Part shown: positions 1-31,500 of the stretch, piece after piece | Layout of the letters: the number at the start of each line of letters is the position of its first letter | Position numbering within the stretch: position 1 is the first letter of the stretch | Origin: a virus | Taxonomy: Duplodnaviria; Heunggongvirae; Uroviricota; Caudoviricetes | Reading direction: 5' to 3' (one strand) | IMG/VR virus record: IMGVR_UViG_2671180556_000014 | Length of the DNA: 31,500 nt | Position numbers and translations under genes: made by a program | Notes under the pieces: model-generated | Database searches by the model: none | Told to the model about the DNA's origin: nothing | What the model saw: the letters and a program-made list of their open reading frames with translations, nothing else

Positions 1-996
1 TTATGGACGCATTATGGACATTCCTGACACCGGGTTAAGAGTCACAGCATCTTGTAAGAAATCCGGTGCAAAGTGTGCGTAGGTCATAGTTTGCTGAATG
101 TTAGAATGACCCAGGATGCGCTGCAATGTGATTATGTTACCTCCATTCATTATAAAATGTGTGGCAAATGTATGCCTCAAAACATGCACTGCCTGTCCGT
201 CAGGTAAATCGGGTTTTACTTCCCTGAGAGCGTTGCGCACTTTGTAGTAACTGGCATTAAAAAGCCTGCCTGAGTTTTTGGTCTTGATCCGTTTAATCAG
301 GTCCTGCGAAACGGGAATTGTCCTGCGCTTTCCGTTTTTAGTTTTCATAAACGTAACCATCTGGTTAATGATGTGTTCAGCTTTTAAATTAGACACTTCA
401 CTCCAGCGTCCACCAGTAGAAAGGCAGACCAGAGTCGCATTTAATTCATCACCATCGAGCATGGATAACAGCCGTGTAATCTCTTCACTGGACAAAAAAG
501 CCATTTCTGTAACAGCTTCACGTAATCGCTTAACCTCACGGAACGGGTTGTGAGAATGGTATTCACCGGCGTCAATTAACTTGGTGAACATCCCGCTCAT
601 TATTGCCAGATGCCGATTTACGCTGGCTGGTTTTAGACCATCGTTCATCATTACAACGCGATAATCAGTTATCGTTTTCTTTGTTAGCTGGTCAGCTCTG
701 GACACTCCCATTTCTGCAAATTTGGCGATTATTGTCGTCAAACGCCCCCGTTCAATATCTCCACGCTCATGTGATTTTCCGTGATATATCCACCATCTGC
801 CTAACAACTCTGTAAGAGTTCGGCGGTCGGCTGGCTTCTCCAGCCACTCTTTGTTGTGGTAGTTAACCAGTACATGACGTTCGAATGCTTGAGCTTCACC
901 TTTAGTTTTAAATTTCCGCCTGATACGTTTTCCATCTGCACCCTGCGGTCTGACGTCCACTTCATAACGACCATCATCGAGCTTTTTAATAGACAT
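1..996 (-). CDS. int: Phage integrase, tyrosine recombinase (P2 Int-like), 331 aa
   Basis: Full-length minus-strand ORF; C-terminal HVLRHTFATHF...GHSNIQQTMTYAH region typical of the tyrosine recombinase catalytic domain; located at prophage end next to the C repressor as in P2. Window begins exactly at its stop codon. Confidence 0.9.
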   Translation of the reverse strand: MSIKKLDDGRYEVDVRPQGADGKRIRRKFKTKGEAQAFERHVLVNYHNKEWLEKPADRRTLTELLGRWWIYHGKSHERGDIERGRLTTIIAKFAEMGVSRADQLTKKTITDYRVVMMNDGLKPASVNRHLAIMSGMFTKLIDAGEYHSHNPFREVKRLREAVTEMAFLSSEEITRLLSMLDGDELNATLVCLSTGGRWSEVSNLKAEHIINQMVTFMKTKNGKRRTIPVSQDLIKRIKTKNSGRLFNASYYKVRNALREVKPDLPDGQAVHVLRHTFATHFIMNGGNIITLQRILGHSNIQQTMTYAHFAPDFLQDAVTLNPVSGMSIMRP

Positions 997-1089
997 AAAG
1001 CCCTCCGATGACGCTGTTTACTTCTACTACTTGAAAATTAATGCAATTTTCTTTCGTACATTTACTGCACACATATGCTGAATAAATCG

Positions 1090-1401
1090 TCAGCCAGTCT
1101 TTTGGTCTGAGTGGTGCAAGGTTGTTGAGTCTTGCCCAATGTGCGCGAGCGCCGGGGCTATTTGTCCGCCAGCGGGATCAGTTTCATCAAACATGAACCA
1201 GTCACGGTACTTGCGAAATCTTTCTGGCTTGAAAAATTTCATGCCTGCGTCAAAAGACATCTTTACTTTTCCCTGCTCATATCCAGCATAGGTGTTGTAG
1301 TTAATTCCAGTTAATTCAGCAACTTGCTTCCTTGTCATTCTTTCTGACTCCCGAATAAGTGCGAGTTTCTCTGCTTGAGATGTGATTTGTGTATTTGACA
1401 T
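1090..1401 (-). CDS. C: Immunity repressor C (P2 C-type, HTH), 103 aa
   Basis: ATG at 1401 gives MSNTQITSQ...; helix-turn-helix segment RKQVAELTGINYNTY; C-terminal GQIAPALAH.GQ...HS.QKTG resembles P2 C as I recall it; divergent from cox. ORF-track start at 1449 is an upstream non-canonical extension. Confidence 0.75.
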   Translation of the reverse strand: MSNTQITSQAEKLALIRESERMTRKQVAELTGINYNTYAGYEQGKVKMSFDAGMKFFKPERFRKYRDWFMFDETDPAGGQIAPALAHIGQDSTTLHHSDQKTG

Positions 1402-1505
1402 GAATTGTCGTATCTCGTAATTTATGTTGCATGCGACACGCCAGAACAACGCAGAGCGGCTTCAAATAGCTCTGGTTGAATGGCACCAAAGTTGAGGATA
1501 TCAAA
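1402..1505. promoter_or_regulatory. Divergent immunity switch region (Pc leftward / Pe rightward promoters and operators), inferred
   Basis: Roughly 100-bp intergenic region between divergently oriented C and cox, the position of the P2 lysis-lysogeny switch. Individual -35/-10 and operator repeats not resolved by eye. Confidence 0.4.
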
Positions 1506-1862
1506 ATGAGTATTGGATCAGAAATGAATAACGATGTTGGAGAAAAAGTATCTGATCTCACAAAAAGTAAAAAATGTGACATCAAACTTGCAGCCGCACC
1601 GTCGGATTTGCTCTCGAAAGAGGGATTTGCTCTTTACATCGGTAAGACGCCTCGTGCTGTTGCTGAAATGGCGAAAGCAGGCAAGTTACCAGCCTTTTAT
1701 ATGACGGACCCATTAAAGCCGGGCGGTCATGCTGAGTTATGGATTAATCGCCGTGAGTGGGACAGGTACGCAGCCCAACTAGTTGATGAAGCTCCGACAG
1801 AATGGCATGACTGGAAAAATCGCATTAGTTACAGCAAATCAAGACATGGCCGTGCGGCTTAA
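1506..1862 (+). CDS. cox: Cox-like excisionase / early repressor
   Basis: First gene of rightward early operon, divergent from C; segment GKTPRAVAEMAKAGKLPAFYMTDP resembles the Cox/Apl DNA-binding region. Start uncertain: ATG at 1506 or 1524, while the ORF-track start at 1476 is TTG. Confidence 0.6.
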   Translation: MSIGSEMNNDVGEKVSDLTKSKKCDIKLAAAPSDLLSKEGFALYIGKTPRAVAEMAKAGKLPAFYMTDPLKPGGHAELWINRREWDRYAAQLVDEAPTEWHDWKNRISYSKSRHGRAA

Positions 1863-2043
1863 GGTGGAAAGGATGAACGAGCCTCGTTGTATTGCTCAGT
1901 TATTGCGTAATGAAAGCCCCAGGGCGATTGACTTCACCATCACCCACGGTAAGGGGCGTAAGGGAATCATTATCCGCACCAAAAAACAGAGTCCGTTAAA
2001 GAAGGCTCTGACCTTTCTGAAAAGCCGGAGGGTATGGAAATGA
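1807..2043 (+). CDS. Small early-operon protein (P2 orf78-like by position and length, 78 aa)
   Basis: ATG at 1807 gives exactly 78 aa; overlaps cox 3' end. Alternative ATG at 1873 has a better Shine-Dalgarno (AGGTGG, 5-nt spacer) and would give 56 aa. Confidence 0.4.
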   Translation: MTGKIALVTANQDMAVRLKVERMNEPRCIAQLLRNESPRAIDFTITHGKGRKGIIIRTKKQSPLKKALTFLKSRRVWK

Positions 2044-2540
2044 CAGTGATGACGCTCAATCTCGTTGAAAAACAGCCAGCAGCTATGCGCCGGATAATTG
2101 GTAAGCATCTTGCCGTTCCTCGCTGGCAGGATACATGTGATTATTATAATCAGATGATGGAGCGCGAACGGTTAACGGTTTGCTTCCATGCTCAGTTAAA
2201 ACAGCGTCACGCAACGATGCGTTTTGAAGAAATGAACGACGTCGAACGTGAACGACTGGTATGTGCAATTGATGAATTGCGTGGTGCATTCTCAAAACGC
2301 CGTCAGGTTGGCGCAAGTGAGTATGCATATATTAGTTTTTTAACAGTCAGTCAGCGTCGTACTTTATTTATGCATGCCGGATTGACTGAAAAAGAATTCA
2401 ACCAGCCATACTGGCGAATTAATGAAGAGTCATGTTACTGGCGTGATGCTTTATTCCGTGCATTACGTGAATTATTCAGTCTGTTTGAGTATGCACCGAC
2501 AATTCTGACGTCGGTAAAACCAGAGCAATATCTGCATTAA
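2040..2540 (+). CDS. B: Early-operon protein, probable P2 gene B homologue (replication accessory), 166 aa from ATG 2040
   Basis: Position between cox/orf78 and A matches P2 B; length from ATG 2040 is 166 aa, the length I recall for P2 B. GGAGG sits 8 nt upstream of 2040; ATG 2034 is also possible. Confidence 0.5.
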   Translation: MTVMTLNLVEKQPAAMRRIIGKHLAVPRWQDTCDYYNQMMERERLTVCFHAQLKQRHATMRFEEMNDVERERLVCAIDELRGAFSKRRQVGASEYAYISFLTVSQRRTLFMHAGLTEKEFNQPYWRINEESCYWRDALFRALRELFSLFEYAPTILTSVKPEQYLH

Positions 2541-2603
2541 GTAATTAACCAGAGTTTTTAACGCACTTAATTGTGCGGGGCTTCTTTTTGCCTGGAGAAA
2601 GTC

Positions 2604-2828
2604 ATGCATACAGTTTCTGAAAATCAGTGCGGTAAATACGCATTACTGCTGCAACAGGCCAGAACCGAAGCACAGGCCGATGCAGCGACGCGCTTTTCTT
2701 CTCATCTTGACGCCATGATTCGCCACATCACAAAGGCGGAGTTATCCCGCGTGGAGATAGTCGAGCTGCTCAGTCAGGAGTCGGAAAAATTTCACAACAT
2801 CGGATTGTCTCGCGGGGAGGTGCTTTGA
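2604..2828 (+). CDS. Hypothetical early protein (74 aa)
   Basis: ORF with GGAG 5 nt upstream of ATG 2604; the ORF-track start at 2571 is TTG. No recognisable motif. Confidence 0.45.
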
Positions 2829-3130
2829 TGTCCTGTTCTCGTTCAGTTGTTTTACTGAACAATGCCTTAAAAATCGCCGTTATGAAAAATGGCGATTTGT
2901 CTCTTATTCAACTTTGTCTTGATAAAGAAAAACGCGACATAACTGAATCTGTTATCGCGATTTATCAGAATGAATTAAACCTCCTGTCTGATGTGGTCAA
3001 TTTACTTGTTAAACGCGCTGTATTCCACAAGCAAATTTCCTCCGTGGATGAACTGACAAAATTAACGACAGAAATCGTCAGCTATTGCGCTGATGAATTT
3101 AAGAAACTGAACGACAAAAGGAACTGGTAA
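2825..3130 (+). CDS. Hypothetical early protein, AT-rich (101 aa)
   Basis: ORF whose start overlaps the previous stop (ATGA); composition visibly more AT-rich than flanking early genes; no recognisable motif. Confidence 0.45.
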
Positions 3131-3354
3131 TGCCGGACAACGTAGATTTCATTCAGGAACAACAGGCTGAATTACTGGAGCGCCAGATTAACGCGGCAAG
3201 GGTAAAACATTGCGGTGTTTCTGCGCTGGTTTGCGAAGAGTGTGACGTGCCAATACCTGCTGCCCGTCGTGCGGCTTATCCGTCAGCCACGCGTTGTGTT
3301 TCCTGTCAGTCAGTCTTTGAAGCAAAAAACAAACATTACCGGAGAATGGCATGA
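3130..3354 (+). CDS. TraR/DksA-family C4 zinc-finger protein (74 aa)
   Basis: Four cysteines in CxxC...CxxC spacing (CEECDV...CVSC) after a helical N-terminus; typical phage TraR-like protein found in P2-like early operons. Confidence 0.65.
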   Translation: MPDNVDFIQEQQAELLERQINAARVKHCGVSALVCEECDVPIPAARRAAYPSATRCVSCQSVFEAKNKHYRRMA

Positions 3355-3626
3355 GTATTCGTATTGAAATTGGCGAACGTTATGTCGTTACCAGTGACAG
3401 CTTTCAGTTTATTCTCCACGAGAAAAAGAGAGCGGAAAGCGGTAAAAACGCCGGTCAGGAGTGGCTGGCGGTGGTTGGTTATTACCCGAAATTAAGCCAG
3501 CTCGTTTCCGGCCTGATGCATCACGATATTCTGACCGGAAGCGCAAAGTCTTTTGCTGATTTAAACGCGCAGGTTGAGCAACTCAGCAAGCGTTGTTCAG
3601 AGGCTTTTGGCTCATATGGCCGTTAA
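3351..3626 (+). CDS. Hypothetical early protein (91 aa)
   Basis: ORF overlapping upstream stop and the start of A; conserved position just before the replication gene. Confidence 0.5.
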   Translation: MSIRIEIGERYVVTSDSFQFILHEKKRAESGKNAGQEWLAVVGYYPKLSQLVSGLMHHDILTGSAKSFADLNAQVEQLSKRCSEAFGSYGR

Positions 3627-5895
3627 AGCCTCCGGGCATTTTGTCCCTCCGTCAGCATTTGCCGCAGGCACCGGTGAGATGTTTACCGGTGCTTATGCAT
3701 GGAACGCGCCACGCGAGGCCGTCGGGCGCGAAAGACCCCTTACACGTGACGAGATGCGTCAGGTGCAAGGTGTTTTATCCACGATTAACCGCCTGCCTTA
3801 CTTTTTGCGCTCGCTGTTTACTTCACGCTATGACTACATCCGGCGCAATAAAAGCCCGGTACACGGGTTTTATTTCCTCACATCCACTTTTCAGCGTCGT
3901 TTATGGCCGCGCATTGAACGTGTGAATCAGCGCCATGAAATGAACACCGACGCGTCGTTGCTGTTTCTGGCAGAGCGTGACCATTATGCGCGTCTGCCGG
4001 GAATGAATGACAAGGAGCTGAAAAAGTTTGCCGCCCGTATCTCATCGCAGCTTTTCATGATGTATGAGGAACTCTGCGATGCATGGGTTGATGCACATGG
4101 TGAAAAAGAATCGCTGTTTACGGATGAGGCGCAGGCTCACCTGTATGGTCATGTTGCTGGCGCTGCACGTGCTTTCAATATTTCCCCGCTCTACTGGAAA
4201 AAATACCGTAAAGGACAGATGACCACGAGGCAGGCATATTCTGCCATTGCCCGCCTGTTTAACGATGAGTGGTGGACTCATCAGCTTAAAGGCCAGCGTA
4301 TGCGCTGGCATGAGGCGTTACTGATAGCTGTCGGGGAGGTCAATAAAGACCGTTCTCCTTATGCCAGTAAACACGCCATTCGTGATGTGCGTGCGCGCCG
4401 CCAGGCAAATCTGGAATTTCTTAAATCGTGTGACCTTGAAAACAGGGAAACCGGCGAGCGCATCGACCTTATCAGTAAGGTGATGGGCAGTATTTCTAAT
4501 CCTGAAATTCGCCGGATGGAGCTGATGAACACCATTGCCGGTATTGAGCGTTACGCCGCCGCAGAGGGTGATGTGGGGATGTTTATCACGCTGACCGCGC
4601 CGTCAAAGTATCACCCGACACGTCAGGTCGGAAAAGGCGAAAGTAAAACCGTTCAGCTTAATCACGGCTGGAACGATGAGGCATTTAATCCAAAGGATGC
4701 GCAGCGTTATCTCTGCCGTATCTGGAGCCTGATGCGCACGGCATTCAAGGATAATGATTTACAGGTCTACGGTTTGCGAGTCGTCGAGCCACACCACGAC
4801 GGAACGCCGCACTGGCATATGATGCTTTTTTGTAATCCACGCCAGCGTAACCAGATTATTGAAATCATGCGTCGCTACGCGCTCAAAGAGGATGGCGACG
4901 AAAGAGGAGCCGCGCGAAACCGTTTTCAGGCAAAACACCTTAACCAGGGCGGTGCTGCGGGGTATATCGCGAAATACATCTCAAAAAACATCGATGGCTA
5001 TGCACTGGATGGTCAGCTCGATAACGATACCGGCAGACCGCTGAAAGACACTGCTGCGGCTGTTACCGCATGGGCGTCAACGTGGCGCATCCCACAATTT
5101 AAAACGGTTGGTCTGCCGACAATGGGGGCTTACCGTGAACTACGCAAATTGCCTCGCGGAGTCAGCATTGCTGATGAGTTTGACGAGCGCGTCGAGGCTG
5201 CACGCGCCGCCGCAGACAGTGGTGATTTTGCGTTGTATATCAGCGCGCAGGGTGGGGCAAATGTCCCGCGCGATTGTCAGACTGTCAGGGTCGCCCGTAG
5301 TCCGTCGGATGAAGTTAACGAGTACGAGGAAGAAGTCGAGAGAGTGGTCGGCATTTACGCGCCGCATCTCGGCGCGCGTCATATTCATATCACCAGAACG
5401 ACGGACTGGCGCATTGTGCCGAAAGTTCCGGTCGTTGAGCCTCTGACTTTAAAAAGCGGCATCGCCGCGCCTCGGAGTCCTGTCAATAACTGTGGAAAGC
5501 TCACCGGTGGTGATACTTCGTTACCGGCTCCCACACCTTCTGAGCACGCCGCAGCAGTGCTTAATCTGGTAGATGACGGTGTTATCGAATGGAATGACCC
5601 GGAGGTCGTGAGGGCGCTCAGAGGTGCATTAAAACACGGCCTGAGAAGACCAAACCGTCAGCAAAGAAACGGAAGCCCGTTAAAACCGCATGAAATAGCG
5701 CCATCGGCCAGACTGACCCGGTCTGAACGATTGCAAATCACCCGTATCCGCGTTGACCTTGCTCAGAACGGTATCAGGCCGCAGCGATGGGAGCTTGAGG
5801 CGCTGGCGCGTGGCGCGACCGTAAATTATGACGGGAAAAAATTCACGTATCCGGTCGCTGATGAGTGGTCGGGATTCTGGCATCAATTTGAGTAA
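3616..5895 (+). CDS. A: Replication initiation protein A (rolling-circle HUH endonuclease), 759 aa
   Basis: ATG at 3616 gives MAVKASGHFVPP...; contains HUH-type motif PHWHMMLF; length close to the 761 aa I recall for P2 A. ORF-track start at 3574 is an upstream extension. Confidence 0.9.
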   Translation: MAVKASGHFVPPSAFAAGTGEMFTGAYAWNAPREAVGRERPLTRDEMRQVQGVLSTINRLPYFLRSLFTSRYDYIRRNKSPVHGFYFLTSTFQRRLWPRIERVNQRHEMNTDASLLFLAERDHYARLPGMNDKELKKFAARISSQLFMMYEELCDAWVDAHGEKESLFTDEAQAHLYGHVAGAARAFNISPLYWKKYRKGQMTTRQAYSAIARLFNDEWWTHQLKGQRMRWHEALLIAVGEVNKDRSPYASKHAIRDVRARRQANLEFLKSCDLENRETGERIDLISKVMGSISNPEIRRMELMNTIAGIERYAAAEGDVGMFITLTAPSKYHPTRQVGKGESKTVQLNHGWNDEAFNPKDAQRYLCRIWSLMRTAFKDNDLQVYGLRVVEPHHDGTPHWHMMLFCNPRQRNQIIEIMRRYALKEDGDERGAARNRFQAKHLNQGGAAGYIAKYISKNIDGYALDGQLDNDTGRPLKDTAAAVTAWASTWRIPQFKTVGLPTMGAYRELRKLPRGVSIADEFDERVEAARAAADSGDFALYISAQGGANVPRDCQTVRVARSPSDEVNEYEEEVERVVGIYAPHLGARHIHITRTTDWRIVPKVPVVEPLTLKSGIAAPRSPVNNCGKLTGGDTSLPAPTPSEHAAAVLNLVDDGVIEWNDPEVVRALRGALKHGLRRPNRQQRNGSPLKPHEIAPSARLTRSERLQITRIRVDLAQNGIRPQRWELEALARGATVNYDGKKFTYPVADEWSGFWHQFE

Positions 5896-6021
5896 GGATC
5901 TCATCTATACAGTATAAGTAGTTTTGACTGTAATTGATTGTTTTTTATATGGTTGCATGCATTAAATCTACGTCAATATCATTATGTTATAATGCATTAC
6001 TTAAAAATGTTGGAGATAAAA

Positions 6022-6213
6022 ATGTTAAAGCCTGCAGATGTTGTTTGTTTGAAAAGCGGTGGATTTAAAATGACTGTATCTGACTCTACTGAAACTCATG
6101 CTAAATGTATTTGGCATGATAAAGAAGGAGTTTTGCACGAGGAGTCATTCTCCATTGATTTACTGGAAATAGCAGAGAGTAAAAGTGGTATGCTTTGTCG
6201 TCCACGTAAGTGA
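6022..6213 (+). CDS. Small protein with DUF2158/YodC-like motif (63 aa from ATG 6022)
   Basis: Motif VVCLKSGGFKMTV followed by CIWHD resembles the YodC/DUF2158 small-protein family (from memory). GGAG 6 nt upstream of ATG 6022; upstream in-frame starts at 5938 (TTG, 91 aa) or 5992 are possible. AT-rich. Confidence 0.45.
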   Translation: MLKPADVVCLKSGGFKMTVSDSTETHAKCIWHDKEGVLHEESFSIDLLEIAESKSGMLCRPRK

Positions 6214-6240
6214 ATCATAATAAAATTCACGGGGGAAAGT

Positions 6241-6921
6241 ATGAAACAATACAGCGAATTAGAAAACAATGTTAAGAGATTCATTGTTGAGCATGAAAAA
6301 GGGATTTCTATTGATGATATTCATCATAAGTTCCGGATGAAGGATGGTCAGAATCGCAAGATGGCAGATTATCTTATTGATAATAAAAAGATAATTTTGG
6401 AGATGAAAAGTCTTTTTTCTGACAGGGTCAAGAATGTCAATGATAAACTGAATGAGTTGGTTAAAACTGATAGTTGGCTTGCAAAAAACTGGCATGGTGC
6501 TATTCATTTAGAAGAGTTGATAAAAAGACACCCAGACTCAAAGCGATTTAGAAATGATATAATGAACTTTGCTTATGAAAATATTAAAACAAAGATAGTT
6601 AAGGAAGCTAATAAGCAAATAAATGCAACAAAGGATGTTTTGGATTTAAATGACTCGATTGGCGGGTTGATTTTGTTAAATGATAATGTCTTTTCACATG
6701 AGTCTAATTATTTGTCAGATGAAATATTATATTTGCTAGGCACAAAGAGATATTCGAGTGTTGAGTTTGTGGTTTATATTGCAAAATTGATTGATAAACA
6801 GGTTGATGTTTGTGTGCTACTTGACAGTCAATCTAAAAATAAAAATTATATTGAATGGTATATGAATAATGTTTTTTTATTGAACTGGGCGTCTTTTAAT
6901 AAATATGCAATAAAGATGTAG
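6241..6921 (+). CDS. Hypothetical protein, 226 aa, AT-rich accessory cargo (function unknown)
   Basis: Long ORF in strongly AT-rich DNA with lysine/asparagine-rich composition; ATG preceded by GGGGGAAAG; sits in the A-to-cos accessory slot. No catalytic motif recognised. Confidence 0.55.
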   Translation: MKQYSELENNVKRFIVEHEKGISIDDIHHKFRMKDGQNRKMADYLIDNKKIILEMKSLFSDRVKNVNDKLNELVKTDSWLAKNWHGAIHLEELIKRHPDSKRFRNDIMNFAYENIKTKIVKEANKQINATKDVLDLNDSIGGLILLNDNVFSHESNYLSDEILYLLGTKRYSSVEFVVYIAKLIDKQVDVCVLLDSQSKNKNYIEWYMNNVFLLNWASFNKYAIKM

Positions 6922-7240
6922 TGGTGTGGATGGATATGAAATGAGTCAACCAAGATGCACCTTGGTCAGTAATCTCATGTGAGATACCACATATAACACC
7001 AAAAGTGTCAGGTTGATGGCCATTGTTCACCGTTTACAGCAGATTATGGTCAACGAAAATCTGACGCCTGACGAGCTGGTCGGGTGTGCCGAAATAGTCT
7101 GGGATAATTACGGGCGGTTTAACTATATCGGTCAGTCCAGAGTTGCGCCACCACCACGCAGACGATAGAGAACGCCGCCAGTCGTGAAACTTGTTTTCAG
7201 GCTGGCGGGGTTGAACAACGAGCGAAGTGAGGCGTTAGCA

Positions 7241-8182
7241 TTAAGTTAATTTTAATGAATGGTACTCTATCGAGCTGATTGTAGATGCGATATATTTACG
7301 ATCATTTACAGAGAGTATTGCCGCTAGTAGACGACATACCAGAGCCTGCATTTGTAGCAATATATCGCTACCATATTGACAATCATTGATACTAGAGAAA
7401 CCAAGCGGTTGCCCATTAAAAATGGCTTCATGAAAATTATCATTGCGTATAACTGAAACATTACATTCATCTGTTGCCCATGACGGGATTTTTACACCGT
7501 AATTTTCGCACATCCAATACACTCTATTTTGATGAGATGGTTTTTTCTCTTTAATGACTTTATCCCTTTTATCCCATGCTATAGCAAAACAGCAATCAAG
7601 AGCCATATAAAGATACTGGAATTTCTCAAAGGAAAGGTATAGTGGGTTATGTGACAGGAATAGGGAGTGTATCACCGCAGCTATTCTTTTAATGGAGCGA
7701 TCATCTTTTTGTTTGTCTTTTATATAGTTAAGTGCTAGCTCTATTACTTCTTTTTCAGAGCATCCAACGAGAATAAAGTCGGTTAACTTAGTGGGCTTGA
7801 TAGTGGTTGCATCAAGAAAACCAGCGTCAGTGGTTGTCAATCTTATACCCTTGAAAAAAGAGAGGCACCACACAACAAAGTTGAGAGTTTCTAACGAGGA
7901 TGTGTTTTTTAATTTTAGTGTGTGCGTTTTGGGCATGCCGAATACTCGGTAACTATAAGGCATTGTGCATGTGTCACCATTAAGGTTATATACCTTTCGA
8001 TTCCCAGGGTATATCCAACCATTAACAACGTTTTTATCATTGTTAATACGTTCCACGTTCTCAATAAGACCGGGTAAAGTACGCAAAGAAAATTGTTCAG
8101 TCTCAATGTTAACTTCTACTGGATAGTATCCAAACTCCGAAATAATCTCATTTGGTTGCTGTTCGTCAACTTCACCTTGCAT
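7241..8182 (-). CDS. Hypothetical protein, 313 aa, AT-rich accessory cargo (function unknown)
   Basis: Long minus-strand ORF in AT-rich DNA immediately left of cos, convergent with the 226-aa gene. No Walker, HUH or other motif recognised. Confidence 0.55.
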   Translation of the reverse strand: MQGEVDEQQPNEIISEFGYYPVEVNIETEQFSLRTLPGLIENVERINNDKNVVNGWIYPGNRKVYNLNGDTCTMPYSYRVFGMPKTHTLKLKNTSSLETLNFVVWCLSFFKGIRLTTTDAGFLDATTIKPTKLTDFILVGCSEKEVIELALNYIKDKQKDDRSIKRIAAVIHSLFLSHNPLYLSFEKFQYLYMALDCCFAIAWDKRDKVIKEKKPSHQNRVYWMCENYGVKIPSWATDECNVSVIRNDNFHEAIFNGQPLGFSSINDCQYGSDILLQMQALVCRLLAAILSVNDRKYIASTISSIEYHSLKLT

Positions 8183-8420
8183 AACTTTCTCCGTTCAAAA
8201 ACAGGCACGATAATTCTCGTAAGCCTATCATGTTCGCAAAGTATCCATACCTGTGGATTTTGTAAATTTAAGTTGATTTGTCATTAAATAAGCTGTTGCA
8301 TGCAACAAGTGAATGTTTTTGCATGCGTCGGGGATGTCCGTTCAGGCTGCGTGCGGTCAGGACTGGTGCGGATCCATAGTATCTATGCAACTGCATTAAA
8401 ACCGCCCCATGAAGCGGGCG

Positions 8421-8439
8421 GGCGAGGCGGGGAAAGCAC
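8421..8439. other. cos cohesive-end site (P2-type 19-nt sequence GGCGAGGCGGGGAAAGCAC)
   Basis: Exact 19-mer that I recall as the P2 cohesive end, located just beyond Q as in P2; flanked by G-rich repeated motifs. Confidence 0.55.
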
Positions 8440-8580
8440 TGCGCGCTGGCGGTGGTGCTGATTTTATTTTTTCAGCGTCTGAGCGCGTCGTGATGGCGTT
8501 TAGATTGTTAGCCGGGGCGTTGGTGTGTCTGCGGGCTGTTTTGTGCGGTGGTGAGCGTGTGAGGGCGTGATGGCGGGTTG

Positions 8581-8603
8581 TAAAAAAGCCGCCCGCAGGC
8601 GGC
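8581..8603 (-). terminator. Rho-independent terminator downstream of Q (minus strand)
   Basis: Perfect 6-bp GC stem (GCCGCC / GGCGGC) with 4-nt loop; on the minus strand it is followed by a run of six T; lies 5 nt past the Q stop. Confidence 0.55.
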
Positions 8604-8608
8604 GATGT

Positions 8609-9643
8609 TCAGCCGTTGTCAGTGTCCAGTGAGTAGTTTTTAAATCGGATGACCTCCTGACCGAGCCAGCCGTTTATCTCGCGGATCCTGTCCTGTAACG
8701 GGATAAGCTCATTGCGGACAAAGACCTTTGCCACTTTCTCAATATCACCCAGCGACCCGACGTTCTCCGGCTTGCCCCCCATCAACTGAAAGGGGATGCG
8801 GTGCGCGTCCAGCAGGTCAGCGGCGCTGGCTTTTTTGATATTAAAAAAATCGTCCTTCGTTGCCACTTCACTGAGCGGGATAATTTTAATGCCGTCGGCT
8901 TTCCCCTGCGGGGCATAGAGAAACAGATTTTTAAAGTTATTGCGGCCTTTTGACTTAACCATGTTTTCGCGGAGCATTTCGATATCGTTGCGATCCTGCA
9001 CGGCATCAGTGACGTACATGATGTATCCGGCATGTGCGCCGTTTTCGTAATACTTGCGGCGGAACAGCGTGGCCGACTCATTCAGCCAGGCAGAGTTAAG
9101 GGCGCTGAGATATTCCGGCAGGCCGTACAGCTCCTGATTAATATCCGGCTCCAGCAGATGAAACACGGAGCCGGGCGTGAAAGGTGTCGGCTCGTTGAAG
9201 GACGGCACCCACCAGTAAACATCCTCCTCCACACCACGGCGGGTATATTTTGCCGGTGAGGTTTCCAGTCTGATGACCTTACCGGTGGTGCTGTATCGCT
9301 TTTCCAGAAACGCATTACCGAACACCAGAAAATCCAGCACAAAGCGGCTGAAATCCTGCTGGGAAAGCCACGGATGCGGGATAAATGTCGAGGCCAGAAT
9401 ATTACGTTTGACGTAAATCGGTGAGCTGTGATGCACGGCAGCACGCAGGCTTTTTGCCAGACCGGTAAAGCTGACCGGTGGCTCATACCATCTGCCGTTA
9501 CTGATGCACTCGACGTAATCCAGAATGTCACGGCGGTCGAGTACCGGCACCGGCTCACCAAAGGTGAATGCCTCCATTTTCGGGGCGCTGGCGGTCATTG
9601 TTTTTGCCGCAGGTCGCGGTGTTTTCCCTTTTTTCTTGCTCAT
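8609..9643 (-). CDS. Q: Portal protein Q, 344 aa
   Basis: Length matches P2 Q (344 aa); start overlaps the terminase stop; position next to cos. Confidence 0.85.
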   Translation of the reverse strand: MSKKKGKTPRPAAKTMTASAPKMEAFTFGEPVPVLDRRDILDYVECISNGRWYEPPVSFTGLAKSLRAAVHHSSPIYVKRNILASTFIPHPWLSQQDFSRFVLDFLVFGNAFLEKRYSTTGKVIRLETSPAKYTRRGVEEDVYWWVPSFNEPTPFTPGSVFHLLEPDINQELYGLPEYLSALNSAWLNESATLFRRKYYENGAHAGYIMYVTDAVQDRNDIEMLRENMVKSKGRNNFKNLFLYAPQGKADGIKIIPLSEVATKDDFFNIKKASAADLLDAHRIPFQLMGGKPENVGSLGDIEKVAKVFVRNELIPLQDRIREINGWLGQEVIRFKNYSLDTDNG

Positions 9644-11415
9644 CAGTAAAACTCCAGAATGGTGGATGTCAGCGGGGTGCTGATACCGGCGGTGAGTGGC
9701 TCATTTAACAGGGCGTGCATGGTCGCCCAGGCGAGGTCGGCGTGGCTGGCTTCCTCGCTGCGGCTGGCCTCATAGGTGGCGCTGCGTCCGCTGCTGGTCA
9801 TGGTCTTGCGGATAGCCATAAACGAGCTGGTGATGTCGGTGGCGCTGACGTCATATTCCAGACAGCCACGGCGGATAACGTCTTTTGCCTTGAGCACCAT
9901 TGCGGTTTTCATTTCCGGCGTGTAGCGGATGTCGCGCGCGGCGGGATAGAACGAGCGCACGAGCTGGAACACGCCGACACCGAGGCCGGTGGCATCAATA
10001 CCGATGTATTCGACGTTGTATTTTTCGGTGAGTTTGCGGATGGATTCCGCCTGGGTGGCAAAGTCCATGCCTTTCCACTGATGGCGCTCAAGTATTCTGA
10101 ATTTGCCACCGGCCACCACCGGCGGTGCCAGCACCACGCATCCGGCGCTGTCGCCACGGTGTGACGGGTCGTAACCAATCCATACCGGGCGGGAGCCGAA
10201 CGGATTGGTGGCAAACGGCGCATAGTCTTCCCATTCTTCCAGCGTGTCGACCATGCAGCGTTGCAGCTCCTCGAACGGGAACACTGACGCCTTGTCGTCA
10301 ACAAATTCACACATGAACAGGTTTTTAAAATCGTCGGCGCTGTTTTCGCGTTTGAGCTGCTCAATGTCGAACAACGTGCAGCCACCTTTCAGGGCGTCCT
10401 CAATGGTGACAATCTGCCGCCACTGGCCGTCCGCACAGAGAAGCCCACCGGCAAGGGCGTTATGACTGACGTCGATTTCCACGCGTTCGGCGGCGCTGGC
10501 GCGTCCCCGGTTGAACAGTTCACCCGACCAGAACGGGTAGGCGTCGTGCGCCAGCGTGGACGGGGTGGAGAAATAGGTCGAGCGCAGGTGACTCTGTGAG
10601 GCCATACCTGATGCCACCTTACGCAGTACCTGAAAATTCGGGATCCAGAAAATCTCGTCGACGTACAGGTCGCCGTTATGGCTCTGTGCGGTGTTGGAGT
10701 TGGTGCCGAGAAAAATCAGTTTTGCGCCGTTATTGCCCAGGACAATCGGGTCACCGGTCAGGTCAACGTCAACCAGCCGGGCAAAGGCGATGATGTATTC
10801 ACGGAACACATACGCCTGCGTTTTACTGGCCGACAGAAAAATCTGGTTATGACCGGTTTTCAGGGCGCGCAGCAGCGCCTCGCGGGAAAAATAAAACGTC
10901 GCGCCAATCTGGCGGGATTTCAGGATATCGCGGATGCGGTGCTCAAGCCCGGCGCGATACCAGTGCAACTGATATTCGAAAGACTGCTCAAAGAAAATCT
11001 GCTCCAGCTTTTCGATGGCCTCGTCACTGAAAAAATTCTTTTTCGGTTTGCGACGCCCGCCTTTGTTGCGGTTAGCGACGTTCGGATTAAGGTCTGCCTC
11101 GTTGCCGGTCTGGCTGTAGCGGTTGACCCGTGCCAGTCGTTCAATCTGGCGTCCGAGCAGGTCAATTTCCTTGAAGTCACCGCCGGTTTTCTGCGGTTTG
11201 ATGATGAGCTGGGTCAGTCGCGCTTCCAGACTCATTTCGACACGGCTGATGGGGGCAACGCTGTCCCAGCCGTCGCGCTGTTTCCAGCTCTGCACCGTCG
11301 GGCGTTTCATCTGCAACATGGCGGCAATCTGCGGCACGGAAAACCCCTGCCAGTACAGCAGCGCCGCCTGACGACGCGGGTCGTGTAAAAGAGTGGTGTC
11401 TGTGGTGATGGTCAT
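9643..11415 (-). CDS. P: Terminase large subunit P (ATPase/nuclease), 590 aa
   Basis: ATG at 11415 (MTITTDTT...) gives 590 aa, matching P2 P; divergent from O across a late promoter region. Confidence 0.85.
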   Translation of the reverse strand: MTITTDTTLLHDPRRQAALLYWQGFSVPQIAAMLQMKRPTVQSWKQRDGWDSVAPISRVEMSLEARLTQLIIKPQKTGGDFKEIDLLGRQIERLARVNRYSQTGNEADLNPNVANRNKGGRRKPKKNFFSDEAIEKLEQIFFEQSFEYQLHWYRAGLEHRIRDILKSRQIGATFYFSREALLRALKTGHNQIFLSASKTQAYVFREYIIAFARLVDVDLTGDPIVLGNNGAKLIFLGTNSNTAQSHNGDLYVDEIFWIPNFQVLRKVASGMASQSHLRSTYFSTPSTLAHDAYPFWSGELFNRGRASAAERVEIDVSHNALAGGLLCADGQWRQIVTIEDALKGGCTLFDIEQLKRENSADDFKNLFMCEFVDDKASVFPFEELQRCMVDTLEEWEDYAPFATNPFGSRPVWIGYDPSHRGDSAGCVVLAPPVVAGGKFRILERHQWKGMDFATQAESIRKLTEKYNVEYIGIDATGLGVGVFQLVRSFYPAARDIRYTPEMKTAMVLKAKDVIRRGCLEYDVSATDITSSFMAIRKTMTSSGRSATYEASRSEEASHADLAWATMHALLNEPLTAGISTPLTSTILEFY

Positions 11416-11588
11416 GAATACCTCGCCGTGATGAATACACGGCAAGGCTACTGAGTCGCGCCCCGCGATTCGCTAAGGTGCTGTTGTGTCAGTGATAAGC
11501 CATCCGGGACTGATGGCGGAGGATGCGCATCGTCGGGAAACTGATGCCGACATGTGACTCCTCTAATCACTATTCAGGACTCCTGACA
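11416..11588. promoter_or_regulatory. Divergent late promoter region (P-Q leftward, O operon rightward), Ogr-dependent by analogy
   Basis: Intergenic region between divergent P and O, where P2 carries its Ogr-activated late promoters. Ogr half-sites not confidently resolved. Confidence 0.4.
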
Positions 11589-12443
11589 ATGGCAAAAAAA
11601 GCATCAAAATTCTTTCGTATCGGCGTTGAGGGTGACACCTGTGACGGGCGTGTCATCAGTGCGCAGGATATTCAGGAAATGGCCGAAACCTTTGACCCGC
11701 GTGTCTATGGTTGCCGCATTAACCTGGAACATCTGCGCGGCATCCTGCCTGACGGTATTTTTAAGCGTTATGGCGATGTGGCCGAACTGAAGGCCGAAAA
11801 GATTGACGATGATTCGGCGCTGAAAGGCAAATGGGCGCTGTTTGCGAAAATCACCCCGACCGATGACCTTATCGCGATGAACAAGGCCGCGCAGAAGGTC
11901 TACACCTCAATGGAAATTCAGCCGAACTTTGCCAATACCGGCAAATGTTATCTGGTGGGTCTGGCCGTCACCGATGACCCGGCAAGCCTCGGCACGGAAT
12001 ACCTGGAATTCTGCCGCACGGCAAAACACAACCCTCTGAACCGCTTCAAATTAAGCCCTGAAAACCTGATTTCAGTGGCAACGCCTGTTGAGCTGGAATT
12101 TGAAGACCTGCCTGAAACCGTGTTCACCGCCCTGACCGAAAAGGTGAAATCCATTTTTGGCCGCAAACAGGCCAGCGATGACGCCCGTCTGAATGACGTG
12201 CATGAAGCGGTGACCGCTGTCGCTGAGCATGTGCAGGAAAAACTGAGCGCCACTGAGCAGCGCCTTGCTGAGATGGAAACCGCCTTTTCCGCACTTAAGC
12301 AGGATGTGACTGACAGGACGGATGAAACCAGTCAGGCATTCACCCGCCTGAAAAACAGTCTCGACCACACCGAAAGTCTGACCCAGCAGCGCCGCAGTAA
12401 AGCCACCGGCGGTGGCGGTGACGCCCTGATGACGAACTGCTGA
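11589..12443 (+). CDS. O: Capsid scaffolding protein O, 284 aa
   Basis: ATG at 11589 gives 284 aa (P2 O length); coiled-coil-like C-terminus; precedes major capsid gene. Confidence 0.8.
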   Translation: MAKKASKFFRIGVEGDTCDGRVISAQDIQEMAETFDPRVYGCRINLEHLRGILPDGIFKRYGDVAELKAEKIDDDSALKGKWALFAKITPTDDLIAMNKAAQKVYTSMEIQPNFANTGKCYLVGLAVTDDPASLGTEYLEFCRTAKHNPLNRFKLSPENLISVATPVELEFEDLPETVFTALTEKVKSIFGRKQASDDARLNDVHEAVTAVAEHVQEKLSATEQRLAEMETAFSALKQDVTDRTDETSQAFTRLKNSLDHTESLTQQRRSKATGGGGDALMTNC

Positions 12444-12501
12444 CCGGCGTCAGTCAGTCCGGGAAAACCTTCACGATTAACCCTTAATTTCAGGAAAAAC
12501 T

Positions 12502-13575
12502 ATGCGCCAGGAAACCCGCTTTAAATTTAATGCCTACCTGTCCCGTGTTGCCGAACTGAACGGCATCGACGCCGGTGATGTGTCGAAAAAATTCACCGTT
12601 GAACCGTCGGTCACCCAGACCCTGATGAACACCATGCAGGAGTCCTCTGACTTTCTGACCCGCATCAACATTGTGCCGGTCAGCGAAATGAAAGGGGAAA
12701 AAATTGGTATCGGTGTCACCGGCTCCATCGCCAGCACCACCGACACCGCCGGTGGCACCGAGCGTCAGCCGAAGGACTTCTCGAAGCTGGCGTCCAACAA
12801 GTACGAATGCGACCAGGTTAACTTCGATTTTTATATCCGCTACAAAACGCTGGACCTGTGGGCGCGTTATCAGGATTTCCAGCTCCGTATCCGTAACGCC
12901 ATTATCAAACGCCAGTCCCTTGATTTCATCATGGCCGGTTTTAACGGCGTGAAGCGTGCCGAAACCTCTGACCGCAACAGTAATCCGATGCTGCAGGATG
13001 TGGCGGTCGGCTGGCTGCAGAAATACCGCAATGAAGCCCCGGCGCGCGTGATGAGCAAGGTCACTGACGAGGAAGGTCACACGACCTCTGAGGTCATCCG
13101 CGTGGGTAAGGGCGGTGATTATGCCAGCCTTGATGCACTGGTGATGGATGCGACCAACAATCTGATCGAACCGTGGTATCAGGAAGACCCTGACCTTGTG
13201 GTGATAGTGGGACGTCAGTTACTGGCGGACAAGTATTTCCCCATCGTTAACAAGGAGCAGGACAACAGCGAAATGCTGGCCGCTGACGTCATCATCAGCC
13301 AGAAACGCATCGGTAACCTGCCAGCGGTACGCGTCCCGTACTTCCCGGCGGATGCGATGCTCATCACGAAGCTGGAAAACCTGTCCATCTACTACATGGA
13401 TGACAGCCATCGCCGCGTGATTGAGGAAAACCCGAAACTCGACCGCGTGGAGAACTACGAGTCAATGAACATTGATTACGTGGTGGAAGACTACGCCGCC
13501 GGTTGTCTGGTGGAAAAAATTAAGGTCGGTGATTTCTCCACACTGGCTAAAGCGACCGCAGAGCCGGGAGCGTAA
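12502..13575 (+). CDS. N: Major capsid protein N, 357 aa
   Basis: Length identical to P2 N; AGGA upstream of ATG; position after scaffold gene. Confidence 0.9.
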   Translation: MRQETRFKFNAYLSRVAELNGIDAGDVSKKFTVEPSVTQTLMNTMQESSDFLTRINIVPVSEMKGEKIGIGVTGSIASTTDTAGGTERQPKDFSKLASNKYECDQVNFDFYIRYKTLDLWARYQDFQLRIRNAIIKRQSLDFIMAGFNGVKRAETSDRNSNPMLQDVAVGWLQKYRNEAPARVMSKVTDEEGHTTSEVIRVGKGGDYASLDALVMDATNNLIEPWYQEDPDLVVIVGRQLLADKYFPIVNKEQDNSEMLAADVIISQKRIGNLPAVRVPYFPADAMLITKLENLSIYYMDDSHRRVIEENPKLDRVENYESMNIDYVVEDYAAGCLVEKIKVGDFSTLAKATAEPGA

Positions 13576-13578
13576 CCG

Positions 13579-14322
13579 ATGACGAGTCCCGCACAGCGCC
13601 ACATGATGCGGGTCTCGGCAGCGATGACCGCGCAGCGGGAAGCCGCCCCGCTGCGACATGCAACTGTCTATGAGCAGATGCTGGTTAAGCTCGCCGCAGA
13701 CCAGCGCACACTGAAAGCGATTTATTCAAAAGAGCTGAAGGCCGCGAAAAAGCGCGAACTGCTGCCGTTCTGGTTGCCGTGGGTGAACGGCGTGCTGGAG
13801 CAGGGCAAAGGCGCACAGGATGACATTCTGATGACGGTCATGCTGTGGCGTCTGGATACCGGCGATATTGCCGGTGCGCTGGAGATTGCCCGTTATGCCC
13901 TGAAATACGGTCTGACCATGCCGGGTAAACACCGCCGCACCCCGCCGTACATGTTCACCGAGGAGGTGGCACTTGCGGCCATGCGCGCCCACGCTGCCGG
14001 TGAGTCTGTGGATCCCCGCCTGCTGACGGACACCCTCGAACTGACCGCCACGGCTGACATGCCTGATGAAGTGCGCGCAAAGCTGCACAAAATCACCGGT
14101 CTGTTTCTGCGTGACGCTGGTGATGCCGCCGGTGCGCTGGCTCACCTGCAACGTGCGACACAGCTCGACTGTCAGGCAGGCGTCAAAAAAGAGATTGAAC
14201 GACTGGAGCGGGAGCTGAAACCGAAGCCGGAGCCGCAGCCAAAAGCGGCCACCCGCGCCCCGCGTAAGACCCGGAGCGTGACACCGGCAAAACGTGGACG
14301 CCCGAAAAAGAAAGCCAGTTAA
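13579..14322 (+). CDS. M: Terminase small subunit M, 247 aa
   Basis: Length identical to P2 M; basic C-terminal tail (KRGRPKKKAS); GGGAG upstream of ATG. Confidence 0.85.
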   Translation: MTSPAQRHMMRVSAAMTAQREAAPLRHATVYEQMLVKLAADQRTLKAIYSKELKAAKKRELLPFWLPWVNGVLEQGKGAQDDILMTVMLWRLDTGDIAGALEIARYALKYGLTMPGKHRRTPPYMFTEEVALAAMRAHAAGESVDPRLLTDTLELTATADMPDEVRAKLHKITGLFLRDAGDAAGALAHLQRATQLDCQAGVKKEIERLERELKPKPEPQPKAATRAPRKTRSVTPAKRGRPKKKAS

Positions 14323-14421
14323 CAACCGAATGCGCCCCGCGCCAGGGCGGCACGCCGGTCAGTGAGGGTGACTCACCTGACGCTGTACCGGCGTCCACCG
14401 CCCGACTTTTCAGAGGTAGTC

Positions 14422-14931
14422 ATGATGACGCTGATTATTCCGCGAAAGGAGGCTCCCGTGTCCGGTGAGGGTACGGTGGTCATCCCGCAACCGGCAGGCG
14501 ACGAGCCGGTGATTAAAAACACGTTCTTTTTTCCCGATATCGACCCGAAGCGCGTCCGGGAACGTATGCGCCTTGAGCAGACCGTCGCCCCCGCCCGTCT
14601 GCGTGAGGCCATCAAGTCAGGCATGGCGGAGACGAATGCGGAGCTGTACGAGTACCGCGAACAGAAAATTGCCGCCGGTTTTACGCGTCTGGCGGAAGTC
14701 CCGGCGGACGACATCGACGGTGAAAGCATCAAAGTTTTTTACTACGAGCGCGCCGTGTGTGCGATGGCGACCGCATCGCTTTATGAGCGTTATCGCGGCG
14801 TGGATGCCAGTGCCAAAGGCGACAAGAAGGCCGACAGCATTGACAGCACCATTGATGAGCTGTGGCGGGATATGCGCTGGGCAGTGGCGCGCATCCAGGA
14901 CAAGCCGCGCTGCATTGTGAGTCAAATCTGA
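14422..14931 (+). CDS. L: Head completion/stabilisation protein L, 169 aa
   Basis: ATG at 14422 with GAGGTAG upstream gives 169 aa (P2 L length); ORF-track start at 14362 is an upstream extension. Confidence 0.8.
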   Translation: MMTLIIPRKEAPVSGEGTVVIPQPAGDEPVIKNTFFFPDIDPKRVRERMRLEQTVAPARLREAIKSGMAETNAELYEYREQKIAAGFTRLAEVPADDIDGESIKVFYYERAVCAMATASLYERYRGVDASAKGDKKADSIDSTIDELWRDMRWAVARIQDKPRCIVSQI

Positions 14932-15134
14932 TGAAGACCTTTGCGCTACAGGGCGACACGCTCGACGCCATCTGTGTCCGGTATTACGGGCGCACTGAGG
15001 GCGTGGTTGAGACCGTGCTCGCCGCAAATCCGGGACTGGCTGAACTGGGTGCGGTGCTGCCGCACGGCACCGCCGTCGAACTGCCCGACGTTCAGACCGC
15101 GCCCGTGGCTGAAACTGTCAATCTGTGGGAGTAA
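14931..15134 (+). CDS. X: Tail protein X (LysM-like), 67 aa
   Basis: ATG at 14931 overlaps the L stop (ATGA); MKTFALQGDTLDAICVRYYG... is 67 aa as for P2 X. Confidence 0.85.
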   Translation: MKTFALQGDTLDAICVRYYGRTEGVVETVLAANPGLAELGAVLPHGTAVELPDVQTAPVAETVNLWE

Positions 15135-15137
15135 CGC

Positions 15138-15419
15138 ATGACAGCAGAAGAAAAAAGCGTCCTGTCGCTTTTCATGATTGGGGTGCTGATTGTTGTCGGC
15201 AAGGTGCTTGCCGGTGGTGAACCCATCACCCCGCGTCTGTTTATCGGGCGCATGTTGCTCGGTGGTTTTGTCTCGATGGTTGCCGGTGTTGTTCTGGTGC
15301 AGTTTCCTGACCTGTCACTGCCTGCGGTGTGCGGCATCGGCTCCATGCTGGGTATCGCCGGTTATCAGGTGATTGAGATTGCCATTCAGCGCCGCTTTAA
15401 GGGCAGGGGGAAACAGTAA
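15138..15419 (+). CDS. Y: Holin Y, 93 aa
   Basis: Small protein with hydrophobic transmembrane segments and charged C-terminus; directly upstream of endolysin; P2 Y length. Confidence 0.8.
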   Translation: MTAEEKSVLSLFMIGVLIVVGKVLAGGEPITPRLFIGRMLLGGFVSMVAGVVLVQFPDLSLPAVCGIGSMLGIAGYQVIEIAIQRRFKGRGKQ

Positions 15420-15916
15420 TGCCGGTAATTAAAACACATCAGAATATCGCCGCCTTTCTCGACATGCTGGCCGTGTCCGAAGGGACGGCGAATCATCCGC
15501 TGACGAAAAACCGGGGCTATGACGTGATAGTCACCGGACTGGACGGGAAGCCGGAAATTTTCACCGACTACAGTGACCACCCGTTCGCGCATGGCCGACC
15601 GGCGAAGGTGTTTAACCGTCGCGGTGAAAAATCCACGGCCTCCGGTCGCTATCAGCAGCTTTACCTGTTCTGGCCGCATTACCGCAAACAGCTTGCCCTG
15701 CCGGATTTCAGTCCGTTGTCACAGGACAGACTTGCCATTCAGTTGATCCGCGAACGCGGTGCACTGGATGACATCCGGGCGGGACGCATTGAGCGCGCCA
15801 TTTCACGCTGTCGCAATATCTGGGCGTCCCTGCCGGGTGCCGGTTACGGTCAGCGTGAGCATTCACTGGAAAAACTGGTCACCGTCTGGCGTACCGCTGG
15901 CGGCGTACCGGCTTAA
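15419..15916 (+). CDS. K: Endolysin K (lysozyme-like), 165 aa
   Basis: Start overlaps holin stop (TAATG); length identical to P2 K; lysis cassette position. Confidence 0.85.
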   Translation: MPVIKTHQNIAAFLDMLAVSEGTANHPLTKNRGYDVIVTGLDGKPEIFTDYSDHPFAHGRPAKVFNRRGEKSTASGRYQQLYLFWPHYRKQLALPDFSPLSQDRLAIQLIRERGALDDIRAGRIERAISRCRNIWASLPGAGYGQREHSLEKLVTVWRTAGGVPA

Positions 15917-15930
15917 ACGGAGTAAACACC

Positions 15931-16356
15931 ATGAAGAAATTATCCCTTTCACTGATGCTGAACGTGTCGCTGGCGCTGATGCTGGCACTGTCCCTGATTT
16001 ACCCGCAGAGCGTGGCCGTCAGTTTTGTCGCCACCTGGGCGATTCTGGCGACGGTTATCTGTGTGGTTGCCGGTGGTGTCGGGGTGTATGCCACTGAGTA
16101 TGTGCTGGAACGCTACGGGCGGGAGCTGCCGCCGGAATCGCTGGCTGTGAAGATTGTCACGTCGCTGTTTTTGCAGCCGGTGACGTGGTGCAGACGGGCG
16201 GTGGGTCTGGTGGTGATGGTGGCGACGTTTATCTCGCTGGTCGCTGCCGGGTGGATTTTTACCGCACTGATTTATCTCGTGGCATCGCTGTTTTTCCGGC
16301 TGATACGTACGGCCTGCCGTCAGCGTCTTGAGGGGCGGGAACTATGTCAAAACTGA
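15931..16356 (+). CDS. lysA: Lysis timing protein LysA (membrane protein), 141 aa
   Basis: Highly hydrophobic multi-TM sequence; length and position match P2 lysA. Confidence 0.75.
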   Translation: MKKLSLSLMLNVSLALMLALSLIYPQSVAVSFVATWAILATVICVVAGGVGVYATEYVLERYGRELPPESLAVKIVTSLFLQPVTWCRRAVGLVVMVATFISLVAAGWIFTALIYLVASLFFRLIRTACRQRLEGRELCQN

Positions 16357-16769
16357 TGACTGTGCTGGTTGTGTTGTTATCACTGGCGGTGGCGGGGCTG
16401 TTTCTGGTGAAGCATGAAAATGCCAGCCTGCGCGCCTCGCTGGACAGGGCGAACAACGTCGCCAGTGAACAGCAGACGACCATCACCATGCTGAAAAATC
16501 AGCTTCATGTTGCCATCACCAGGGCAGACAAAAACGAGCTGGCGCAGGTGGCACTGCGTCAGGAACTGGAGAACGCCGCGAAGCGTGAAGCACAGCGCGA
16601 GAAAACCATCACGAGGTTACTCAATGAAAACGAAGATTTTCGCCGCTGGTACGGTGCTGACCTGCCTGATGCTGTGCGCCGGTTGCACCAGCGCCCGGCC
16701 TGCGCAGACGCCAGTGATTGTCCACAACGCCTGCCCGAAAGTGAGTCTTTGCCCGATGCCGGGCAGTGA
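16344..16769 (+). CDS. lysB: Inner-membrane spanin LysB (Rz-like), 141 aa
   Basis: N-terminal TM segment then coiled-coil-like periplasmic domain; overlaps lysA end; P2 lysB length. Confidence 0.75.
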   Translation: MSKLMTVLVVLLSLAVAGLFLVKHENASLRASLDRANNVASEQQTTITMLKNQLHVAITRADKNELAQVALRQELENAAKREAQREKTITRLLNENEDFRRWYGADLPDAVRRLHQRPACADASDCPQRLPESESLPDAGQ

Positions 16770-16914
16770 CCCGCAGAAGAACGGCGATTTAAGTGCCGAT
16801 ATCCGGCTGCTTGAGAACGCGCTGGCACGCTGTGCCAGCCAGGTAAAAATGATTAAACACTGTCAGGACGAAAACGATGCTCAAACCCGACAGCCTGCGC
16901 AGGGCGCTGACTGA
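16624..16914 (+). CDS. lysC: Outer-membrane lipoprotein spanin LysC (Rz1-like), 96 aa
   Basis: ATG at 16624 in the +1 frame inside lysB; signal peptide with lipobox-like LCAGC; extends past the lysB stop (overlapped spanin architecture). Confidence 0.65.
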   Translation: MKTKIFAAGTVLTCLMLCAGCTSARPAQTPVIVHNACPKVSLCPMPGSDPQKNGDLSADIRLLENALARCASQVKMIKHCQDENDAQTRQPAQGAD

Positions 16915-17344
16915 TGCCGTCACGGTGCTGAAAACCAGTCCCGAGATGCTGCGGATATTCGTGGATAACGGGAGTATTGCCTCCACGCTGGCGACGTCGC
17001 TGTCATTCGAAAAGCGTTACACGCTCAATGTCATTGTGACCGACTTTACCGGTGATTTTGACCTGCTCATCGTGCCGGTGCTGGCGTGGCTGCGGGAAAA
17101 TCAGCCCGACATCATGACCACCGACGAAGGCCAGAAAAAGGGATTCACGTTTTATGCAGACATCAACAATGACAGCAGCTTTGATATCAGCATCAGCCTG
17201 ATGCTGACCGAGCGCACGCTGGTCAGTGAGGTGGACGGCGCGCTGCATGTGAAGAATATCCCGGAACCCCCGCCGCCGGAGCCGGTCACCCGCCCGATGG
17301 AGCTTTATATCAATGGCGAACTGGTGAGCAAGTGGGATGAATGA
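16877..17344 (+). CDS. R: Tail completion protein R, 155 aa
   Basis: Length identical to P2 R; synteny after the lysis cassette. Confidence 0.8.
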   Translation: MLKPDSLRRALTDAVTVLKTSPEMLRIFVDNGSIASTLATSLSFEKRYTLNVIVTDFTGDFDLLIVPVLAWLRENQPDIMTTDEGQKKGFTFYADINNDSSFDISISLMLTERTLVSEVDGALHVKNIPEPPPPEPVTRPMELYINGELVSKWDE

Positions 17345-17789
17345 GTTTAAGCGTTTTGAAGACCGGCTGACCGGACTGATTGAGTCGCTGTCACCGTCAG
17401 GGCGTCGGCGACTGAGCGCCGAACTGGCAAAACGCCTGCGACAGAGTCAGCAGCGTCGGGTGATGGCTCAGAAAGCCCCGGACGGCACACCCTACGCGCC
17501 ACGCCAGCAGCAGAACGCCAGAAAAAAGACTGGTCGTGTTAAGCGAAAAATGTTTGCGAAACTTATCACCAGTCGTTTTTTGCATATCCGCGCCAGCCCG
17601 GAACAGGCATCAATGGAGTTTTACGGCGGGAAGTCACCGAAAATCGCCAGCGTGCATCAGTTCGGTCTGTCGGAAGAAACCCGGAAAGACGGTAAGAAAA
17701 TTGATTATCCGGCACGTCCTCTGCTCGGCTTTACCGGTGAGGATGTGCAGATGATTGAAGAGATTATTCTGGCTCACCTCGACCGTTAG
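17337..17789 (+). CDS. S: Tail completion protein S, 150 aa
   Basis: Length identical to P2 S; start overlaps R stop. Confidence 0.8.
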   Translation: MNEFKRFEDRLTGLIESLSPSGRRRLSAELAKRLRQSQQRRVMAQKAPDGTPYAPRQQQNARKKTGRVKRKMFAKLITSRFLHIRASPEQASMEFYGGKSPKIASVHQFGLSEETRKDGKKIDYPARPLLGFTGEDVQMIEEIILAHLDR

Positions 17790-17855
17790 TTGTGCCATTC
17801 CTGACACCTCATCGTCACATTGCCGCCGGTATGACCCGGCGGCATCCTTCCCGTT

Positions 17856-18491
17856 ATGAACACTCTCGCAAATATTCAGGAACTCGCGCGCGCACTGCGC
17901 AACATGATACGCCCCGGCATTATCGTCGAAACCGACCTTAATGCTGGTCGCTGCCGTGTGCAGACCGGCGGCATGTGCACCGACTGGCTTCAGTGGCTGA
18001 CCTGTCGTGCCGGGCGTTCGCGCACATGGTGGGCACCTTCCGTGGGGGAGCAGGTGCTGATTCTGGCCGTGGGCGGTGAACTTGACACGGCGTTTGTTCT
18101 GCCGGGGATTTATTCCGGCGATAACCCCGCGCCGTCTGCGTCGGCGGATGCCCTGCATATCCGTTTCCCTGACGGGGCGGTGATTGAGTATGAACCCGAA
18201 ACCAGTGCACTCACGGTAAGCGGAATTAAAACGGCCAGCGTGACGGCTTCTGATTCTGTTACTGCCACGGTGCCGGTGGTCACGGTGAAAGCATCAACCC
18301 GCGTCACCCTGGACACACCGGAGGTGGTCTGCACCAACAGGCTGATTACCGGCACGCTGGAAGTACAGAAGGGCGGGACGATGCGCGGCAACATTGAACA
18401 CACCGGCGGTGAACTCTCATCAAACGGTAAGGTACTGCATACCCATAAACACCCCGGCGACAGTGGCGGCACAACCGGGGGACCTCTATGA
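17856..18491 (+). CDS. V: Baseplate spike protein V, 211 aa
   Basis: Length identical to P2 V; first gene of baseplate operon after an intergenic region. Confidence 0.85.
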   Translation: MNTLANIQELARALRNMIRPGIIVETDLNAGRCRVQTGGMCTDWLQWLTCRAGRSRTWWAPSVGEQVLILAVGGELDTAFVLPGIYSGDNPAPSASADALHIRFPDGAVIEYEPETSALTVSGIKTASVTASDSVTATVPVVTVKASTRVTLDTPEVVCTNRLITGTLEVQKGGTMRGNIEHTGGELSSNGKVLHTHKHPGDSGGTTGGPL

Positions 18492-18835
18492 CTGCGCGTT
18501 ATCTCGGAATGAATCGCAGTGATGGCCTGACGGTCACTGACCTTGAGCATATCAGCCAGAGTATCGGCGATATCCTGCGCACACCGGTCGGCTCACGGGT
18601 GATGCGTCGTGATTACGGCTCGTTGCTGGCATCAATGATTGACCAGCCGCAGACCCCGGCGCTTGAGTTGCAGATTAAGGTCGCCTGTTACATGGCGGTG
18701 CTGAAATGGGAACCCCGCGTCACCCTGTCATCCGTCACCACGGCGCGCAGTTTTGACGGGCGAATGACGGTCACGTTAACCGGTCAGCACAACGACACCG
18801 GCCAGCCACTTTCGTTAACCATCCCTGTGAGTTGA
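18488..18835 (+). CDS. W: Baseplate protein W (gp25-like), 115 aa
   Basis: Length identical to P2 W; start overlaps V stop. Confidence 0.85.
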   Translation: MTARYLGMNRSDGLTVTDLEHISQSIGDILRTPVGSRVMRRDYGSLLASMIDQPQTPALELQIKVACYMAVLKWEPRVTLSSVTTARSFDGRMTVTLTGQHNDTGQPLSLTIPVS

Positions 18836-18839
18836 AACC

Positions 18840-19748
18840 ATGCCGATTATCGACCTGAACCAGCTACCTGCACCGGATGTGGTCGAGGAGCTGGACTTTG
18901 AAACCATTCTCACTGAACGCAAGGCGACACTGATTTCCCTTTACCCGGAAGACCAGCAGGAGGCGGTTGCCCGTACCCTGACGCTGGAATCCGAGCCTCT
19001 CGTCAAACTGCTGGAGGAAAATGCTTATCGTGAGCTTATCTGGCGTCAGCGTGTGAATGAGGCCGCACGGGCGGTGATGCTGGCCTGTGCCGCCGGTAAT
19101 GACCTTGATGTGATTGGTGCCAATTACAACACCACGCGCCTGATTATCACCCCGGCAGATGATTCGACCATTCCGCCGACACCGGCAGTGATGGAGTCTG
19201 ACACCGATTATCGTCTGCGTATTCAGCAGGCGTTTGAGGGCTTAAGCGTCGCCGGGTCGGTGGGAGCCTATCAGTATCATGGTCGCAGTGCTGACGGGCG
19301 TGTCGCGGATATTTCTGTCACCAGTCCGTCTCCGGCCTGCGTCACCATCTCTGTGCTGTCACGTGAAAATAACGGTGTTGCATCCGAAGACCTGCTGGCC
19401 GTGGTGCGTAACGCCCTTAATGGCGAGGACGTCAGGCCGGTGGCCGACCGCGTGACCGTGCAGTCTGCCGCCATCGTTGAATACCAGATAAACGCCACGC
19501 TTTACCTTTACCCTGGTCCCGAAAGCGAACCCATCCGCGCTGCTGCCGTGAAAAAACTGGAAGCGTACATCACGGCACAGCACCGGCTGGGGCGCGACAT
19601 CCGTCTGTCTGCCATTTATGCCGCTTTGCATGTGGAAGGCGTGCAGCGTGTCGAACTGGCTGCACCGCTGGACGATATCGTGCTTAACAGCACGCAGGCG
19701 TCTTTCTGTACCGAATACAGCGTCGTGACCGGAGGCTCGGATGAGTGA
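18840..19748 (+). CDS. J: Baseplate protein J, 302 aa
   Basis: Length identical to P2 J; synteny. Confidence 0.85.
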   Translation: MPIIDLNQLPAPDVVEELDFETILTERKATLISLYPEDQQEAVARTLTLESEPLVKLLEENAYRELIWRQRVNEAARAVMLACAAGNDLDVIGANYNTTRLIITPADDSTIPPTPAVMESDTDYRLRIQQAFEGLSVAGSVGAYQYHGRSADGRVADISVTSPSPACVTISVLSRENNGVASEDLLAVVRNALNGEDVRPVADRVTVQSAAIVEYQINATLYLYPGPESEPIRAAAVKKLEAYITAQHRLGRDIRLSAIYAALHVEGVQRVELAAPLDDIVLNSTQASFCTEYSVVTGGSDE

Positions 19749-20352
19749 TTCGCGCCTGCTGCCGACCGGCTCATCACCACTTGAAGTCGCCGCCGCAAAA
19801 GCCTGTGCGGAAATTGAAAAAACGCCGGTCAGTATTCGTGAGCTGTGGAACCCGGATACCTGTCCGGCAAATCTGCTGCCGTGGCTGGCGTGGTCATTTT
19901 CGGTCGACAGGTGGGATGATAAGTGGCCGGAAGCGACAAAACGCGCTGTTATCCGCGATGCGTATTTCATTCACTGCCATAAGGGCACTATTGGTGCGAT
20001 TCGCCGTGTGGTGGAGCCGCTCGGCTATCTGATTGAGGTGAGGGAGTGGTGGCAGCTCAACGAGGAGCCGGGGACGTTCCGCATCGTTGTTGGCGTGCTT
20101 GAGCAGGGTATTACCGAGGAAATGTATCAGGAGCTGGAGCGCCTCGTTGCTGATGCAAAACCGGCGAGCCGCCATCTGACGGGACTGGCTATCAGTTTAA
20201 GTACAACCGGCAACATTTTTGCCGGTGCGGGATGCTATCACGGTGACGCCCTGACGGTTTATCCCTACACCCCGGAGGCCATTATTGTCGGAGGGGATTA
20301 TTTCCCGGCCTCGGCCATTCATTTAATTGATAACCTGAGAGTAAACGCATGA
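19741..20352 (+). CDS. I: Baseplate/tail-fibre attachment protein I, 203 aa
   Basis: Synteny between J and H; start overlaps J stop and end overlaps H start. Confidence 0.8.
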
Positions 20353-21527
20353 CAGTGAAATACTACGCCATTCTGACTAATCAGGGCGCAGCACGGCTGG
20401 CTAACGCGACGATGCTCGGCAGTAAGCTGAATCTGACGCAAATGGCCGTTGGTGATGCGAATGGTGTCTTGCCGACACCAGACCCGGCACAGACAAAACT
20501 GATTAATCAGAAACGCATCGCGCCGCTGAATCTTCTGAGCGTTGATCCGAACAACCAGAGCCAGATTATTGCGGAGCAAATCATCCCTGAGAACGAGGGT
20601 GGATTCTGGATCCGTGAGATTGGGCTTTATGATGATGAAGGCGTACTCATTGCGGTGGCGAACTGCCCGGAAACGTACAAACCGCAGTTACAGGAAGGCA
20701 GTGGTCGTACCCAGACTATCCGCATGATTCTGGTTGTCACGAATACCGAAGCCATCACGCTGAAAATCGACCCGTCGGTGGTACTGGCGACCCGTAAATA
20801 CGTGGATGATGAAGTCCTGGAATTAAAGCTGTATGTGGATGACAAGATGGCAAAACATATTGCCGCACAGGATCCTCATACCCAGTATGCACAGAAACAT
20901 AATCCGACATTTACCGGAGAACCAAAAGCGCCGACGCCTGCCGCAGGAAATAACACCACGCGGATTGCGACCACTGCGTTTGTTCAGGACGCTATTACCG
21001 CTCTGATTAACGGTGCGCCAGCCACGCTGGACACACTGAAAGAAATTGCCGCAGCCATTAACAATGATCCGAAATTCAGCACCACCATTAACAATGCGCT
21101 GTCAGATAAGCAGCCACTGGATGAGACGCTGACTCATTTGAGTGGAAAGGATGTTGCCGGTCTTCTCGCATACCTTGGTTTGGGAGAAGCGGCTAAAAGG
21201 AATGTAGGGACAGGGGCGAATCAGCTACCTGATATGGGTAGCTTCACGCTTTCTGTTTCAGGTACTGGATATCAAAAATTACCATCAGGTTTTATTCTTC
21301 AGTGGGGCTCAATCGGCGCACCAGGCATTGCACAGGATGTAGTAACCCATTTCCCGATTGCATTTCCAAACAGATGTCTGCGTGTTTTGGTCTCACAAGA
21401 CTACACACCAGATAGCGGGGCTGTTGGTTATATTGCCTGTGCAGGTTTTAGTTCCGACCCGGTTAAATTTATATCCAGAGCCAGTACTCCTGGCCTCGGC
21501 GCTTCATTTTTAGCGTTAGGCTGTTAA
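20349..21527 (+). CDS. H: Tail fibre protein H: constant N-terminal part (aa 1-280) joined to variable C-terminal cassette Hv1 in the current orientation, 392 aa
   Basis: N-terminus and the NDPKF...SDKQP region resemble the P2 H / Mu S constant domain; the constant/variable junction at 21189 coincides with a 26-bp invertase crossover site. Confidence 0.85.
21163..21188. other. Invertase crossover site 1 (gix/hix-like, 26 bp) at H constant/variable junction
   Basis: TTCTCGCATACCTTGGTTTGGGAGAA: 12-bp half sites around a 2-bp core, resembling the Gin/Hin/Cin/Pin site pattern; identical in inverted orientation to 22999..23024. Confidence 0.6.
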
Positions 21528-21548
21528 TTTAGCTATATGGAGTGAAAA

Positions 21549-21989
21549 ATGAATTACATATATTCTGCGACTACAAACTCTTTCTATCCGCTGGAGATGA
21601 AAGAGGATTACACTCAAGCTGACTCATGGCCAGATGATGCTGTTGAAGTTGATGAGCAGGTGTATATTGAGTTTTCCGGATTACCGCCGGAAGGAAAAAT
21701 CCGTATCGCTGGAGAAAATGGTTTTCCTGCATGGTCTGAAATTCCACCACCAACGCATGAGGAACAGATTGCTGCAGCCGAATTGGAAAAGCAGCAATTG
21801 ATTAATCAGGCCAACGATTATATGAACAGTAAACAATGGCCTGGTAAAGCGGCGATTGGTCGTCTGAAAGGTGAGGAACTGGCGCAATATAATTTGTGGC
21901 TGGATTATCTGGACGCACTGGAGCTGGTCGATACGTCCAGTGCGCCAGATATTGAATGGCCTACGCCTCCGGCAGTTCAGGCCAGATGA
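21549..21989 (+). CDS. Tail fibre assembly chaperone (G/Tfa-like) paired with Hv1, 146 aa
   Basis: Immediately downstream of H; C-terminus (LWLDYLDALELVD...APDIEWPTPP) resembles tail fibre assembly proteins; convergent with a second tfa gene. Confidence 0.75.
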   Translation: MNYIYSATTNSFYPLEMKEDYTQADSWPDDAVEVDEQVYIEFSGLPPEGKIRIAGENGFPAWSEIPPPTHEEQIAAAELEKQQLINQANDYMNSKQWPGKAAIGRLKGEELAQYNLWLDYLDALELVDTSSAPDIEWPTPPAVQAR

Positions 21990-22554
21990 CGTCCGGCGCG
22001 GTGCTGGTATCTGTTGCCGTCACCGCGTCAATGTAATCCAGCACGGCGTTAAGTCGGGTTGTTTCTGCCTGAGTCAGTTTCCGTCCGGCCTGTAATTTCA
22101 GCTGAATCAGACTAATGGAAGCCATTGCTGCATCAATCAGTGACTGGCGCTGTGCTTCTGCTGCTTCTACTGCGGCGTTATGCTGTGCCTCAGTATCTGT
22201 CACCCATTTCTCACCATCCCATTTATCATATGGCGTTAACGGTGAAAGCGTGACATAACCGTTTTTGATGGCACCGATATAATCCACTGTAACAGCTGCG
22301 CCATTTTCTGTTGAGTAAACAGTCTCATTGCGATGGTCTTCTTCATGGCTCCATCCCTTACCCGTAAATACTGCCACTTTCCCCGGAATGTTTTCGCCCG
22401 GGTCAATACCAGTGGAACAGGCGGGCATACTTACGCCAGTATTAATATATTCATCAGACCAGCCCGTATACTCAGATGTTTCAGCATCATAATAAAAACA
22501 ACGCATATCGCCCGGCACTGTAGCCAGCCCATTTTCATCAAAAACAGGTTTCAT
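21961..22554 (-). CDS. Alternative tail fibre assembly chaperone (Tfa, paired with Hv2), 197 aa
   Basis: Minus-strand ORF convergent with and overlapping the 3' end of the plus-strand tfa; C-terminal motif (LNAVLDYIDAVT...APDVIWPELP) parallels the other tfa. Confidence 0.7.
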   Translation of the reverse strand: MKPVFDENGLATVPGDMRCFYYDAETSEYTGWSDEYINTGVSMPACSTGIDPGENIPGKVAVFTGKGWSHEEDHRNETVYSTENGAAVTVDYIGAIKNGYVTLSPLTPYDKWDGEKWVTDTEAQHNAAVEAAEAQRQSLIDAAMASISLIQLKLQAGRKLTQAETTRLNAVLDYIDAVTATDTSTAPDVIWPELPEA

Positions 22555-22996
22555 TATTTAGCCCTCACCAGAAAGTTAAATGCAATATTTCGCGGTCTGA
22601 CAGCAACAAAATTCACACCATCACCCACAGAGTTACTGGTGAAATTAAATCGTGAAAATCCTGGCTGATTTCCGGCGATGCCATCATGAAAGTTAATTGC
22701 GTGTCCCGCACCTTCGCCTATATTCCCGGCAAACTGAGAAAAGTTTGTAGCTGCCTGCCAGCTTAATAATTCGCGACCACCGTCTGCACCTCGCCCGTCA
22801 TCCCAGATACGAATGAAATCACCGCGGGCTTCAGGTAATACCAGCGAAGGAAACACTTTCGCCAGCACAGGATAATCAGTGGCAGAGAATTTCGCGCCGT
22901 TGAACTTCAAAAACACCATACTGGACCAGCTGTCGATTACAGTATTTGGCATTGCAGCGGACGGCCAGAAGAACGGAACGCCAATAGCTGGAGCAC
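22554..22996 (-). CDS. Alternative tail-fibre variable C-terminal cassette (Hv2), here fused in frame to an inverted partial copy of the H constant region
   Basis: Minus-strand coding sequence ending VRPRNIAFNFLVRAK, joined at 22997 to a reverse-complement copy of H codons 73-280; the ORF-track reading frame continues to 23531. Confidence 0.65.
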
Positions 22997-23623
22997 CTTC
23001 TCCCAAACCAAGGTATGCGAGAAGACCGGCAACATCCTTTCCACTCAAATGAGTCAGCGTCTCATCCAGTGGCTGCTTATCTGACAGCGCATTGTTAATG
23101 GTGGTGCTGAATTTCGGATCATTGTTAATGGCTGCGGCAATTTCTTTCAGTGTGTCCAGCGTGGCTGGCGCACCGTTAATCAGAGCGGTAATAGCGTCCT
23201 GAACAAACGCAGTGGTCGCAATCCGCGTGGTGTTATTTCCTGCGGCAGGCGTCGGCGCTTTTGGTTCTCCGGTAAATGTCGGATTATGTTTCTGTGCATA
23301 CTGGGTATGAGGATCCTGTGCGGCAATATGTTTTGCCATCTTGTCATCCACATACAGCTTTAATTCCAGGACTTCATCATCCACGTATTTACGGGTCGCC
23401 AGTACCACCGACGGGTCGATTTTCAGCGTGATGGCTTCGGTATTCGTGACAACCAGAATCATGCGGATAGTCTGGGTACGACCACTGCCTTCCTGTAACT
23501 GCGGTTTGTACGTTTCCGGGCAGTTCGCCACCGCAATGAGTACGCCTTCATCATCATAAAGCCCAATCTCACGGATCCAGAATCCACCCTCGTTCTCAGG
23601 GATGATTTGCTCCGCAATAATCT
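22997..23623 (-). repeat. 627-bp inverted duplicate of the H constant region (partner copy 20563..21189 on plus strand)
   Basis: Both ends checked by eye by reverse-complement comparison; translated sequence ANCPETY...LAYLGLGE is identical in both copies. Starts mid-codon with no recombination site at the 20563/23623 end. Confidence 0.8.
22999..23024. other. Invertase crossover site 2 (hybrid site: Hv2-side half plus H-constant-side half)
   Basis: TTCTCCCAAACCAAGGTATGCGAGAA, the reverse complement of site 1. Confidence 0.6.
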
Positions 23624-23624
23624 A

Positions 23625-24176
23625 CAGCCCGTATACTCAGATGTTTCAGCATCATAATAAAAACAACGCATATCGCCCGGCACTGTAGCCAGCCCATTTT
23701 CATCAAAAACAGGTTTCATTATTTAGCCCTCACCAGAAAGTTAAATGCAATATTTCGCGGTCTGACAGCAACAAAATTCACACCATCACCCACAGAGTTA
23801 CTGGTGAAATTAAATCGTGAAAATCCTGGCTGATTTCCGGCGATGCCATCATGAAAGTTAATTGCGTGTCCCGCACCTTCGCCTATATTCCCGGCAAACT
23901 GAGAAAAGTTTGTAGCTGCCTGCCAGCTTAATAATTCGCGACCACCGTCTGCACCTCGCCCGTCATCCCAGATACGAATGAAATCACCGCGGGCTTCAGG
24001 TAATACCAGCGAAGGAAACACTTTCGCCAGCACAGGATAATCAGTGGCAGAGAATTTCGCGCCGTTGAACTTCAAAAACACCATACTGGACCAGCTGTCG
24101 ATTACAGTATTTGGCATTGCAGCGGACGGCCAGAAGAACGGAACGCCAATAGCTGGAGCACCTTCTCCCAAACCAA
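23625..24176 (-). repeat. 552-bp direct duplicate of 22460..23011 (Hv2 cassette plus first 31 codons of the alternative tfa)
   Basis: Ends checked by eye; ORFs 23719..24216 and 23459..23719 encode proteins identical to Hv2 and to the first 31 aa of the 21961..22554 Tfa before diverging. Confidence 0.8.
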
Positions 24177-24188
24177 CGTTTATGAAAA
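24163..24188. other. Invertase crossover site 3 (native right-hand site next to invertase gene)
   Basis: TTCTCCCAAACCAACGTTTATGAAAA: same left half as site 2, right half from unique flank; 50 bp upstream of the invertase start. Confidence 0.6.
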
Positions 24189-24237
24189 TGCAGAGATAAC
24201 GGGCAACTGGCATCATCTCCGGTTTTTATTCAGGGGG

Positions 24238-24837
24238 ATGCTCATGCTTATTGGCTATGTACGCGTGTCAACAAATGACCAGAATACGGAATTGCAGCGT
24301 AACGCGCTGGAGTGCGCAGGATGTGAGCTGATTTTTGAGGACAAAATCAGCGGCACGAAGTCCGACAGGCCGGGACTGAAAAAACTGCTCAGGACATTAT
24401 CGGAGGGGGATACACTGGTAGTCTGGAAGCTGGACCGGCTGGGGCGTAGTATGCGGCATCTGGTCATTCTGGTTGAGGAGCTGCGCGAACGCGGCGTTAA
24501 TTTTCGCAGCCTGACGGATGCTATTGATACCAGCACGCCGATGGGGCGTTTTTTCTTTCATGTGATGGGTGCCCTGGCCGAAATGGAACGAGAACTCATT
24601 GTCGAGCGGACACGCGCCGGACTGGAAGCGGCCAGAGCCAAAGGTCGTATTGGTGGCAGACGTCCGAAACTCACCGCGAGTGAGTGGGAGCAGGCCGGGC
24701 GGTTGTTGGCTGCAGGGGAATCACGTCAACGCGTGGCACTGATTTTTGATATTGGCCTGTCCACGCTCTATAAAAAATTCCCCGCCTCCGTGACAAAAAA
24801 TAAATTGTGTCATCCCTTAGCCAACCGGGACAAATAG
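24238..24837 (+). CDS. Site-specific DNA invertase, serine recombinase (Gin/Hin/Cin/Pin family)
   Basis: N-terminus MLIGYVRVSTNDQ with catalytic serine, resolvase-type core and C-terminal HTH (LSTLYKKF); adjacent to the invertible tail-fibre segment. Start may be ATG 24238 or 24244. Confidence 0.9.
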   Translation: MLMLIGYVRVSTNDQNTELQRNALECAGCELIFEDKISGTKSDRPGLKKLLRTLSEGDTLVVWKLDRLGRSMRHLVILVEELRERGVNFRSLTDAIDTSTPMGRFFFHVMGALAEMERELIVERTRAGLEAARAKGRIGGRRPKLTASEWEQAGRLLAAGESRQRVALIFDIGLSTLYKKFPASVTKNKLCHPLANRDK

Positions 24838-24896
24838 CCTGACATCTCCGGCACAACTGAAAATATCACTCACCCATTAACCACGGAGTTAAACGG

Positions 24897-26087
24897 ATGA
24901 GTGACTATCATCACGGCGTGCAGGTGCTGGAGATTAACGACGGCACCCGCGTCATTTCCACCGTATCCACTGCCATTGTCGGCATGGTCTGCACGGCCAG
25001 CGATGCGGATGTCGAAACCTTCCCCCTCAATAAACCGGTACTGATTACCAATGTGCAGAGCGCAATTGCAAAGGCCGGTAAAAAAGGCACGCTGGCGGCA
25101 TCGTTGCAGGCCATCGCCGACCAGTCAAAACCGGTCACCGTTGTCGTGCGTGTGGAAGACGGCACCGGCGACGACGAGGAAACGAAACTCGCGCAGACCG
25201 TTTCCAATATCATCGGCACCACTGACGAAAACGGTCAGTACACCGGACTGAAAGCCCTGCTGGCGGCGGAGTCGGTAACCGGTGTTAAGCCGCGCATTCT
25301 CGGTGTGCCGGGACTGGACACCAAAGAGGTTGCCGTCGCACTGGCATCAGTCTGTCAGAAGCTGCGCGCTTTCGGGTATATCAGCGCATGGGGCTGTAAA
25401 ACCATTTCCGAGGTGAAAGCCTACCGCCAGAATTTCAGCCAGCGTGAGCTGATGGTCATCTGGCCGGATTTCCTCGCATGGGATACGGTTGCCAGTACCA
25501 CCGCCACCGCGTATGCCACCGCCCGTGCGCTGGGTCTGCGCGCTAAAATCGACCAGGAGCAGGGCTGGCATAAAACGCTGTCCAACGTCGGGGTAAACGG
25601 TGTTACCGGCATCAGCGCGTCCGTATTCTGGGATTTGCAGGAGTCCGGCACCGATGCTGACCTGCTTAACGAGTCTGGCGTCACAACGCTGATTCGCCGC
25701 GACGGTTTCCGCTTCTGGGGTAACCGTACCTGCTCTGATGACCCGCTGTTCCTCTTTGAAAACTACACCCGCACCGCGCAGGTGCTGGCCGACACGATGG
25801 CTGAGGCGCACATGTGGGCGGTGGACAAGCCCATCACTGCAACGCTGATTCGCGACATCGTTGACGGCATCAATGCCAAATTCCGTGAGCTGAAAACAAA
25901 CGGCTATATCGTGGATGCGACCTGCTGGTTCAGCGAAGAATCCAACGATGCGGAAACCCTCAAGGCCGGAAAACTGTATATCGACTACGACTATACACCG
26001 GTGCCTCCTCTTGAAAACCTGACCCTGCGCCAGCGTATTACCGATAAATACCTCGCAAATCTGGTCACCTCGGTTAACAGCAATTAA
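24897..26087 (+). CDS. FI: Tail sheath protein FI, 396 aa
   Basis: Length identical to P2 FI; GGAG upstream; followed by the tube gene. Confidence 0.9.
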   Translation: MSDYHHGVQVLEINDGTRVISTVSTAIVGMVCTASDADVETFPLNKPVLITNVQSAIAKAGKKGTLAASLQAIADQSKPVTVVVRVEDGTGDDEETKLAQTVSNIIGTTDENGQYTGLKALLAAESVTGVKPRILGVPGLDTKEVAVALASVCQKLRAFGYISAWGCKTISEVKAYRQNFSQRELMVIWPDFLAWDTVASTTATAYATARALGLRAKIDQEQGWHKTLSNVGVNGVTGISASVFWDLQESGTDADLLNESGVTTLIRRDGFRFWGNRTCSDDPLFLFENYTRTAQVLADTMAEAHMWAVDKPITATLIRDIVDGINAKFRELKTNGYIVDATCWFSEESNDAETLKAGKLYIDYDYTPVPPLENLTLRQRITDKYLANLVTSVNSN

Positions 26088-26099
26088 GGAGCCTGACCG

Positions 26100-26618
26100 A
26101 TGGCAATGCCGCGCAAACTCAAGTTAATGAACGTCTTTCTGAACGGCTACAGCTATCAGGGCGTTGCAAAGTCCGTCACGCTGCCAAAACTGACCCGTAA
26201 GCTCGAAAACTATCGCGGTGCGGGGATGAACGGCAGCGCACCGGTAGACCTCGGCCTTGATGACGATGCGCTGTCAATGGAGTGGTCGCTCGGGGGCTTC
26301 CCGGATTCGGTTATCTGGGAGCTTTACGCCGCAACCGGCGTGGATGCCGTGCCGATTCGTTTTGCAGGCTCTTACCAGCGCGACGATACCGGCGAAACGG
26401 TGGCCGTCGAAGTGGTCATGCGTGGCCGTCAGAAAGAAATCGACACCGGTGAGGGTAAACAGGGAGAAGACACCGAGTCGAAAATCTCCGTGGTCTGCAC
26501 CTATTTCCGGCTGACGATGGACGGTAAGGAGCTGGTCGAAATTGACACCATCAACATGATTGAGAAGGTGAACGGCGTCGACCGGCTGGAGCAACACCGC
26601 CGCAATATCGGCCTGTGA
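26100..26618 (+). CDS. FII: Tail tube protein FII, 172 aa
   Basis: Length identical to P2 FII; synteny. Confidence 0.9.
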   Translation: MAMPRKLKLMNVFLNGYSYQGVAKSVTLPKLTRKLENYRGAGMNGSAPVDLGLDDDALSMEWSLGGFPDSVIWELYAATGVDAVPIRFAGSYQRDDTGETVAVEVVMRGRQKEIDTGEGKQGEDTESKISVVCTYFRLTMDGKELVEIDTINMIEKVNGVDRLEQHRRNIGL

Positions 26619-26675
26619 TTTTCATCCGGTCAGCCAGGCTGACCGGTTAACCCCCGATTCAGAAGTGAGAAAACC

Positions 26676-26951
26676 ATGAACAAAGAAAATGTCATTACCC
26701 TGGAAAATCCGGTCAAACGTGGTGAGCAGGTTATCGAACAGGTCACGCTGATGAAACCCAATGCCGGGACGCTGCGCGGTGTCAGTCTGGCTGCGGTTGC
26801 AAACTCCGAAGTCGATGCACTGATTAAGGTGCTGCCGCGCATGACGGCACCGATGCTGACCGAGCAGGAGGTCGCCGCGCTGGAACTGCCTGACCTTGTG
26901 GCGCTGGCCGGTAAGGTGGTCGGTTTTTTGTCGCCGAACTCGGTGCAGTGA
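26676..26951 (+). CDS. E: Tail assembly chaperone E, 91 aa
   Basis: Length identical to P2 E; lies directly upstream of tape measure gene; contains a slippery heptamer near its 3' end. Confidence 0.8.
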   Translation: MNKENVITLENPVKRGEQVIEQVTLMKPNAGTLRGVSLAAVANSEVDALIKVLPRMTAPMLTEQEVAALELPDLVALAGKVVGFLSPNSVQ

Positions 26952-27103
26952 CGTTTCCGAAAAATCTCTCGGTCGATGACCTGATGGCGGATGTGGCAGT
27001 GATATTTCACTGGCCGCCATCAGAACTATATCCCATGAGCCTGACCGAACTCATCACATGGCGCGAAAAGGCGCTCCGGCGAAGCGGAAACACGAATGAG
27101 TAA
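26676..27103 (+). CDS. E': E+E' tail assembly chaperone made by programmed -1 frameshift (slip at 26924..26930)
   Basis: Heptamer T TTT TTG in the E zero frame; the -1 frame is open from there to TAA at 27101..27103, overlapping the T start; analogous to lambda G/GT and P2 E/E'. Confidence 0.55.
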
Positions 27104-29543
27104 CAATGTAAAATTACAGGTATTGCTCAGGGCTGTTGACCAGGCATCCCGCCCGTTTAAATCCATCCGCACAGCGAGCAAATCGCTGTCGGGGGATATC
27201 CGGGAAACACAAAAATCACTGCGCGAGCTGAACGGTCAGGCATCCCGTATTGAGGGATTTCGCAAGACCAGTGCACAGCTCGCCGTGACTGGTCAGGAAC
27301 TGAAAAAAGCCAGACAGGAAGCCGCAGCTCTGGCTGTCCAGTTTAAAAATACTGAACGACCGACAAATGCACAGGCAAAGGCAATGGAAGCCGCGCGTAA
27401 AAATGCGTCTGAGTTACAGGCGAAATATAACAGCCTGAGATTGTCGGTACAGCGCCAGCGTCAGGAGTTAAGTCAGGTGGGTATTAATACCCGTAATCTG
27501 GCGCATGATGAACGAGGGCTGAAAAACCGTATCAGTGAAACCACCGCACAGCTTAACCGTCAGCGTGACGCGCTGGCGCGTGTCAGTGCGCAACAGGCAA
27601 AACTTAATGCAGTAAAACAGCGTTATCAGGCCGGAAAGGAACTGGCCGGAAATATGGCCTCAGTGGGCGCTGCCGGTGTGGGGATTGCTGCTGCGGGAAC
27701 GATGGCCGGAGTTAAGTTGCTGATGCCCGGTTATGAGTTTGCGCAGAAAAACTCAGAATTGCAGGCTGTGCTCGGAGTGGCAAAAGACTCCGCCGAAATG
27801 ACCGCACTACGCAAACAGGCGCGCCAGCTCGGCGACAATACCGCCGCCTCGGCGGATGATGCGGCCGGTGCACAGATAATCATCGCGAAAGCGGGTGGGG
27901 ATGTTGATGCCATTCAGGCGGCAACGCCGGTCACGCTGAATATGGCGCTGGCGAACCGCCGCACGATGGAAGAAAACGCCGCCCTGCTGATGGGGATGAA
28001 ATCCGCCTTTCAGCTTTCAAACGATAAGGTCGCTCATATCGGGGATGTTCTCTCCATGACGATGAACAAAACCGCCGCCGATTTTGACGGCATGAGTGAT
28101 GCGCTGACCTATGCCGCACCTGTGGCAAAAAATGCCGGTGTCAGCATTGAAGAAACCGCCGCAATGGTCGGGGCGCTGCATGATGCAAAAATCACAGGCT
28201 CAATGGCGGGGACGGGAAGCCGTGCCGTGTTAAGCCGCCTGCAGGCACCGACGGGAAAAGCATGGGATGCACTCAAAGAGCTTGGAGTGAAAACCTCAGA
28301 CAGCAAAGGAAACACCCGGCCAATATTTACCATTCTGAAAGAAATGCAGGCCAGTTTTGAGAAAAACCGGCTCGGTACTGCCCAGCAGGCTGAATACATG
28401 AAAACCATTTTCGGGGAGGAGGCCAGCTCAGCCGCCGCTGTGCTGATGACTGCCGCCTCAACCGGAAAGCTGGACAAACTGACCGCTGCGTTTAAAGCCT
28501 CAGACGGGAAGACCGCAGAGCTGGTAAATATCATGCAGGACAACCTCGGCGGTGACTTTAAGGAGTTTCAGTCCGCTTATGAGGCGGTGGGGACTGACCT
28601 GTTTGACCAGCAGGAAGGCGCACTGCGTAATCTCACGCAGACGGCCACAAAGTATGTGTTAAAACTCGACGGCTGGATCCAGAAAAACAAATCACTGGCG
28701 TCAACCATCGGCATCATTGTCGGTGGTGCACTGGCACTGATTGGTGTCATCGGTGCCATTGGCCTCGTAGCCTGGCCGGTTATCACCGGCATCAATGCCA
28801 TCATCGCGGCAGCAGGCGCAATGGGGGCAGTCTTCACGACGGTTGGCAGTGCTGTTATGACCGCCATCGGGGCTATTAGCTGGCCGGTTGTGGCCGTGGT
28901 GGCCGCCATTGTCGCCGGGGCGTTGCTTATCCGTAAATACTGGGAGCCTGTCAGCGCATTCTTTGGCGGTGTGGTGGAAGGGCTGAAAGCGGCATTTGCG
29001 CCGGTGGGGGAACTGTTCACGCCACTTAAACCGGTGTTTGACTGGCTGGGTGAAAAGTTACAGGCCGCGTGGCAGTGGTTTAAAAACCTGATTGCCCCGG
29101 TCAAAGCCACCCGGGACACCCTGAACCGTTGCCGTGACACGGGCGTCATGTTCGGGCAGGCACTGGCTGACGCGCTGATGCTGCCGCTTAATGCGTTCAA
29201 CAAACTGCGCAGTGGTATTGACTGGGTACTGGAAAAACTCGGTGTTATCAACAAAGAGTCAGACACACTTGACCAGACCGCCGCCAGAACTCAAGCCGCC
29301 ACGTATGGCAGCGGTGGTTATATTCCGGCGACCAGCTCTTATACAGGCTATCAGGCTTATCAGCCGGTCACGGCACCGGCTGGCCGCTCTTATGTAGACC
29401 AGAGTAAAAACGAATATCACATCAGCCTGACGGGTGGTACTGCGCCGGGGACACAGCTTGACCGCCAGTTACAGGATGCGCTCGAAAAATACGAGCGGGA
29501 TAAACGTGCGCGCGCCCGTGCCAGCATGATGCATGACGGTTAA
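27096..29543 (+). CDS. T: Tail tape measure protein T, 815 aa
   Basis: Length identical to P2 T; long helical N-terminus and glycine/alanine-rich hydrophobic segment typical of tape measure proteins. Confidence 0.9.
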   Translation: MSNNVKLQVLLRAVDQASRPFKSIRTASKSLSGDIRETQKSLRELNGQASRIEGFRKTSAQLAVTGQELKKARQEAAALAVQFKNTERPTNAQAKAMEAARKNASELQAKYNSLRLSVQRQRQELSQVGINTRNLAHDERGLKNRISETTAQLNRQRDALARVSAQQAKLNAVKQRYQAGKELAGNMASVGAAGVGIAAAGTMAGVKLLMPGYEFAQKNSELQAVLGVAKDSAEMTALRKQARQLGDNTAASADDAAGAQIIIAKAGGDVDAIQAATPVTLNMALANRRTMEENAALLMGMKSAFQLSNDKVAHIGDVLSMTMNKTAADFDGMSDALTYAAPVAKNAGVSIEETAAMVGALHDAKITGSMAGTGSRAVLSRLQAPTGKAWDALKELGVKTSDSKGNTRPIFTILKEMQASFEKNRLGTAQQAEYMKTIFGEEASSAAAVLMTAASTGKLDKLTAAFKASDGKTAELVNIMQDNLGGDFKEFQSAYEAVGTDLFDQQEGALRNLTQTATKYVLKLDGWIQKNKSLASTIGIIVGGALALIGVIGAIGLVAWPVITGINAIIAAAGAMGAVFTTVGSAVMTAIGAISWPVVAVVAAIVAGALLIRKYWEPVSAFFGGVVEGLKAAFAPVGELFTPLKPVFDWLGEKLQAAWQWFKNLIAPVKATRDTLNRCRDTGVMFGQALADALMLPLNAFNKLRSGIDWVLEKLGVINKESDTLDQTAARTQAATYGSGGYIPATSSYTGYQAYQPVTAPAGRSYVDQSKNEYHISLTGGTAPGTQLDRQLQDALEKYERDKRARARASMMHDG

Positions 29544-29557
29544 GGAGGTGACGAAAA

Positions 29558-30037
29558 ATGATGCTCGCGTTAGGTATGTTTGTTTTTATGCGCCAGACGC
29601 TGCCACACCAGACCATGCAGCGTGAATCAGATTATCGCTGGCCGTCAAATTCCCGTATCGGTAAACGGGACGCTTTTCAGTTTCTCGGTGTGGGTGAGGA
29701 AAACATCACGCTTGCCGGTGTGCTTTATCCCGAACTGACCGGCGGCAAGCTGACGATGACCACGCTCAGGCTGATGGCAGAGGAGGGGCGGGCGTGGCCG
29801 TTGCTGGATGGCACCGGCATGATTTACGGCATGTATGTCATCAGCAAGGTGAGTGAAACAGGGAGTATTTTCTTTGCAGACGGCACACCCCGGAAAATTG
29901 ATTTTACGCTGTCGCTCACCCGCGTTGATGAATCACTGGCCGCGCTTTATGGCGATATCGGTAAACAGGCGGAATCGCTCATCGGTAAGGCTGGCAGTAT
30001 GGCGACTAAATTCACGGGTATGACGGGGGCGGGATAA
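29558..30037 (+). CDS. U: Tail protein U, 159 aa
   Basis: Length identical to P2 U; AAGGAGGTG Shine-Dalgarno; synteny. Confidence 0.85.
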   Translation: MMLALGMFVFMRQTLPHQTMQRESDYRWPSNSRIGKRDAFQFLGVGEENITLAGVLYPELTGGKLTMTTLRLMAEEGRAWPLLDGTGMIYGMYVISKVSETGSIFFADGTPRKIDFTLSLTRVDESLAALYGDIGKQAESLIGKAGSMATKFTGMTGAG

Positions 30038-31200
30038 TGCTGGATGCACTGACATTTGATGCAGGCAGTACGCTGACGCCGGATTACATGCTGATGCTCG
30101 ACAGCAGGGATATTACCGGCAATATCAGCGACCGTCTGATGAGCATGACCCTGACGGATAACCGGGGCTTTGAGGCTGACCAGCTTGATATTGAACTGAA
30201 CGATGCCGACGGGCAGGTCGGACTACCGATTCGTGGCGCTGTCCTGACGGTGTATATCGGCTGGAAAGGTTTTGCCCTGGTATGCAAAGGGAAATTTACC
30301 GTTGATGAGGTTGAACACCGGGGCGCACCGGATGTGGTCACCATCCGCGCCCGGAGTGCAGATTTTCGCGGGACGCTCAATTCCCGCCGTGAAGGCTCAT
30401 GGCATGACACCACGCTCGGTGCGATTGTTGAGGCGATAGCCTCCCGTAACAGGCTGGAAGCCAGTGTCGCTCCGTCACTGGCCGGAATTAAAATCCCGCA
30501 CATCGACCAGTCGCAGGAGTCTGATGCGAAATTCCTGACCCGTCTTGCAGAACGCAACGGCGGTGAGGTGTCGGTAAAAATGGGAAAATTGTTGTTTCTC
30601 AAAGCGGGGCAGGGGATGACGGCCAGCGGTAAAAAAATCCCGCAGATTACCATCACCCGCAGCGACGGCGACCGTCATCATTTTGCGATTGCTGACCGTG
30701 GAGCTTACACCGGCGTAACGGCAAAGTGGTTACACACCAAAGACCCGAAGCCGCAAAAGCAGAAGGTAAAACTGAAACGCAAAAAGAAAGAAAAACACCT
30801 GCGCGCACTGGAGCACCCGAAAGCGAAACCGGTCAGGCAGAAGAAAGCGCCTAAAGTACCGGAAGCGCGCGAAGGTGAATACATGGCCGGTGAGGCTGAT
30901 AACGTTTTTGCCCTGACCACGGTATATGCCACAAAAGCGCAGGCCATGCGTGCCGCTCAGGCAAAGTGGGATAAACTGCAACGGGGCGTTGCGGAGTTCT
31001 CCATCATCCTGGCTACCGGTCGTGCAGATATTTACACGGAAACACCGGTCAGAGTGTCAGGCTTTAAGCGCGTCATAGACGAGCAGGACTGGACAATCAC
31101 TAAGGTGACACATTTTCTGAATAATAGCGGCTTCACGACGTCCTTAGAGCTTGAGGTCAGGCTTTCTGATGTGGAGTACGAAACAGAAGATTATGAGTGA
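30037..31200 (+). CDS. D: Tail protein D (late control gene D product), 387 aa
   Basis: Length identical to P2 D; start overlaps U stop; last structural gene before ogr. Confidence 0.9.
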   Translation: MLDALTFDAGSTLTPDYMLMLDSRDITGNISDRLMSMTLTDNRGFEADQLDIELNDADGQVGLPIRGAVLTVYIGWKGFALVCKGKFTVDEVEHRGAPDVVTIRARSADFRGTLNSRREGSWHDTTLGAIVEAIASRNRLEASVAPSLAGIKIPHIDQSQESDAKFLTRLAERNGGEVSVKMGKLLFLKAGQGMTASGKKIPQITITRSDGDRHHFAIADRGAYTGVTAKWLHTKDPKPQKQKVKLKRKKKEKHLRALEHPKAKPVRQKKAPKVPEAREGEYMAGEADNVFALTTVYATKAQAMRAAQAKWDKLQRGVAEFSIILATGRADIYTETPVRVSGFKRVIDEQDWTITKVTHFLNNSGFTTSLELEVRLSDVEYETEDYE

Positions 31201-31281
31201 TGTCTTTTGTTTATCTGTTTGTTTTATAAGGATAAATTAACTAAAATGGCACTATCAACAAAACCGGAAGAGGTGCTCGCG

Positions 31282-31500
31282 ATGTTTCATTGTCCTTTAT
31301 GCCAGCATGCCGCACATGCGCGTACAAGCCGCTATATCACTGACACGACAAAAGAGCGTTATCACCAGTGTCAGAACGTGAATTGCAGCGCCACGTTCAT
31401 CACCTATGAGTCGGTACAGAGATACATCGTGAAGCCGGGAGAAGTCCACGCCGTAAGGCCGCACCCGTTGCCGTCAGGGCAGCAAATTATGTGGATGTAA
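31282..31500 (+). CDS. ogr: Late-gene transcription activator Ogr (C4 zinc finger), 72 aa
   Basis: ATG at 31282 gives MFHCPLCQHAAHARTSRYI...CQNVNC..., 72 aa with four zinc-finger cysteines; matches P2 Ogr as I recall it. Window ends exactly at its stop. Confidence 0.85.
   Translation: MFHCPLCQHAAHARTSRYITDTTKERYHQCQNVNCSATFITYESVQRYIVKPGEVHAVRPHPLPSGQQIMWM

What the first reader, a model, noticed from the sequence alone, without database searches (positions are those of the whole stretch)
5896..8420. AT-rich cargo locus in the A-to-cos accessory slot: candidate undescribed superinfection-exclusion or anti-phage system
In P2 this slot between replication gene A and the right cohesive end carries orf91, tin and old, which are exclusion genes. 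Here the same slot holds markedly AT-rich DNA with three ORFs (6022..6213, 6241..6921, and 7241..8182 on the minus strand) that I cannot match to tin, old or any defence family I know by motif. The composition contrasts sharply with the roughly 50 percent GC phage backbone, consistent with horizontally acquired cargo. The two large ORFs are convergent, so they may be two independent modules or one two-component system.
Basis: partly seen in the sequence, partly recalled or inferred. Interest (0 to 1): 0.8.

Follow-up and report, generated by a model that had tools for sequence, protein, structure and literature searches.

The report
Two predicted-nuclease cassettes in P2 hotspot
The AT-rich block between the replication gene and the cos site of this P2-like prophage holds two independent, untested gene cassettes, one predicted DNA-cutting enzyme with a small partner and one predicted RNA-cutting enzyme, which are most likely anti-phage defences of a familiar kind but belong to no named family.

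Summary
Window 5896-8420 is 37.0% GC against 53.6% for the rest, the lowest of any 2.5-kb stretch. It lies exactly between gene A (stop at 5895) and the P2 cos site (8421-8439) and holds the three ORFs described.

It is not one system. It is two cassettes split by a backbone-like segment (6981-7238, 50.8% GC).

The cassettes occur apart in other phages, plasmids and islands, often beside known defence genes. All three genes are under purifying selection.

Neither large protein matches Pfam, NCBIfam or PADLOC v2. They are not Old, Tin, ApeA, HepS or DARNA.

The locus is not unseen. It is GenBank AM157369 (P2-EC67 ORF226/ORF313), and Rousset 2022 catalogued it without testing it. The defence function is inferred, not shown.

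The parts
3574..5895 (+). Replication gene A (left boundary of the slot; backbone, not cargo)
   Evidence: 773-aa ORF. Annotated 'replication endonuclease' in the 99.8%-identical E. coli locus. 53.4% GC.
5879..6980 (+). Cassette 1: AT-rich insert carrying the DUF2158-ORF226 operon
   Evidence: Homology with Wphi and the Yersinia phage ends near 5878 and resumes at 6981. 31.9% GC. Present as a unit in 27 of 5,426 complete E. coli genomes and in diverged form in Citrobacter P2-like prophages.
5985..5993 (+). Extended -10 promoter candidate (TGTTATAAT) for the DUF2158-ORF226 operon
   Evidence: Read directly from the sequence. It lies 29 nt upstream of the ATG at 6022. This is a consensus match only, and function is not shown.
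6022..6213 (+). DUF2158 small protein (63 aa); function unknown, possibly a regulator, sensor or inhibitor of ORF226
   Evidence: Pfam PF09926, E 4.7e-8, above the curated cut-off. phrog_3261. GGAG Shine-Dalgarno site upstream. Paired with ORF226 homologs in Citrobacter at 74-76% identity with dN/dS 0.18-0.20. Absent next to the Pantoea plasmid homolog.
6241..6921 (+). ORF226: predicted PD-(D/E)xK nuclease (catalytic candidates D43, E54, K56; also invariant Q126, N147)
6981..7238 (.). Backbone-like spacer shared with other P2-like phages; separates the two cassettes
   Evidence: 90% identical to Wphi, 98.5% to Yersinia phage VB-YPM-4 and 81% to 186-like vB_EcoM-613R3, whatever the cargo. 50.8% GC. 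A G+C-rich inverted repeat (about 7173-7207) lies between the convergent genes.
7013..7168 (+). 51-aa ORF inside the shared spacer; doubtful gene and not a specific partner of either cassette
   Evidence: PGAP names it 'meiotically up-regulated 80 protein', which I take to be an annotation artefact. Translated matches occur in Wphi, the Yersinia phage and the 186-like phage.
7241..8182 (-). ORF313: N-terminal alpha/beta domain (about 1-140) plus C-terminal helical HEPN-like domain with an invariant R246-N-x3-H251-E252 motif; predicted stand-alone RNase
8257..8284 (-). Promoter-like site upstream of ORF313 (ATGACA-16-CAAAAT)
   Evidence: Consensus scan, 9 of 12 matches. Not evidence of function.
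8421..8439 (+). P2 cos cohesive-end sequence (right boundary of the slot)
   Evidence: Exact 19-nt match; 0 matches in 100 shuffles.
8609..9643 (-). Portal gene Q (backbone, right flank)
   Evidence: 344-aa ORF. Annotated 'phage portal protein' in the near-identical locus.

Best explanation
The block is the P2-family A-to-cos variability hotspot, loaded with two independent, horizontally shuffled single-effector cassettes. Most likely the prophage expresses them to protect its host from other phages.

Cassette 1 is a rightward operon with its own promoter. It encodes a small DUF2158 protein and ORF226, a compact PD-(D/E)xK nuclease. ORF226 would cut nucleic acid, most likely DNA, and DUF2158 would act as its regulator, sensor or inhibitor.

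Cassette 2 is a leftward single gene, ORF313. A highly conserved N-terminal alpha/beta domain is joined to a HEPN-type RNase domain. By analogy with other stand-alone HEPN defence proteins (HepS, ApeA, DARNA, Tha), it would stay inactive until an infection cue is sensed. It would then cleave RNA, probably tRNA anticodon loops or mRNA, and abort the infection.

Shown here: composition, gene structure, boundaries, modular independence, purifying selection, conserved catalytic-type motifs, predicted folds, and genomic association with defence genes.

Inferred: enzymatic activity, substrates, triggers, expression in the lysogen, and the anti-phage phenotype itself.
For: - **Position:** exactly the tin/old slot, with cos at 8421-8439. 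Rousset 2022 found this slot to be a defence hotspot with 1,650 gene arrangements in 18,150 loci.
- **Composition:** 37.0% against 53.6% GC, with two AT-rich islands split by a backbone-like spacer.
- **ORF313 contexts:** a lone gene 3 kb from a Gabija-like GajA/GajB pair in a P. aeruginosa island; a small Acinetobacter island with a PIN_8 protein; always on the cos side in P2-like and 186-like phages, with varied upstream partners.
- **ORF226 relatives:** beside DUF4238 (a validated anti-T7 protein) and a BamHI R-M system on a recombinase islet; in an array with GIY-YIG, DUF4145, Mrr_cat and SLATT genes; on Pantoea IncFII conjugative plasmids.
- **Real genes:** dN/dS 0.09-0.28.
- **Base rate:** in the 2026 P2/P4 study, 6 of 8 randomly chosen unknown P4 hotspot loci gave defence.
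Against: - No experiment exists in anything I could search. The proteins are absent from Rousset's cloned set and from the held DefensePredictor supplements by sequence and accession.
- Not every gene in this slot is defensive. Rousset notes partition systems and a cytolethal distending toxin there, and only 3 of their 8 extra P2 loci gave a phenotype.
- The Aeromonas homolog of ORF313 sits among housekeeping genes with no defence neighbours.
Confidence: 0.6

Rival explanations
1. The three genes form one integrated system, such as a sensor plus two effectors, or a toxin with its controls.
For: In complete E. coli genomes, cassette 1 occurs in 27 genomes, the same number that carry at least 80% of the whole locus including ORF313.
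Against: ORF313 occurs without cassette 1 in at least 24 further E. coli genomes and in Yersinia and 186-like phages. DUF2158-ORF226 occurs without ORF313 in Citrobacter prophages. ORF226 occurs alone on Pantoea plasmids. ORF313 homologs are lone genes in Pseudomonas, Acinetobacter and Aeromonas. The cassettes are convergent with separate promoter candidates, are split by a backbone segment, and differ in divergence (dS 0.033 against 0.427).
Confidence: 0.07
2. One or both cassettes are addiction or toxin-antitoxin-type modules that stabilise the prophage or plasmid and give no real protection from phages. DUF2158 would be the antitoxin of the ORF226 nuclease, and ORF313 a self-restrained toxin.
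Against: ORF226 stands alone, with no DUF2158 gene, in the Pantoea plasmids and in the 41%-identical islet homolog, so it does not strictly need that partner. ORF313 has no conserved neighbour anywhere. The slot and the neighbourhoods are defence-enriched. Many TA-like modules also act as abortive-infection systems, so this rival overlaps the main explanation.
Confidence: 0.15
3. The genes serve the phage's own life cycle or counter-defence: host nucleic-acid degradation, interference with the P4 satellite or with host defences, or a solitary modification-dependent restriction enzyme used during lytic growth. They would not protect the lysogen.
For: Phage-encoded nucleases often have such roles. 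The locus has no methyltransferase. Long relatives fuse the ORF226-like domain to an Mrr_cat domain, reminiscent of type IV restriction enzymes. The slot adjoins cos, which P4 exploits.
Against: Both families are widespread outside phages, in chromosomal islands and plasmids. That fits host- or element-protective cargo better than a P2-specific life-cycle function. The slot is dispensable and hypervariable among otherwise similar P2-like phages. A type IV restriction role would itself be defence.
Confidence: 0.12
4. The fold assignments are wrong, the proteins are not nucleases, and the function is unrelated to nucleic-acid cleavage.
Confidence: 0.06

Closest known systems
HepS (Gifsy-1 prophage stand-alone HEPN abortive-infection protein; Sargen et al. 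2026, PMC13043305)
   Same: A prophage-borne single gene in an accessory slot with no conserved partner. It has a HEPN Rx4-6H motif and is constitutively present but inactive until triggered. It is the model for how ORF313 may work: sense a phage product, then cleave tRNA anticodon loops.
ApeA (Gao et al. 2020 single-gene HEPN defence; Juozapaitis et al. 2026 preprint)
   Same: A single-protein defence with a C-terminal diverged HEPN domain carrying insertions, regulated by a non-catalytic ligand pocket. [quoted passage not shown]
   Different: ApeA is about 580 aa with helical N-terminal and Mid domains and forms decamers or dodecamers. ORF313 is half that size with an alpha/beta N-domain. 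No match at E<=0.1 to any PADLOC model, and none to any Pfam HEPN family including HEPN_Apea, for any of 33 family members.
DARNA and Tha (other stand-alone HEPN anticodon-nuclease defences)
   Same: One polypeptide combines a sensor with a HEPN RNase. Tha is also prophage-encoded and is triggered by tail proteins (abstract seen). DARNA is a tRNA anticodon nuclease.
   Different: DARNA is 456 aa with an N-terminal HEPN domain and a Pds5-like C-terminal ssDNA sensor, the opposite domain order. Tha belongs to Staphylococcus prophages. Neither is detectably similar in sequence (for PADLOC families).
P2 Old and Tin (the canonical occupants of this slot)
   Same: Same genomic slot between gene A and cos, the same presumed role (exclusion of other phages by a lysogen), and the same AT-rich accessory character.
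   Different: Old is an ABC-ATPase/TOPRIM nuclease, and Tin acts against T-even phages. None of the three proteins here matches them or any PADLOC or Pfam model for them.
PD-(D/E)xK defence nucleases: type II/IIS restriction enzymes (BsmI, PspGI, NgoMIV, SdaI), NucC, Can2, and DefensePredictor 'DS' systems with PD-(D/E)xK domains
   Same: ORF226 shares the predicted fold and the D...ExK catalytic signature. Thirteen of 31 additional validated E. coli DefensePredictor systems use this domain within otherwise new proteins.
   Different: There is no adjacent methyltransferase, cyclase or CRISPR partner, and no separate DNA-recognition domain. The partner is instead a 63-aa DUF2158 protein. No sequence-profile match to any Pfam REase family. 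Mrr_cat hits in long relatives lie in a different domain.
Rousset et al. 2022 P2-hotspot catalogue (Table S5, system 63 'DUF2158') and GenBank AM157369 (P2-EC67 ORF73/ORF226/ORF313)
   Same: This is the same locus: 92.9% DNA identity to AM157369 and the exact RefSeq proteins WP_001547483, WP_023136039 and WP_032179103.
   Different: Those sources only list the genes as hypothetical. No domain assignment or phenotype is given, and the proteins are not among the cloned systems of Table S2.

Membership tests
HEPN superfamily (ORF313 C-terminal domain) | Conserved Rx4-6H catalytic motif | tested here: met
   R246-N-D-N-F-H251-E252. R, N, H and E are invariant in 33 homologs down to 44% identity.
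HEPN superfamily (ORF313 C-terminal domain) | Four-helix up-and-down HEPN fold | tested here: inconclusive
HEPN superfamily (ORF313 C-terminal domain) | Sequence-profile match to a curated HEPN family (e.g. Pfam HEPN_Apea, HEPN_AbiV) | tested here: not met
   No Pfam hit for 33 full-length members at E<=0.1, nor for 8 isolated C-terminal domains at E<=10.
HEPN superfamily (ORF313 C-terminal domain) | Metal-independent RNase activity at a dimeric composite active site | not testable with these tools
   Needs biochemistry or a multimer model. Both structure-prediction slots were used on monomers.
ApeA defence system | Match to ApeA models, and the roughly 580-aa N-terminal/Mid/HEPN_ApeA architecture | tested here: not met
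   No PADLOC hit for any of 33 members. ORF313 is 313 aa with an alpha/beta N-domain, against the ApeA architecture described.
HepS family | Stand-alone HEPN protein under 250 aa, related to PDB 9OIJ | tested here: not met
PD-(D/E)xK nuclease superfamily (ORF226) | Catalytic D...(D/E)xK signature on adjacent beta-strands | tested here: met
   D43 lies just before strand 44-46, and E54-M-K56 lies within strand 51-57. These residues are invariant in 34 relatives at 21-41% identity.
PD-(D/E)xK nuclease superfamily (ORF226) | Restriction-endonuclease-like alpha/beta core fold | tested here: met
PD-(D/E)xK nuclease superfamily (ORF226) | Sequence-profile match to a curated nuclease family | tested here: not met
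   No Pfam, NCBIfam or PADLOC hit. Mrr_cat and DpnII-MboI hits among remote relatives lie outside the ORF226-like domain or are marginal.
Restriction-modification system | Cognate DNA methyltransferase in the same locus | tested here: not met
   Only DUF2158, ORF226, a 51-aa ORF and ORF313 lie between gene A and cos. None has a methyltransferase domain.
P2 Old / Tin exclusion genes | Homology to Old (ABC ATPase plus TOPRIM) or to Tin | tested here: not met
   No PADLOC or Pfam match at E<=1. P2 and Wphi match this region only in the gene A end, the 6981-7238 spacer and the cos side.
Rousset 2022 validated P2-hotspot systems (DUF4238, HP+HP+HP, DprA+PRTase) | Identity or homology to the cloned, validated proteins | tested here: not met
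   The N-terminal peptides of ORF226, ORF313 and DUF2158 are absent from Table S2, the list of cloned systems. They appear only in Table S5, the catalogue. No PADLOC hit.
Type II toxin-antitoxin pair (DUF2158 with ORF226) | Obligate co-occurrence of a small antitoxin gene with the toxin gene | tested here: inconclusive
   The pair is conserved in E. coli and Citrobacter prophages. ORF226 relatives lack DUF2158 on Pantoea plasmids and in the islet homolog. Toxicity and neutralisation were not testable.
Anti-phage defence system (functional class) | Reduces phage plating or protects cultures when expressed in a naive host | not testable with these tools
   Only indirect support: the hotspot location, defence-gene neighbourhoods and effector-type folds.

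The most novel reading that the evidence does not exclude
ORF313 founds a widespread, unnamed family of single-protein abortive-infection RNases in Gammaproteobacteria (260 homologs at E<=0.001). Its N-terminal alpha/beta domain is new and unusually conserved, with more than 20 invariant residues. That domain would sense a conserved infection cue, such as a small molecule or nucleic-acid product rather than a fast-evolving phage protein, and switch on a divergent HEPN domain. Alleles would diversify by recombination at the domain boundary. Separately, DUF2158-ORF226 would be a new two-gene nuclease defence that gives the DUF2158 (YodC-like) small-protein family its first function.
Probability: 0.4. 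Interest if true: 0.62.

Novelty: new variant of a known kind. Interest (0 to 1): 0.48.

Why it matters
If confirmed, the block adds two unnamed families to the anti-phage repertoire that P2-like prophages carry.

ORF313 would be the more useful. It is short and self-contained, is conserved from Escherichia to Pseudomonas and Acinetobacter, and has a distinctive, highly conserved N-terminal domain. Its ligand or trigger could reveal a new way of sensing infection, as happened for ApeA, DARNA and HepS.

DUF2158-ORF226 would give a first functional handle on the DUF2158 small-protein family, which includes E. coli YodC.

The locus also shows, at nucleotide resolution, how the P2 hotspot is assembled. 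Separate cassettes sit on either side of a conserved spacer, and one gene has recombined at its predicted domain boundary.

Even so, finding unknown nuclease genes in this hotspot is what specialists now expect. The surprise is modest until a phenotype or trigger is known.

Tried and rejected
- **Family libraries:** Pfam, NCBIfam and PADLOC v2 scans of the three proteins found only DUF2158. PHROGs gave full-length hits only to families of unknown function.
- **Family-wide scans:** Pfam and PADLOC scans of 33 ORF313 homologs and of 8 isolated C-terminal domains found nothing.
- **PDB sequence searches:** the ORF313 profile gave only marginal hits (E about 0.01) of a 40-residue stretch to ribonucleotide reductase R2, with no fold or motif logic, which I rejected as chance. 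ORF226 and DUF2158 gave nothing.
- **Foldseek for ORF313 against the PDB:** no hit better than E 0.65.
- **PADLOC hits among remote ORF226 relatives:** the PDC-S12, CBASS E2 and cyclase hits traced to a C-terminal SEC-C zinc motif or marginal stretches outside the ORF226-like domain. I rejected them as evidence of CBASS linkage.
- **Mrr_cat hits:** these lie in a separate N-terminal domain of 560-740-aa fusion proteins.
- **The UniRef name 'Apea-like HEPN':** one homolog carries it, but the current Pfam models did not reproduce it, so I treat it as a lead only.
- **Literature:** accession searches found no paper. The supplements of the 2026 NAR P2/P4 paper and of the domain-centric paper are not held. 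Brenes & Laub 2025 is not held. DefensePredictor prediction tables are truncated in the held copy, so a prediction-only listing cannot be excluded.
- **Positive selection in ORF313 residues 201-245:** dN/dS is 0.23-0.24, so no evidence. The variability reflects deep allelic divergence.
Full report
**1. The observation**

Window 5896-8420 is 37.0% G+C, and the rest of the window is 53.6%. It is the lowest of all 2,525-bp sliding windows (mean 52.6%, sd 5.3%).

The two large ones are convergent.

The left boundary is the stop codon of a 773-aa ORF (3574-5895). A 99.8%-identical E. coli locus annotates it as 'replication endonuclease', that is gpA. The right boundary is the 19-nt P2 cohesive-end sequence, found exactly at 8421-8439 with none expected by chance. 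Portal (Q) and terminase (P) genes follow on the minus strand.

The rest of the window runs from integrase to tail genes, so it is a nearly complete P2-like prophage.

**2. The locus has been seen before but not characterised**

It is 92.9% identical over 2.56 kb to GenBank AM157369, 'Bacteriophage P2-EC67 proviral ORF226 and ORF313', from E. coli ECOR67. It is 99.6% identical to phage vB_EcoM-720R8. Twenty-seven of 5,426 complete E. coli genomes carry at least 80% of it.

Rousset et al. 2022 (PMC9122126) analysed this gpA-gpQ slot. They found 1,650 gene arrangements in 18,150 loci. Their Table S5A lists the exact RefSeq proteins of this window: WP_001547483, WP_023136039 and WP_032179103. Table S5B curates ORF226 plus the DUF2158 protein as system 63, with 67 occurrences.

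None of the three proteins appears in their table of cloned systems. I found them in no other paper by accession. I also did not find them in the held supplements of DefensePredictor by sequence or accession. Some of those tables are truncated, and several relevant papers or supplements are not held. So 'untested' means untested as far as I could search.

**3. Two cassettes, not one system**

Alignment with other P2-like loci shows that homology to the backbone stops near 5878. It resumes at 6981-7238: 90% identity to Wphi, 98.5% to Yersinia phage VB-YPM-4 and 81% to the 186-like phage vB_EcoM-613R3. It stops again until the cos region.

That 258-bp spacer has backbone composition (50.8% GC). 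The inserts on either side are 31.9% and 38.1% GC.

The spacer contains a 51-aa ORF that PGAP names 'meiotically up-regulated 80 protein'. The segment occurs in phages with unrelated cargo, so it is not a specific partner of either cassette.

The cassettes are found apart:
- ORF313 without ORF226 or DUF2158, in the Yersinia phage, the 186-like phage (next to tum/dinI-type genes) and other E. coli P2-like prophages (next to an ImmA/IrrE peptidase gene).
- DUF2158-ORF226 without ORF313, in the same slot of Citrobacter P2-like prophages at 75-83% protein identity.
- ORF226 alone, at 64% identity, on Pantoea IncFII conjugative plasmids with no DUF2158 gene nearby.

Between this window and the ECOR67 locus, ORF226 has dS 0.033 and ORF313 has dS 0.427. 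The two cassettes therefore have separate histories.

In E. coli, cassette 1 is in 27 genomes, the same number that carry the whole locus. ORF313 covers at least 80% of its query in 51 genomes. That co-occurrence is the only point in favour of a single system, and I weigh it lightly.

**4. ORF313**

The family is large: 260 proteins at E<=0.001. It spans Enterobacteriaceae, Aeromonas, Providencia, Acinetobacter, Pseudomonas, Stenotrophomonas and others, and almost all members are 305-330 aa.

In an alignment of 33 diverse members, R246, N247, H251 and E252 are invariant. Together they form an RNxxxHE motif, the Rx4-6H signature of HEPN RNases. More than 20 residues in the N-terminal 140 residues are also invariant.

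The AlphaFold model is confident overall (pLDDT 82.5, pTM 0.83). It shows an alpha/beta domain (about 1-140) followed by a helical domain. The stretch 246-270 around the motif is the only internal low-confidence part.

Foldseek against the whole PDB found nothing significant. No Pfam or PADLOC model matches any family member, even with the isolated C-terminal domain.

I conclude that ORF313 very probably has a divergent HEPN domain, at about 85% confidence. It belongs to no named HEPN family.

It also differs in architecture from the known single-protein HEPN defences:
- ApeA is about 580 aa with three domains.
- DARNA is 456 aa with the HEPN domain at the N-terminus.
- HepS family members are under 250 aa and consist of the HEPN domain alone.

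Homologs are lone genes with no conserved neighbour:
- In P. aeruginosa, in an island 3 kb from an OLD-TOPRIM ATPase plus UvrD helicase (Gabija-like) pair, with ParB and DUF932 genes nearby.
- In A. baumannii, in a small island with a PIN_8 protein.
- In Aeromonas, among housekeeping genes.

The gene is under purifying selection (dN/dS 0.13-0.28). The most variable part is residues 201-245, just before the motif: 36-58% identity among close alleles against 68-89% elsewhere. There is no sign of positive selection there (omega 0.23-0.24).

The window and ECOR67 alleles are mosaic. Codons 1-140 have dS 0.011, and codons 141-313 have dS 0.8-2.1. That marks a recombination breakpoint at the predicted domain boundary.

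**5. ORF226 and DUF2158**

ORF226's close family is narrow: 26 proteins, all enterobacterial. An exhaustive profile search found 348 remote relatives.

Across 34 of them, at 21-41% identity, the only invariant residues are D43, E54, K56, Q126 and N147. D43 precedes one strand, and E54-x-K56 lies in the next strand of a hairpin. This is the PD-(D/E)xK arrangement.

Hits of long relatives to Mrr_cat, SEC-C, PDC-S12 and CBASS E2 lie in other domains and say nothing about ORF226 itself.

Remote relatives sit in defence-type neighbourhoods. A 41%-identical one lies between a CI-like repressor and a DUF4238 protein (a validated anti-T7 system in Rousset 2022), near a BamHI R-M system on a serine-recombinase islet. 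Another lies in a same-strand array with GIY-YIG, DUF4145, Mrr_cat and SLATT genes.

ORF226 is strongly constrained (dN/dS 0.09-0.11).

DUF2158 is a 63-aa protein (Pfam PF09926, E 4.7e-8). No function is known for the family, and no related solved structure was found by sequence. Its gene has a GGAG ribosome-binding site and an extended -10 promoter candidate (TGTTATAAT, 5985-5993), and it ends 27 nt before ORF226.

The pair is conserved between Escherichia and Citrobacter prophages, with DUF2158 at dN/dS 0.18-0.20. ORF226 relatives elsewhere lack it. The locus has no methyltransferase, cyclase or other known partner.

**6. Most likely mechanism**

Shown: two compositionally foreign, independently mobile, selectively constrained cassettes occupy the P2 exclusion slot. 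Each is built around a protein with the conserved signature and predicted fold of a nuclease superfamily that dominates defence effectors. Each has relatives in defence-rich mobile contexts.

Inferred: the prophage expresses them. ORF313 would work as a self-contained abortive-infection RNase, with the N-terminal domain holding the HEPN domain inactive until an infection cue is sensed, as in HepS, ApeA, DARNA and Tha. ORF226 would cut nucleic acid, probably DNA, under the control of DUF2158 or with its help.

I put 0.6 on this overall reading. The main rivals are:
- A toxin-antitoxin or addiction role without real defence (0.15). This overlaps the main reading.
- A role in the phage's own cycle or in counter-defence (0.12).
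- A single three-gene system (0.07).
- Wrong fold calls (0.06).

**7. Novelty and verdict**

The slot, the principle and the effector folds are all known. The locus is in public catalogues, but as hypothetical proteins only.

What is new here:
- The split into two cassettes.
- The HEPN-like and PD-(D/E)xK assignments, with candidate catalytic residues.
- The failure of every membership test for named families.
- The mosaic structure of ORF313.

I rate it a new variant of a known kind, of moderate interest (0.48). It is a well-defined pair of candidates ready for a cloning and phage-challenge experiment. It is not a surprise in kind.

Noticed in passing
window 20349-24837: A Gin/Cin-type serine invertase gene (24238-24837 +; Resolvase + HTH_7) lies next to a minus-strand partial tail-fibre ORF (22554-23531, matching only the last part of the Phage_tail_fib N-domain model) and a tail-fibre assembly gene (21961-22554, Caudo_TAP). 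They sit opposite the plus-strand tail-fibre gene 20349-21527. This looks like a Mu G-segment-type invertible host-range switch in a P2-like prophage.
   Followed up: partly
window 23719-24216 (-): A 165-aa ORF between the putative invertible tail-fibre segment and the invertase has no Pfam hit. This is roughly where P2 carries its second accessory slot (Z/fun), by my recollection.
   Followed up: no
window 7013-7168 (+): RefSeq/PGAP names this 51-aa ORF 'meiotically up-regulated 80 protein'. It lies in a backbone-like spacer shared by P2-like phages with unrelated cargo, so the name is almost certainly an annotation artefact and the ORF may not be a gene.
   Followed up: partly
window 7241-8182 (-) compared with L002 1408-2349: ORF313 is mosaic between this window and ECOR67. 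Codons 1-140 are nearly identical (dS 0.011), and codons 141-313 are deeply diverged (dS 0.8-2.1). This indicates recombination at the predicted domain boundary.
   Followed up: yes
L025 5327-7539: A 41%-identical relative of ORF226 lies directly downstream of a CI/LexA-like repressor (HTH_3 + Peptidase_S24) and next to a DUF4238 protein (Rousset's anti-T7 system). A BamHI R-M system and a large serine recombinase are nearby, which makes a compact mobile defence islet.
   Followed up: partly
proteins P0162, P0166, P0175, P0182, P0231, P0249: Relatives of 560-740 aa carry the ORF226-like domain centrally (about residues 340-525). Three of them (P0166, P0182, P0249) also have an N-terminal Mrr_cat restriction-endonuclease domain, and P0182 has a C-terminal SEC-C zinc motif. 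These would be proteins with two nuclease-like domains and unknown function.
   Followed up: partly
window 1-3400: The left end of the prophage (integrase, C-repressor-like and cox-like ORFs, B-like gene) is also relatively AT-rich, at 40-49% GC in 400-bp windows, compared with the structural genes.
   Followed up: no
L019 6296-6976 (-); L017/L018 genes just downstream of the ORF226 homolog: On the Pantoea plasmids, variable unknown genes follow the ORF226 homolog on the opposite strand: a 226-aa ORF in L019, and a 210-aa ORF plus a Macro-domain protein in L017 and L018. This suggests another small cargo hotspot.
   Followed up: no

Follow-up and report, generated by a model that had tools for sequence, protein, structure and literature searches.

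A low-GC cassette in P2-like prophages pairs a DUF2158/YodC-family small protein with a putative PD-(D/E)xK nuclease

The variable interval between genes A and Q of a P2-like Escherichia coli prophage contains, in its gpA-proximal part, an exchangeable low-GC cassette (a moron; positions 5879–6980, 1,102 bp) that consists solely of a promoter-like element and two genes, orf63 and orf226. Our preferred explanation, to which we assign a probability of roughly one half, is that this is a self-promoted cassette whose orf226 product serves as a nuclease effector in conflicts between mobile elements, with orf63 as a lineage-specific accessory. According to this explanation, the cassette would have been acquired horizontally and orf226 would belong to an unnamed family with a restriction-endonuclease (PD-(D/E)xK) fold, most likely cutting DNA in a metal-dependent manner. 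The prophage would thereby shield its host, and hence itself, either through an attack on the DNA of superinfecting phages or through an abortive response upon a trigger. The orf226 protein would be functional without a partner, its relatives being carried singly by other mobile elements. The co-transcribed upstream orf63 would be an accessory of the P2-lineage cassette only, probably modulating the nuclease through its activity, specificity or triggering and not acting as an indispensable antidote. That this locus in P2-like phages holds variable, defence-rich cargo is already known, and the gene arrangement has been catalogued before. New are the nuclease signature of orf226 and the breadth of its unnamed family, the exact cassette boundaries, and the lineage-specific nature of the DUF2158 partner.

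The window, i.e. the whole stretch of 31,500 nucleotides that was analysed (IMG/VR record IMGVR_UViG_2671180556_000014), is a P2-like (Peduovirus) prophage of E. coli. Strain GN02270 of this species has an identical locus, for which the RefSeq annotation gives the gene order integrase, C, Cox, B, orf80–83 and replication endonuclease A, followed by genes for a DUF2158 protein and a hypothetical protein, then a 51-aa ORF and a hypothetical protein on the reverse strand, and finally the portal, terminase and capsid genes. Prophage P2-EC67 (AM157369.1, deposited in 2006) contains the same three ORFs under the names ORF73, ORF226 and ORF313, and these P2-EC67-type ORFs are also found in the sequenced phage vB_EcoM-720R8. 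The P2-EC67 locus was reportedly described by Odegrip et al. in 2006. Our literature search retrieved no functional study of the orf63/orf226 accessions, P2-EC67, DUF2158 or YodC.

Both genes are located on the forward strand. orf63 (6022–6213; ATG at 6022, TGA at 6213) encodes a small protein of 63 aa, and orf226 (6241–6921; ATG at 6241, TAG at 6921) encodes the putative effector of 226 aa. A sequence-only reading of this stretch had described two co-oriented ORFs with a 27-nt gap and individual ribosome-binding sites, and had proposed an operon; our analysis bears out both statements. A Shine-Dalgarno motif (GGAG), read from the sequence at 6012–6015, precedes orf63 and is kept in Citrobacter as GTTGGAGA, and the intercistronic spacer of 27 nt (6214–6240, forward strand) contains the Shine-Dalgarno motif of orf226 (GGGGGA, 6231–6236). 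A terminator-site scan found no terminator between the two genes. RNA structure in the spacer was not significant compared to shuffled controls (z = −0.7), and nothing at the 3′ end of the cassette exceeded such controls. Upstream of orf63, a perfect extended −10 promoter-like element, TGTTATAAT, was read from the forward strand at 5985–5993. The Citrobacter loci L016 and L017 retain this element as TGATATAAT and TGTTATAAT, respectively, despite a coding dS of ≥0.7. The element would place the transcription start near position 6000, and we infer that it serves as the promoter of the cassette. A consensus promoter scan also returned a weaker second candidate, TTGACT-18-TATGGT, at 5924–5953.

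In comparison with the Citrobacter orthologues, dN/dS was 0.19 for orf63 and 0.09 for orf226 at dS values of 0.7–1.5. Purifying selection on orf63 indicates that the small ORF is a real gene, and we regard it as confirmed that orf63 and orf226 are genuine genes of the same orientation, both subject to purifying selection and sharing a single conserved promoter-like element. The annotation of P2-EC67 uses a 73-aa form of orf63 starting at an upstream ATG (5992). This start can be ruled out in favour of the 63-aa form, because the ATG at 5992 falls within the conserved −10 sequence and, in Citrobacter locus L016, does not share the reading frame of orf63.

The assignment of the small protein to the DUF2158/YodC family, proposed earlier from a KSGG.KMTV motif, was substantiated by profile searches. 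The protein contains KSGGFKMTV and matches Pfam DUF2158 (PF09926) with 33.1 bits (gathering cut-off 22.3; E = 4.7e-08), residues 6–46 aligning to positions 4–48 of the 50 profile positions. Its length also fits the size of DUF2158 family members (about 55–75 aa), and it shares the residues that are invariant in a 44-sequence alignment of the family (D6, V7, V8, L10, K11, S12, M17, C29, W31 and F43). A search profile derived from orf63 together with three relatives retrieved 325 proteins at E ≤ 0.001, and all 120 listed matches with Pfam annotation carry PF09926. Structure modelling predicts a five-stranded, SH3/KOW-like β-barrel that resembles Hpy99I, with a basic C-terminal tail modelled at low confidence. 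Elsewhere, DUF2158 genes are usually solitary and chromosomal with varied neighbours, such as lipocalin or smpB, whereas orf63 is prophage cargo in an operon with a putative nuclease gene.

The distribution of the two genes differs markedly between the P2 lineage and other genetic contexts. Among 5,426 complete E. coli genomes, both genes occur in the same 27 genomes, where they are always adjacent, and neither was seen without the other. The pair was present in every P2-like prophage examined from Escherichia, Salmonella and Citrobacter, in the latter at 75–83% identity, as well as in metagenomic and IMG/VR contigs, and every neighbourhood of the orf63 protein cluster contains it. A profile search of genome contigs with alignment A4 yielded one locus. 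Citrobacter is colinear with the window from gpA through orf226 at about 75% identity, and the P2-like carriers thus represent one lineage, in which the linkage of the two genes could reflect plain vertical co-inheritance.

Outside this lineage, relatives of orf226 were found alone. IncFII-type plasmids of Pantoea ananatis carry a solo relative with 64% identity, and the homologous DNA coincides exactly with the orf226 coding sequence. In a Serratia fonticola prophage, a solo relative (40%) follows a cI-like repressor gene at a distance of 33 nt and adjoins a gene for DUF4238, a validated defence family that protects against T7 (Rousset et al. 2022, PMC9122126). Further solo relatives (42%) were detected on a Brenneria island and in IMG/VR viral contigs, and a Shewanella chromosome contains a relative (28%) behind a DUF6966 gene. 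In Vibrio sp. ED002, the relative (26%) makes up an integron cassette by itself, flanked by attC-like repeats. Sixteen copies of these repeats are present at that locus, and the neighbouring cassettes include GIY-YIG, DUF4145, Mrr_cat and SLATT genes; a richness of integron cassettes in defence genes has been reported (10.1101/2024.07.02.601686). Searches with narrow and broad HMMs found no DUF2158 ORF at the loci of orf226 relatives outside the P2 lineage, and no alternative small partner occurs consistently with the solo relatives of 26–64% identity. The sequence-only reading had named a lack of co-occurrence in other genomes as grounds for refutation; the outcome is split, all P2-like carriers seen having both genes and the relatives beyond them lacking a DUF2158 ORF. 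As the pair was seen together in P2-like elements and orf226 relatives stand alone elsewhere, we regard orf226 as an autonomous effector and orf63 as a lineage-specific accessory.

These patterns would also fit two independent genes that share a promoter, orf63 being a TutA-like anti-phage or YodC-like stress protein and orf226 a nuclease acting alone. We consider this unlikely, although it is the alternative that fares best. Each family is mostly found without the other, and it was the orf226 coding sequence by itself that reached the Pantoea plasmids. Two other small proteins also speak for it: TutA of the Toutatis system (64 aa), which shares homology with a single Hpy99I domain, is reported to be both necessary and sufficient for anti-phage activity (Darracq et al., 10.1101/2024.07.02.601686), and the small protein YodC of Salmonella is translated and depends on RpoS (PMC5437024). 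However, the adjacency of orf63 and orf226, their short spacer and their single promoter-like element have been kept through a dS of 0.7–1.5, and the cassette contains nothing else. The link to TutA consists only of a shared structural resemblance to Hpy99I, which may simply reflect a generic SH3-like fold. In addition, TutA is encoded in an integron cassette with TutB and its partner is a methyltransferase (10.1101/2024.07.02.601686), whereas the partner of orf63 is a putative nuclease.

A closer interplay of the two proteins is conceivable as well, namely an undescribed two-component anti-phage system in which the orf63 barrel would provide DNA recognition or the trigger for a partner from a new family of PD-(D/E)xK nucleases. 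We regard this as doubtful, somewhat more so than independent action of the two genes. This reading draws on a structural likeness of the modelled barrel to the DNA-recognition domain of Hpy99I and, putatively, to the autonomous 64-aa defence protein TutA. Whatever the form of their putative interaction, the pair offers a concrete route to the function of YodC/DUF2158 proteins, and a two-component system, if real, would provide this widespread family with its first function.

The sequence-only reading had further envisaged a regulator/effector or toxin/antitoxin-like arrangement. The effector part of this proposal is credible and is now accompanied by a PD-(D/E)xK nuclease signature in orf226, but an obligate form of the arrangement is weakened by the solo orf226 relatives and the solitary DUF2158 genes. 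In a type II toxin–antitoxin or addiction module, orf226 would encode a nuclease toxin, orf63 would act as the labile antitoxin and as autorepressor, and the module would stabilise the prophage or cause abortive infection. The pair does form a bicistronic operon in which a small gene precedes a larger one for a putative nuclease, with a short spacer between them; it resides on a mobile element, as do type II systems with nuclease toxins, and it is conserved in all P2-like carriers. In such systems, however, a toxin family is consistently accompanied by an antitoxin gene, whereas the orf226 family lacks a conserved partner and solo copies of the presumed toxin are common on a plasmid, in prophages and in a single-gene integron cassette. 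The existence of these relatives without a DUF2158 ORF or another consistent small partner argues that orf226 is not intrinsically lethal. Moreover, the predicted SH3/KOW-like fold of orf63 is not one of the RHH, HTH or AbrB DNA-binding domains of typical type II antitoxins, DUF2158 genes are usually solitary and chromosomal, and no toxin–antitoxin-type model of PADLOC matches. Because the putative toxin commonly occurs alone and orf63 has no antitoxin-type DNA-binding fold, an obligate toxin–antitoxin pair is improbable.

The boundaries of the cassette became apparent in blastn comparisons with phage Wphi and Yersinia phage vB_YpM_46. The flanking sequences are ~97% identical up to position 5878, which is 17 nt ahead of the gene A stop, and again from position 6981, and nothing is alignable in between. 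The GC content of the cassette is 0.32, as opposed to 0.53 in gene A and 0.51 in the conserved block downstream. At the same position, Wphi carries gp91, whose annotation notes similarity to P2 orf91, and gp92, and both vB_YpM_46 and another P2 record contain a gene for a 150-aa ASCH/DUF3850 protein. A block of 258 bp (6981–7238) that is conserved in P2-like phages separates this proximal slot from a second, distal variable slot, which extends from 7239 to about 8380 and holds the unrelated ORF313 in the window. The gene order of Wphi suggests that the distal slot is the position of old and tin in P2 itself.

ORF313 is a module in its own right: it is found with 98.5% identity in vB_YpM_46, which lacks orf63 and orf226, and the Citrobacter prophages combine the orf63/orf226 pair with other distal genes and lack ORF313. 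A search against PADLOC-DB v2.0.0 gave no match for orf63, orf226, ORF313 or the 51-aa ORF. Owing to this result and to the independence of ORF313 in both directions, the possibility that the pair and ORF313 constitute the three-gene 3HP system of Rousset et al. was rejected.

The gpA–gpQ interval as a whole is an anti-phage hotspot (Rousset et al. 2022, PMC9122126), and orf63 and orf226, as variable genes between A and the portal gene Q, belong to its cargo. Table S5A of that study lists the exact arrangement (WP_001547483 and WP_023136039, together with WP_072164333 and WP_032179103). Its table of evaluated systems (Table S2) contains none of the searched accessions or names of the pair and no entry 'DUF2158', and our literature search found no other papers on the pair's accessions. 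Like the known hotspot cargo (old, tin, DUF4238, 3HP, DprA-PRTase and others; PMC9122126), the cassette is short, AT-rich, swappable and equipped with its own promoter-like element, but it matches no PADLOC model and occupies the gpA-proximal instead of the distal sub-slot. The earlier placement of the pair in a phage exclusion slot is thus correct with regard to the variable hotspot but not with regard to the distal sub-slot, as the pair sits at the position of Wphi gp91/gp92. Because other P2-like phages carry genes of unknown role here (orf91-like, ASCH), the link to defence is weaker for the gpA-proximal than for the distal sub-slot. Activity was observed for just three of eight additional P2 hotspot systems that had been cloned (PMC9122126). 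With these points considered, the cassette is a plausible candidate defence system. If it protects against phages, it would be a compact addition to the defences of the P2 hotspot, its coding sequence amounting to about 0.9 kb, and would define a new, unnamed nuclease family on prophages, plasmids and integron cassettes; if it has no effect on phages, it would be an ordinary prophage moron.

The position of the cassette also bears on whether orf226 could serve the phage life cycle or counter-defence, as a lytic nuclease, as a helper of recombination or replication produced when early-operon transcription reads through, or in anti-restriction. The cassette is co-oriented with and directly downstream of the early replication operon (B to A), a scan detected no terminator between gene A and orf63, and the genes found in this slot in relatives (orf91-like, ASCH) do not look like defence genes. 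Nevertheless, the cassette is dispensable, as it is present in only those 27 E. coli genomes compared to 434 with the conserved flanking block, and it is missing from nearly all sequenced P2-like phages. A tblastn search with orf226 gave only two matches in phage records and none among PLSDB plasmids. The cassette has its own conserved promoter-like element, and a role in the phage life cycle would make no sense for the relatives on plasmids and in integrons. We therefore deem such a role very unlikely.

The preferred reading of orf226 as a nuclease effector depends mainly on a motif that is invariant in its family. The protein is indeed rich in lysine (11.9%) and asparagine (10.2%), as had been remarked, but the accompanying statement that it shows no catalytic signature did not stand. 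Counting aligned residues among 149 family representatives with a mutual identity of ≤50%, D43 is present in 144 of 144, E54 and K56 each in 146 of 146, and Q126 in 144 of 144 representatives; D25 (138 of 141) and N147 (138 of 142) are nearly invariant. The motif, which reads D43...E54-M-K56 in orf226, is likewise invariant in the broad-family alignment A2. The codons of this putative catalytic hairpin span 6367–6408 on the forward strand (D43, 6367–6369; E54, 6400–6402; K56, 6406–6408), and the resulting pattern A-D-(x10)-E-x-K is that of the classical PD-(D/E)xK nuclease hairpin. In the AlphaFold2 model (pLDDT 82, pTM 0.79), D43 lies just ahead of a strand formed by residues 44–46, and E54 and K56 are within a strand comprising residues 51–57. 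The ExK strand is followed by a helical insertion of roughly 75 residues (about 58–134), which precedes the next core strand and whose final long helix bears Q126. Primarily because of the invariant motif, orf226 is probably a PD-(D/E)xK nuclease.

Database comparisons gave few further clues to this family. Searches of orf226 against Pfam and NCBIfam returned nothing at threshold, and the NCBIfam scan was negative for orf63, orf226 and the family members alike. Sub-threshold matches to PF18742 (REase_DpnII-MboI) were obtained for 6 of 32 family members (best E = 0.0011), and in member P0033 the match covers residues 26–74, which correspond to the motif-bearing stretch. PADLOC models produced only scattered single matches across the same number of members, all with E above 0.002. 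Profiles of the close (A1) and broad (A2) families retrieved only chance matches from the PDB, such as shikimate kinase and asparaginase, and when the orf226 model was compared with PDB structures by Foldseek, no match was significant. An Mrr_cat nuclease domain is found as a fusion partner in some long members of the family, and hhalign detected no relation between the family profile and the N-domains of these long Mrr_cat fusion relatives (probability 0.4%). Least probable of all the alternatives is that orf226 is a non-nuclease with a restriction-enzyme-like fold, such as a DNA-binding or sensor protein, or that the fold assignment is wrong: the negative Foldseek and curated-family searches would agree with this, and the separate Mrr_cat domain could supply catalysis in the long fusion members, but the absolute conservation of D...ExK together with Q and N across ~149 diverged representatives is typical of a catalytic site and not of a scaffold, and the motif maps to the expected β-hairpin of the model.

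Compared to known PD-(D/E)xK nucleases (BsmI, NucC, CdiA-CT EC869 and PF18742), the putative nuclease orf226 stands out by matching no curated-family profile at threshold, by the helical insertion after the ExK strand, and by the lack of a cyclic-nucleotide sensor and of any partner for toxin delivery or methyl transfer (methyltransferase). The close family comprises 26 clusters and is confined to Enterobacterales. A profile search of 1.84 billion representatives (E ≤ 0.001) extended it to a broad family of at least 348 clusters at 50% identity, whose members have lengths of about 230, 335, 450 and 600–740 aa and are spread over Enterobacterales (including Serratia), Vibrio, Photobacterium, Shewanella, Acinetobacter and Achromobacter. 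All relatives with a source name are annotated as hypothetical, and present annotation and defence-finding tools miss the orf226 family entirely.

Metagenomic relatives of the putative PD-(D/E)xK nuclease encoded by orf226 included long proteins of 560–740 aa (P0048, P0052, P0053, P0061, P0068, P0117 and P0135), which join an orf226-like domain to an uncharacterised middle region and, at the N-terminus, an Mrr_cat restriction-nuclease domain. In some of these long relatives, about 100 additional residues at the C-terminus and a SEC-C zinc motif are also present, and in relatives of about 335 aa this C-terminal extension is the sole addition. The architecture has not been described before.

Relatives of orf226 were also found in several other genomic contexts. 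In the chromosomal integron of Vibrio sp. ED002 (CP080238.1; locus L049, 1–12693), whose array contains 16 attC-like repeats spaced about 500–1,100 bp apart, a gene of the orf226 family (6001–6693) forms one single-gene cassette, and further cassettes encode GIY-YIG, DUF4145, Mrr_cat-like and SLATT_5 proteins. On a Serratia fonticola prophage contig (L019, 4327–6539), a relative with 40% identity follows a cI-like repressor (HTH_3 and Peptidase_S24) after 33 nt and is convergent with a DUF4238 gene, with a BamHI-type restriction-modification pair close by. This gene group looks like a defence cluster expressed in lysogeny. At a Shewanella sp. GutCb locus (L043, 5526–6672), a co-oriented gene for a 128-aa DUF6966 protein lies 88 nt upstream of a distant relative (28% identity), and may represent another small partner distinct from DUF2158.

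The cassette carrying orf63 and orf226 has its left recombination breakpoint (5879–5895) inside the replication gene A, 17 nt ahead of the stop codon of that gene, and cassette exchange therefore also replaces the C-terminal residues of the encoded replication protein. Among variant copies, orf226 in one genome (CP030214.1; L014, 2626–3237) was called at 203 aa as compared to 226 aa and is possibly decayed; the orf63 variants P0028 and P0031 appeared frameshifted or truncated.

The two variable slots are separated by a 258-bp block (6981–7238) conserved at 90–98% among P2-like phages (P2-type records, Wphi and vB_YpM_46), which may act as a recombination anchor or regulatory region, or may be a small gene. 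It contains a 51-aa ORF (7013–7168; phrog_11386), whose RefSeq name, “meiotically up-regulated 80 protein”, appears to have been transferred spuriously during annotation. The distal sub-slot, which adjoins cos and the portal gene and which we infer to be the tin/old-equivalent position, holds ORF313 (7241–8182, minus strand) as a low-GC (0.37) module. ORF313 had no match in Pfam, PADLOC, NCBIfam or PDB, and its sole family match was phrog_5937 (unknown function). Separate from the orf63-orf226 pair as a module, ORF313 is an independent putative defence candidate; Yersinia phage vB_YpM_46 carries it at 98.5% identity without the pair.

What the first reader, a model, noticed from the sequence alone, without database searches (positions are those of the whole stretch)
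7241..8182. Uncharacterised 313-aa protein encoded leftward next to cos, in the position of P2 old
A long, clean ORF in AT-rich DNA occupies the place of the old gene. It lacks the ATPase Walker motif that an OLD-family protein would have near its N-terminus, and I see no nuclease, kinase or NTPase signature. Position and composition make it a candidate exclusion or abortive-infection effector of an undescribed type.
Basis: partly seen in the sequence, partly recalled or inferred. Interest (0 to 1): 0.65.

Follow-up and report, generated by a model that had tools for sequence, protein, structure and literature searches.

The report
Uncharacterised HEPN RNase in P2 hotspot
The 313-residue gene next to the cos site of this P2-like prophage is real and encodes an unstudied two-domain protein whose C-terminal half is a HEPN ribonuclease domain, so it is most likely one more single-gene "suicide RNase" phage-defence protein, not a new kind of effector.

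The parts
7241..8182 (-). ORF313 coding sequence (313 aa plus stop codon), a single-gene unit
   Evidence: ORF list. The exact protein is WP_053895502.1, 'hypothetical protein'. dN/dS is 0.15-0.34. It matches PHROG 5937 over its full length, function unknown. No conserved neighbour appears across contexts.
7766..8182 (-). N-terminal alpha/beta domain (residues 1-139), the putative sensor or regulatory domain
7244..7765 (-). C-terminal HEPN domain (residues 140-313). Proposed helices: H1 161-176, H2 184-207, an insert with helix 217-228, H3 243-252, H4 274-289
7430..7447 (-). RNDNFH, the HEPN Rx4H catalytic motif (R246, N247, H251), followed by E252
   Evidence: Translation. Conservation in 212 homologues is R 99%, N 96%, H 98%, E 94%. 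R246 and H251 are invariant in 57 sequences down to 23% identity.
8189..8192 (-). GGAG ribosome-binding site, 6 nt upstream of the ATG
   Evidence: Sequence read. The same feature is annotated for ORF313 in P2-EC67, AM157369.
8257..8284 (-). Sigma70-like promoter match (ATGACA-16-CAAAAT) upstream of ORF313
   Evidence: Consensus scan, 9 of 12 matches. This is a pattern match only, not evidence of function.
8421..8439 (+). P2-type cos cohesive-end sequence. It marks the hotspot boundary and is context, not part of the gene
   Evidence: One exact match in the window, none in 100 shuffles.

Best explanation
ORF313 is a stand-alone, two-domain HEPN ribonuclease carried as cargo in the cos-proximal defence hotspot of a P2-like prophage. 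Shown here: the gene is real and under selection. Its C-terminal ~170 residues adopt the HEPN fold and keep the R-N-x3-H-E catalytic motif and an invariant upstream acidic residue (E186). The architecture is fixed across about 660 sequence clusters. It travels without a partner gene on prophages, integrative islands, a transposon and other mobile regions, sometimes beside known defence genes. Inferred: like other HEPN defence proteins, it dimerises to form a composite, metal-independent RNase site that is kept off in the lysogen. The unique N-terminal domain, possibly together with the conserved H217-x2-R220 insert of the HEPN domain, senses a cue of infection by a competing phage. Activation leads to cleavage of cellular RNA. 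By analogy with ApeA, HepS, DARNA, PrrC and RloC, the most likely targets are tRNA anticodon loops. Translation stops and the infection aborts, which protects the lysogen population and the resident prophage. Rough confidence by step: HEPN domain about 0.9, active RNase about 0.75, anti-phage role about 0.6, tRNA as target about 0.35.
Confidence: 0.6

Rival explanations
1. It is an addiction or toxin module. On this reading, the HEPN RNase is a toxin that stabilises the prophage or other mobile element (post-segregational killing or self-limiting growth control), not a sensor of foreign phage.
Against: No MNT or other conserved adjacent antitoxin gene appears in any of the contexts examined. 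The 140-residue conserved N-terminal domain is better explained as a regulator or sensor. In Aeromonas the gene is a lone chromosomal insertion.
Confidence: 0.1
2. It serves the phage instead of defending the host. It could be a counter-defence or RNA-processing enzyme, for example a HEPN nuclease that degrades host signalling oligonucleotides or processes host or phage RNA during P2 development.
For: Some HEPN proteins degrade cyclic oligoadenylate signals or process rRNA (the introduction of the DARNA preprint). The gene is phage-borne and close to cos.
Against: Most homologues are not in phages but in chromosomal islands and transposons, sometimes beside defence genes. The locus is dispensable and hypervariable among P2-like phages. 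The gene has its own promoter-like site and the opposite orientation to the replication genes, as old does.
Confidence: 0.1
3. It is a lysogenic-conversion or otherwise non-defence cargo protein with a catalytically irrelevant HEPN-like helical bundle, for example a ligand- or nucleotide-binding protein.
Against: Non-catalytic HEPN domains typically lose the Rx4-6H motif. Here R, N, H and E are 94-99% conserved over 212 sequences, which argues for a selected active site.
Confidence: 0.12
4. It is a diverged, shortened member of the ApeA family, a 'mini-ApeA'. It would keep ApeA's split HEPN domain and ligand-pocket residues and be activated by a small nucleotide product of phage-induced DNA degradation.
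For: Domain-restricted hhalign aligns H217-x2-R220-x2-W223 with Ec2ApeA H487-x2-R490-x2-W493 and RN-x3-H with R502-N503-x3-H507. It gives P about 0.01, against 0.19-0.32 for reversed or wrong-domain controls. H487 and R490 are ligand-pocket residues needed for Ec2ApeA defence. HepT is the closest solved fold to both. [quoted passage not shown]
Against: The hhalign probability is only 0.75-4%. HMM-to-sequence scores stay below 5 bits. None of 57 members hits the PADLOC ApeA model at E<=1, whereas Ec2ApeA hits it at 2e-12. The protein is half as long, and its N-terminal domain is alpha/beta where ApeA's is helical. P0093 itself does not hit Pfam HEPN_Apea.
Confidence: 0.2

Closest known systems
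ApeA (Gao et al. 2020; Ec1/Ec2ApeA, bioRxiv 10.64898/2026.01.26.701840)
   Same: Both are single-gene systems with a C-terminal HEPN domain carrying an R-N-x3-H motif. In both, an H-x2-R-x2-W stretch lies upstream of the motif. HepT is the nearest solved fold for both. Both are found in E. coli and other Gammaproteobacteria on mobile islands.
   Different: ApeA is about 583 aa, with a helical N-terminal domain, a Mid domain and a split HEPN domain that forms decamers. ORF313 is 313 aa with an alpha/beta N-terminal domain. There is no significant profile match. In ApeA the H-x2-R and RN-x3-H motifs are 15 residues apart; here they are 29 apart.
HepS (Gifsy-1 prophage of Salmonella; Nature 2026, PMC13043305)
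   Same: Both are prophage-encoded, partner-less HEPN proteins. HepS is an abortive-infection protein that spares its own prophage and cuts tRNA.
   Different: HepS is a minimal HEPN protein (under 250 aa, catalytic H105) that senses a tail-tip J peptide directly. ORF313 has an extra 140-residue N-terminal domain and its motif lies at 246-251.
DARNA / PD-T7-3 (bioRxiv 10.64898/2026.02.22.705581)
   Same: Both are single two-domain proteins combining a HEPN domain with a domain of unknown function. In DARNA the RNase is switched on by an infection cue and cuts tRNA anticodon loops.
   Different: The domain order is reversed: DARNA has the HEPN domain at the N terminus (R117-x4-H122) and the sensor at the C terminus. 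No PADLOC PD-T7-3 hit was found for ORF313.
P2 Old (OLD family: ABC ATPase plus TOPRIM)
   Same: Same genomic slot, same leftward orientation next to cos, and the same low-GC cargo character. Old is an abortive exclusion protein, recently reported to act as a tRNase.
   Different: The two proteins are unrelated. ORF313 has no Walker A motif, no ABC ATPase and no TOPRIM domain.
HepT / DUF86 HEPN toxins of HEPN-MNT toxin-antitoxin systems (PDB 7AE2, 5YEP)
   Different: HepT is about 130-140 aa and is neutralised by an adjacent MNT antitoxin. ORF313 has no MNT neighbour and carries its own N-terminal domain.
DS-11 (CBS-HEPN) and other HEPN systems from DefensePredictor (Science 2026, PMC13092281)
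   Same: The concept is the same: a one-protein defence with a ligand-binding regulatory domain fused to a HEPN nuclease.
   Different: The regulatory domain differs (CBS in DS-11). No ORF313 sequence fragments were found in the supplementary files held for that paper.

Membership tests
HEPN superfamily | [quoted passage not shown] | tested here: met
HEPN superfamily | Conserved Rx4-6H motif at the end of helix 3, with a polar residue (N, D or H) after R | tested here: met
   R246-N-D-N-F-H251 lies in helix 243-252. Conservation in 212 homologues is R 99%, N 96% and H 98%. The rule is taken from PMC3710099.
HEPN superfamily | Second conserved acidic residue in helix 2, close to the motif | tested here: inconclusive
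   E186 is 100% conserved and lies at the start of helix 184-207. The Ex3[KR] form of the motif is not present.
HEPN superfamily | Match to a curated HEPN sequence profile | tested here: not met
   The protein has no Pfam hit. Among 57 members there are only two single sub-threshold hits: HEPN_RiboL-PSP at E 0.074 and HEPN_Apea at E 0.15. There is no NCBIfam HEPN hit.
HEPN superfamily | Metal-independent RNase activity from a dimeric composite active site | not testable with these tools
   This needs biochemistry or a multimer structure.
ApeA defence system | Recognised by the ApeA profile (PADLOC PDLC02157) | tested here: not met
   None of 57 family members hits it at E<=1. As controls, the Ec2ApeA homologue P0299 hits at 2.2e-12 and P0368 at 5.3e-9.
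ApeA defence system | Profile-profile homology of the HEPN_ApeA domain | tested here: inconclusive
   hhalign over the full length gives probability 0.75%. Restricted to the C-terminal domains it gives P about 0.01 and probability 3.6-4.1%, with both motifs co-aligned, while controls give P 0.19-0.32. hmmsearch scores stay below 5 bits.
ApeA defence system | Architecture of about 580 aa: helical N-terminal domain, Mid domain and split HEPN domain | tested here: not met
   ORF313 is 313 aa with an alpha/beta N-terminal domain.
ApeA defence system | Single-gene system without partner genes | tested here: met
   The neighbours differ in every context examined.
OLD family (P2 old) | N-terminal ABC ATPase with Walker A motif, plus a C-terminal TOPRIM nuclease | tested here: not met
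   There is no [AG]x4GK[ST] motif and no AAA, ABC or TOPRIM Pfam hit.
HEPN-MNT (HepT) toxin-antitoxin | Adjacent minimal nucleotidyltransferase antitoxin gene | tested here: not met
   No NTP_transf or MNT gene lies next to ORF313 in the window or next to homologues.
P2 gpA-gpQ hotspot cargo (Rousset et al. 2022) | Located between gpA and cos/gpQ of a P2-like prophage and variable among relatives | tested here: met
   The gene order is shown. Only 99 of 5426 E. coli genomes carry a homologue, while the flanks occur in 2169. The family is listed as system 11 with 218 loci in Table S5B.
P2 gpA-gpQ hotspot cargo (Rousset et al. 2022) | Demonstrated anti-phage activity | not tested
   The family is absent from the tables of tested systems, S2A and S2B (sequence search), and from the DefensePredictor supplements. 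No paper was found by accession or name.

The most novel reading that the evidence does not exclude
The protein would be a compact, ligand-gated HEPN nuclease. Its unmatched N-terminal alpha/beta domain (near-invariant R79, T86, H87, R114, D124, D135), together with the conserved H217-x2-R220-x2-W223 insert of the HEPN domain, would form a pocket for a small-molecule or oligonucleotide alarm signal of infection. That would be either a minimal, independently evolved or deeply diverged counterpart of the dinucleotide-sensing pocket of ApeA, or a previously unseen sensor domain class.
Probability: 0.2. Interest if true: 0.6.

Novelty: new variant of a known kind. Interest (0 to 1): 0.42.

Why it matters
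If the prediction holds, an unannotated gene becomes a named single-gene defence system. That gene is present in about 1-2% of E. coli genomes (99 of 5426 complete genomes; 218 of 18,150 P2 hotspot loci) and in about 660 sequence clusters across Proteobacteria. At 313 aa it would be among the smaller sensor-plus-HEPN immune proteins, which would make it a tractable model for how a sensor domain gates a HEPN RNase. It would also fill a gap in PADLOC- and Pfam-type annotation of prophage hotspots. It does not open a new class of mechanism, because HEPN abortive-infection RNases, including prophage-borne ones, are well established.

Tried and rejected
1. Pfam, NCBIfam and PADLOC scans of the protein and of 31 or 57 homologues gave nothing usable. 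PHROGs gives only 'unknown function'.
2. A profile search of PDB sequences gave only weak matches (E about 0.01-0.07) to the N terminus of ribonucleotide reductase R2. I rejected these as chance.
3. A Foldseek search of the PDB with the first, weaker model (pLDDT 79, active-site region below 50) found nothing. Rebuilding the alignment with more diverged homologues raised pLDDT to 93.8.
4. ApeA membership was tested by fetching Ec2ApeA homologues and running hhalign and hmmsearch. The result was not significant.
5. The idea that ORF226 and ORF313 form a two-gene system was rejected. The genes are convergent and are separated by a block conserved in other P2-like phages. ORF313 occurs without ORF226, and ORF226 homologues occur without ORF313.
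6. Homologues that looked like domain fusions (P0157, P0234) are frameshift read-through tails.
7. DARNA/PD-T7-3 and HepS were considered as possible identities and rejected, because their motif positions and sizes differ.
8. Rfam, tRNA and repeat scans of the region gave nothing.
9. Literature searches by accession, by ORF name and by HEPN plus P2 found no characterisation. Only open-access text is searchable, so prior work cannot be excluded.

Full report
1. The observation. The window is an almost complete P2-like (Peduovirus) prophage. It runs from integrase (1-996, minus strand) through replication gene A (3574-5895), portal Q (8609-9643, minus) and terminase P (9643-11445, minus) to the head and tail genes. 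The ORF named in the finding is present exactly as stated: 7241-8182, minus strand, ATG start, 313 aa. A GGAG ribosome-binding site lies 6 nt upstream (8189-8192) and a sigma70-like promoter match at 8257-8284. The 19-nt P2 cohesive-end sequence lies at 8421-8439, so the gene starts 240 bp from cos. The ORF has 37% GC, against 53% for gene A and 56% for Q/P. It has no Walker A motif.

The ORF is not a chance reading frame. Its exact protein is in NCBI as WP_053895502.1. Three diverged phage alleles (81%, 78% and 68% protein identity) give dN/dS of 0.15-0.34. A profile search of 1.84 billion representative proteins finds 660 clusters at E<=1e-3, of which 198 are at E<=1e-30. Residues 246-251 are RNDNFH (nt 7430-7447).

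2. What the protein is. No Pfam, NCBIfam or PADLOC model matches it or its homologues. PHROG 5937 matches over the full length but has no function assigned. In an alignment of 57 sequences down to 23% identity, the only invariant residues are G112, E186, R246, H251, G261 and R284. In 212 sequences, R246, N247, H251 and E252 are 99%, 96%, 98% and 94% conserved and E186 is 100% conserved.

3. Surroundings and independence. The interval between gene A and cos holds a DUF2158 ORF (5938-6213), a 226-aa ORF (6241-6921, plus strand) and ORF313. A 258-bp block (6981-7238) is 91-93% identical in P2-like phages that carry other cargo. The same ORF226 plus ORF313 pair was deposited as P2-EC67 ORF226/ORF313 (AM157369) and occurs in phage vB_EcoM-720R8.

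The two genes are nevertheless independent. They are convergent. ORF313 alleles sit beside quite different genes in Yersinia phage vB_YpM_46, in vB_EcoM-613R3 and in Salmonella phage MET_P1_103_31. 99 of 5426 complete E. coli genomes carry an ORF313 homologue but only 27 carry ORF226. ORF226 homologues occur in Citrobacter P2-like prophages and on a Pantoea IncFII plasmid without ORF313.

Distant ORF313 homologues (45-50% identity) are lone genes in several settings. One is a P. aeruginosa island beside Gabija-type genes and DUF932/ParB. One is next to a DUF4238 gene in Acinetobacter; a DUF4238 protein is a validated defence system in Rousset et al.. Others lie in a TniB/Mu-transposase element in Stenotrophomonas, in an integrase/resolvase island in P. 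viridiflava and in a mobile-looking region in Buttiauxella. In Aeromonas veronii the gene is a single insertion among housekeeping genes. No antitoxin-like partner is conserved.

4. Mechanism. Shown here: a selected, partner-less, mobile-element-borne protein with a HEPN fold and an intact HEPN catalytic motif, in a locus that experimentally holds defence systems. Inferred: it is an abortive-infection RNase whose N-terminal domain keeps the HEPN site off until a phage cue arrives.

The closest working models are three single HEPN proteins that stop phage by cutting tRNA anticodon loops. ApeA is activated by 5'-phosphorylated deoxydinucleotides bound in a pocket away from the active site. DARNA/PD-T7-3 is activated by ssDNA presented by phage SSB. 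HepS of prophage Gifsy-1 is activated by a tail-tip peptide. tRNA is therefore the most probable target, but that is analogy only.

Four rivals cannot be excluded: an addiction toxin, a phage-serving or counter-defence nuclease, a non-catalytic HEPN-like protein, and a diverged 'mini-ApeA'. The first three are disfavoured by the absence of an antitoxin, by the mostly non-phage distribution and by the conservation of the motif, respectively.

5. Comparison with known families. It is not an OLD-family protein: there is no Walker A motif, ABC ATPase or TOPRIM domain. It is not DARNA or HepS, whose motif position, size and domain order differ.

ApeA was tested directly. I recovered the Ec2ApeA family from the 399 residues printed in the preprint's supplement. 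Full-length hhalign gives probability 0.75%. Restricted to the C-terminal domains it gives P about 0.01 and probability about 4%, against P 0.19-0.32 for reversed and wrong-domain controls. That alignment puts H217-x2-R220-x2-W223 on Ec2ApeA H487-x2-R490-x2-W493 and RN-x3-H on R502-N503-x3-H507, with a 14-residue insert in ORF313. H487 and R490 are ligand-pocket residues required for Ec2ApeA function, so the resemblance is intriguing. It is not significant, however: HMM-to-sequence scores stay below 5 bits, no member hits the PADLOC ApeA model even though Ec2ApeA does, and the architectures differ.

I therefore file the protein under the HEPN superfamily, as a family not covered by current profile libraries, and not under ApeA. 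One caution applies: genuine Ec2ApeA homologues also miss Pfam HEPN_Apea, so the absence of a Pfam hit says little.

6. Prior knowledge. Rousset et al. 2022 list this family (the 68%-identical allele) as P2-hotspot system 11 in Table S5B. It has 218 occurrences, no domain and no comment. It is not among the systems they cloned. It is not in the held DefensePredictor supplements. The 2026 NAR study tested unknown genes from P4 and none from P2. Searches by accession, by ORF name and by topic found nothing. The searchable library covers only open-access text, so an existing characterisation elsewhere cannot be ruled out.

7. Verdict. Novelty: a new variant of a known kind, that is, a HEPN abortive-infection RNase with a new family-specific sensor domain. 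Interest is moderate (0.42). The family is widespread, compact and untested and would be easy to validate, but a positive result would extend a well-populated class and would not reveal a new principle.

Noticed in passing
window 5938-6921 (+): A DUF2158 small ORF (5938-6213, matching Pfam DUF2158 at E 1.2e-7) and a 226-aa ORF (6241-6921, about 30% GC) form a separate cargo module between gene A and ORF313. The ORF226 family is tiny (26 clusters, Enterobacteriaceae only). It matches no Pfam, PADLOC or NCBIfam model. It also occurs in Citrobacter P2-like prophages without ORF313 and on a Pantoea ananatis IncFII conjugative plasmid. Its function is unknown, and it may be another defence candidate.
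   Followed up: partly
window 6981-7238: This block of about 258 bp holds a 51-aa ORF at 7013-7168. It is 91-93% identical in many P2-like phages that carry other cargo, for example the Wphi gp92 region, a P2 record (NC_070904.1) and the Yersinia phages. It appears to split the gpA-cos hotspot into two independently exchanged slots and may act as a recombination anchor.
   Followed up: partly
window 20349-24837: This is an invertible tail-fibre cassette in the place of P2 Z/fun. It comprises a fibre gene (20349-21527, +), a chaperone (21549-21989, +), an alternative chaperone (21961-22554, -), an alternative fibre C-terminal part (22554-23531, -) and a serine invertase with Resolvase and HTH_7 domains (24238-24837, +). 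A 165-aa ORF with no Pfam hit (23719-24216, -) lies between the alternative fibre part and the invertase.
   Followed up: partly
window 7667-7687 (-), residues 166-172 of ORF313: A second Rx5H-like pair (R166...H172, 'RIAAVIH') lies in the first helix of the HEPN domain. H172 is 89% and R166 is 68% conserved in 212 homologues, so it is not a family-wide motif. Its role is unknown.
   Followed up: no
P0244 (homologue found): One homologue reads S-D where the family has R246-N247, while keeping H-E. This is apparently a decayed or altered active site.
   Followed up: no
P0299, P0350, P0383, P0401 (Ec2ApeA family): Genuine Ec2ApeA homologues get no Pfam HEPN_Apea hit at E<=0.01, and only some hit the PADLOC ApeA model. 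Current ApeA profiles are therefore narrow, and a negative scan is weak evidence against kinship.
   Followed up: yes
L003-L006 (P. aeruginosa), 9567-15924: The P. aeruginosa homologue lies about 3 kb from a Gabija-like gene pair (an OLD-like TOPRIM ATPase of 712 aa plus a UvrD helicase of 599 aa). The island also carries DUF932, ParB_N and a YhcG/DUF1016 nuclease gene, as well as several unannotated genes of 160-360 aa that might be further defence candidates.
   Followed up: no

Follow-up and report, generated by a model that had tools for sequence, protein, structure and literature searches.

Invertible tail-fibre segments of the Gin/Cin/Pin/Hin class (the G segment of Mu, the C segment of P1, the P segment of e14, and their P2-like counterparts) combine an invertase and its crossover sites with a constant fibre N-terminus and paired cassettes with their chaperones, and clonal E. 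coli cultures contain P2-like prophage segments in both orientations side by side (PMC4272514). Multi-site inversion systems, such as Min of p15B and the three-site P2-like locus of EPEC E2348/69 (PMC4272514), have each of their sites bordering a distinct cassette. Separately, work on draft assembly has described how joining contigs by read pairs produces gaps of N, which GapFiller extends base by base from both edges and closes only when the two extensions overlap; SSPACE and GapFiller have both been termed greedy algorithms, whose assumptions can give false joins (PMC5320598, PMC3446322).

Here we analyzed a 31,500-nucleotide stretch of DNA (the window) from a P2-like prophage, running from integrase to ogr. 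Its tail-fibre region follows the canonical layout of an invertible segment—H constant part, s1, Hv1, tfa, reversed tfa2, reversed Hv2, s3, and invertase (Table 1)—and a first-pass annotation made from the letters alone had already placed H, tfa, the alternative tfa, the Hv2 cassette, and a serine invertase where we find them. The two Caudo_TAP genes lie on opposite strands, the Hv2 copy at 23719-24216 matches tail-fibre C-terminal PHROGs, and the exact 392-aa H protein is present on the deposited contig CYCQ01000002.1, where the invertase is annotated as 197 aa. The invertase scores well against both of its Pfam families (PF00239, E 2e-52; PF02796, E 6e-13), and residues 3-184 match the Mu Gin structures 3UJ3 and 4M6F at E about 1e-94. 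Against PADLOC and Pfam, the low-GC cargo genes gave no matches.

Each of the two inverted 26-bp sites is built from half-sites of imperfect dyad symmetry, and the central dinucleotide is the same in both: s1 consists of two 12-bp half-sites flanking the dinucleotide at 21175-21176, and the reverse complement of s3 (TTTTCATAAACG-TT-GGTTTGGGAGAA) carries the same right half-site and central TT as s1. A small serine recombinase (Resolvase plus C-terminal HTH) adjoins the segment, with the constant H N-terminus outside and the oppositely oriented C-termini and their cognate chaperones inside. Both H fusions are open, H-Hv1 as 392 aa and the simulated flipped H-Hv2 as an intact ORF of 427 aa. At base, this P2-like E. 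coli prophage carries an ordinary invertible tail-fibre segment of the Gin/Cin/Pin type, a real and already known switch that looks functional.

Table 1. Features of the invertible tail-fibre locus and of its extra block (window coordinates).
Feature	Position	Strand	Description
Tail-fibre gene H (constant N-terminal part + Hv1 C-terminal cassette)	20349..21527	+	392 aa; Pfam Phage_tail_fib E 2e-62, Gp53-like_C
Left arm of inverted repeat	20563..21189	+	Taken as true copy: H constant part (codons 73-280) + crossover site s1
Crossover site s1	21163..21188	+	26 bp: TTCTCGCATACC TT GGTTTGGGAGAA; inverted-repeat partner of s3
tfa, tail-fibre assembly chaperone for Hv1	21549..21989	+	Pfam Caudo_TAP E 1.9e-38
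tfa2, alternative tail-fibre assembly chaperone for Hv2	21961..22554	-	Pfam Caudo_TAP E 5.9e-28
Direct-repeat copy 1	22460..23011	-	552 bp: tfa2 first 31 codons + Hv2 cassette + inner half-site with central AA
Hybrid site s2	22998..23023	-	H constant part/Hv2 junction, exists only in flipped orientation
Probably spurious reverse-complement H constant part	23012..23623	-	Remainder of right inverted-repeat arm 22997-23623
Scaffold gap	23624..23624	.	N in GCA_001284525.1 CYCQ01000002.1
Direct-repeat copy 2	23625..24176	-	552 bp: tfa2 codons 1-31 + Hv2 cassette
Crossover site s3	24163..24188	+	TTCTCCCAAACC AA CGTTTATGAAAA; inverted vs. s1
Serine DNA invertase, Gin/Cin/Hin/Pin family	24244..24837	+	Pfam Resolvase + HTH_7

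Within this layout sits an extra block. Self-comparison of the window recovered both repeats that the first-pass annotation had described, an inverted repeat exact over 627 bp (20563-21189 vs. 22997-23623; 632 bp with one mismatch allowed) and a direct repeat exact over 552 bp (22460-23011 vs. 23625-24176, offset 1165), the two repeat blocks being separated by one base, 23624. Just beyond both repeats identity is at background level, and the repeats are therefore far beyond chance. Copy 1 of the direct repeat stops precisely at the crossover point, at 23011, and calling either copy the spurious one is an arbitrary choice. The annotation had also read a hybrid crossover site as the junction expected from inversion, and positions 22998-23023 match the predicted product exactly; its remark that the outer ends of the extra block lie away from recombination sites was likewise correct.

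We next asked how much of the window is accounted for by the two simulated orientations of a one-copy locus, defining orientation A as the window minus 22460-23624, and orientation B as A with the stretch from the s1 to the s3 central dinucleotide inverted. All 31-, 51-, 101-, and 151-mers of the window are found in A or B, except where they span 23624. When reverse-complemented, 22460-23623 forms a single contiguous 1164-bp piece of orientation B, hybrid site s2 is identical to the simulated inversion product, and junctions of both orientations are present within the CYCQ01000002.1 record. Apart from the adjacency at 23624, the sequence is thus wholly explained by two alleles present in the sample.

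The deposited record bears directly on that one base. The window and contig CYCQ01000002.1 of NCBI draft GCA_001284525.1 agree at all compared bases (window 14349-31500) but one: at 23624 the window has A and the record (position 171509) has N, a difference that the first-pass annotation had no way of seeing and that is the sole mismatch in two overlapping comparisons (13,179 and 11,464 bases). The novel adjacency was deposited as N, without called sequence, and because 23624 is N in the record, the sole adjacency explained by neither orientation is a scaffold gap and not sequenced DNA; an N could in principle stand for an ambiguous base call instead. At the 23623/23625 junction no microhomology is visible that could account for a join, be it by a de Bruijn graph or by recombination. 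Rendering the N as a real base in the window conceals the one clue that exposes the artefact.

Comparison with other genomes places the extra block in this record only. Related complete genomes carry a one-copy locus, exactly 1165 bp shorter, in either orientation: 56 complete E. coli genomes have the flipped-state H/Hv2 junction as contiguous sequence (e.g., HB-Coli0, which carries a one-copy flipped locus), and the unflipped state occurs in others. A 5-kb window query covers only about 3.8 kb in two compared genomes, and once the extra block is removed, tfa2 and the invertase lie exactly as far apart as in the complete genomes. The block itself was found in no complete genome searched. An exact 30-mer of the novel junction had no occurrence in IMG/VR, the GTDB species representatives, or the JGI metagenomes, and a megablast search of 5,426 complete E. 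coli genomes and 50,697 phage records with the 201-bp junction gave no contiguous match. An exact-protein look-up of the two junction ORFs (86 aa and 325 aa) across 153 billion gene positions returned nothing beyond the source record, the 325-aa one (22554-23531) being a truncated ORF made by the reversed H copy. None of the independent assemblies searched reproduces the structure. Independent short-read assemblies of near-identical prophages break at this locus, and one independent Logan contig starts 30 nt, exactly k-1, ahead of the first base past the s3 crossover centre.

Collectively, these findings strongly favor a chimeric assembly, because the only junction that is not an inversion junction is an N, the rest is explained by two orientations, and the structure is shared with no other assembly. 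We therefore read the extra block, with a probability of roughly 0.9, as a draft-assembly artefact from DNA holding both orientations of the switch; this was the explanation listed first by the first-pass annotation (a chimera from an orientation-mixed population), and the isolate DNA was most likely mixed for segment orientation. From the N alone we infer that a scaffolder and a gap-filler were used for GCA_001284525.1; a search for papers citing this accession, made for its assembly method, found none. Both orientations would have been represented, among cells or among phage genomes, in the DNA sequenced from the isolate. A left contig that stopped at the segment end and a right contig starting on the invertase side would then have been joined correctly by read pairs with an N gap between them, and both contig edges presumably extended into a gap that did not exist. 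At the left edge, flipped-state reads would have carried the sequence from Hv2 through the hybrid site into the H constant part (23012-23623), while at the right edge unflipped-state reads would have carried it from s3 through Hv2 into tfa2 (24176 down to 23625). Because these extensions differ in sequence, they would never have overlapped, leaving a single residual N at 23624 and an outcome of 1165 spurious bases that create the 627-bp inverted and 552-bp direct repeats. It counts against this account that the positions at which the extensions stop (H codon 73 and tfa2 codon 31) are explained only as lying about one insert length from the sites.

The strongest case for a genuine structure invokes two steps, a non-homologous 1165-bp tandem duplication in the flipped state (starting at H codon 73, crossing the site and Hv2, and reaching tfa2 codon 31), followed by invertase-mediated inversion between s1 and s3. 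Denoting 20349-20562 as a, 20563-21189 as b, 21190-22459 as c, 22460-23011 as d, 23624 as x, and the sequence from 24177 as e, with primes for reverse complements, the window reads a b c d b' x d e, and s1/s3 inversion yields a [b d' x'] [b d'] c' e, a clean tandem duplication. The first-pass annotation, whose alternative was a real duplication with its 627-bp inverted repeat open to RecA-mediated inversion, overlooked that the genuine version reduces to this one duplication plus one ordinary inversion. A single illegitimate event would then explain the geometry, H-Hv1 and its tfa remain intact in the window, and tandem duplications are the commonest spontaneous rearrangement; the crossover site would have been duplicated along with the rest, giving a prophage with three sites and several isomers. 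Against this, the duplication junction falls on the one N position, where reads would have crossed a real junction and closed it, and no other assembly searched has the structure. Short-read assemblers, moreover, collapse real repeats of 550-630 bp and do not resolve them. We dropped this scenario as the best explanation when the junction base turned out to be N, which removed the only support for the annotation's alternative, and we now consider it quite unlikely.

Other routes to the same sequence fare worse still. Sites s2 and s3 are direct repeats, so that a deletion from one to the other would give back the canonical locus, and the reverse reaction—integration by the invertase of a 1165-bp one-site circle at s3—is formally possible; a replication template switch between sister molecules in opposite orientations might have a similar result. 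Such a circle would itself require the unsupported b'-x-d junction, which is the N, and Gin-family invertases strongly prefer to invert the DNA between two inverted sites of one molecule. With no second occurrence of the structure found, we regard either event as very improbable. The extra block might alternatively come from a chimeric molecule or read that arose in library preparation and entered the consensus, instead of from a gap-filling error, since a non-homologous junction with inverted sequence resembles amplification chimeras. A chimeric read would, however, have left a defined base at the junction and not an N, and more than 550 bp lies on each side of the junction, far longer than a short read; the chance of this origin also seems very slight to us.

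The extra block is almost certainly not a real feature, and the switch is the textbook host-range flip-flop documented in P2-like E. coli prophages. The biological significance is small, and the practical value lies in caution: when a culture is mixed for orientation, gap filling can inflate invertible segments in draft scaffolds, with the result that spurious long repeats, both inverted and direct, appear together with false truncated tail-fibre ORFs (325 aa and 86 aa in this case) and what looks like a third recombination site. Were the arrangement real, it would show a prophage caught as its Gin-type switch passes from two sites to a three-site multiple-inversion system, its 627-bp inverted repeat additionally permitting RecA-driven flipping, and would offer a small, neat example of multi-site inversion systems arising by crossover-site duplication.

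Set beside known systems, the window as written resembles Min of p15B and the three-site locus of EPEC E2348/69 in having s1, s2, and s3. Unlike the sites of those systems, however, its third site is flanked by exact copies and attached through an N, and we accordingly do not count the locus among multiple-inversion systems. The likeness to gap-filling misassemblies of short-read drafts (PMC5320598, PMC3446322) is closer, in that the only novel adjacency coincides with a single N, each flank of the N validly continues one of two coexisting alleles, and the locus is inflated with its repeats duplicated, the attribution to such tools in the case of GCA_001284525.1 being one that we infer. As in P2-like segments, for which coexistence in culture is documented (PMC4272514), the same locus occurs in either orientation across many complete genomes. 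With the segments of Mu, P1, e14, and their P2-like counterparts the locus shares invertase, sites, constant N-terminus, and paired cassettes with chaperones, and once the 1165 probably spurious bases are removed, no difference from them is left.

A P2-like (Peduovirus-type) prophage, with integrase at one end and ogr at the other, makes up the window. The repeats that the first-pass annotation had reported in its tail-fibre segment were found exactly where it placed them: an inverted repeat (20563-21189 vs. 22997-23623), exact over 627 bp or 632 bp with one mismatch allowed, and a direct repeat (22460-23011 vs. 23625-24176), exact over 552 bp with an offset of 1165. Just beyond both repeats identity is at background level, and a single base, 23624, lies between the right inverted-repeat arm and the second direct-repeat copy. 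With blocks named as in the table (prime denotes reverse complement), the order in the window is a b c d b' x d e. Three 26-bp crossover sites are present in the window, the direct-repeat ends (23011, 24176) coincide precisely with the site's central dinucleotide, and the site previously described as hybrid (s2) is exactly the product expected from inversion.

Features of the prophage and blocks of its tail-fibre segment (window positions)
Feature	Position	Strand	Description
Integrase	1-996	-	one prophage end
Low-GC island ORF	6241-6921	+	226 aa
Low-GC island ORF	7241-8182	-	313 aa
H (tail fibre)	20349-21527		Phage_tail_fib + Gp53-like_C
tfa	21549-21989		Caudo_TAP chaperone
tfa2	21961-22554		second Caudo_TAP, strand opposite to first
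Hv2		-	alternative tail-fibre C-terminal cassette
Serine recombinase	24244-24837		Resolvase + HTH_7
s1	21163-21188		TTCTCGCATACC-TT-GGTTTGGGAGAA
s2	22998-23023		hybrid site, identical to predicted post-inversion junction
s3	24163-24188		reverse complement TTTTCATAAACG-TT-GGTTTGGGAGAA
Block a	20349-20562		
Block b	20563-21189		
Block c	21190-22459		
Block d	22460-23011		
Block x	23624		
Block e	24177 onward		

An exact-protein look-up located the same H protein in NCBI assembly GCA_001284525.1, on contig CYCQ01000002.1 (261,928 bp), whose gene order is that of the window, including odd minus-strand ORFs of 325 aa and 164 aa. Two stretches of this contig (13,179 and 11,464 bases compared) each differ from the window at one position and are otherwise identical: window 23624 is 'A', whereas the public record has 'N' (record position 171509). 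The only novel adjacency therefore corresponds to no determined sequence: 23624 is a gap placeholder joining two scaffolded contigs. Window preparation seems to have converted ambiguity codes to a real base; an N shown as 'A' conceals scaffold gaps from a sequence-only reader.

We then simulated orientation A (the window minus 22460-23624) and orientation B (A with the segment from the s1 to the s3 central dinucleotide inverted). All window k-mers of length 31, 51, 101 and 151 are found in A or B, except those spanning 23624. Unflipped A accounts for junctions b-c and d-e and flipped B for d-b', leaving b'-x-d as the sole new junction; reverse-complemented, 22460-23623 is a single contiguous 1164-bp piece of B. 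In B, H and Hv2 fuse into an intact ORF of 427 aa. The 30-mer at the novel junction has no match in IMG/VR, GTDB species representatives or JGI metagenomes, and none of 5,426 complete E. coli genomes or 50,697 phage records contains its 201-bp neighbourhood as contiguous sequence. Exact-protein look-ups found no entry for the 86-aa junction ORF and placed the 325-aa truncated H'-Hv2 ORF in this record only.

Complete E. coli genomes usually carry, in this order, H, tfa, tfa (minus strand), a partial tail-fibre cassette (minus strand), recombinase and sheath; a 5-kb query from the window stretches over only about 3.8 kb in them, and no complete E. coli genome was found to carry the extra block. 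Once 22460-23624 is deleted, the tfa2-to-invertase spacing equals that of complete-genome loci to the base, and 56 complete E. coli genomes have the flipped-state junction d-b' as contiguous sequence. E. coli HB-Coli0 has a one-copy locus in the flipped state; its H is annotated there (NZ_CP020933.1, locus L013, 3695-4978) as two pseudogene fragments, one without the N-terminus and the other without the C-terminus, which a frameshift in the fused gene or the way it was annotated might explain.

The extra block is thus almost certainly not a real feature: the N at 23624, the remaining k-mers accounted for by A and B, and the unique junction support the chimeric assembly from a mixed-orientation population that the first-pass annotation had listed first. 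The isolate DNA would have contained both orientations, and such mixtures have been recorded in clonal E. coli cultures for segments of P2-like prophages (PMC4272514). Read pairs would have correctly joined two contigs with N in between; a greedy gap closer may then have grown the left edge with flipped-state reads, from Hv2 through the hybrid site and on into the H constant part in reverse (612 bp beyond the crossover), and the right edge with unflipped-state reads, from s3 back via Hv2 into tfa2 (552 bp). Because the two extensions are unrelated sequences, they would never overlap, and the N would persist. Such gap-edge behaviour has been described for SSPACE/GapFiller pipelines (PMC5320598, PMC3446322).

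A genuine tandem duplication followed by inversion would be a simpler real route, overlooked in the earlier annotation. Inverted from s1 to s3, the window becomes a [b d' x'][b d'] c' e, which in the flipped state is simply a tandem duplication of 1165 bp, so a real origin would need only one illegitimate event and one normal inversion. This route fits the geometry, but it predicts a sequenced junction where the record has N, and we regard it as improbable. Site-specific integration of a one-site circle, a template switch and a chimeric read each merit next to no credence.

In independent short-read assemblies, contigs from near-identical prophages break off at s3 or right next to it, with starts at window coordinates 24147 (L011, Logan ERR1301263), 24247 (L010) and 24345 (L012). 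The first of these starts exactly 30 nt (k-1 for k = 31) ahead of the base that follows the s3 crossover centre, which would fit a branch of the assembly graph at the crossover in this sample as well, arising from mixed orientation or a second Hv2 copy.

Elsewhere in the prophage, a low-GC island (6000-8200; GC 0.32-0.41 vs. about 0.55 in the phage backbone) is flanked by replication gene A and the portal gene, the position of the P2 tin/old cargo hotspot. Its two ORFs have no match in Pfam or PADLOC and match only unknown-function PHROGs (phrog_20483, phrog_5937); CP195580.1 has equal-length ORFs at this position, and the island is a possible candidate for uncharacterised anti-phage cargo. 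In CYCQ01000002.1 (locus L009, 11783-21164), the prophage end at ogr adjoins pflB, focA, ycaO, serC and aroA, and the chromosome is therefore of E. coli type.

An identical 146-aa tfa with its Hv1 cassette is common to P2-like, Mu-like and other myovirus-type prophages (loci L015-L024), illustrating cassette exchange among invertible tail-fibre segments, and two assembly pairs (L016 vs. L017, L018 vs. L019) show opposite orientations of the same locus. Other prophage types carry this cassette in both orientations, in every case unduplicated and with one invertase. The serine recombinase matches the Mu Gin structures 3UJ3 and 4M6F (E about 1e-94), and the underlying switch is a known Gin-type invertible tail-fibre segment in a P2-like prophage.

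Follow-up and report, generated by a model that had tools for sequence, protein, structure and literature searches.

In the G segment of phage Mu (NC_000929) a constant fibre gene runs into a crossover site, followed by a tip with its chaperone, a second chaperone and tip facing the first pair, a second site and the invertase, and its 26-bp sites consist of 12-bp half-sites around a 2-bp core. Both the gene layout and the build of the sites recur in the tail-fibre locus of a P2-like prophage, which we analysed within a 31,500-nucleotide stretch of viral DNA (the window). An earlier note on this DNA had proposed a Mu G-segment-like switch in a P2-like prophage, and this description holds: alternative tips with chaperones, inverted gix-like sites and an intact Gin-family invertase are all present. 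The left (L) and right (R) sites resemble gixL and gixR in layout and position, R preceding the ATG of the invertase by 55 bp and gixR preceding gin by 54 bp. The two systems differ in the site core (TT/AA in the prophage, TC/GA in Mu), in the length of the invertible segment (~1.8 kb vs. ~3 kb), in the phage that carries them, here a P2-type myovirus whose fibre is P2 gpH-like and not Mu S, and in the tips, which are unrelated to those of Mu, the prophage having one tip with a gp53-like C-terminus and one that is collar-like.

Classical phage P2 has fixed H and G genes and is not known to have an invertase. Classical P2 records matched only 42% of the 8-kb tail-fibre region, with no invertase listed under the match. 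Elsewhere the prophage is P2-like, with integrase, Cox, gpA, portal, terminase, capsid and lysis genes as well as baseplate, sheath, tube, tape measure, D and Ogr. Gin-type invertible tail-fibre switches are common in P2-like prophages of E. coli, their junctions being found in hundreds of complete genomes. P2-like relatives with an annotated invertase include pro483 (NC_028943), "phage P2" of O157:H43 T22 (NC_041848) and the GPEC1031 and ECJXMCRH7 prophages, which share the gene order I, H, chaperone, chaperone', tip', invertase, sheath at 94–97% DNA identity; some carry other cassette alleles, and the 1,165-bp inverted and direct duplication described below is absent from these relatives. 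GPEC1031, for example, agrees with the prophage in its genes, their order and both cassettes and has two sites, and the two-site layout is found in ECJXMCRH7 and phage pro483 too. In the P2-like prophage tail-fibre locus of EPEC E2348/69, whole-genome sequencing of clonal culture found both orientations coexisting (Goldberg et al. 2014, PMC4272514), the situation that a probably chimeric assembly suggests for the prophage studied here. The prophage switch is real but already known, from phage pro483 and EPEC P2-like prophages; flipping in culture has been demonstrated for such E. coli switches, and biologically the locus adds little.

The probable two-site switch

The features of the locus are listed in Table 1. 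The N-terminus of H matches Phage_tail_fib (Pfam, E 2e-62) and its C-terminal tip Gp53-like_C (Pfam, E 1.5e-14). The end of the constant part (...LLAYLGLGE) is encoded by the crossover site itself, and when the segment was inverted in silico the reading frame was kept and only residues past ...GLGE were exchanged. H then continued into the second tip as an in-frame 427-aa protein with U2 directly after it, each state having a complete in-frame fibre with its own chaperone next (392 aa with U1, 427 aa with U2). U1 and U2 lie on opposite strands and are both Caudo_TAP proteins, whilst the Collar-domain match of the second tip was weak and below threshold. The Pfam matches, reading frames and in-frame inversion together bear out the view that the constant region of H ends at a 26-bp site and has two alternative C-terminal tips, one chaperone each.

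Table 1. Features of the tail-fibre locus, in window coordinates
Feature	Position	Strand	Basis
Tail-fibre gene H, Hc + Hv1 state, 392 aa	20349..21527	+	ORF and Pfam
Hc, constant part of H	20349..21188	+	In-silico inversion
Left site L, TTCTCGCATACC-TT-GGTTTGGGAGAA, 26 bp	21163..21188	+	Consensus matches
Hv1, variable tip with gp53-like C-terminal domain, expressed in the state shown	21189..21527	+	PF21882, E 1.1e-15
U1, tail-fibre assembly chaperone of Hv1, 146 aa	21549..21989	+	Pfam Caudo_TAP, E 1.9e-38
U2, tail-fibre assembly chaperone of Hv2, 197 aa, silent in the state shown	21961..22554	-	Caudo_TAP, E 5.9e-28
Hv2, variable tip, 147 aa, silent cassette	22554..22997	-	ORF; in-silico inversion
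Inverted repeat of Hc (3' end, 627 nt), containing site M; probably artefactual	22997..23623	-	100% repeat
Putative scaffold gap	23624..23624	.	"N" in CYCQ01000002.1, "A" in window
Second identical copy of first 95 nt of U2, Hv2 and half-site	23625..24176	-	552-nt repeat
Right site R, TTCTCCCAAACC-AA-CGTTTATGAAAA, 26 bp, inverted relative to L	24163..24188	+	Consensus matches
Gin-family serine DNA invertase, 197 aa	24244..24837	+	Pfam Resolvase and HTH_7

Aligned with known gix sites, as the earlier note had proposed, L is one mismatch from the gix/hix-type consensus TTNTCNNAAACCNNGGTTTNNGANAA, and L and R are each one mismatch from the consensus built from gix. The half-site TTCTCCCAAACC occurs three times in the window against 0.01 expected by chance, and the 26-bp family consensus is matched three times against 0.02 expected. 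On the plus strand the core reads TT in L and AA in R, that is, the same core in sites that are inverted around the segment.

The invertase (Pfam Resolvase, E 2e-52; HTH_7, E 6e-13) shares 81% identity with Mu Gin across 181 aa, with VRVSTNDQ conserved, and matches the Gin structure 3uj3 in the PDB (E 9e-95). The gene had been placed at 24238..24837, of which the Gin/Hin family and the end stand, whilst the start is most likely 24244 (MLIGYVRVS...), as in Gin and the annotated relatives. Inactivation at the catalytic serine, which had been named as an argument against a working switch, was checked for, and Ser9 is present and intact (for its role in the serine invertase, see PMC3575834). The protein also has the features that imply Fis dependence, namely wild-type His106 and Met114 and a conserved Q..RL Fis-contact motif (PMC3798978, PMC3575834). 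We looked for a Fis enhancer by alignment with Mu gin and by a scan for the degenerate Fis consensus GNNYRWWWWWYRNNC: the first 60 nt of the gene are 83% identical to Mu gin and the sequence beyond 57–70%, whilst the scan of the 5' part of the gene gave no convincing conserved pair and was ambiguous in Mu too. A simple sigma-70 scan upstream of the invertase found no promoter.

From these parts a canonical mechanism can be proposed, in which the late operon would transcribe H, the constant part terminating within site L, and the Gin-like invertase, encoded just right of R, would recombine L with R across their shared, inverted TT/AA core. Inversion would flip ~1.8 kb, comprising Hv1 and U1 and, on the other strand, U2 and Hv2. 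State A would produce the 392-aa fibre with the gp53-like tip, served by U1, and state B the 427-aa fibre with the Hv2 tip, served by U2; by analogy with Mu and P1, exchange of the tip may alter the receptor and hence the host range.

A duplicated stretch joined at one N

Between Hv2 and R the window departs from this layout. A 627-nt inverted repeat (20563-21189 vs. 22997-23623) and a 552-nt direct repeat (22460-23011 vs. 23625-24176), both 100% identical, abut exactly at position 23624. Hv2 occurs twice, one copy being fused to an inverted, 5'-truncated Hc, and one of the two copies of Hv2 and the U2 end is redundant. Position 23624 is also the sole difference in 12,978 bases between the window and its source record (GCA_001284525.1, CYCQ01000002.1), and removal of 23012..24176 (1,165 bp) from the window restores a canonical two-site locus collinear with GPEC1031. 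The inverted Hc copy constitutes an Hc::Hv2 junction, i.e. the flipped state of the switch, and is collinear, at 98.2%, with the naturally flipped H gene of E. coli HB-Coli0.

No other sequence that we searched carries the join. A 201-nt query across it was spanned in none of 5,426 complete E. coli genomes, where matches all ended at the junction, the exact 34-mer of the join was absent from genome_contigs and viral_contigs, and the 86-aa fusion reading frame over it appeared in no gene catalogue. Microhomology, a trace that genuine illegitimate recombination or a template switch might leave, was likewise not found at the join beyond 0–1 nt, the "filler" base being the N. Because of this N in the source record and the uniqueness of the join, we consider it probable (roughly 0.85) that the true locus is the canonical two-site switch of a P2-like (Peduovirus) prophage of E. 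coli and that the extra 1,165 bp are an artefact, produced when a draft assembly was scaffolded or gap-filled. At one contig end the sequence would have passed out of Hv2 through the site and into Hc (the state-B junction), and at the other it would have come from the side of the invertase through R and reached Hv2 (the state-A junction); abutted with one N, the two ends would leave exactly the extra inverted Hc, N and second Hv2. The single N points to a scaffolder or gap-filler, though a genuine structure with a very short unresolved stretch could in principle carry such an N too; a literature search by assembly accession for the assembly method found no paper.

The artefact reading also bears on the claim of three 26-bp crossover sites. 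L, R and the threefold half-site stand, but the middle site (M) is the exact reverse complement of L and is probably L itself in the flipped state, joined through the N; a 26-bp site does lie there, though at 22998..23023 and not, as had been claimed, at 22999..23024. A multi-site shufflon, such as the EPEC P2-like locus with three inverted repeats or p15B Min, has at least three independent sites bounding at least three distinct cassettes, and here only two distinct tips are present. The structure could nevertheless be genuine, a switch with one site inside a 627-bp inverted repeat, if a 1,165-bp stretch (3' Hc, site, Hv2 and 5' U2) had been duplicated in tandem in the flipped state and the invertase had then inverted everything between the outermost sites. 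Inverting the window between L and R in silico does give a clean tandem duplication (period 1165, exact run 1164), so that two ordinary steps would suffice, and genuine three-site P2-like switches are known from EPEC, where one locus has three real inverted repeats, four variants and three C-termini (PMC4272514); here, in contrast, the third site copies the first. Were the duplication genuine, the locus would be a recent three-site derivative of the switch, would capture multi-cassette tail-fibre shufflons at their very start and would show directly that the invertase acted after the duplication. Against this, the duplication junction coincides exactly with the N of the source record, which leaves the adjacency without sequence support, the join occurs in no other genome or contig searched, RecA would quickly resolve perfect repeats of 627 and 552 nt, and with two distinct cassettes a third site brings no new tip. 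We regard a genuine duplication as very improbable.

The assembly artefact has a further consequence. The extra 1,165 bp hold the flipped-state junction, Hc::Hv2, so the DNA probably came from a culture with both orientations, in which the switch would have been flipping; the chimeric assembly would still be a footprint of both in the sequenced DNA. Absence of an inversion product had been named as a result that would speak against the switch, and the assembly does contain such a product, the Hc::Hv2 junction. Another P2-like prophage of the same genome, with identical Hc and Hv2 but in the opposite state, might also have supplied this junction, the assembler having cross-joined the two; the region is matched more than once in many E. 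coli genomes (median two places per genome), and in an assembly graph a second prophage is indistinguishable from a mixed-orientation population. It would have to be 100% identical over at least 627 and 552 nt, where relatives typically differ by 2–5%, and we think this origin unlikely; in that case the artefact would say nothing on active switching. In mixed-orientation cultures more generally, invertible segments can be scaffolded into false inverted or direct duplications that mimic extra crossover sites, and when the N is swapped for a real base in the input, as at position 23624, the sole clue to the false duplication is hidden.

Orientations among complete E. coli genomes

Comparison with complete genomes indicates that the segment occurs in both orientations. 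The constant part of H is joined to Hv1 in 64 complete E. coli genomes and to Hv2 in 67, whilst at the other end the invertase adjoins Hv2' in 251 and Hv1' in 203. The Hv1'|invertase junction was predicted by in-silico inversion and is matched there at up to 99.2% identity, and E. coli HB-Coli0 carries the flipped state naturally.

Genes and sites of the tail-fibre switch

The locus is a genuine switch with two sites, of an ordinary and already known kind, and the appearance of three sites is an assembly artefact, concealed by an N rendered as A. In the orientation shown (state A) the tail-fibre gene H takes its 392-aa form, in which the constant part Hc ends in the tip Hv1 and chaperone U1 follows. 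Inversion in silico at the core dinucleotides gives state B, a complete in-frame 427-aa H ending in the alternative tip Hv2 with chaperone U2 directly after, which bears out the earlier proposal of two alternative tips, each with its own chaperone. The left and right crossover sites, L and R, are inverted relative to each other and have a common core, 55 bp lie between the end of R and the invertase ATG (54 bp for the equivalent spacing in Mu), and the sheath gene comes next after the invertase. The Mu counterparts are gixL (TTATCCAAAACC-TC-GGTTTACAGGAA, to be compared with L, core TT) and gixR (TTCCTGTAAACC-GA-GGTTTTGGATAA, to be compared with R, core AA), and the Mu G segment works the same way. 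Both the 12-mer TTCTCCCAAACC and the gix-type 26-bp consensus occur three times in the window, against 0.01 and 0.02 occurrences expected by chance, respectively.

Features of the switch region in window coordinates
Feature	Position	Strand	Sequence or Pfam match
H, 392 aa	20349..21527	+	Phage_tail_fib N-terminal domain, Gp53-like C-terminal tip (ORF, Pfam)
Site L	21163..21188		TTCTCGCATACC-TT-GGTTTGGGAGAA
Chaperone U1	21549..21989	+	Caudo_TAP
Chaperone U2	21961..22554	-	Caudo_TAP
Tip Hv2	22554..22997	-	Collar match only, sub-threshold
Middle site M	22998..23023		exact reverse complement of L
Site R	24163..24188		TTCTCCCAAACC-AA-CGTTTATGAAAA
Invertase	24238/24244..24837	+	Resolvase and HTH_7

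The invertase shares 81% identity with Mu Gin over 181 residues and matches Gin crystal structures at E 1e-94. Its nucleophile Ser9, whose inactivation the earlier note had named as an argument against the switch, is present, and the Mu G-segment-like system which that note proposed stands, with a Gin-family invertase, inverted sites of the same core and an in-frame H in both states. The wild-type residues His106 and Met114 are retained (M114V renders Gin Fis-independent; PMC3575834), and the Q..RL motif of DNA-binding domain helix 1, described as unique to Fis-dependent invertases (PMC3798978), is kept as EQAGRLL. A Fis-enhancer step would be expected from homology only, as the position of the enhancer was not pinned down from sequence. 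By the features tested, enhancer apart, the locus belongs to the Gin/Hin/Cin/Pin systems, not to the multi-site shufflons.

The longest invertase ORF begins two codons earlier (24238..24243, MLMLIGY...); Mu Gin and annotated relatives use the shorter start (MLIGY..., 594 nt), with which the catalytic serine becomes residue 9, its position in Gin. Between R and the invertase start lies a terminator-like hairpin followed by a T-run (24205..24234, AACTGGCATCATCTCCGGTT TTTATTCAGG), and a simple scan of this interval found no sigma-70-like promoter.

The duplicated segment and its join

E. coli GPEC1031 carries the window's genes in the same order with only two sites (H of 1179 nt, chaperones of 441 and 594 nt, a partial tip, a 594-nt recombinase, the sheath gene), a layout also found in ECJXMCRH7 and in phage pro483, where the recombinase is annotated 'DNA invertase'. 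The window aligns to GPEC1031 over 20300-23011 and 23625-24900, and thus has 1,165 bp extra. M, counted by the earlier note as a third crossover site, does exist, one base to the left of where it had been placed, but is no site in its own right: it is enclosed in an inverted repeat of 627 nt with 100% identity (20563-21189 vs 22997-23623), in which the 3' part of Hc is copied in reverse orientation. Directly after follows a direct repeat of 552 nt, also 100% identical (22460-23011 vs 23625-24176), which duplicates the first 95 nt of U2 together with Hv2 and the half-site; the single base 23624 parts the two repeats, with no microhomology at their join. On the minus strand, this arrangement yields a 5'-truncated Hc::Hv2 ORF of 325 aa and an out-of-frame fusion ORF of 86 aa.

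Only one contig on record contains the 325-aa ORF, the 262-kb WGS contig CYCQ01000002.1 (GCA_001284525.1), which over the 12,978 bases fetched (16554..29531) is identical to the window bar one base: 23624 is 'A' in the window and 'N' in the record. Where the inverted Hc copy meets the second Hv2 copy, the window therefore has a scaffold gap of one N instead of sequence that was determined. The ambiguous base was apparently swapped for a real one in the scan input, hiding the gap, and further such swaps could occur elsewhere in the window. In agreement with a gap, all matches in 5,426 complete E. coli genomes end at the join and none crosses it; the GTDB-representative and IMG/VR contig collections lack an exact 34-mer across it, and the 86-aa ORF is in no gene catalogue. 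A real tandem duplication of 1,165 bp, arising in the flipped state and succeeded by L x R inversion, is mechanistically possible, as these steps give in silico the window as written, but its only junction is the N, and we regard such an origin as very improbable.

Both orientations in nature and probably in the sequenced DNA

Read on the minus strand, 22554..23623 has Hc fused via the site to Hv2, exactly the junction expected after inversion, and is collinear with the H-U2 region of E. coli HB-Coli0 (98.2% over 1,676 nt), a natural flipped-state locus with Hc::Hv2, U2, then U1' and a gp53-like tip', then the recombinase. The simplest account of the assembly artefact is that the sequenced DNA contained both orientations: a state B contig end would have run from Hv2 into Hc, a state A contig end from the invertase side into Hv2, and a scaffolder or gap-filler would have abutted the two with a single N, although we infer the role of any particular program. 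Our literature search found no paper describing GCA_001284525.1. A second P2-like prophage in the opposite state, its Hc and Hv2 identical to those here, would produce the same assembly graph, a source that seems improbable, if slightly less so than a real duplication; active switching could then no longer be inferred, yet the join would still be an artefact.

In a census of complete E. coli genomes with 240-nt junction queries (coverage at least 80%), Hc|Hv1 was found in 64 genomes and Hc|Hv2 in 67, Hv2'|invertase in 251 and the purely predicted Hv1'|invertase in 203 (identity up to 99.2%); therefore both orientations of each cassette are common in nature. Such switches have been described in P2-like prophages before: in EPEC, Goldberg et al. 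(2014) showed both orientations side by side in each of two P2-like prophages, and one of the two carries three real inverted repeats (PMC4272514); in a 2023 survey, the annotations enriched at loci of programmed inversion include phage tail fibre, tail protein I and tail-fibre assembly proteins (PMC9881135). In HB-Coli0 itself, H is annotated as two partial pseudogene pieces (locus L006, 3795..5078 in its own coordinates), and either its fibre gene may be broken or its invertible region may carry a sequencing or assembly problem.

Prophage setting and variable cargo

In essence the window is a single E. coli prophage of the P2-like (Peduovirus) type; positions 1-20300, with the P2-type integrase, Cox, gpA, portal, terminase, capsid, lysis, baseplate and tail genes, have full-length matches in complete E. 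coli genomes, with identities reaching 97.9%. In the closest complete relative, strain 2023CK-01509, the prophage lies between pflA and pflB (locus L007, 11172..12996 and 42118..44301 in its own coordinates), where the integrase adjoins pflA and ogrK adjoins pflB; the window begins at the integrase gene (1..996), so its own flanks are outside view. The variable cargo region between gpA and portal (5900..8600) holds two ORFs, 6241..6921 (+, 226 aa) and 7241..8182 (-, 313 aa), neither with a Pfam or PADLOC match. Relatives with an identical portal protein encode GmrSD plus HEPN, a SacI-type restriction enzyme, a reverse transcriptase or a DprA-like protein at the same position, and because their cargo there is quite different, the two ORFs could be undescribed defence cargo.
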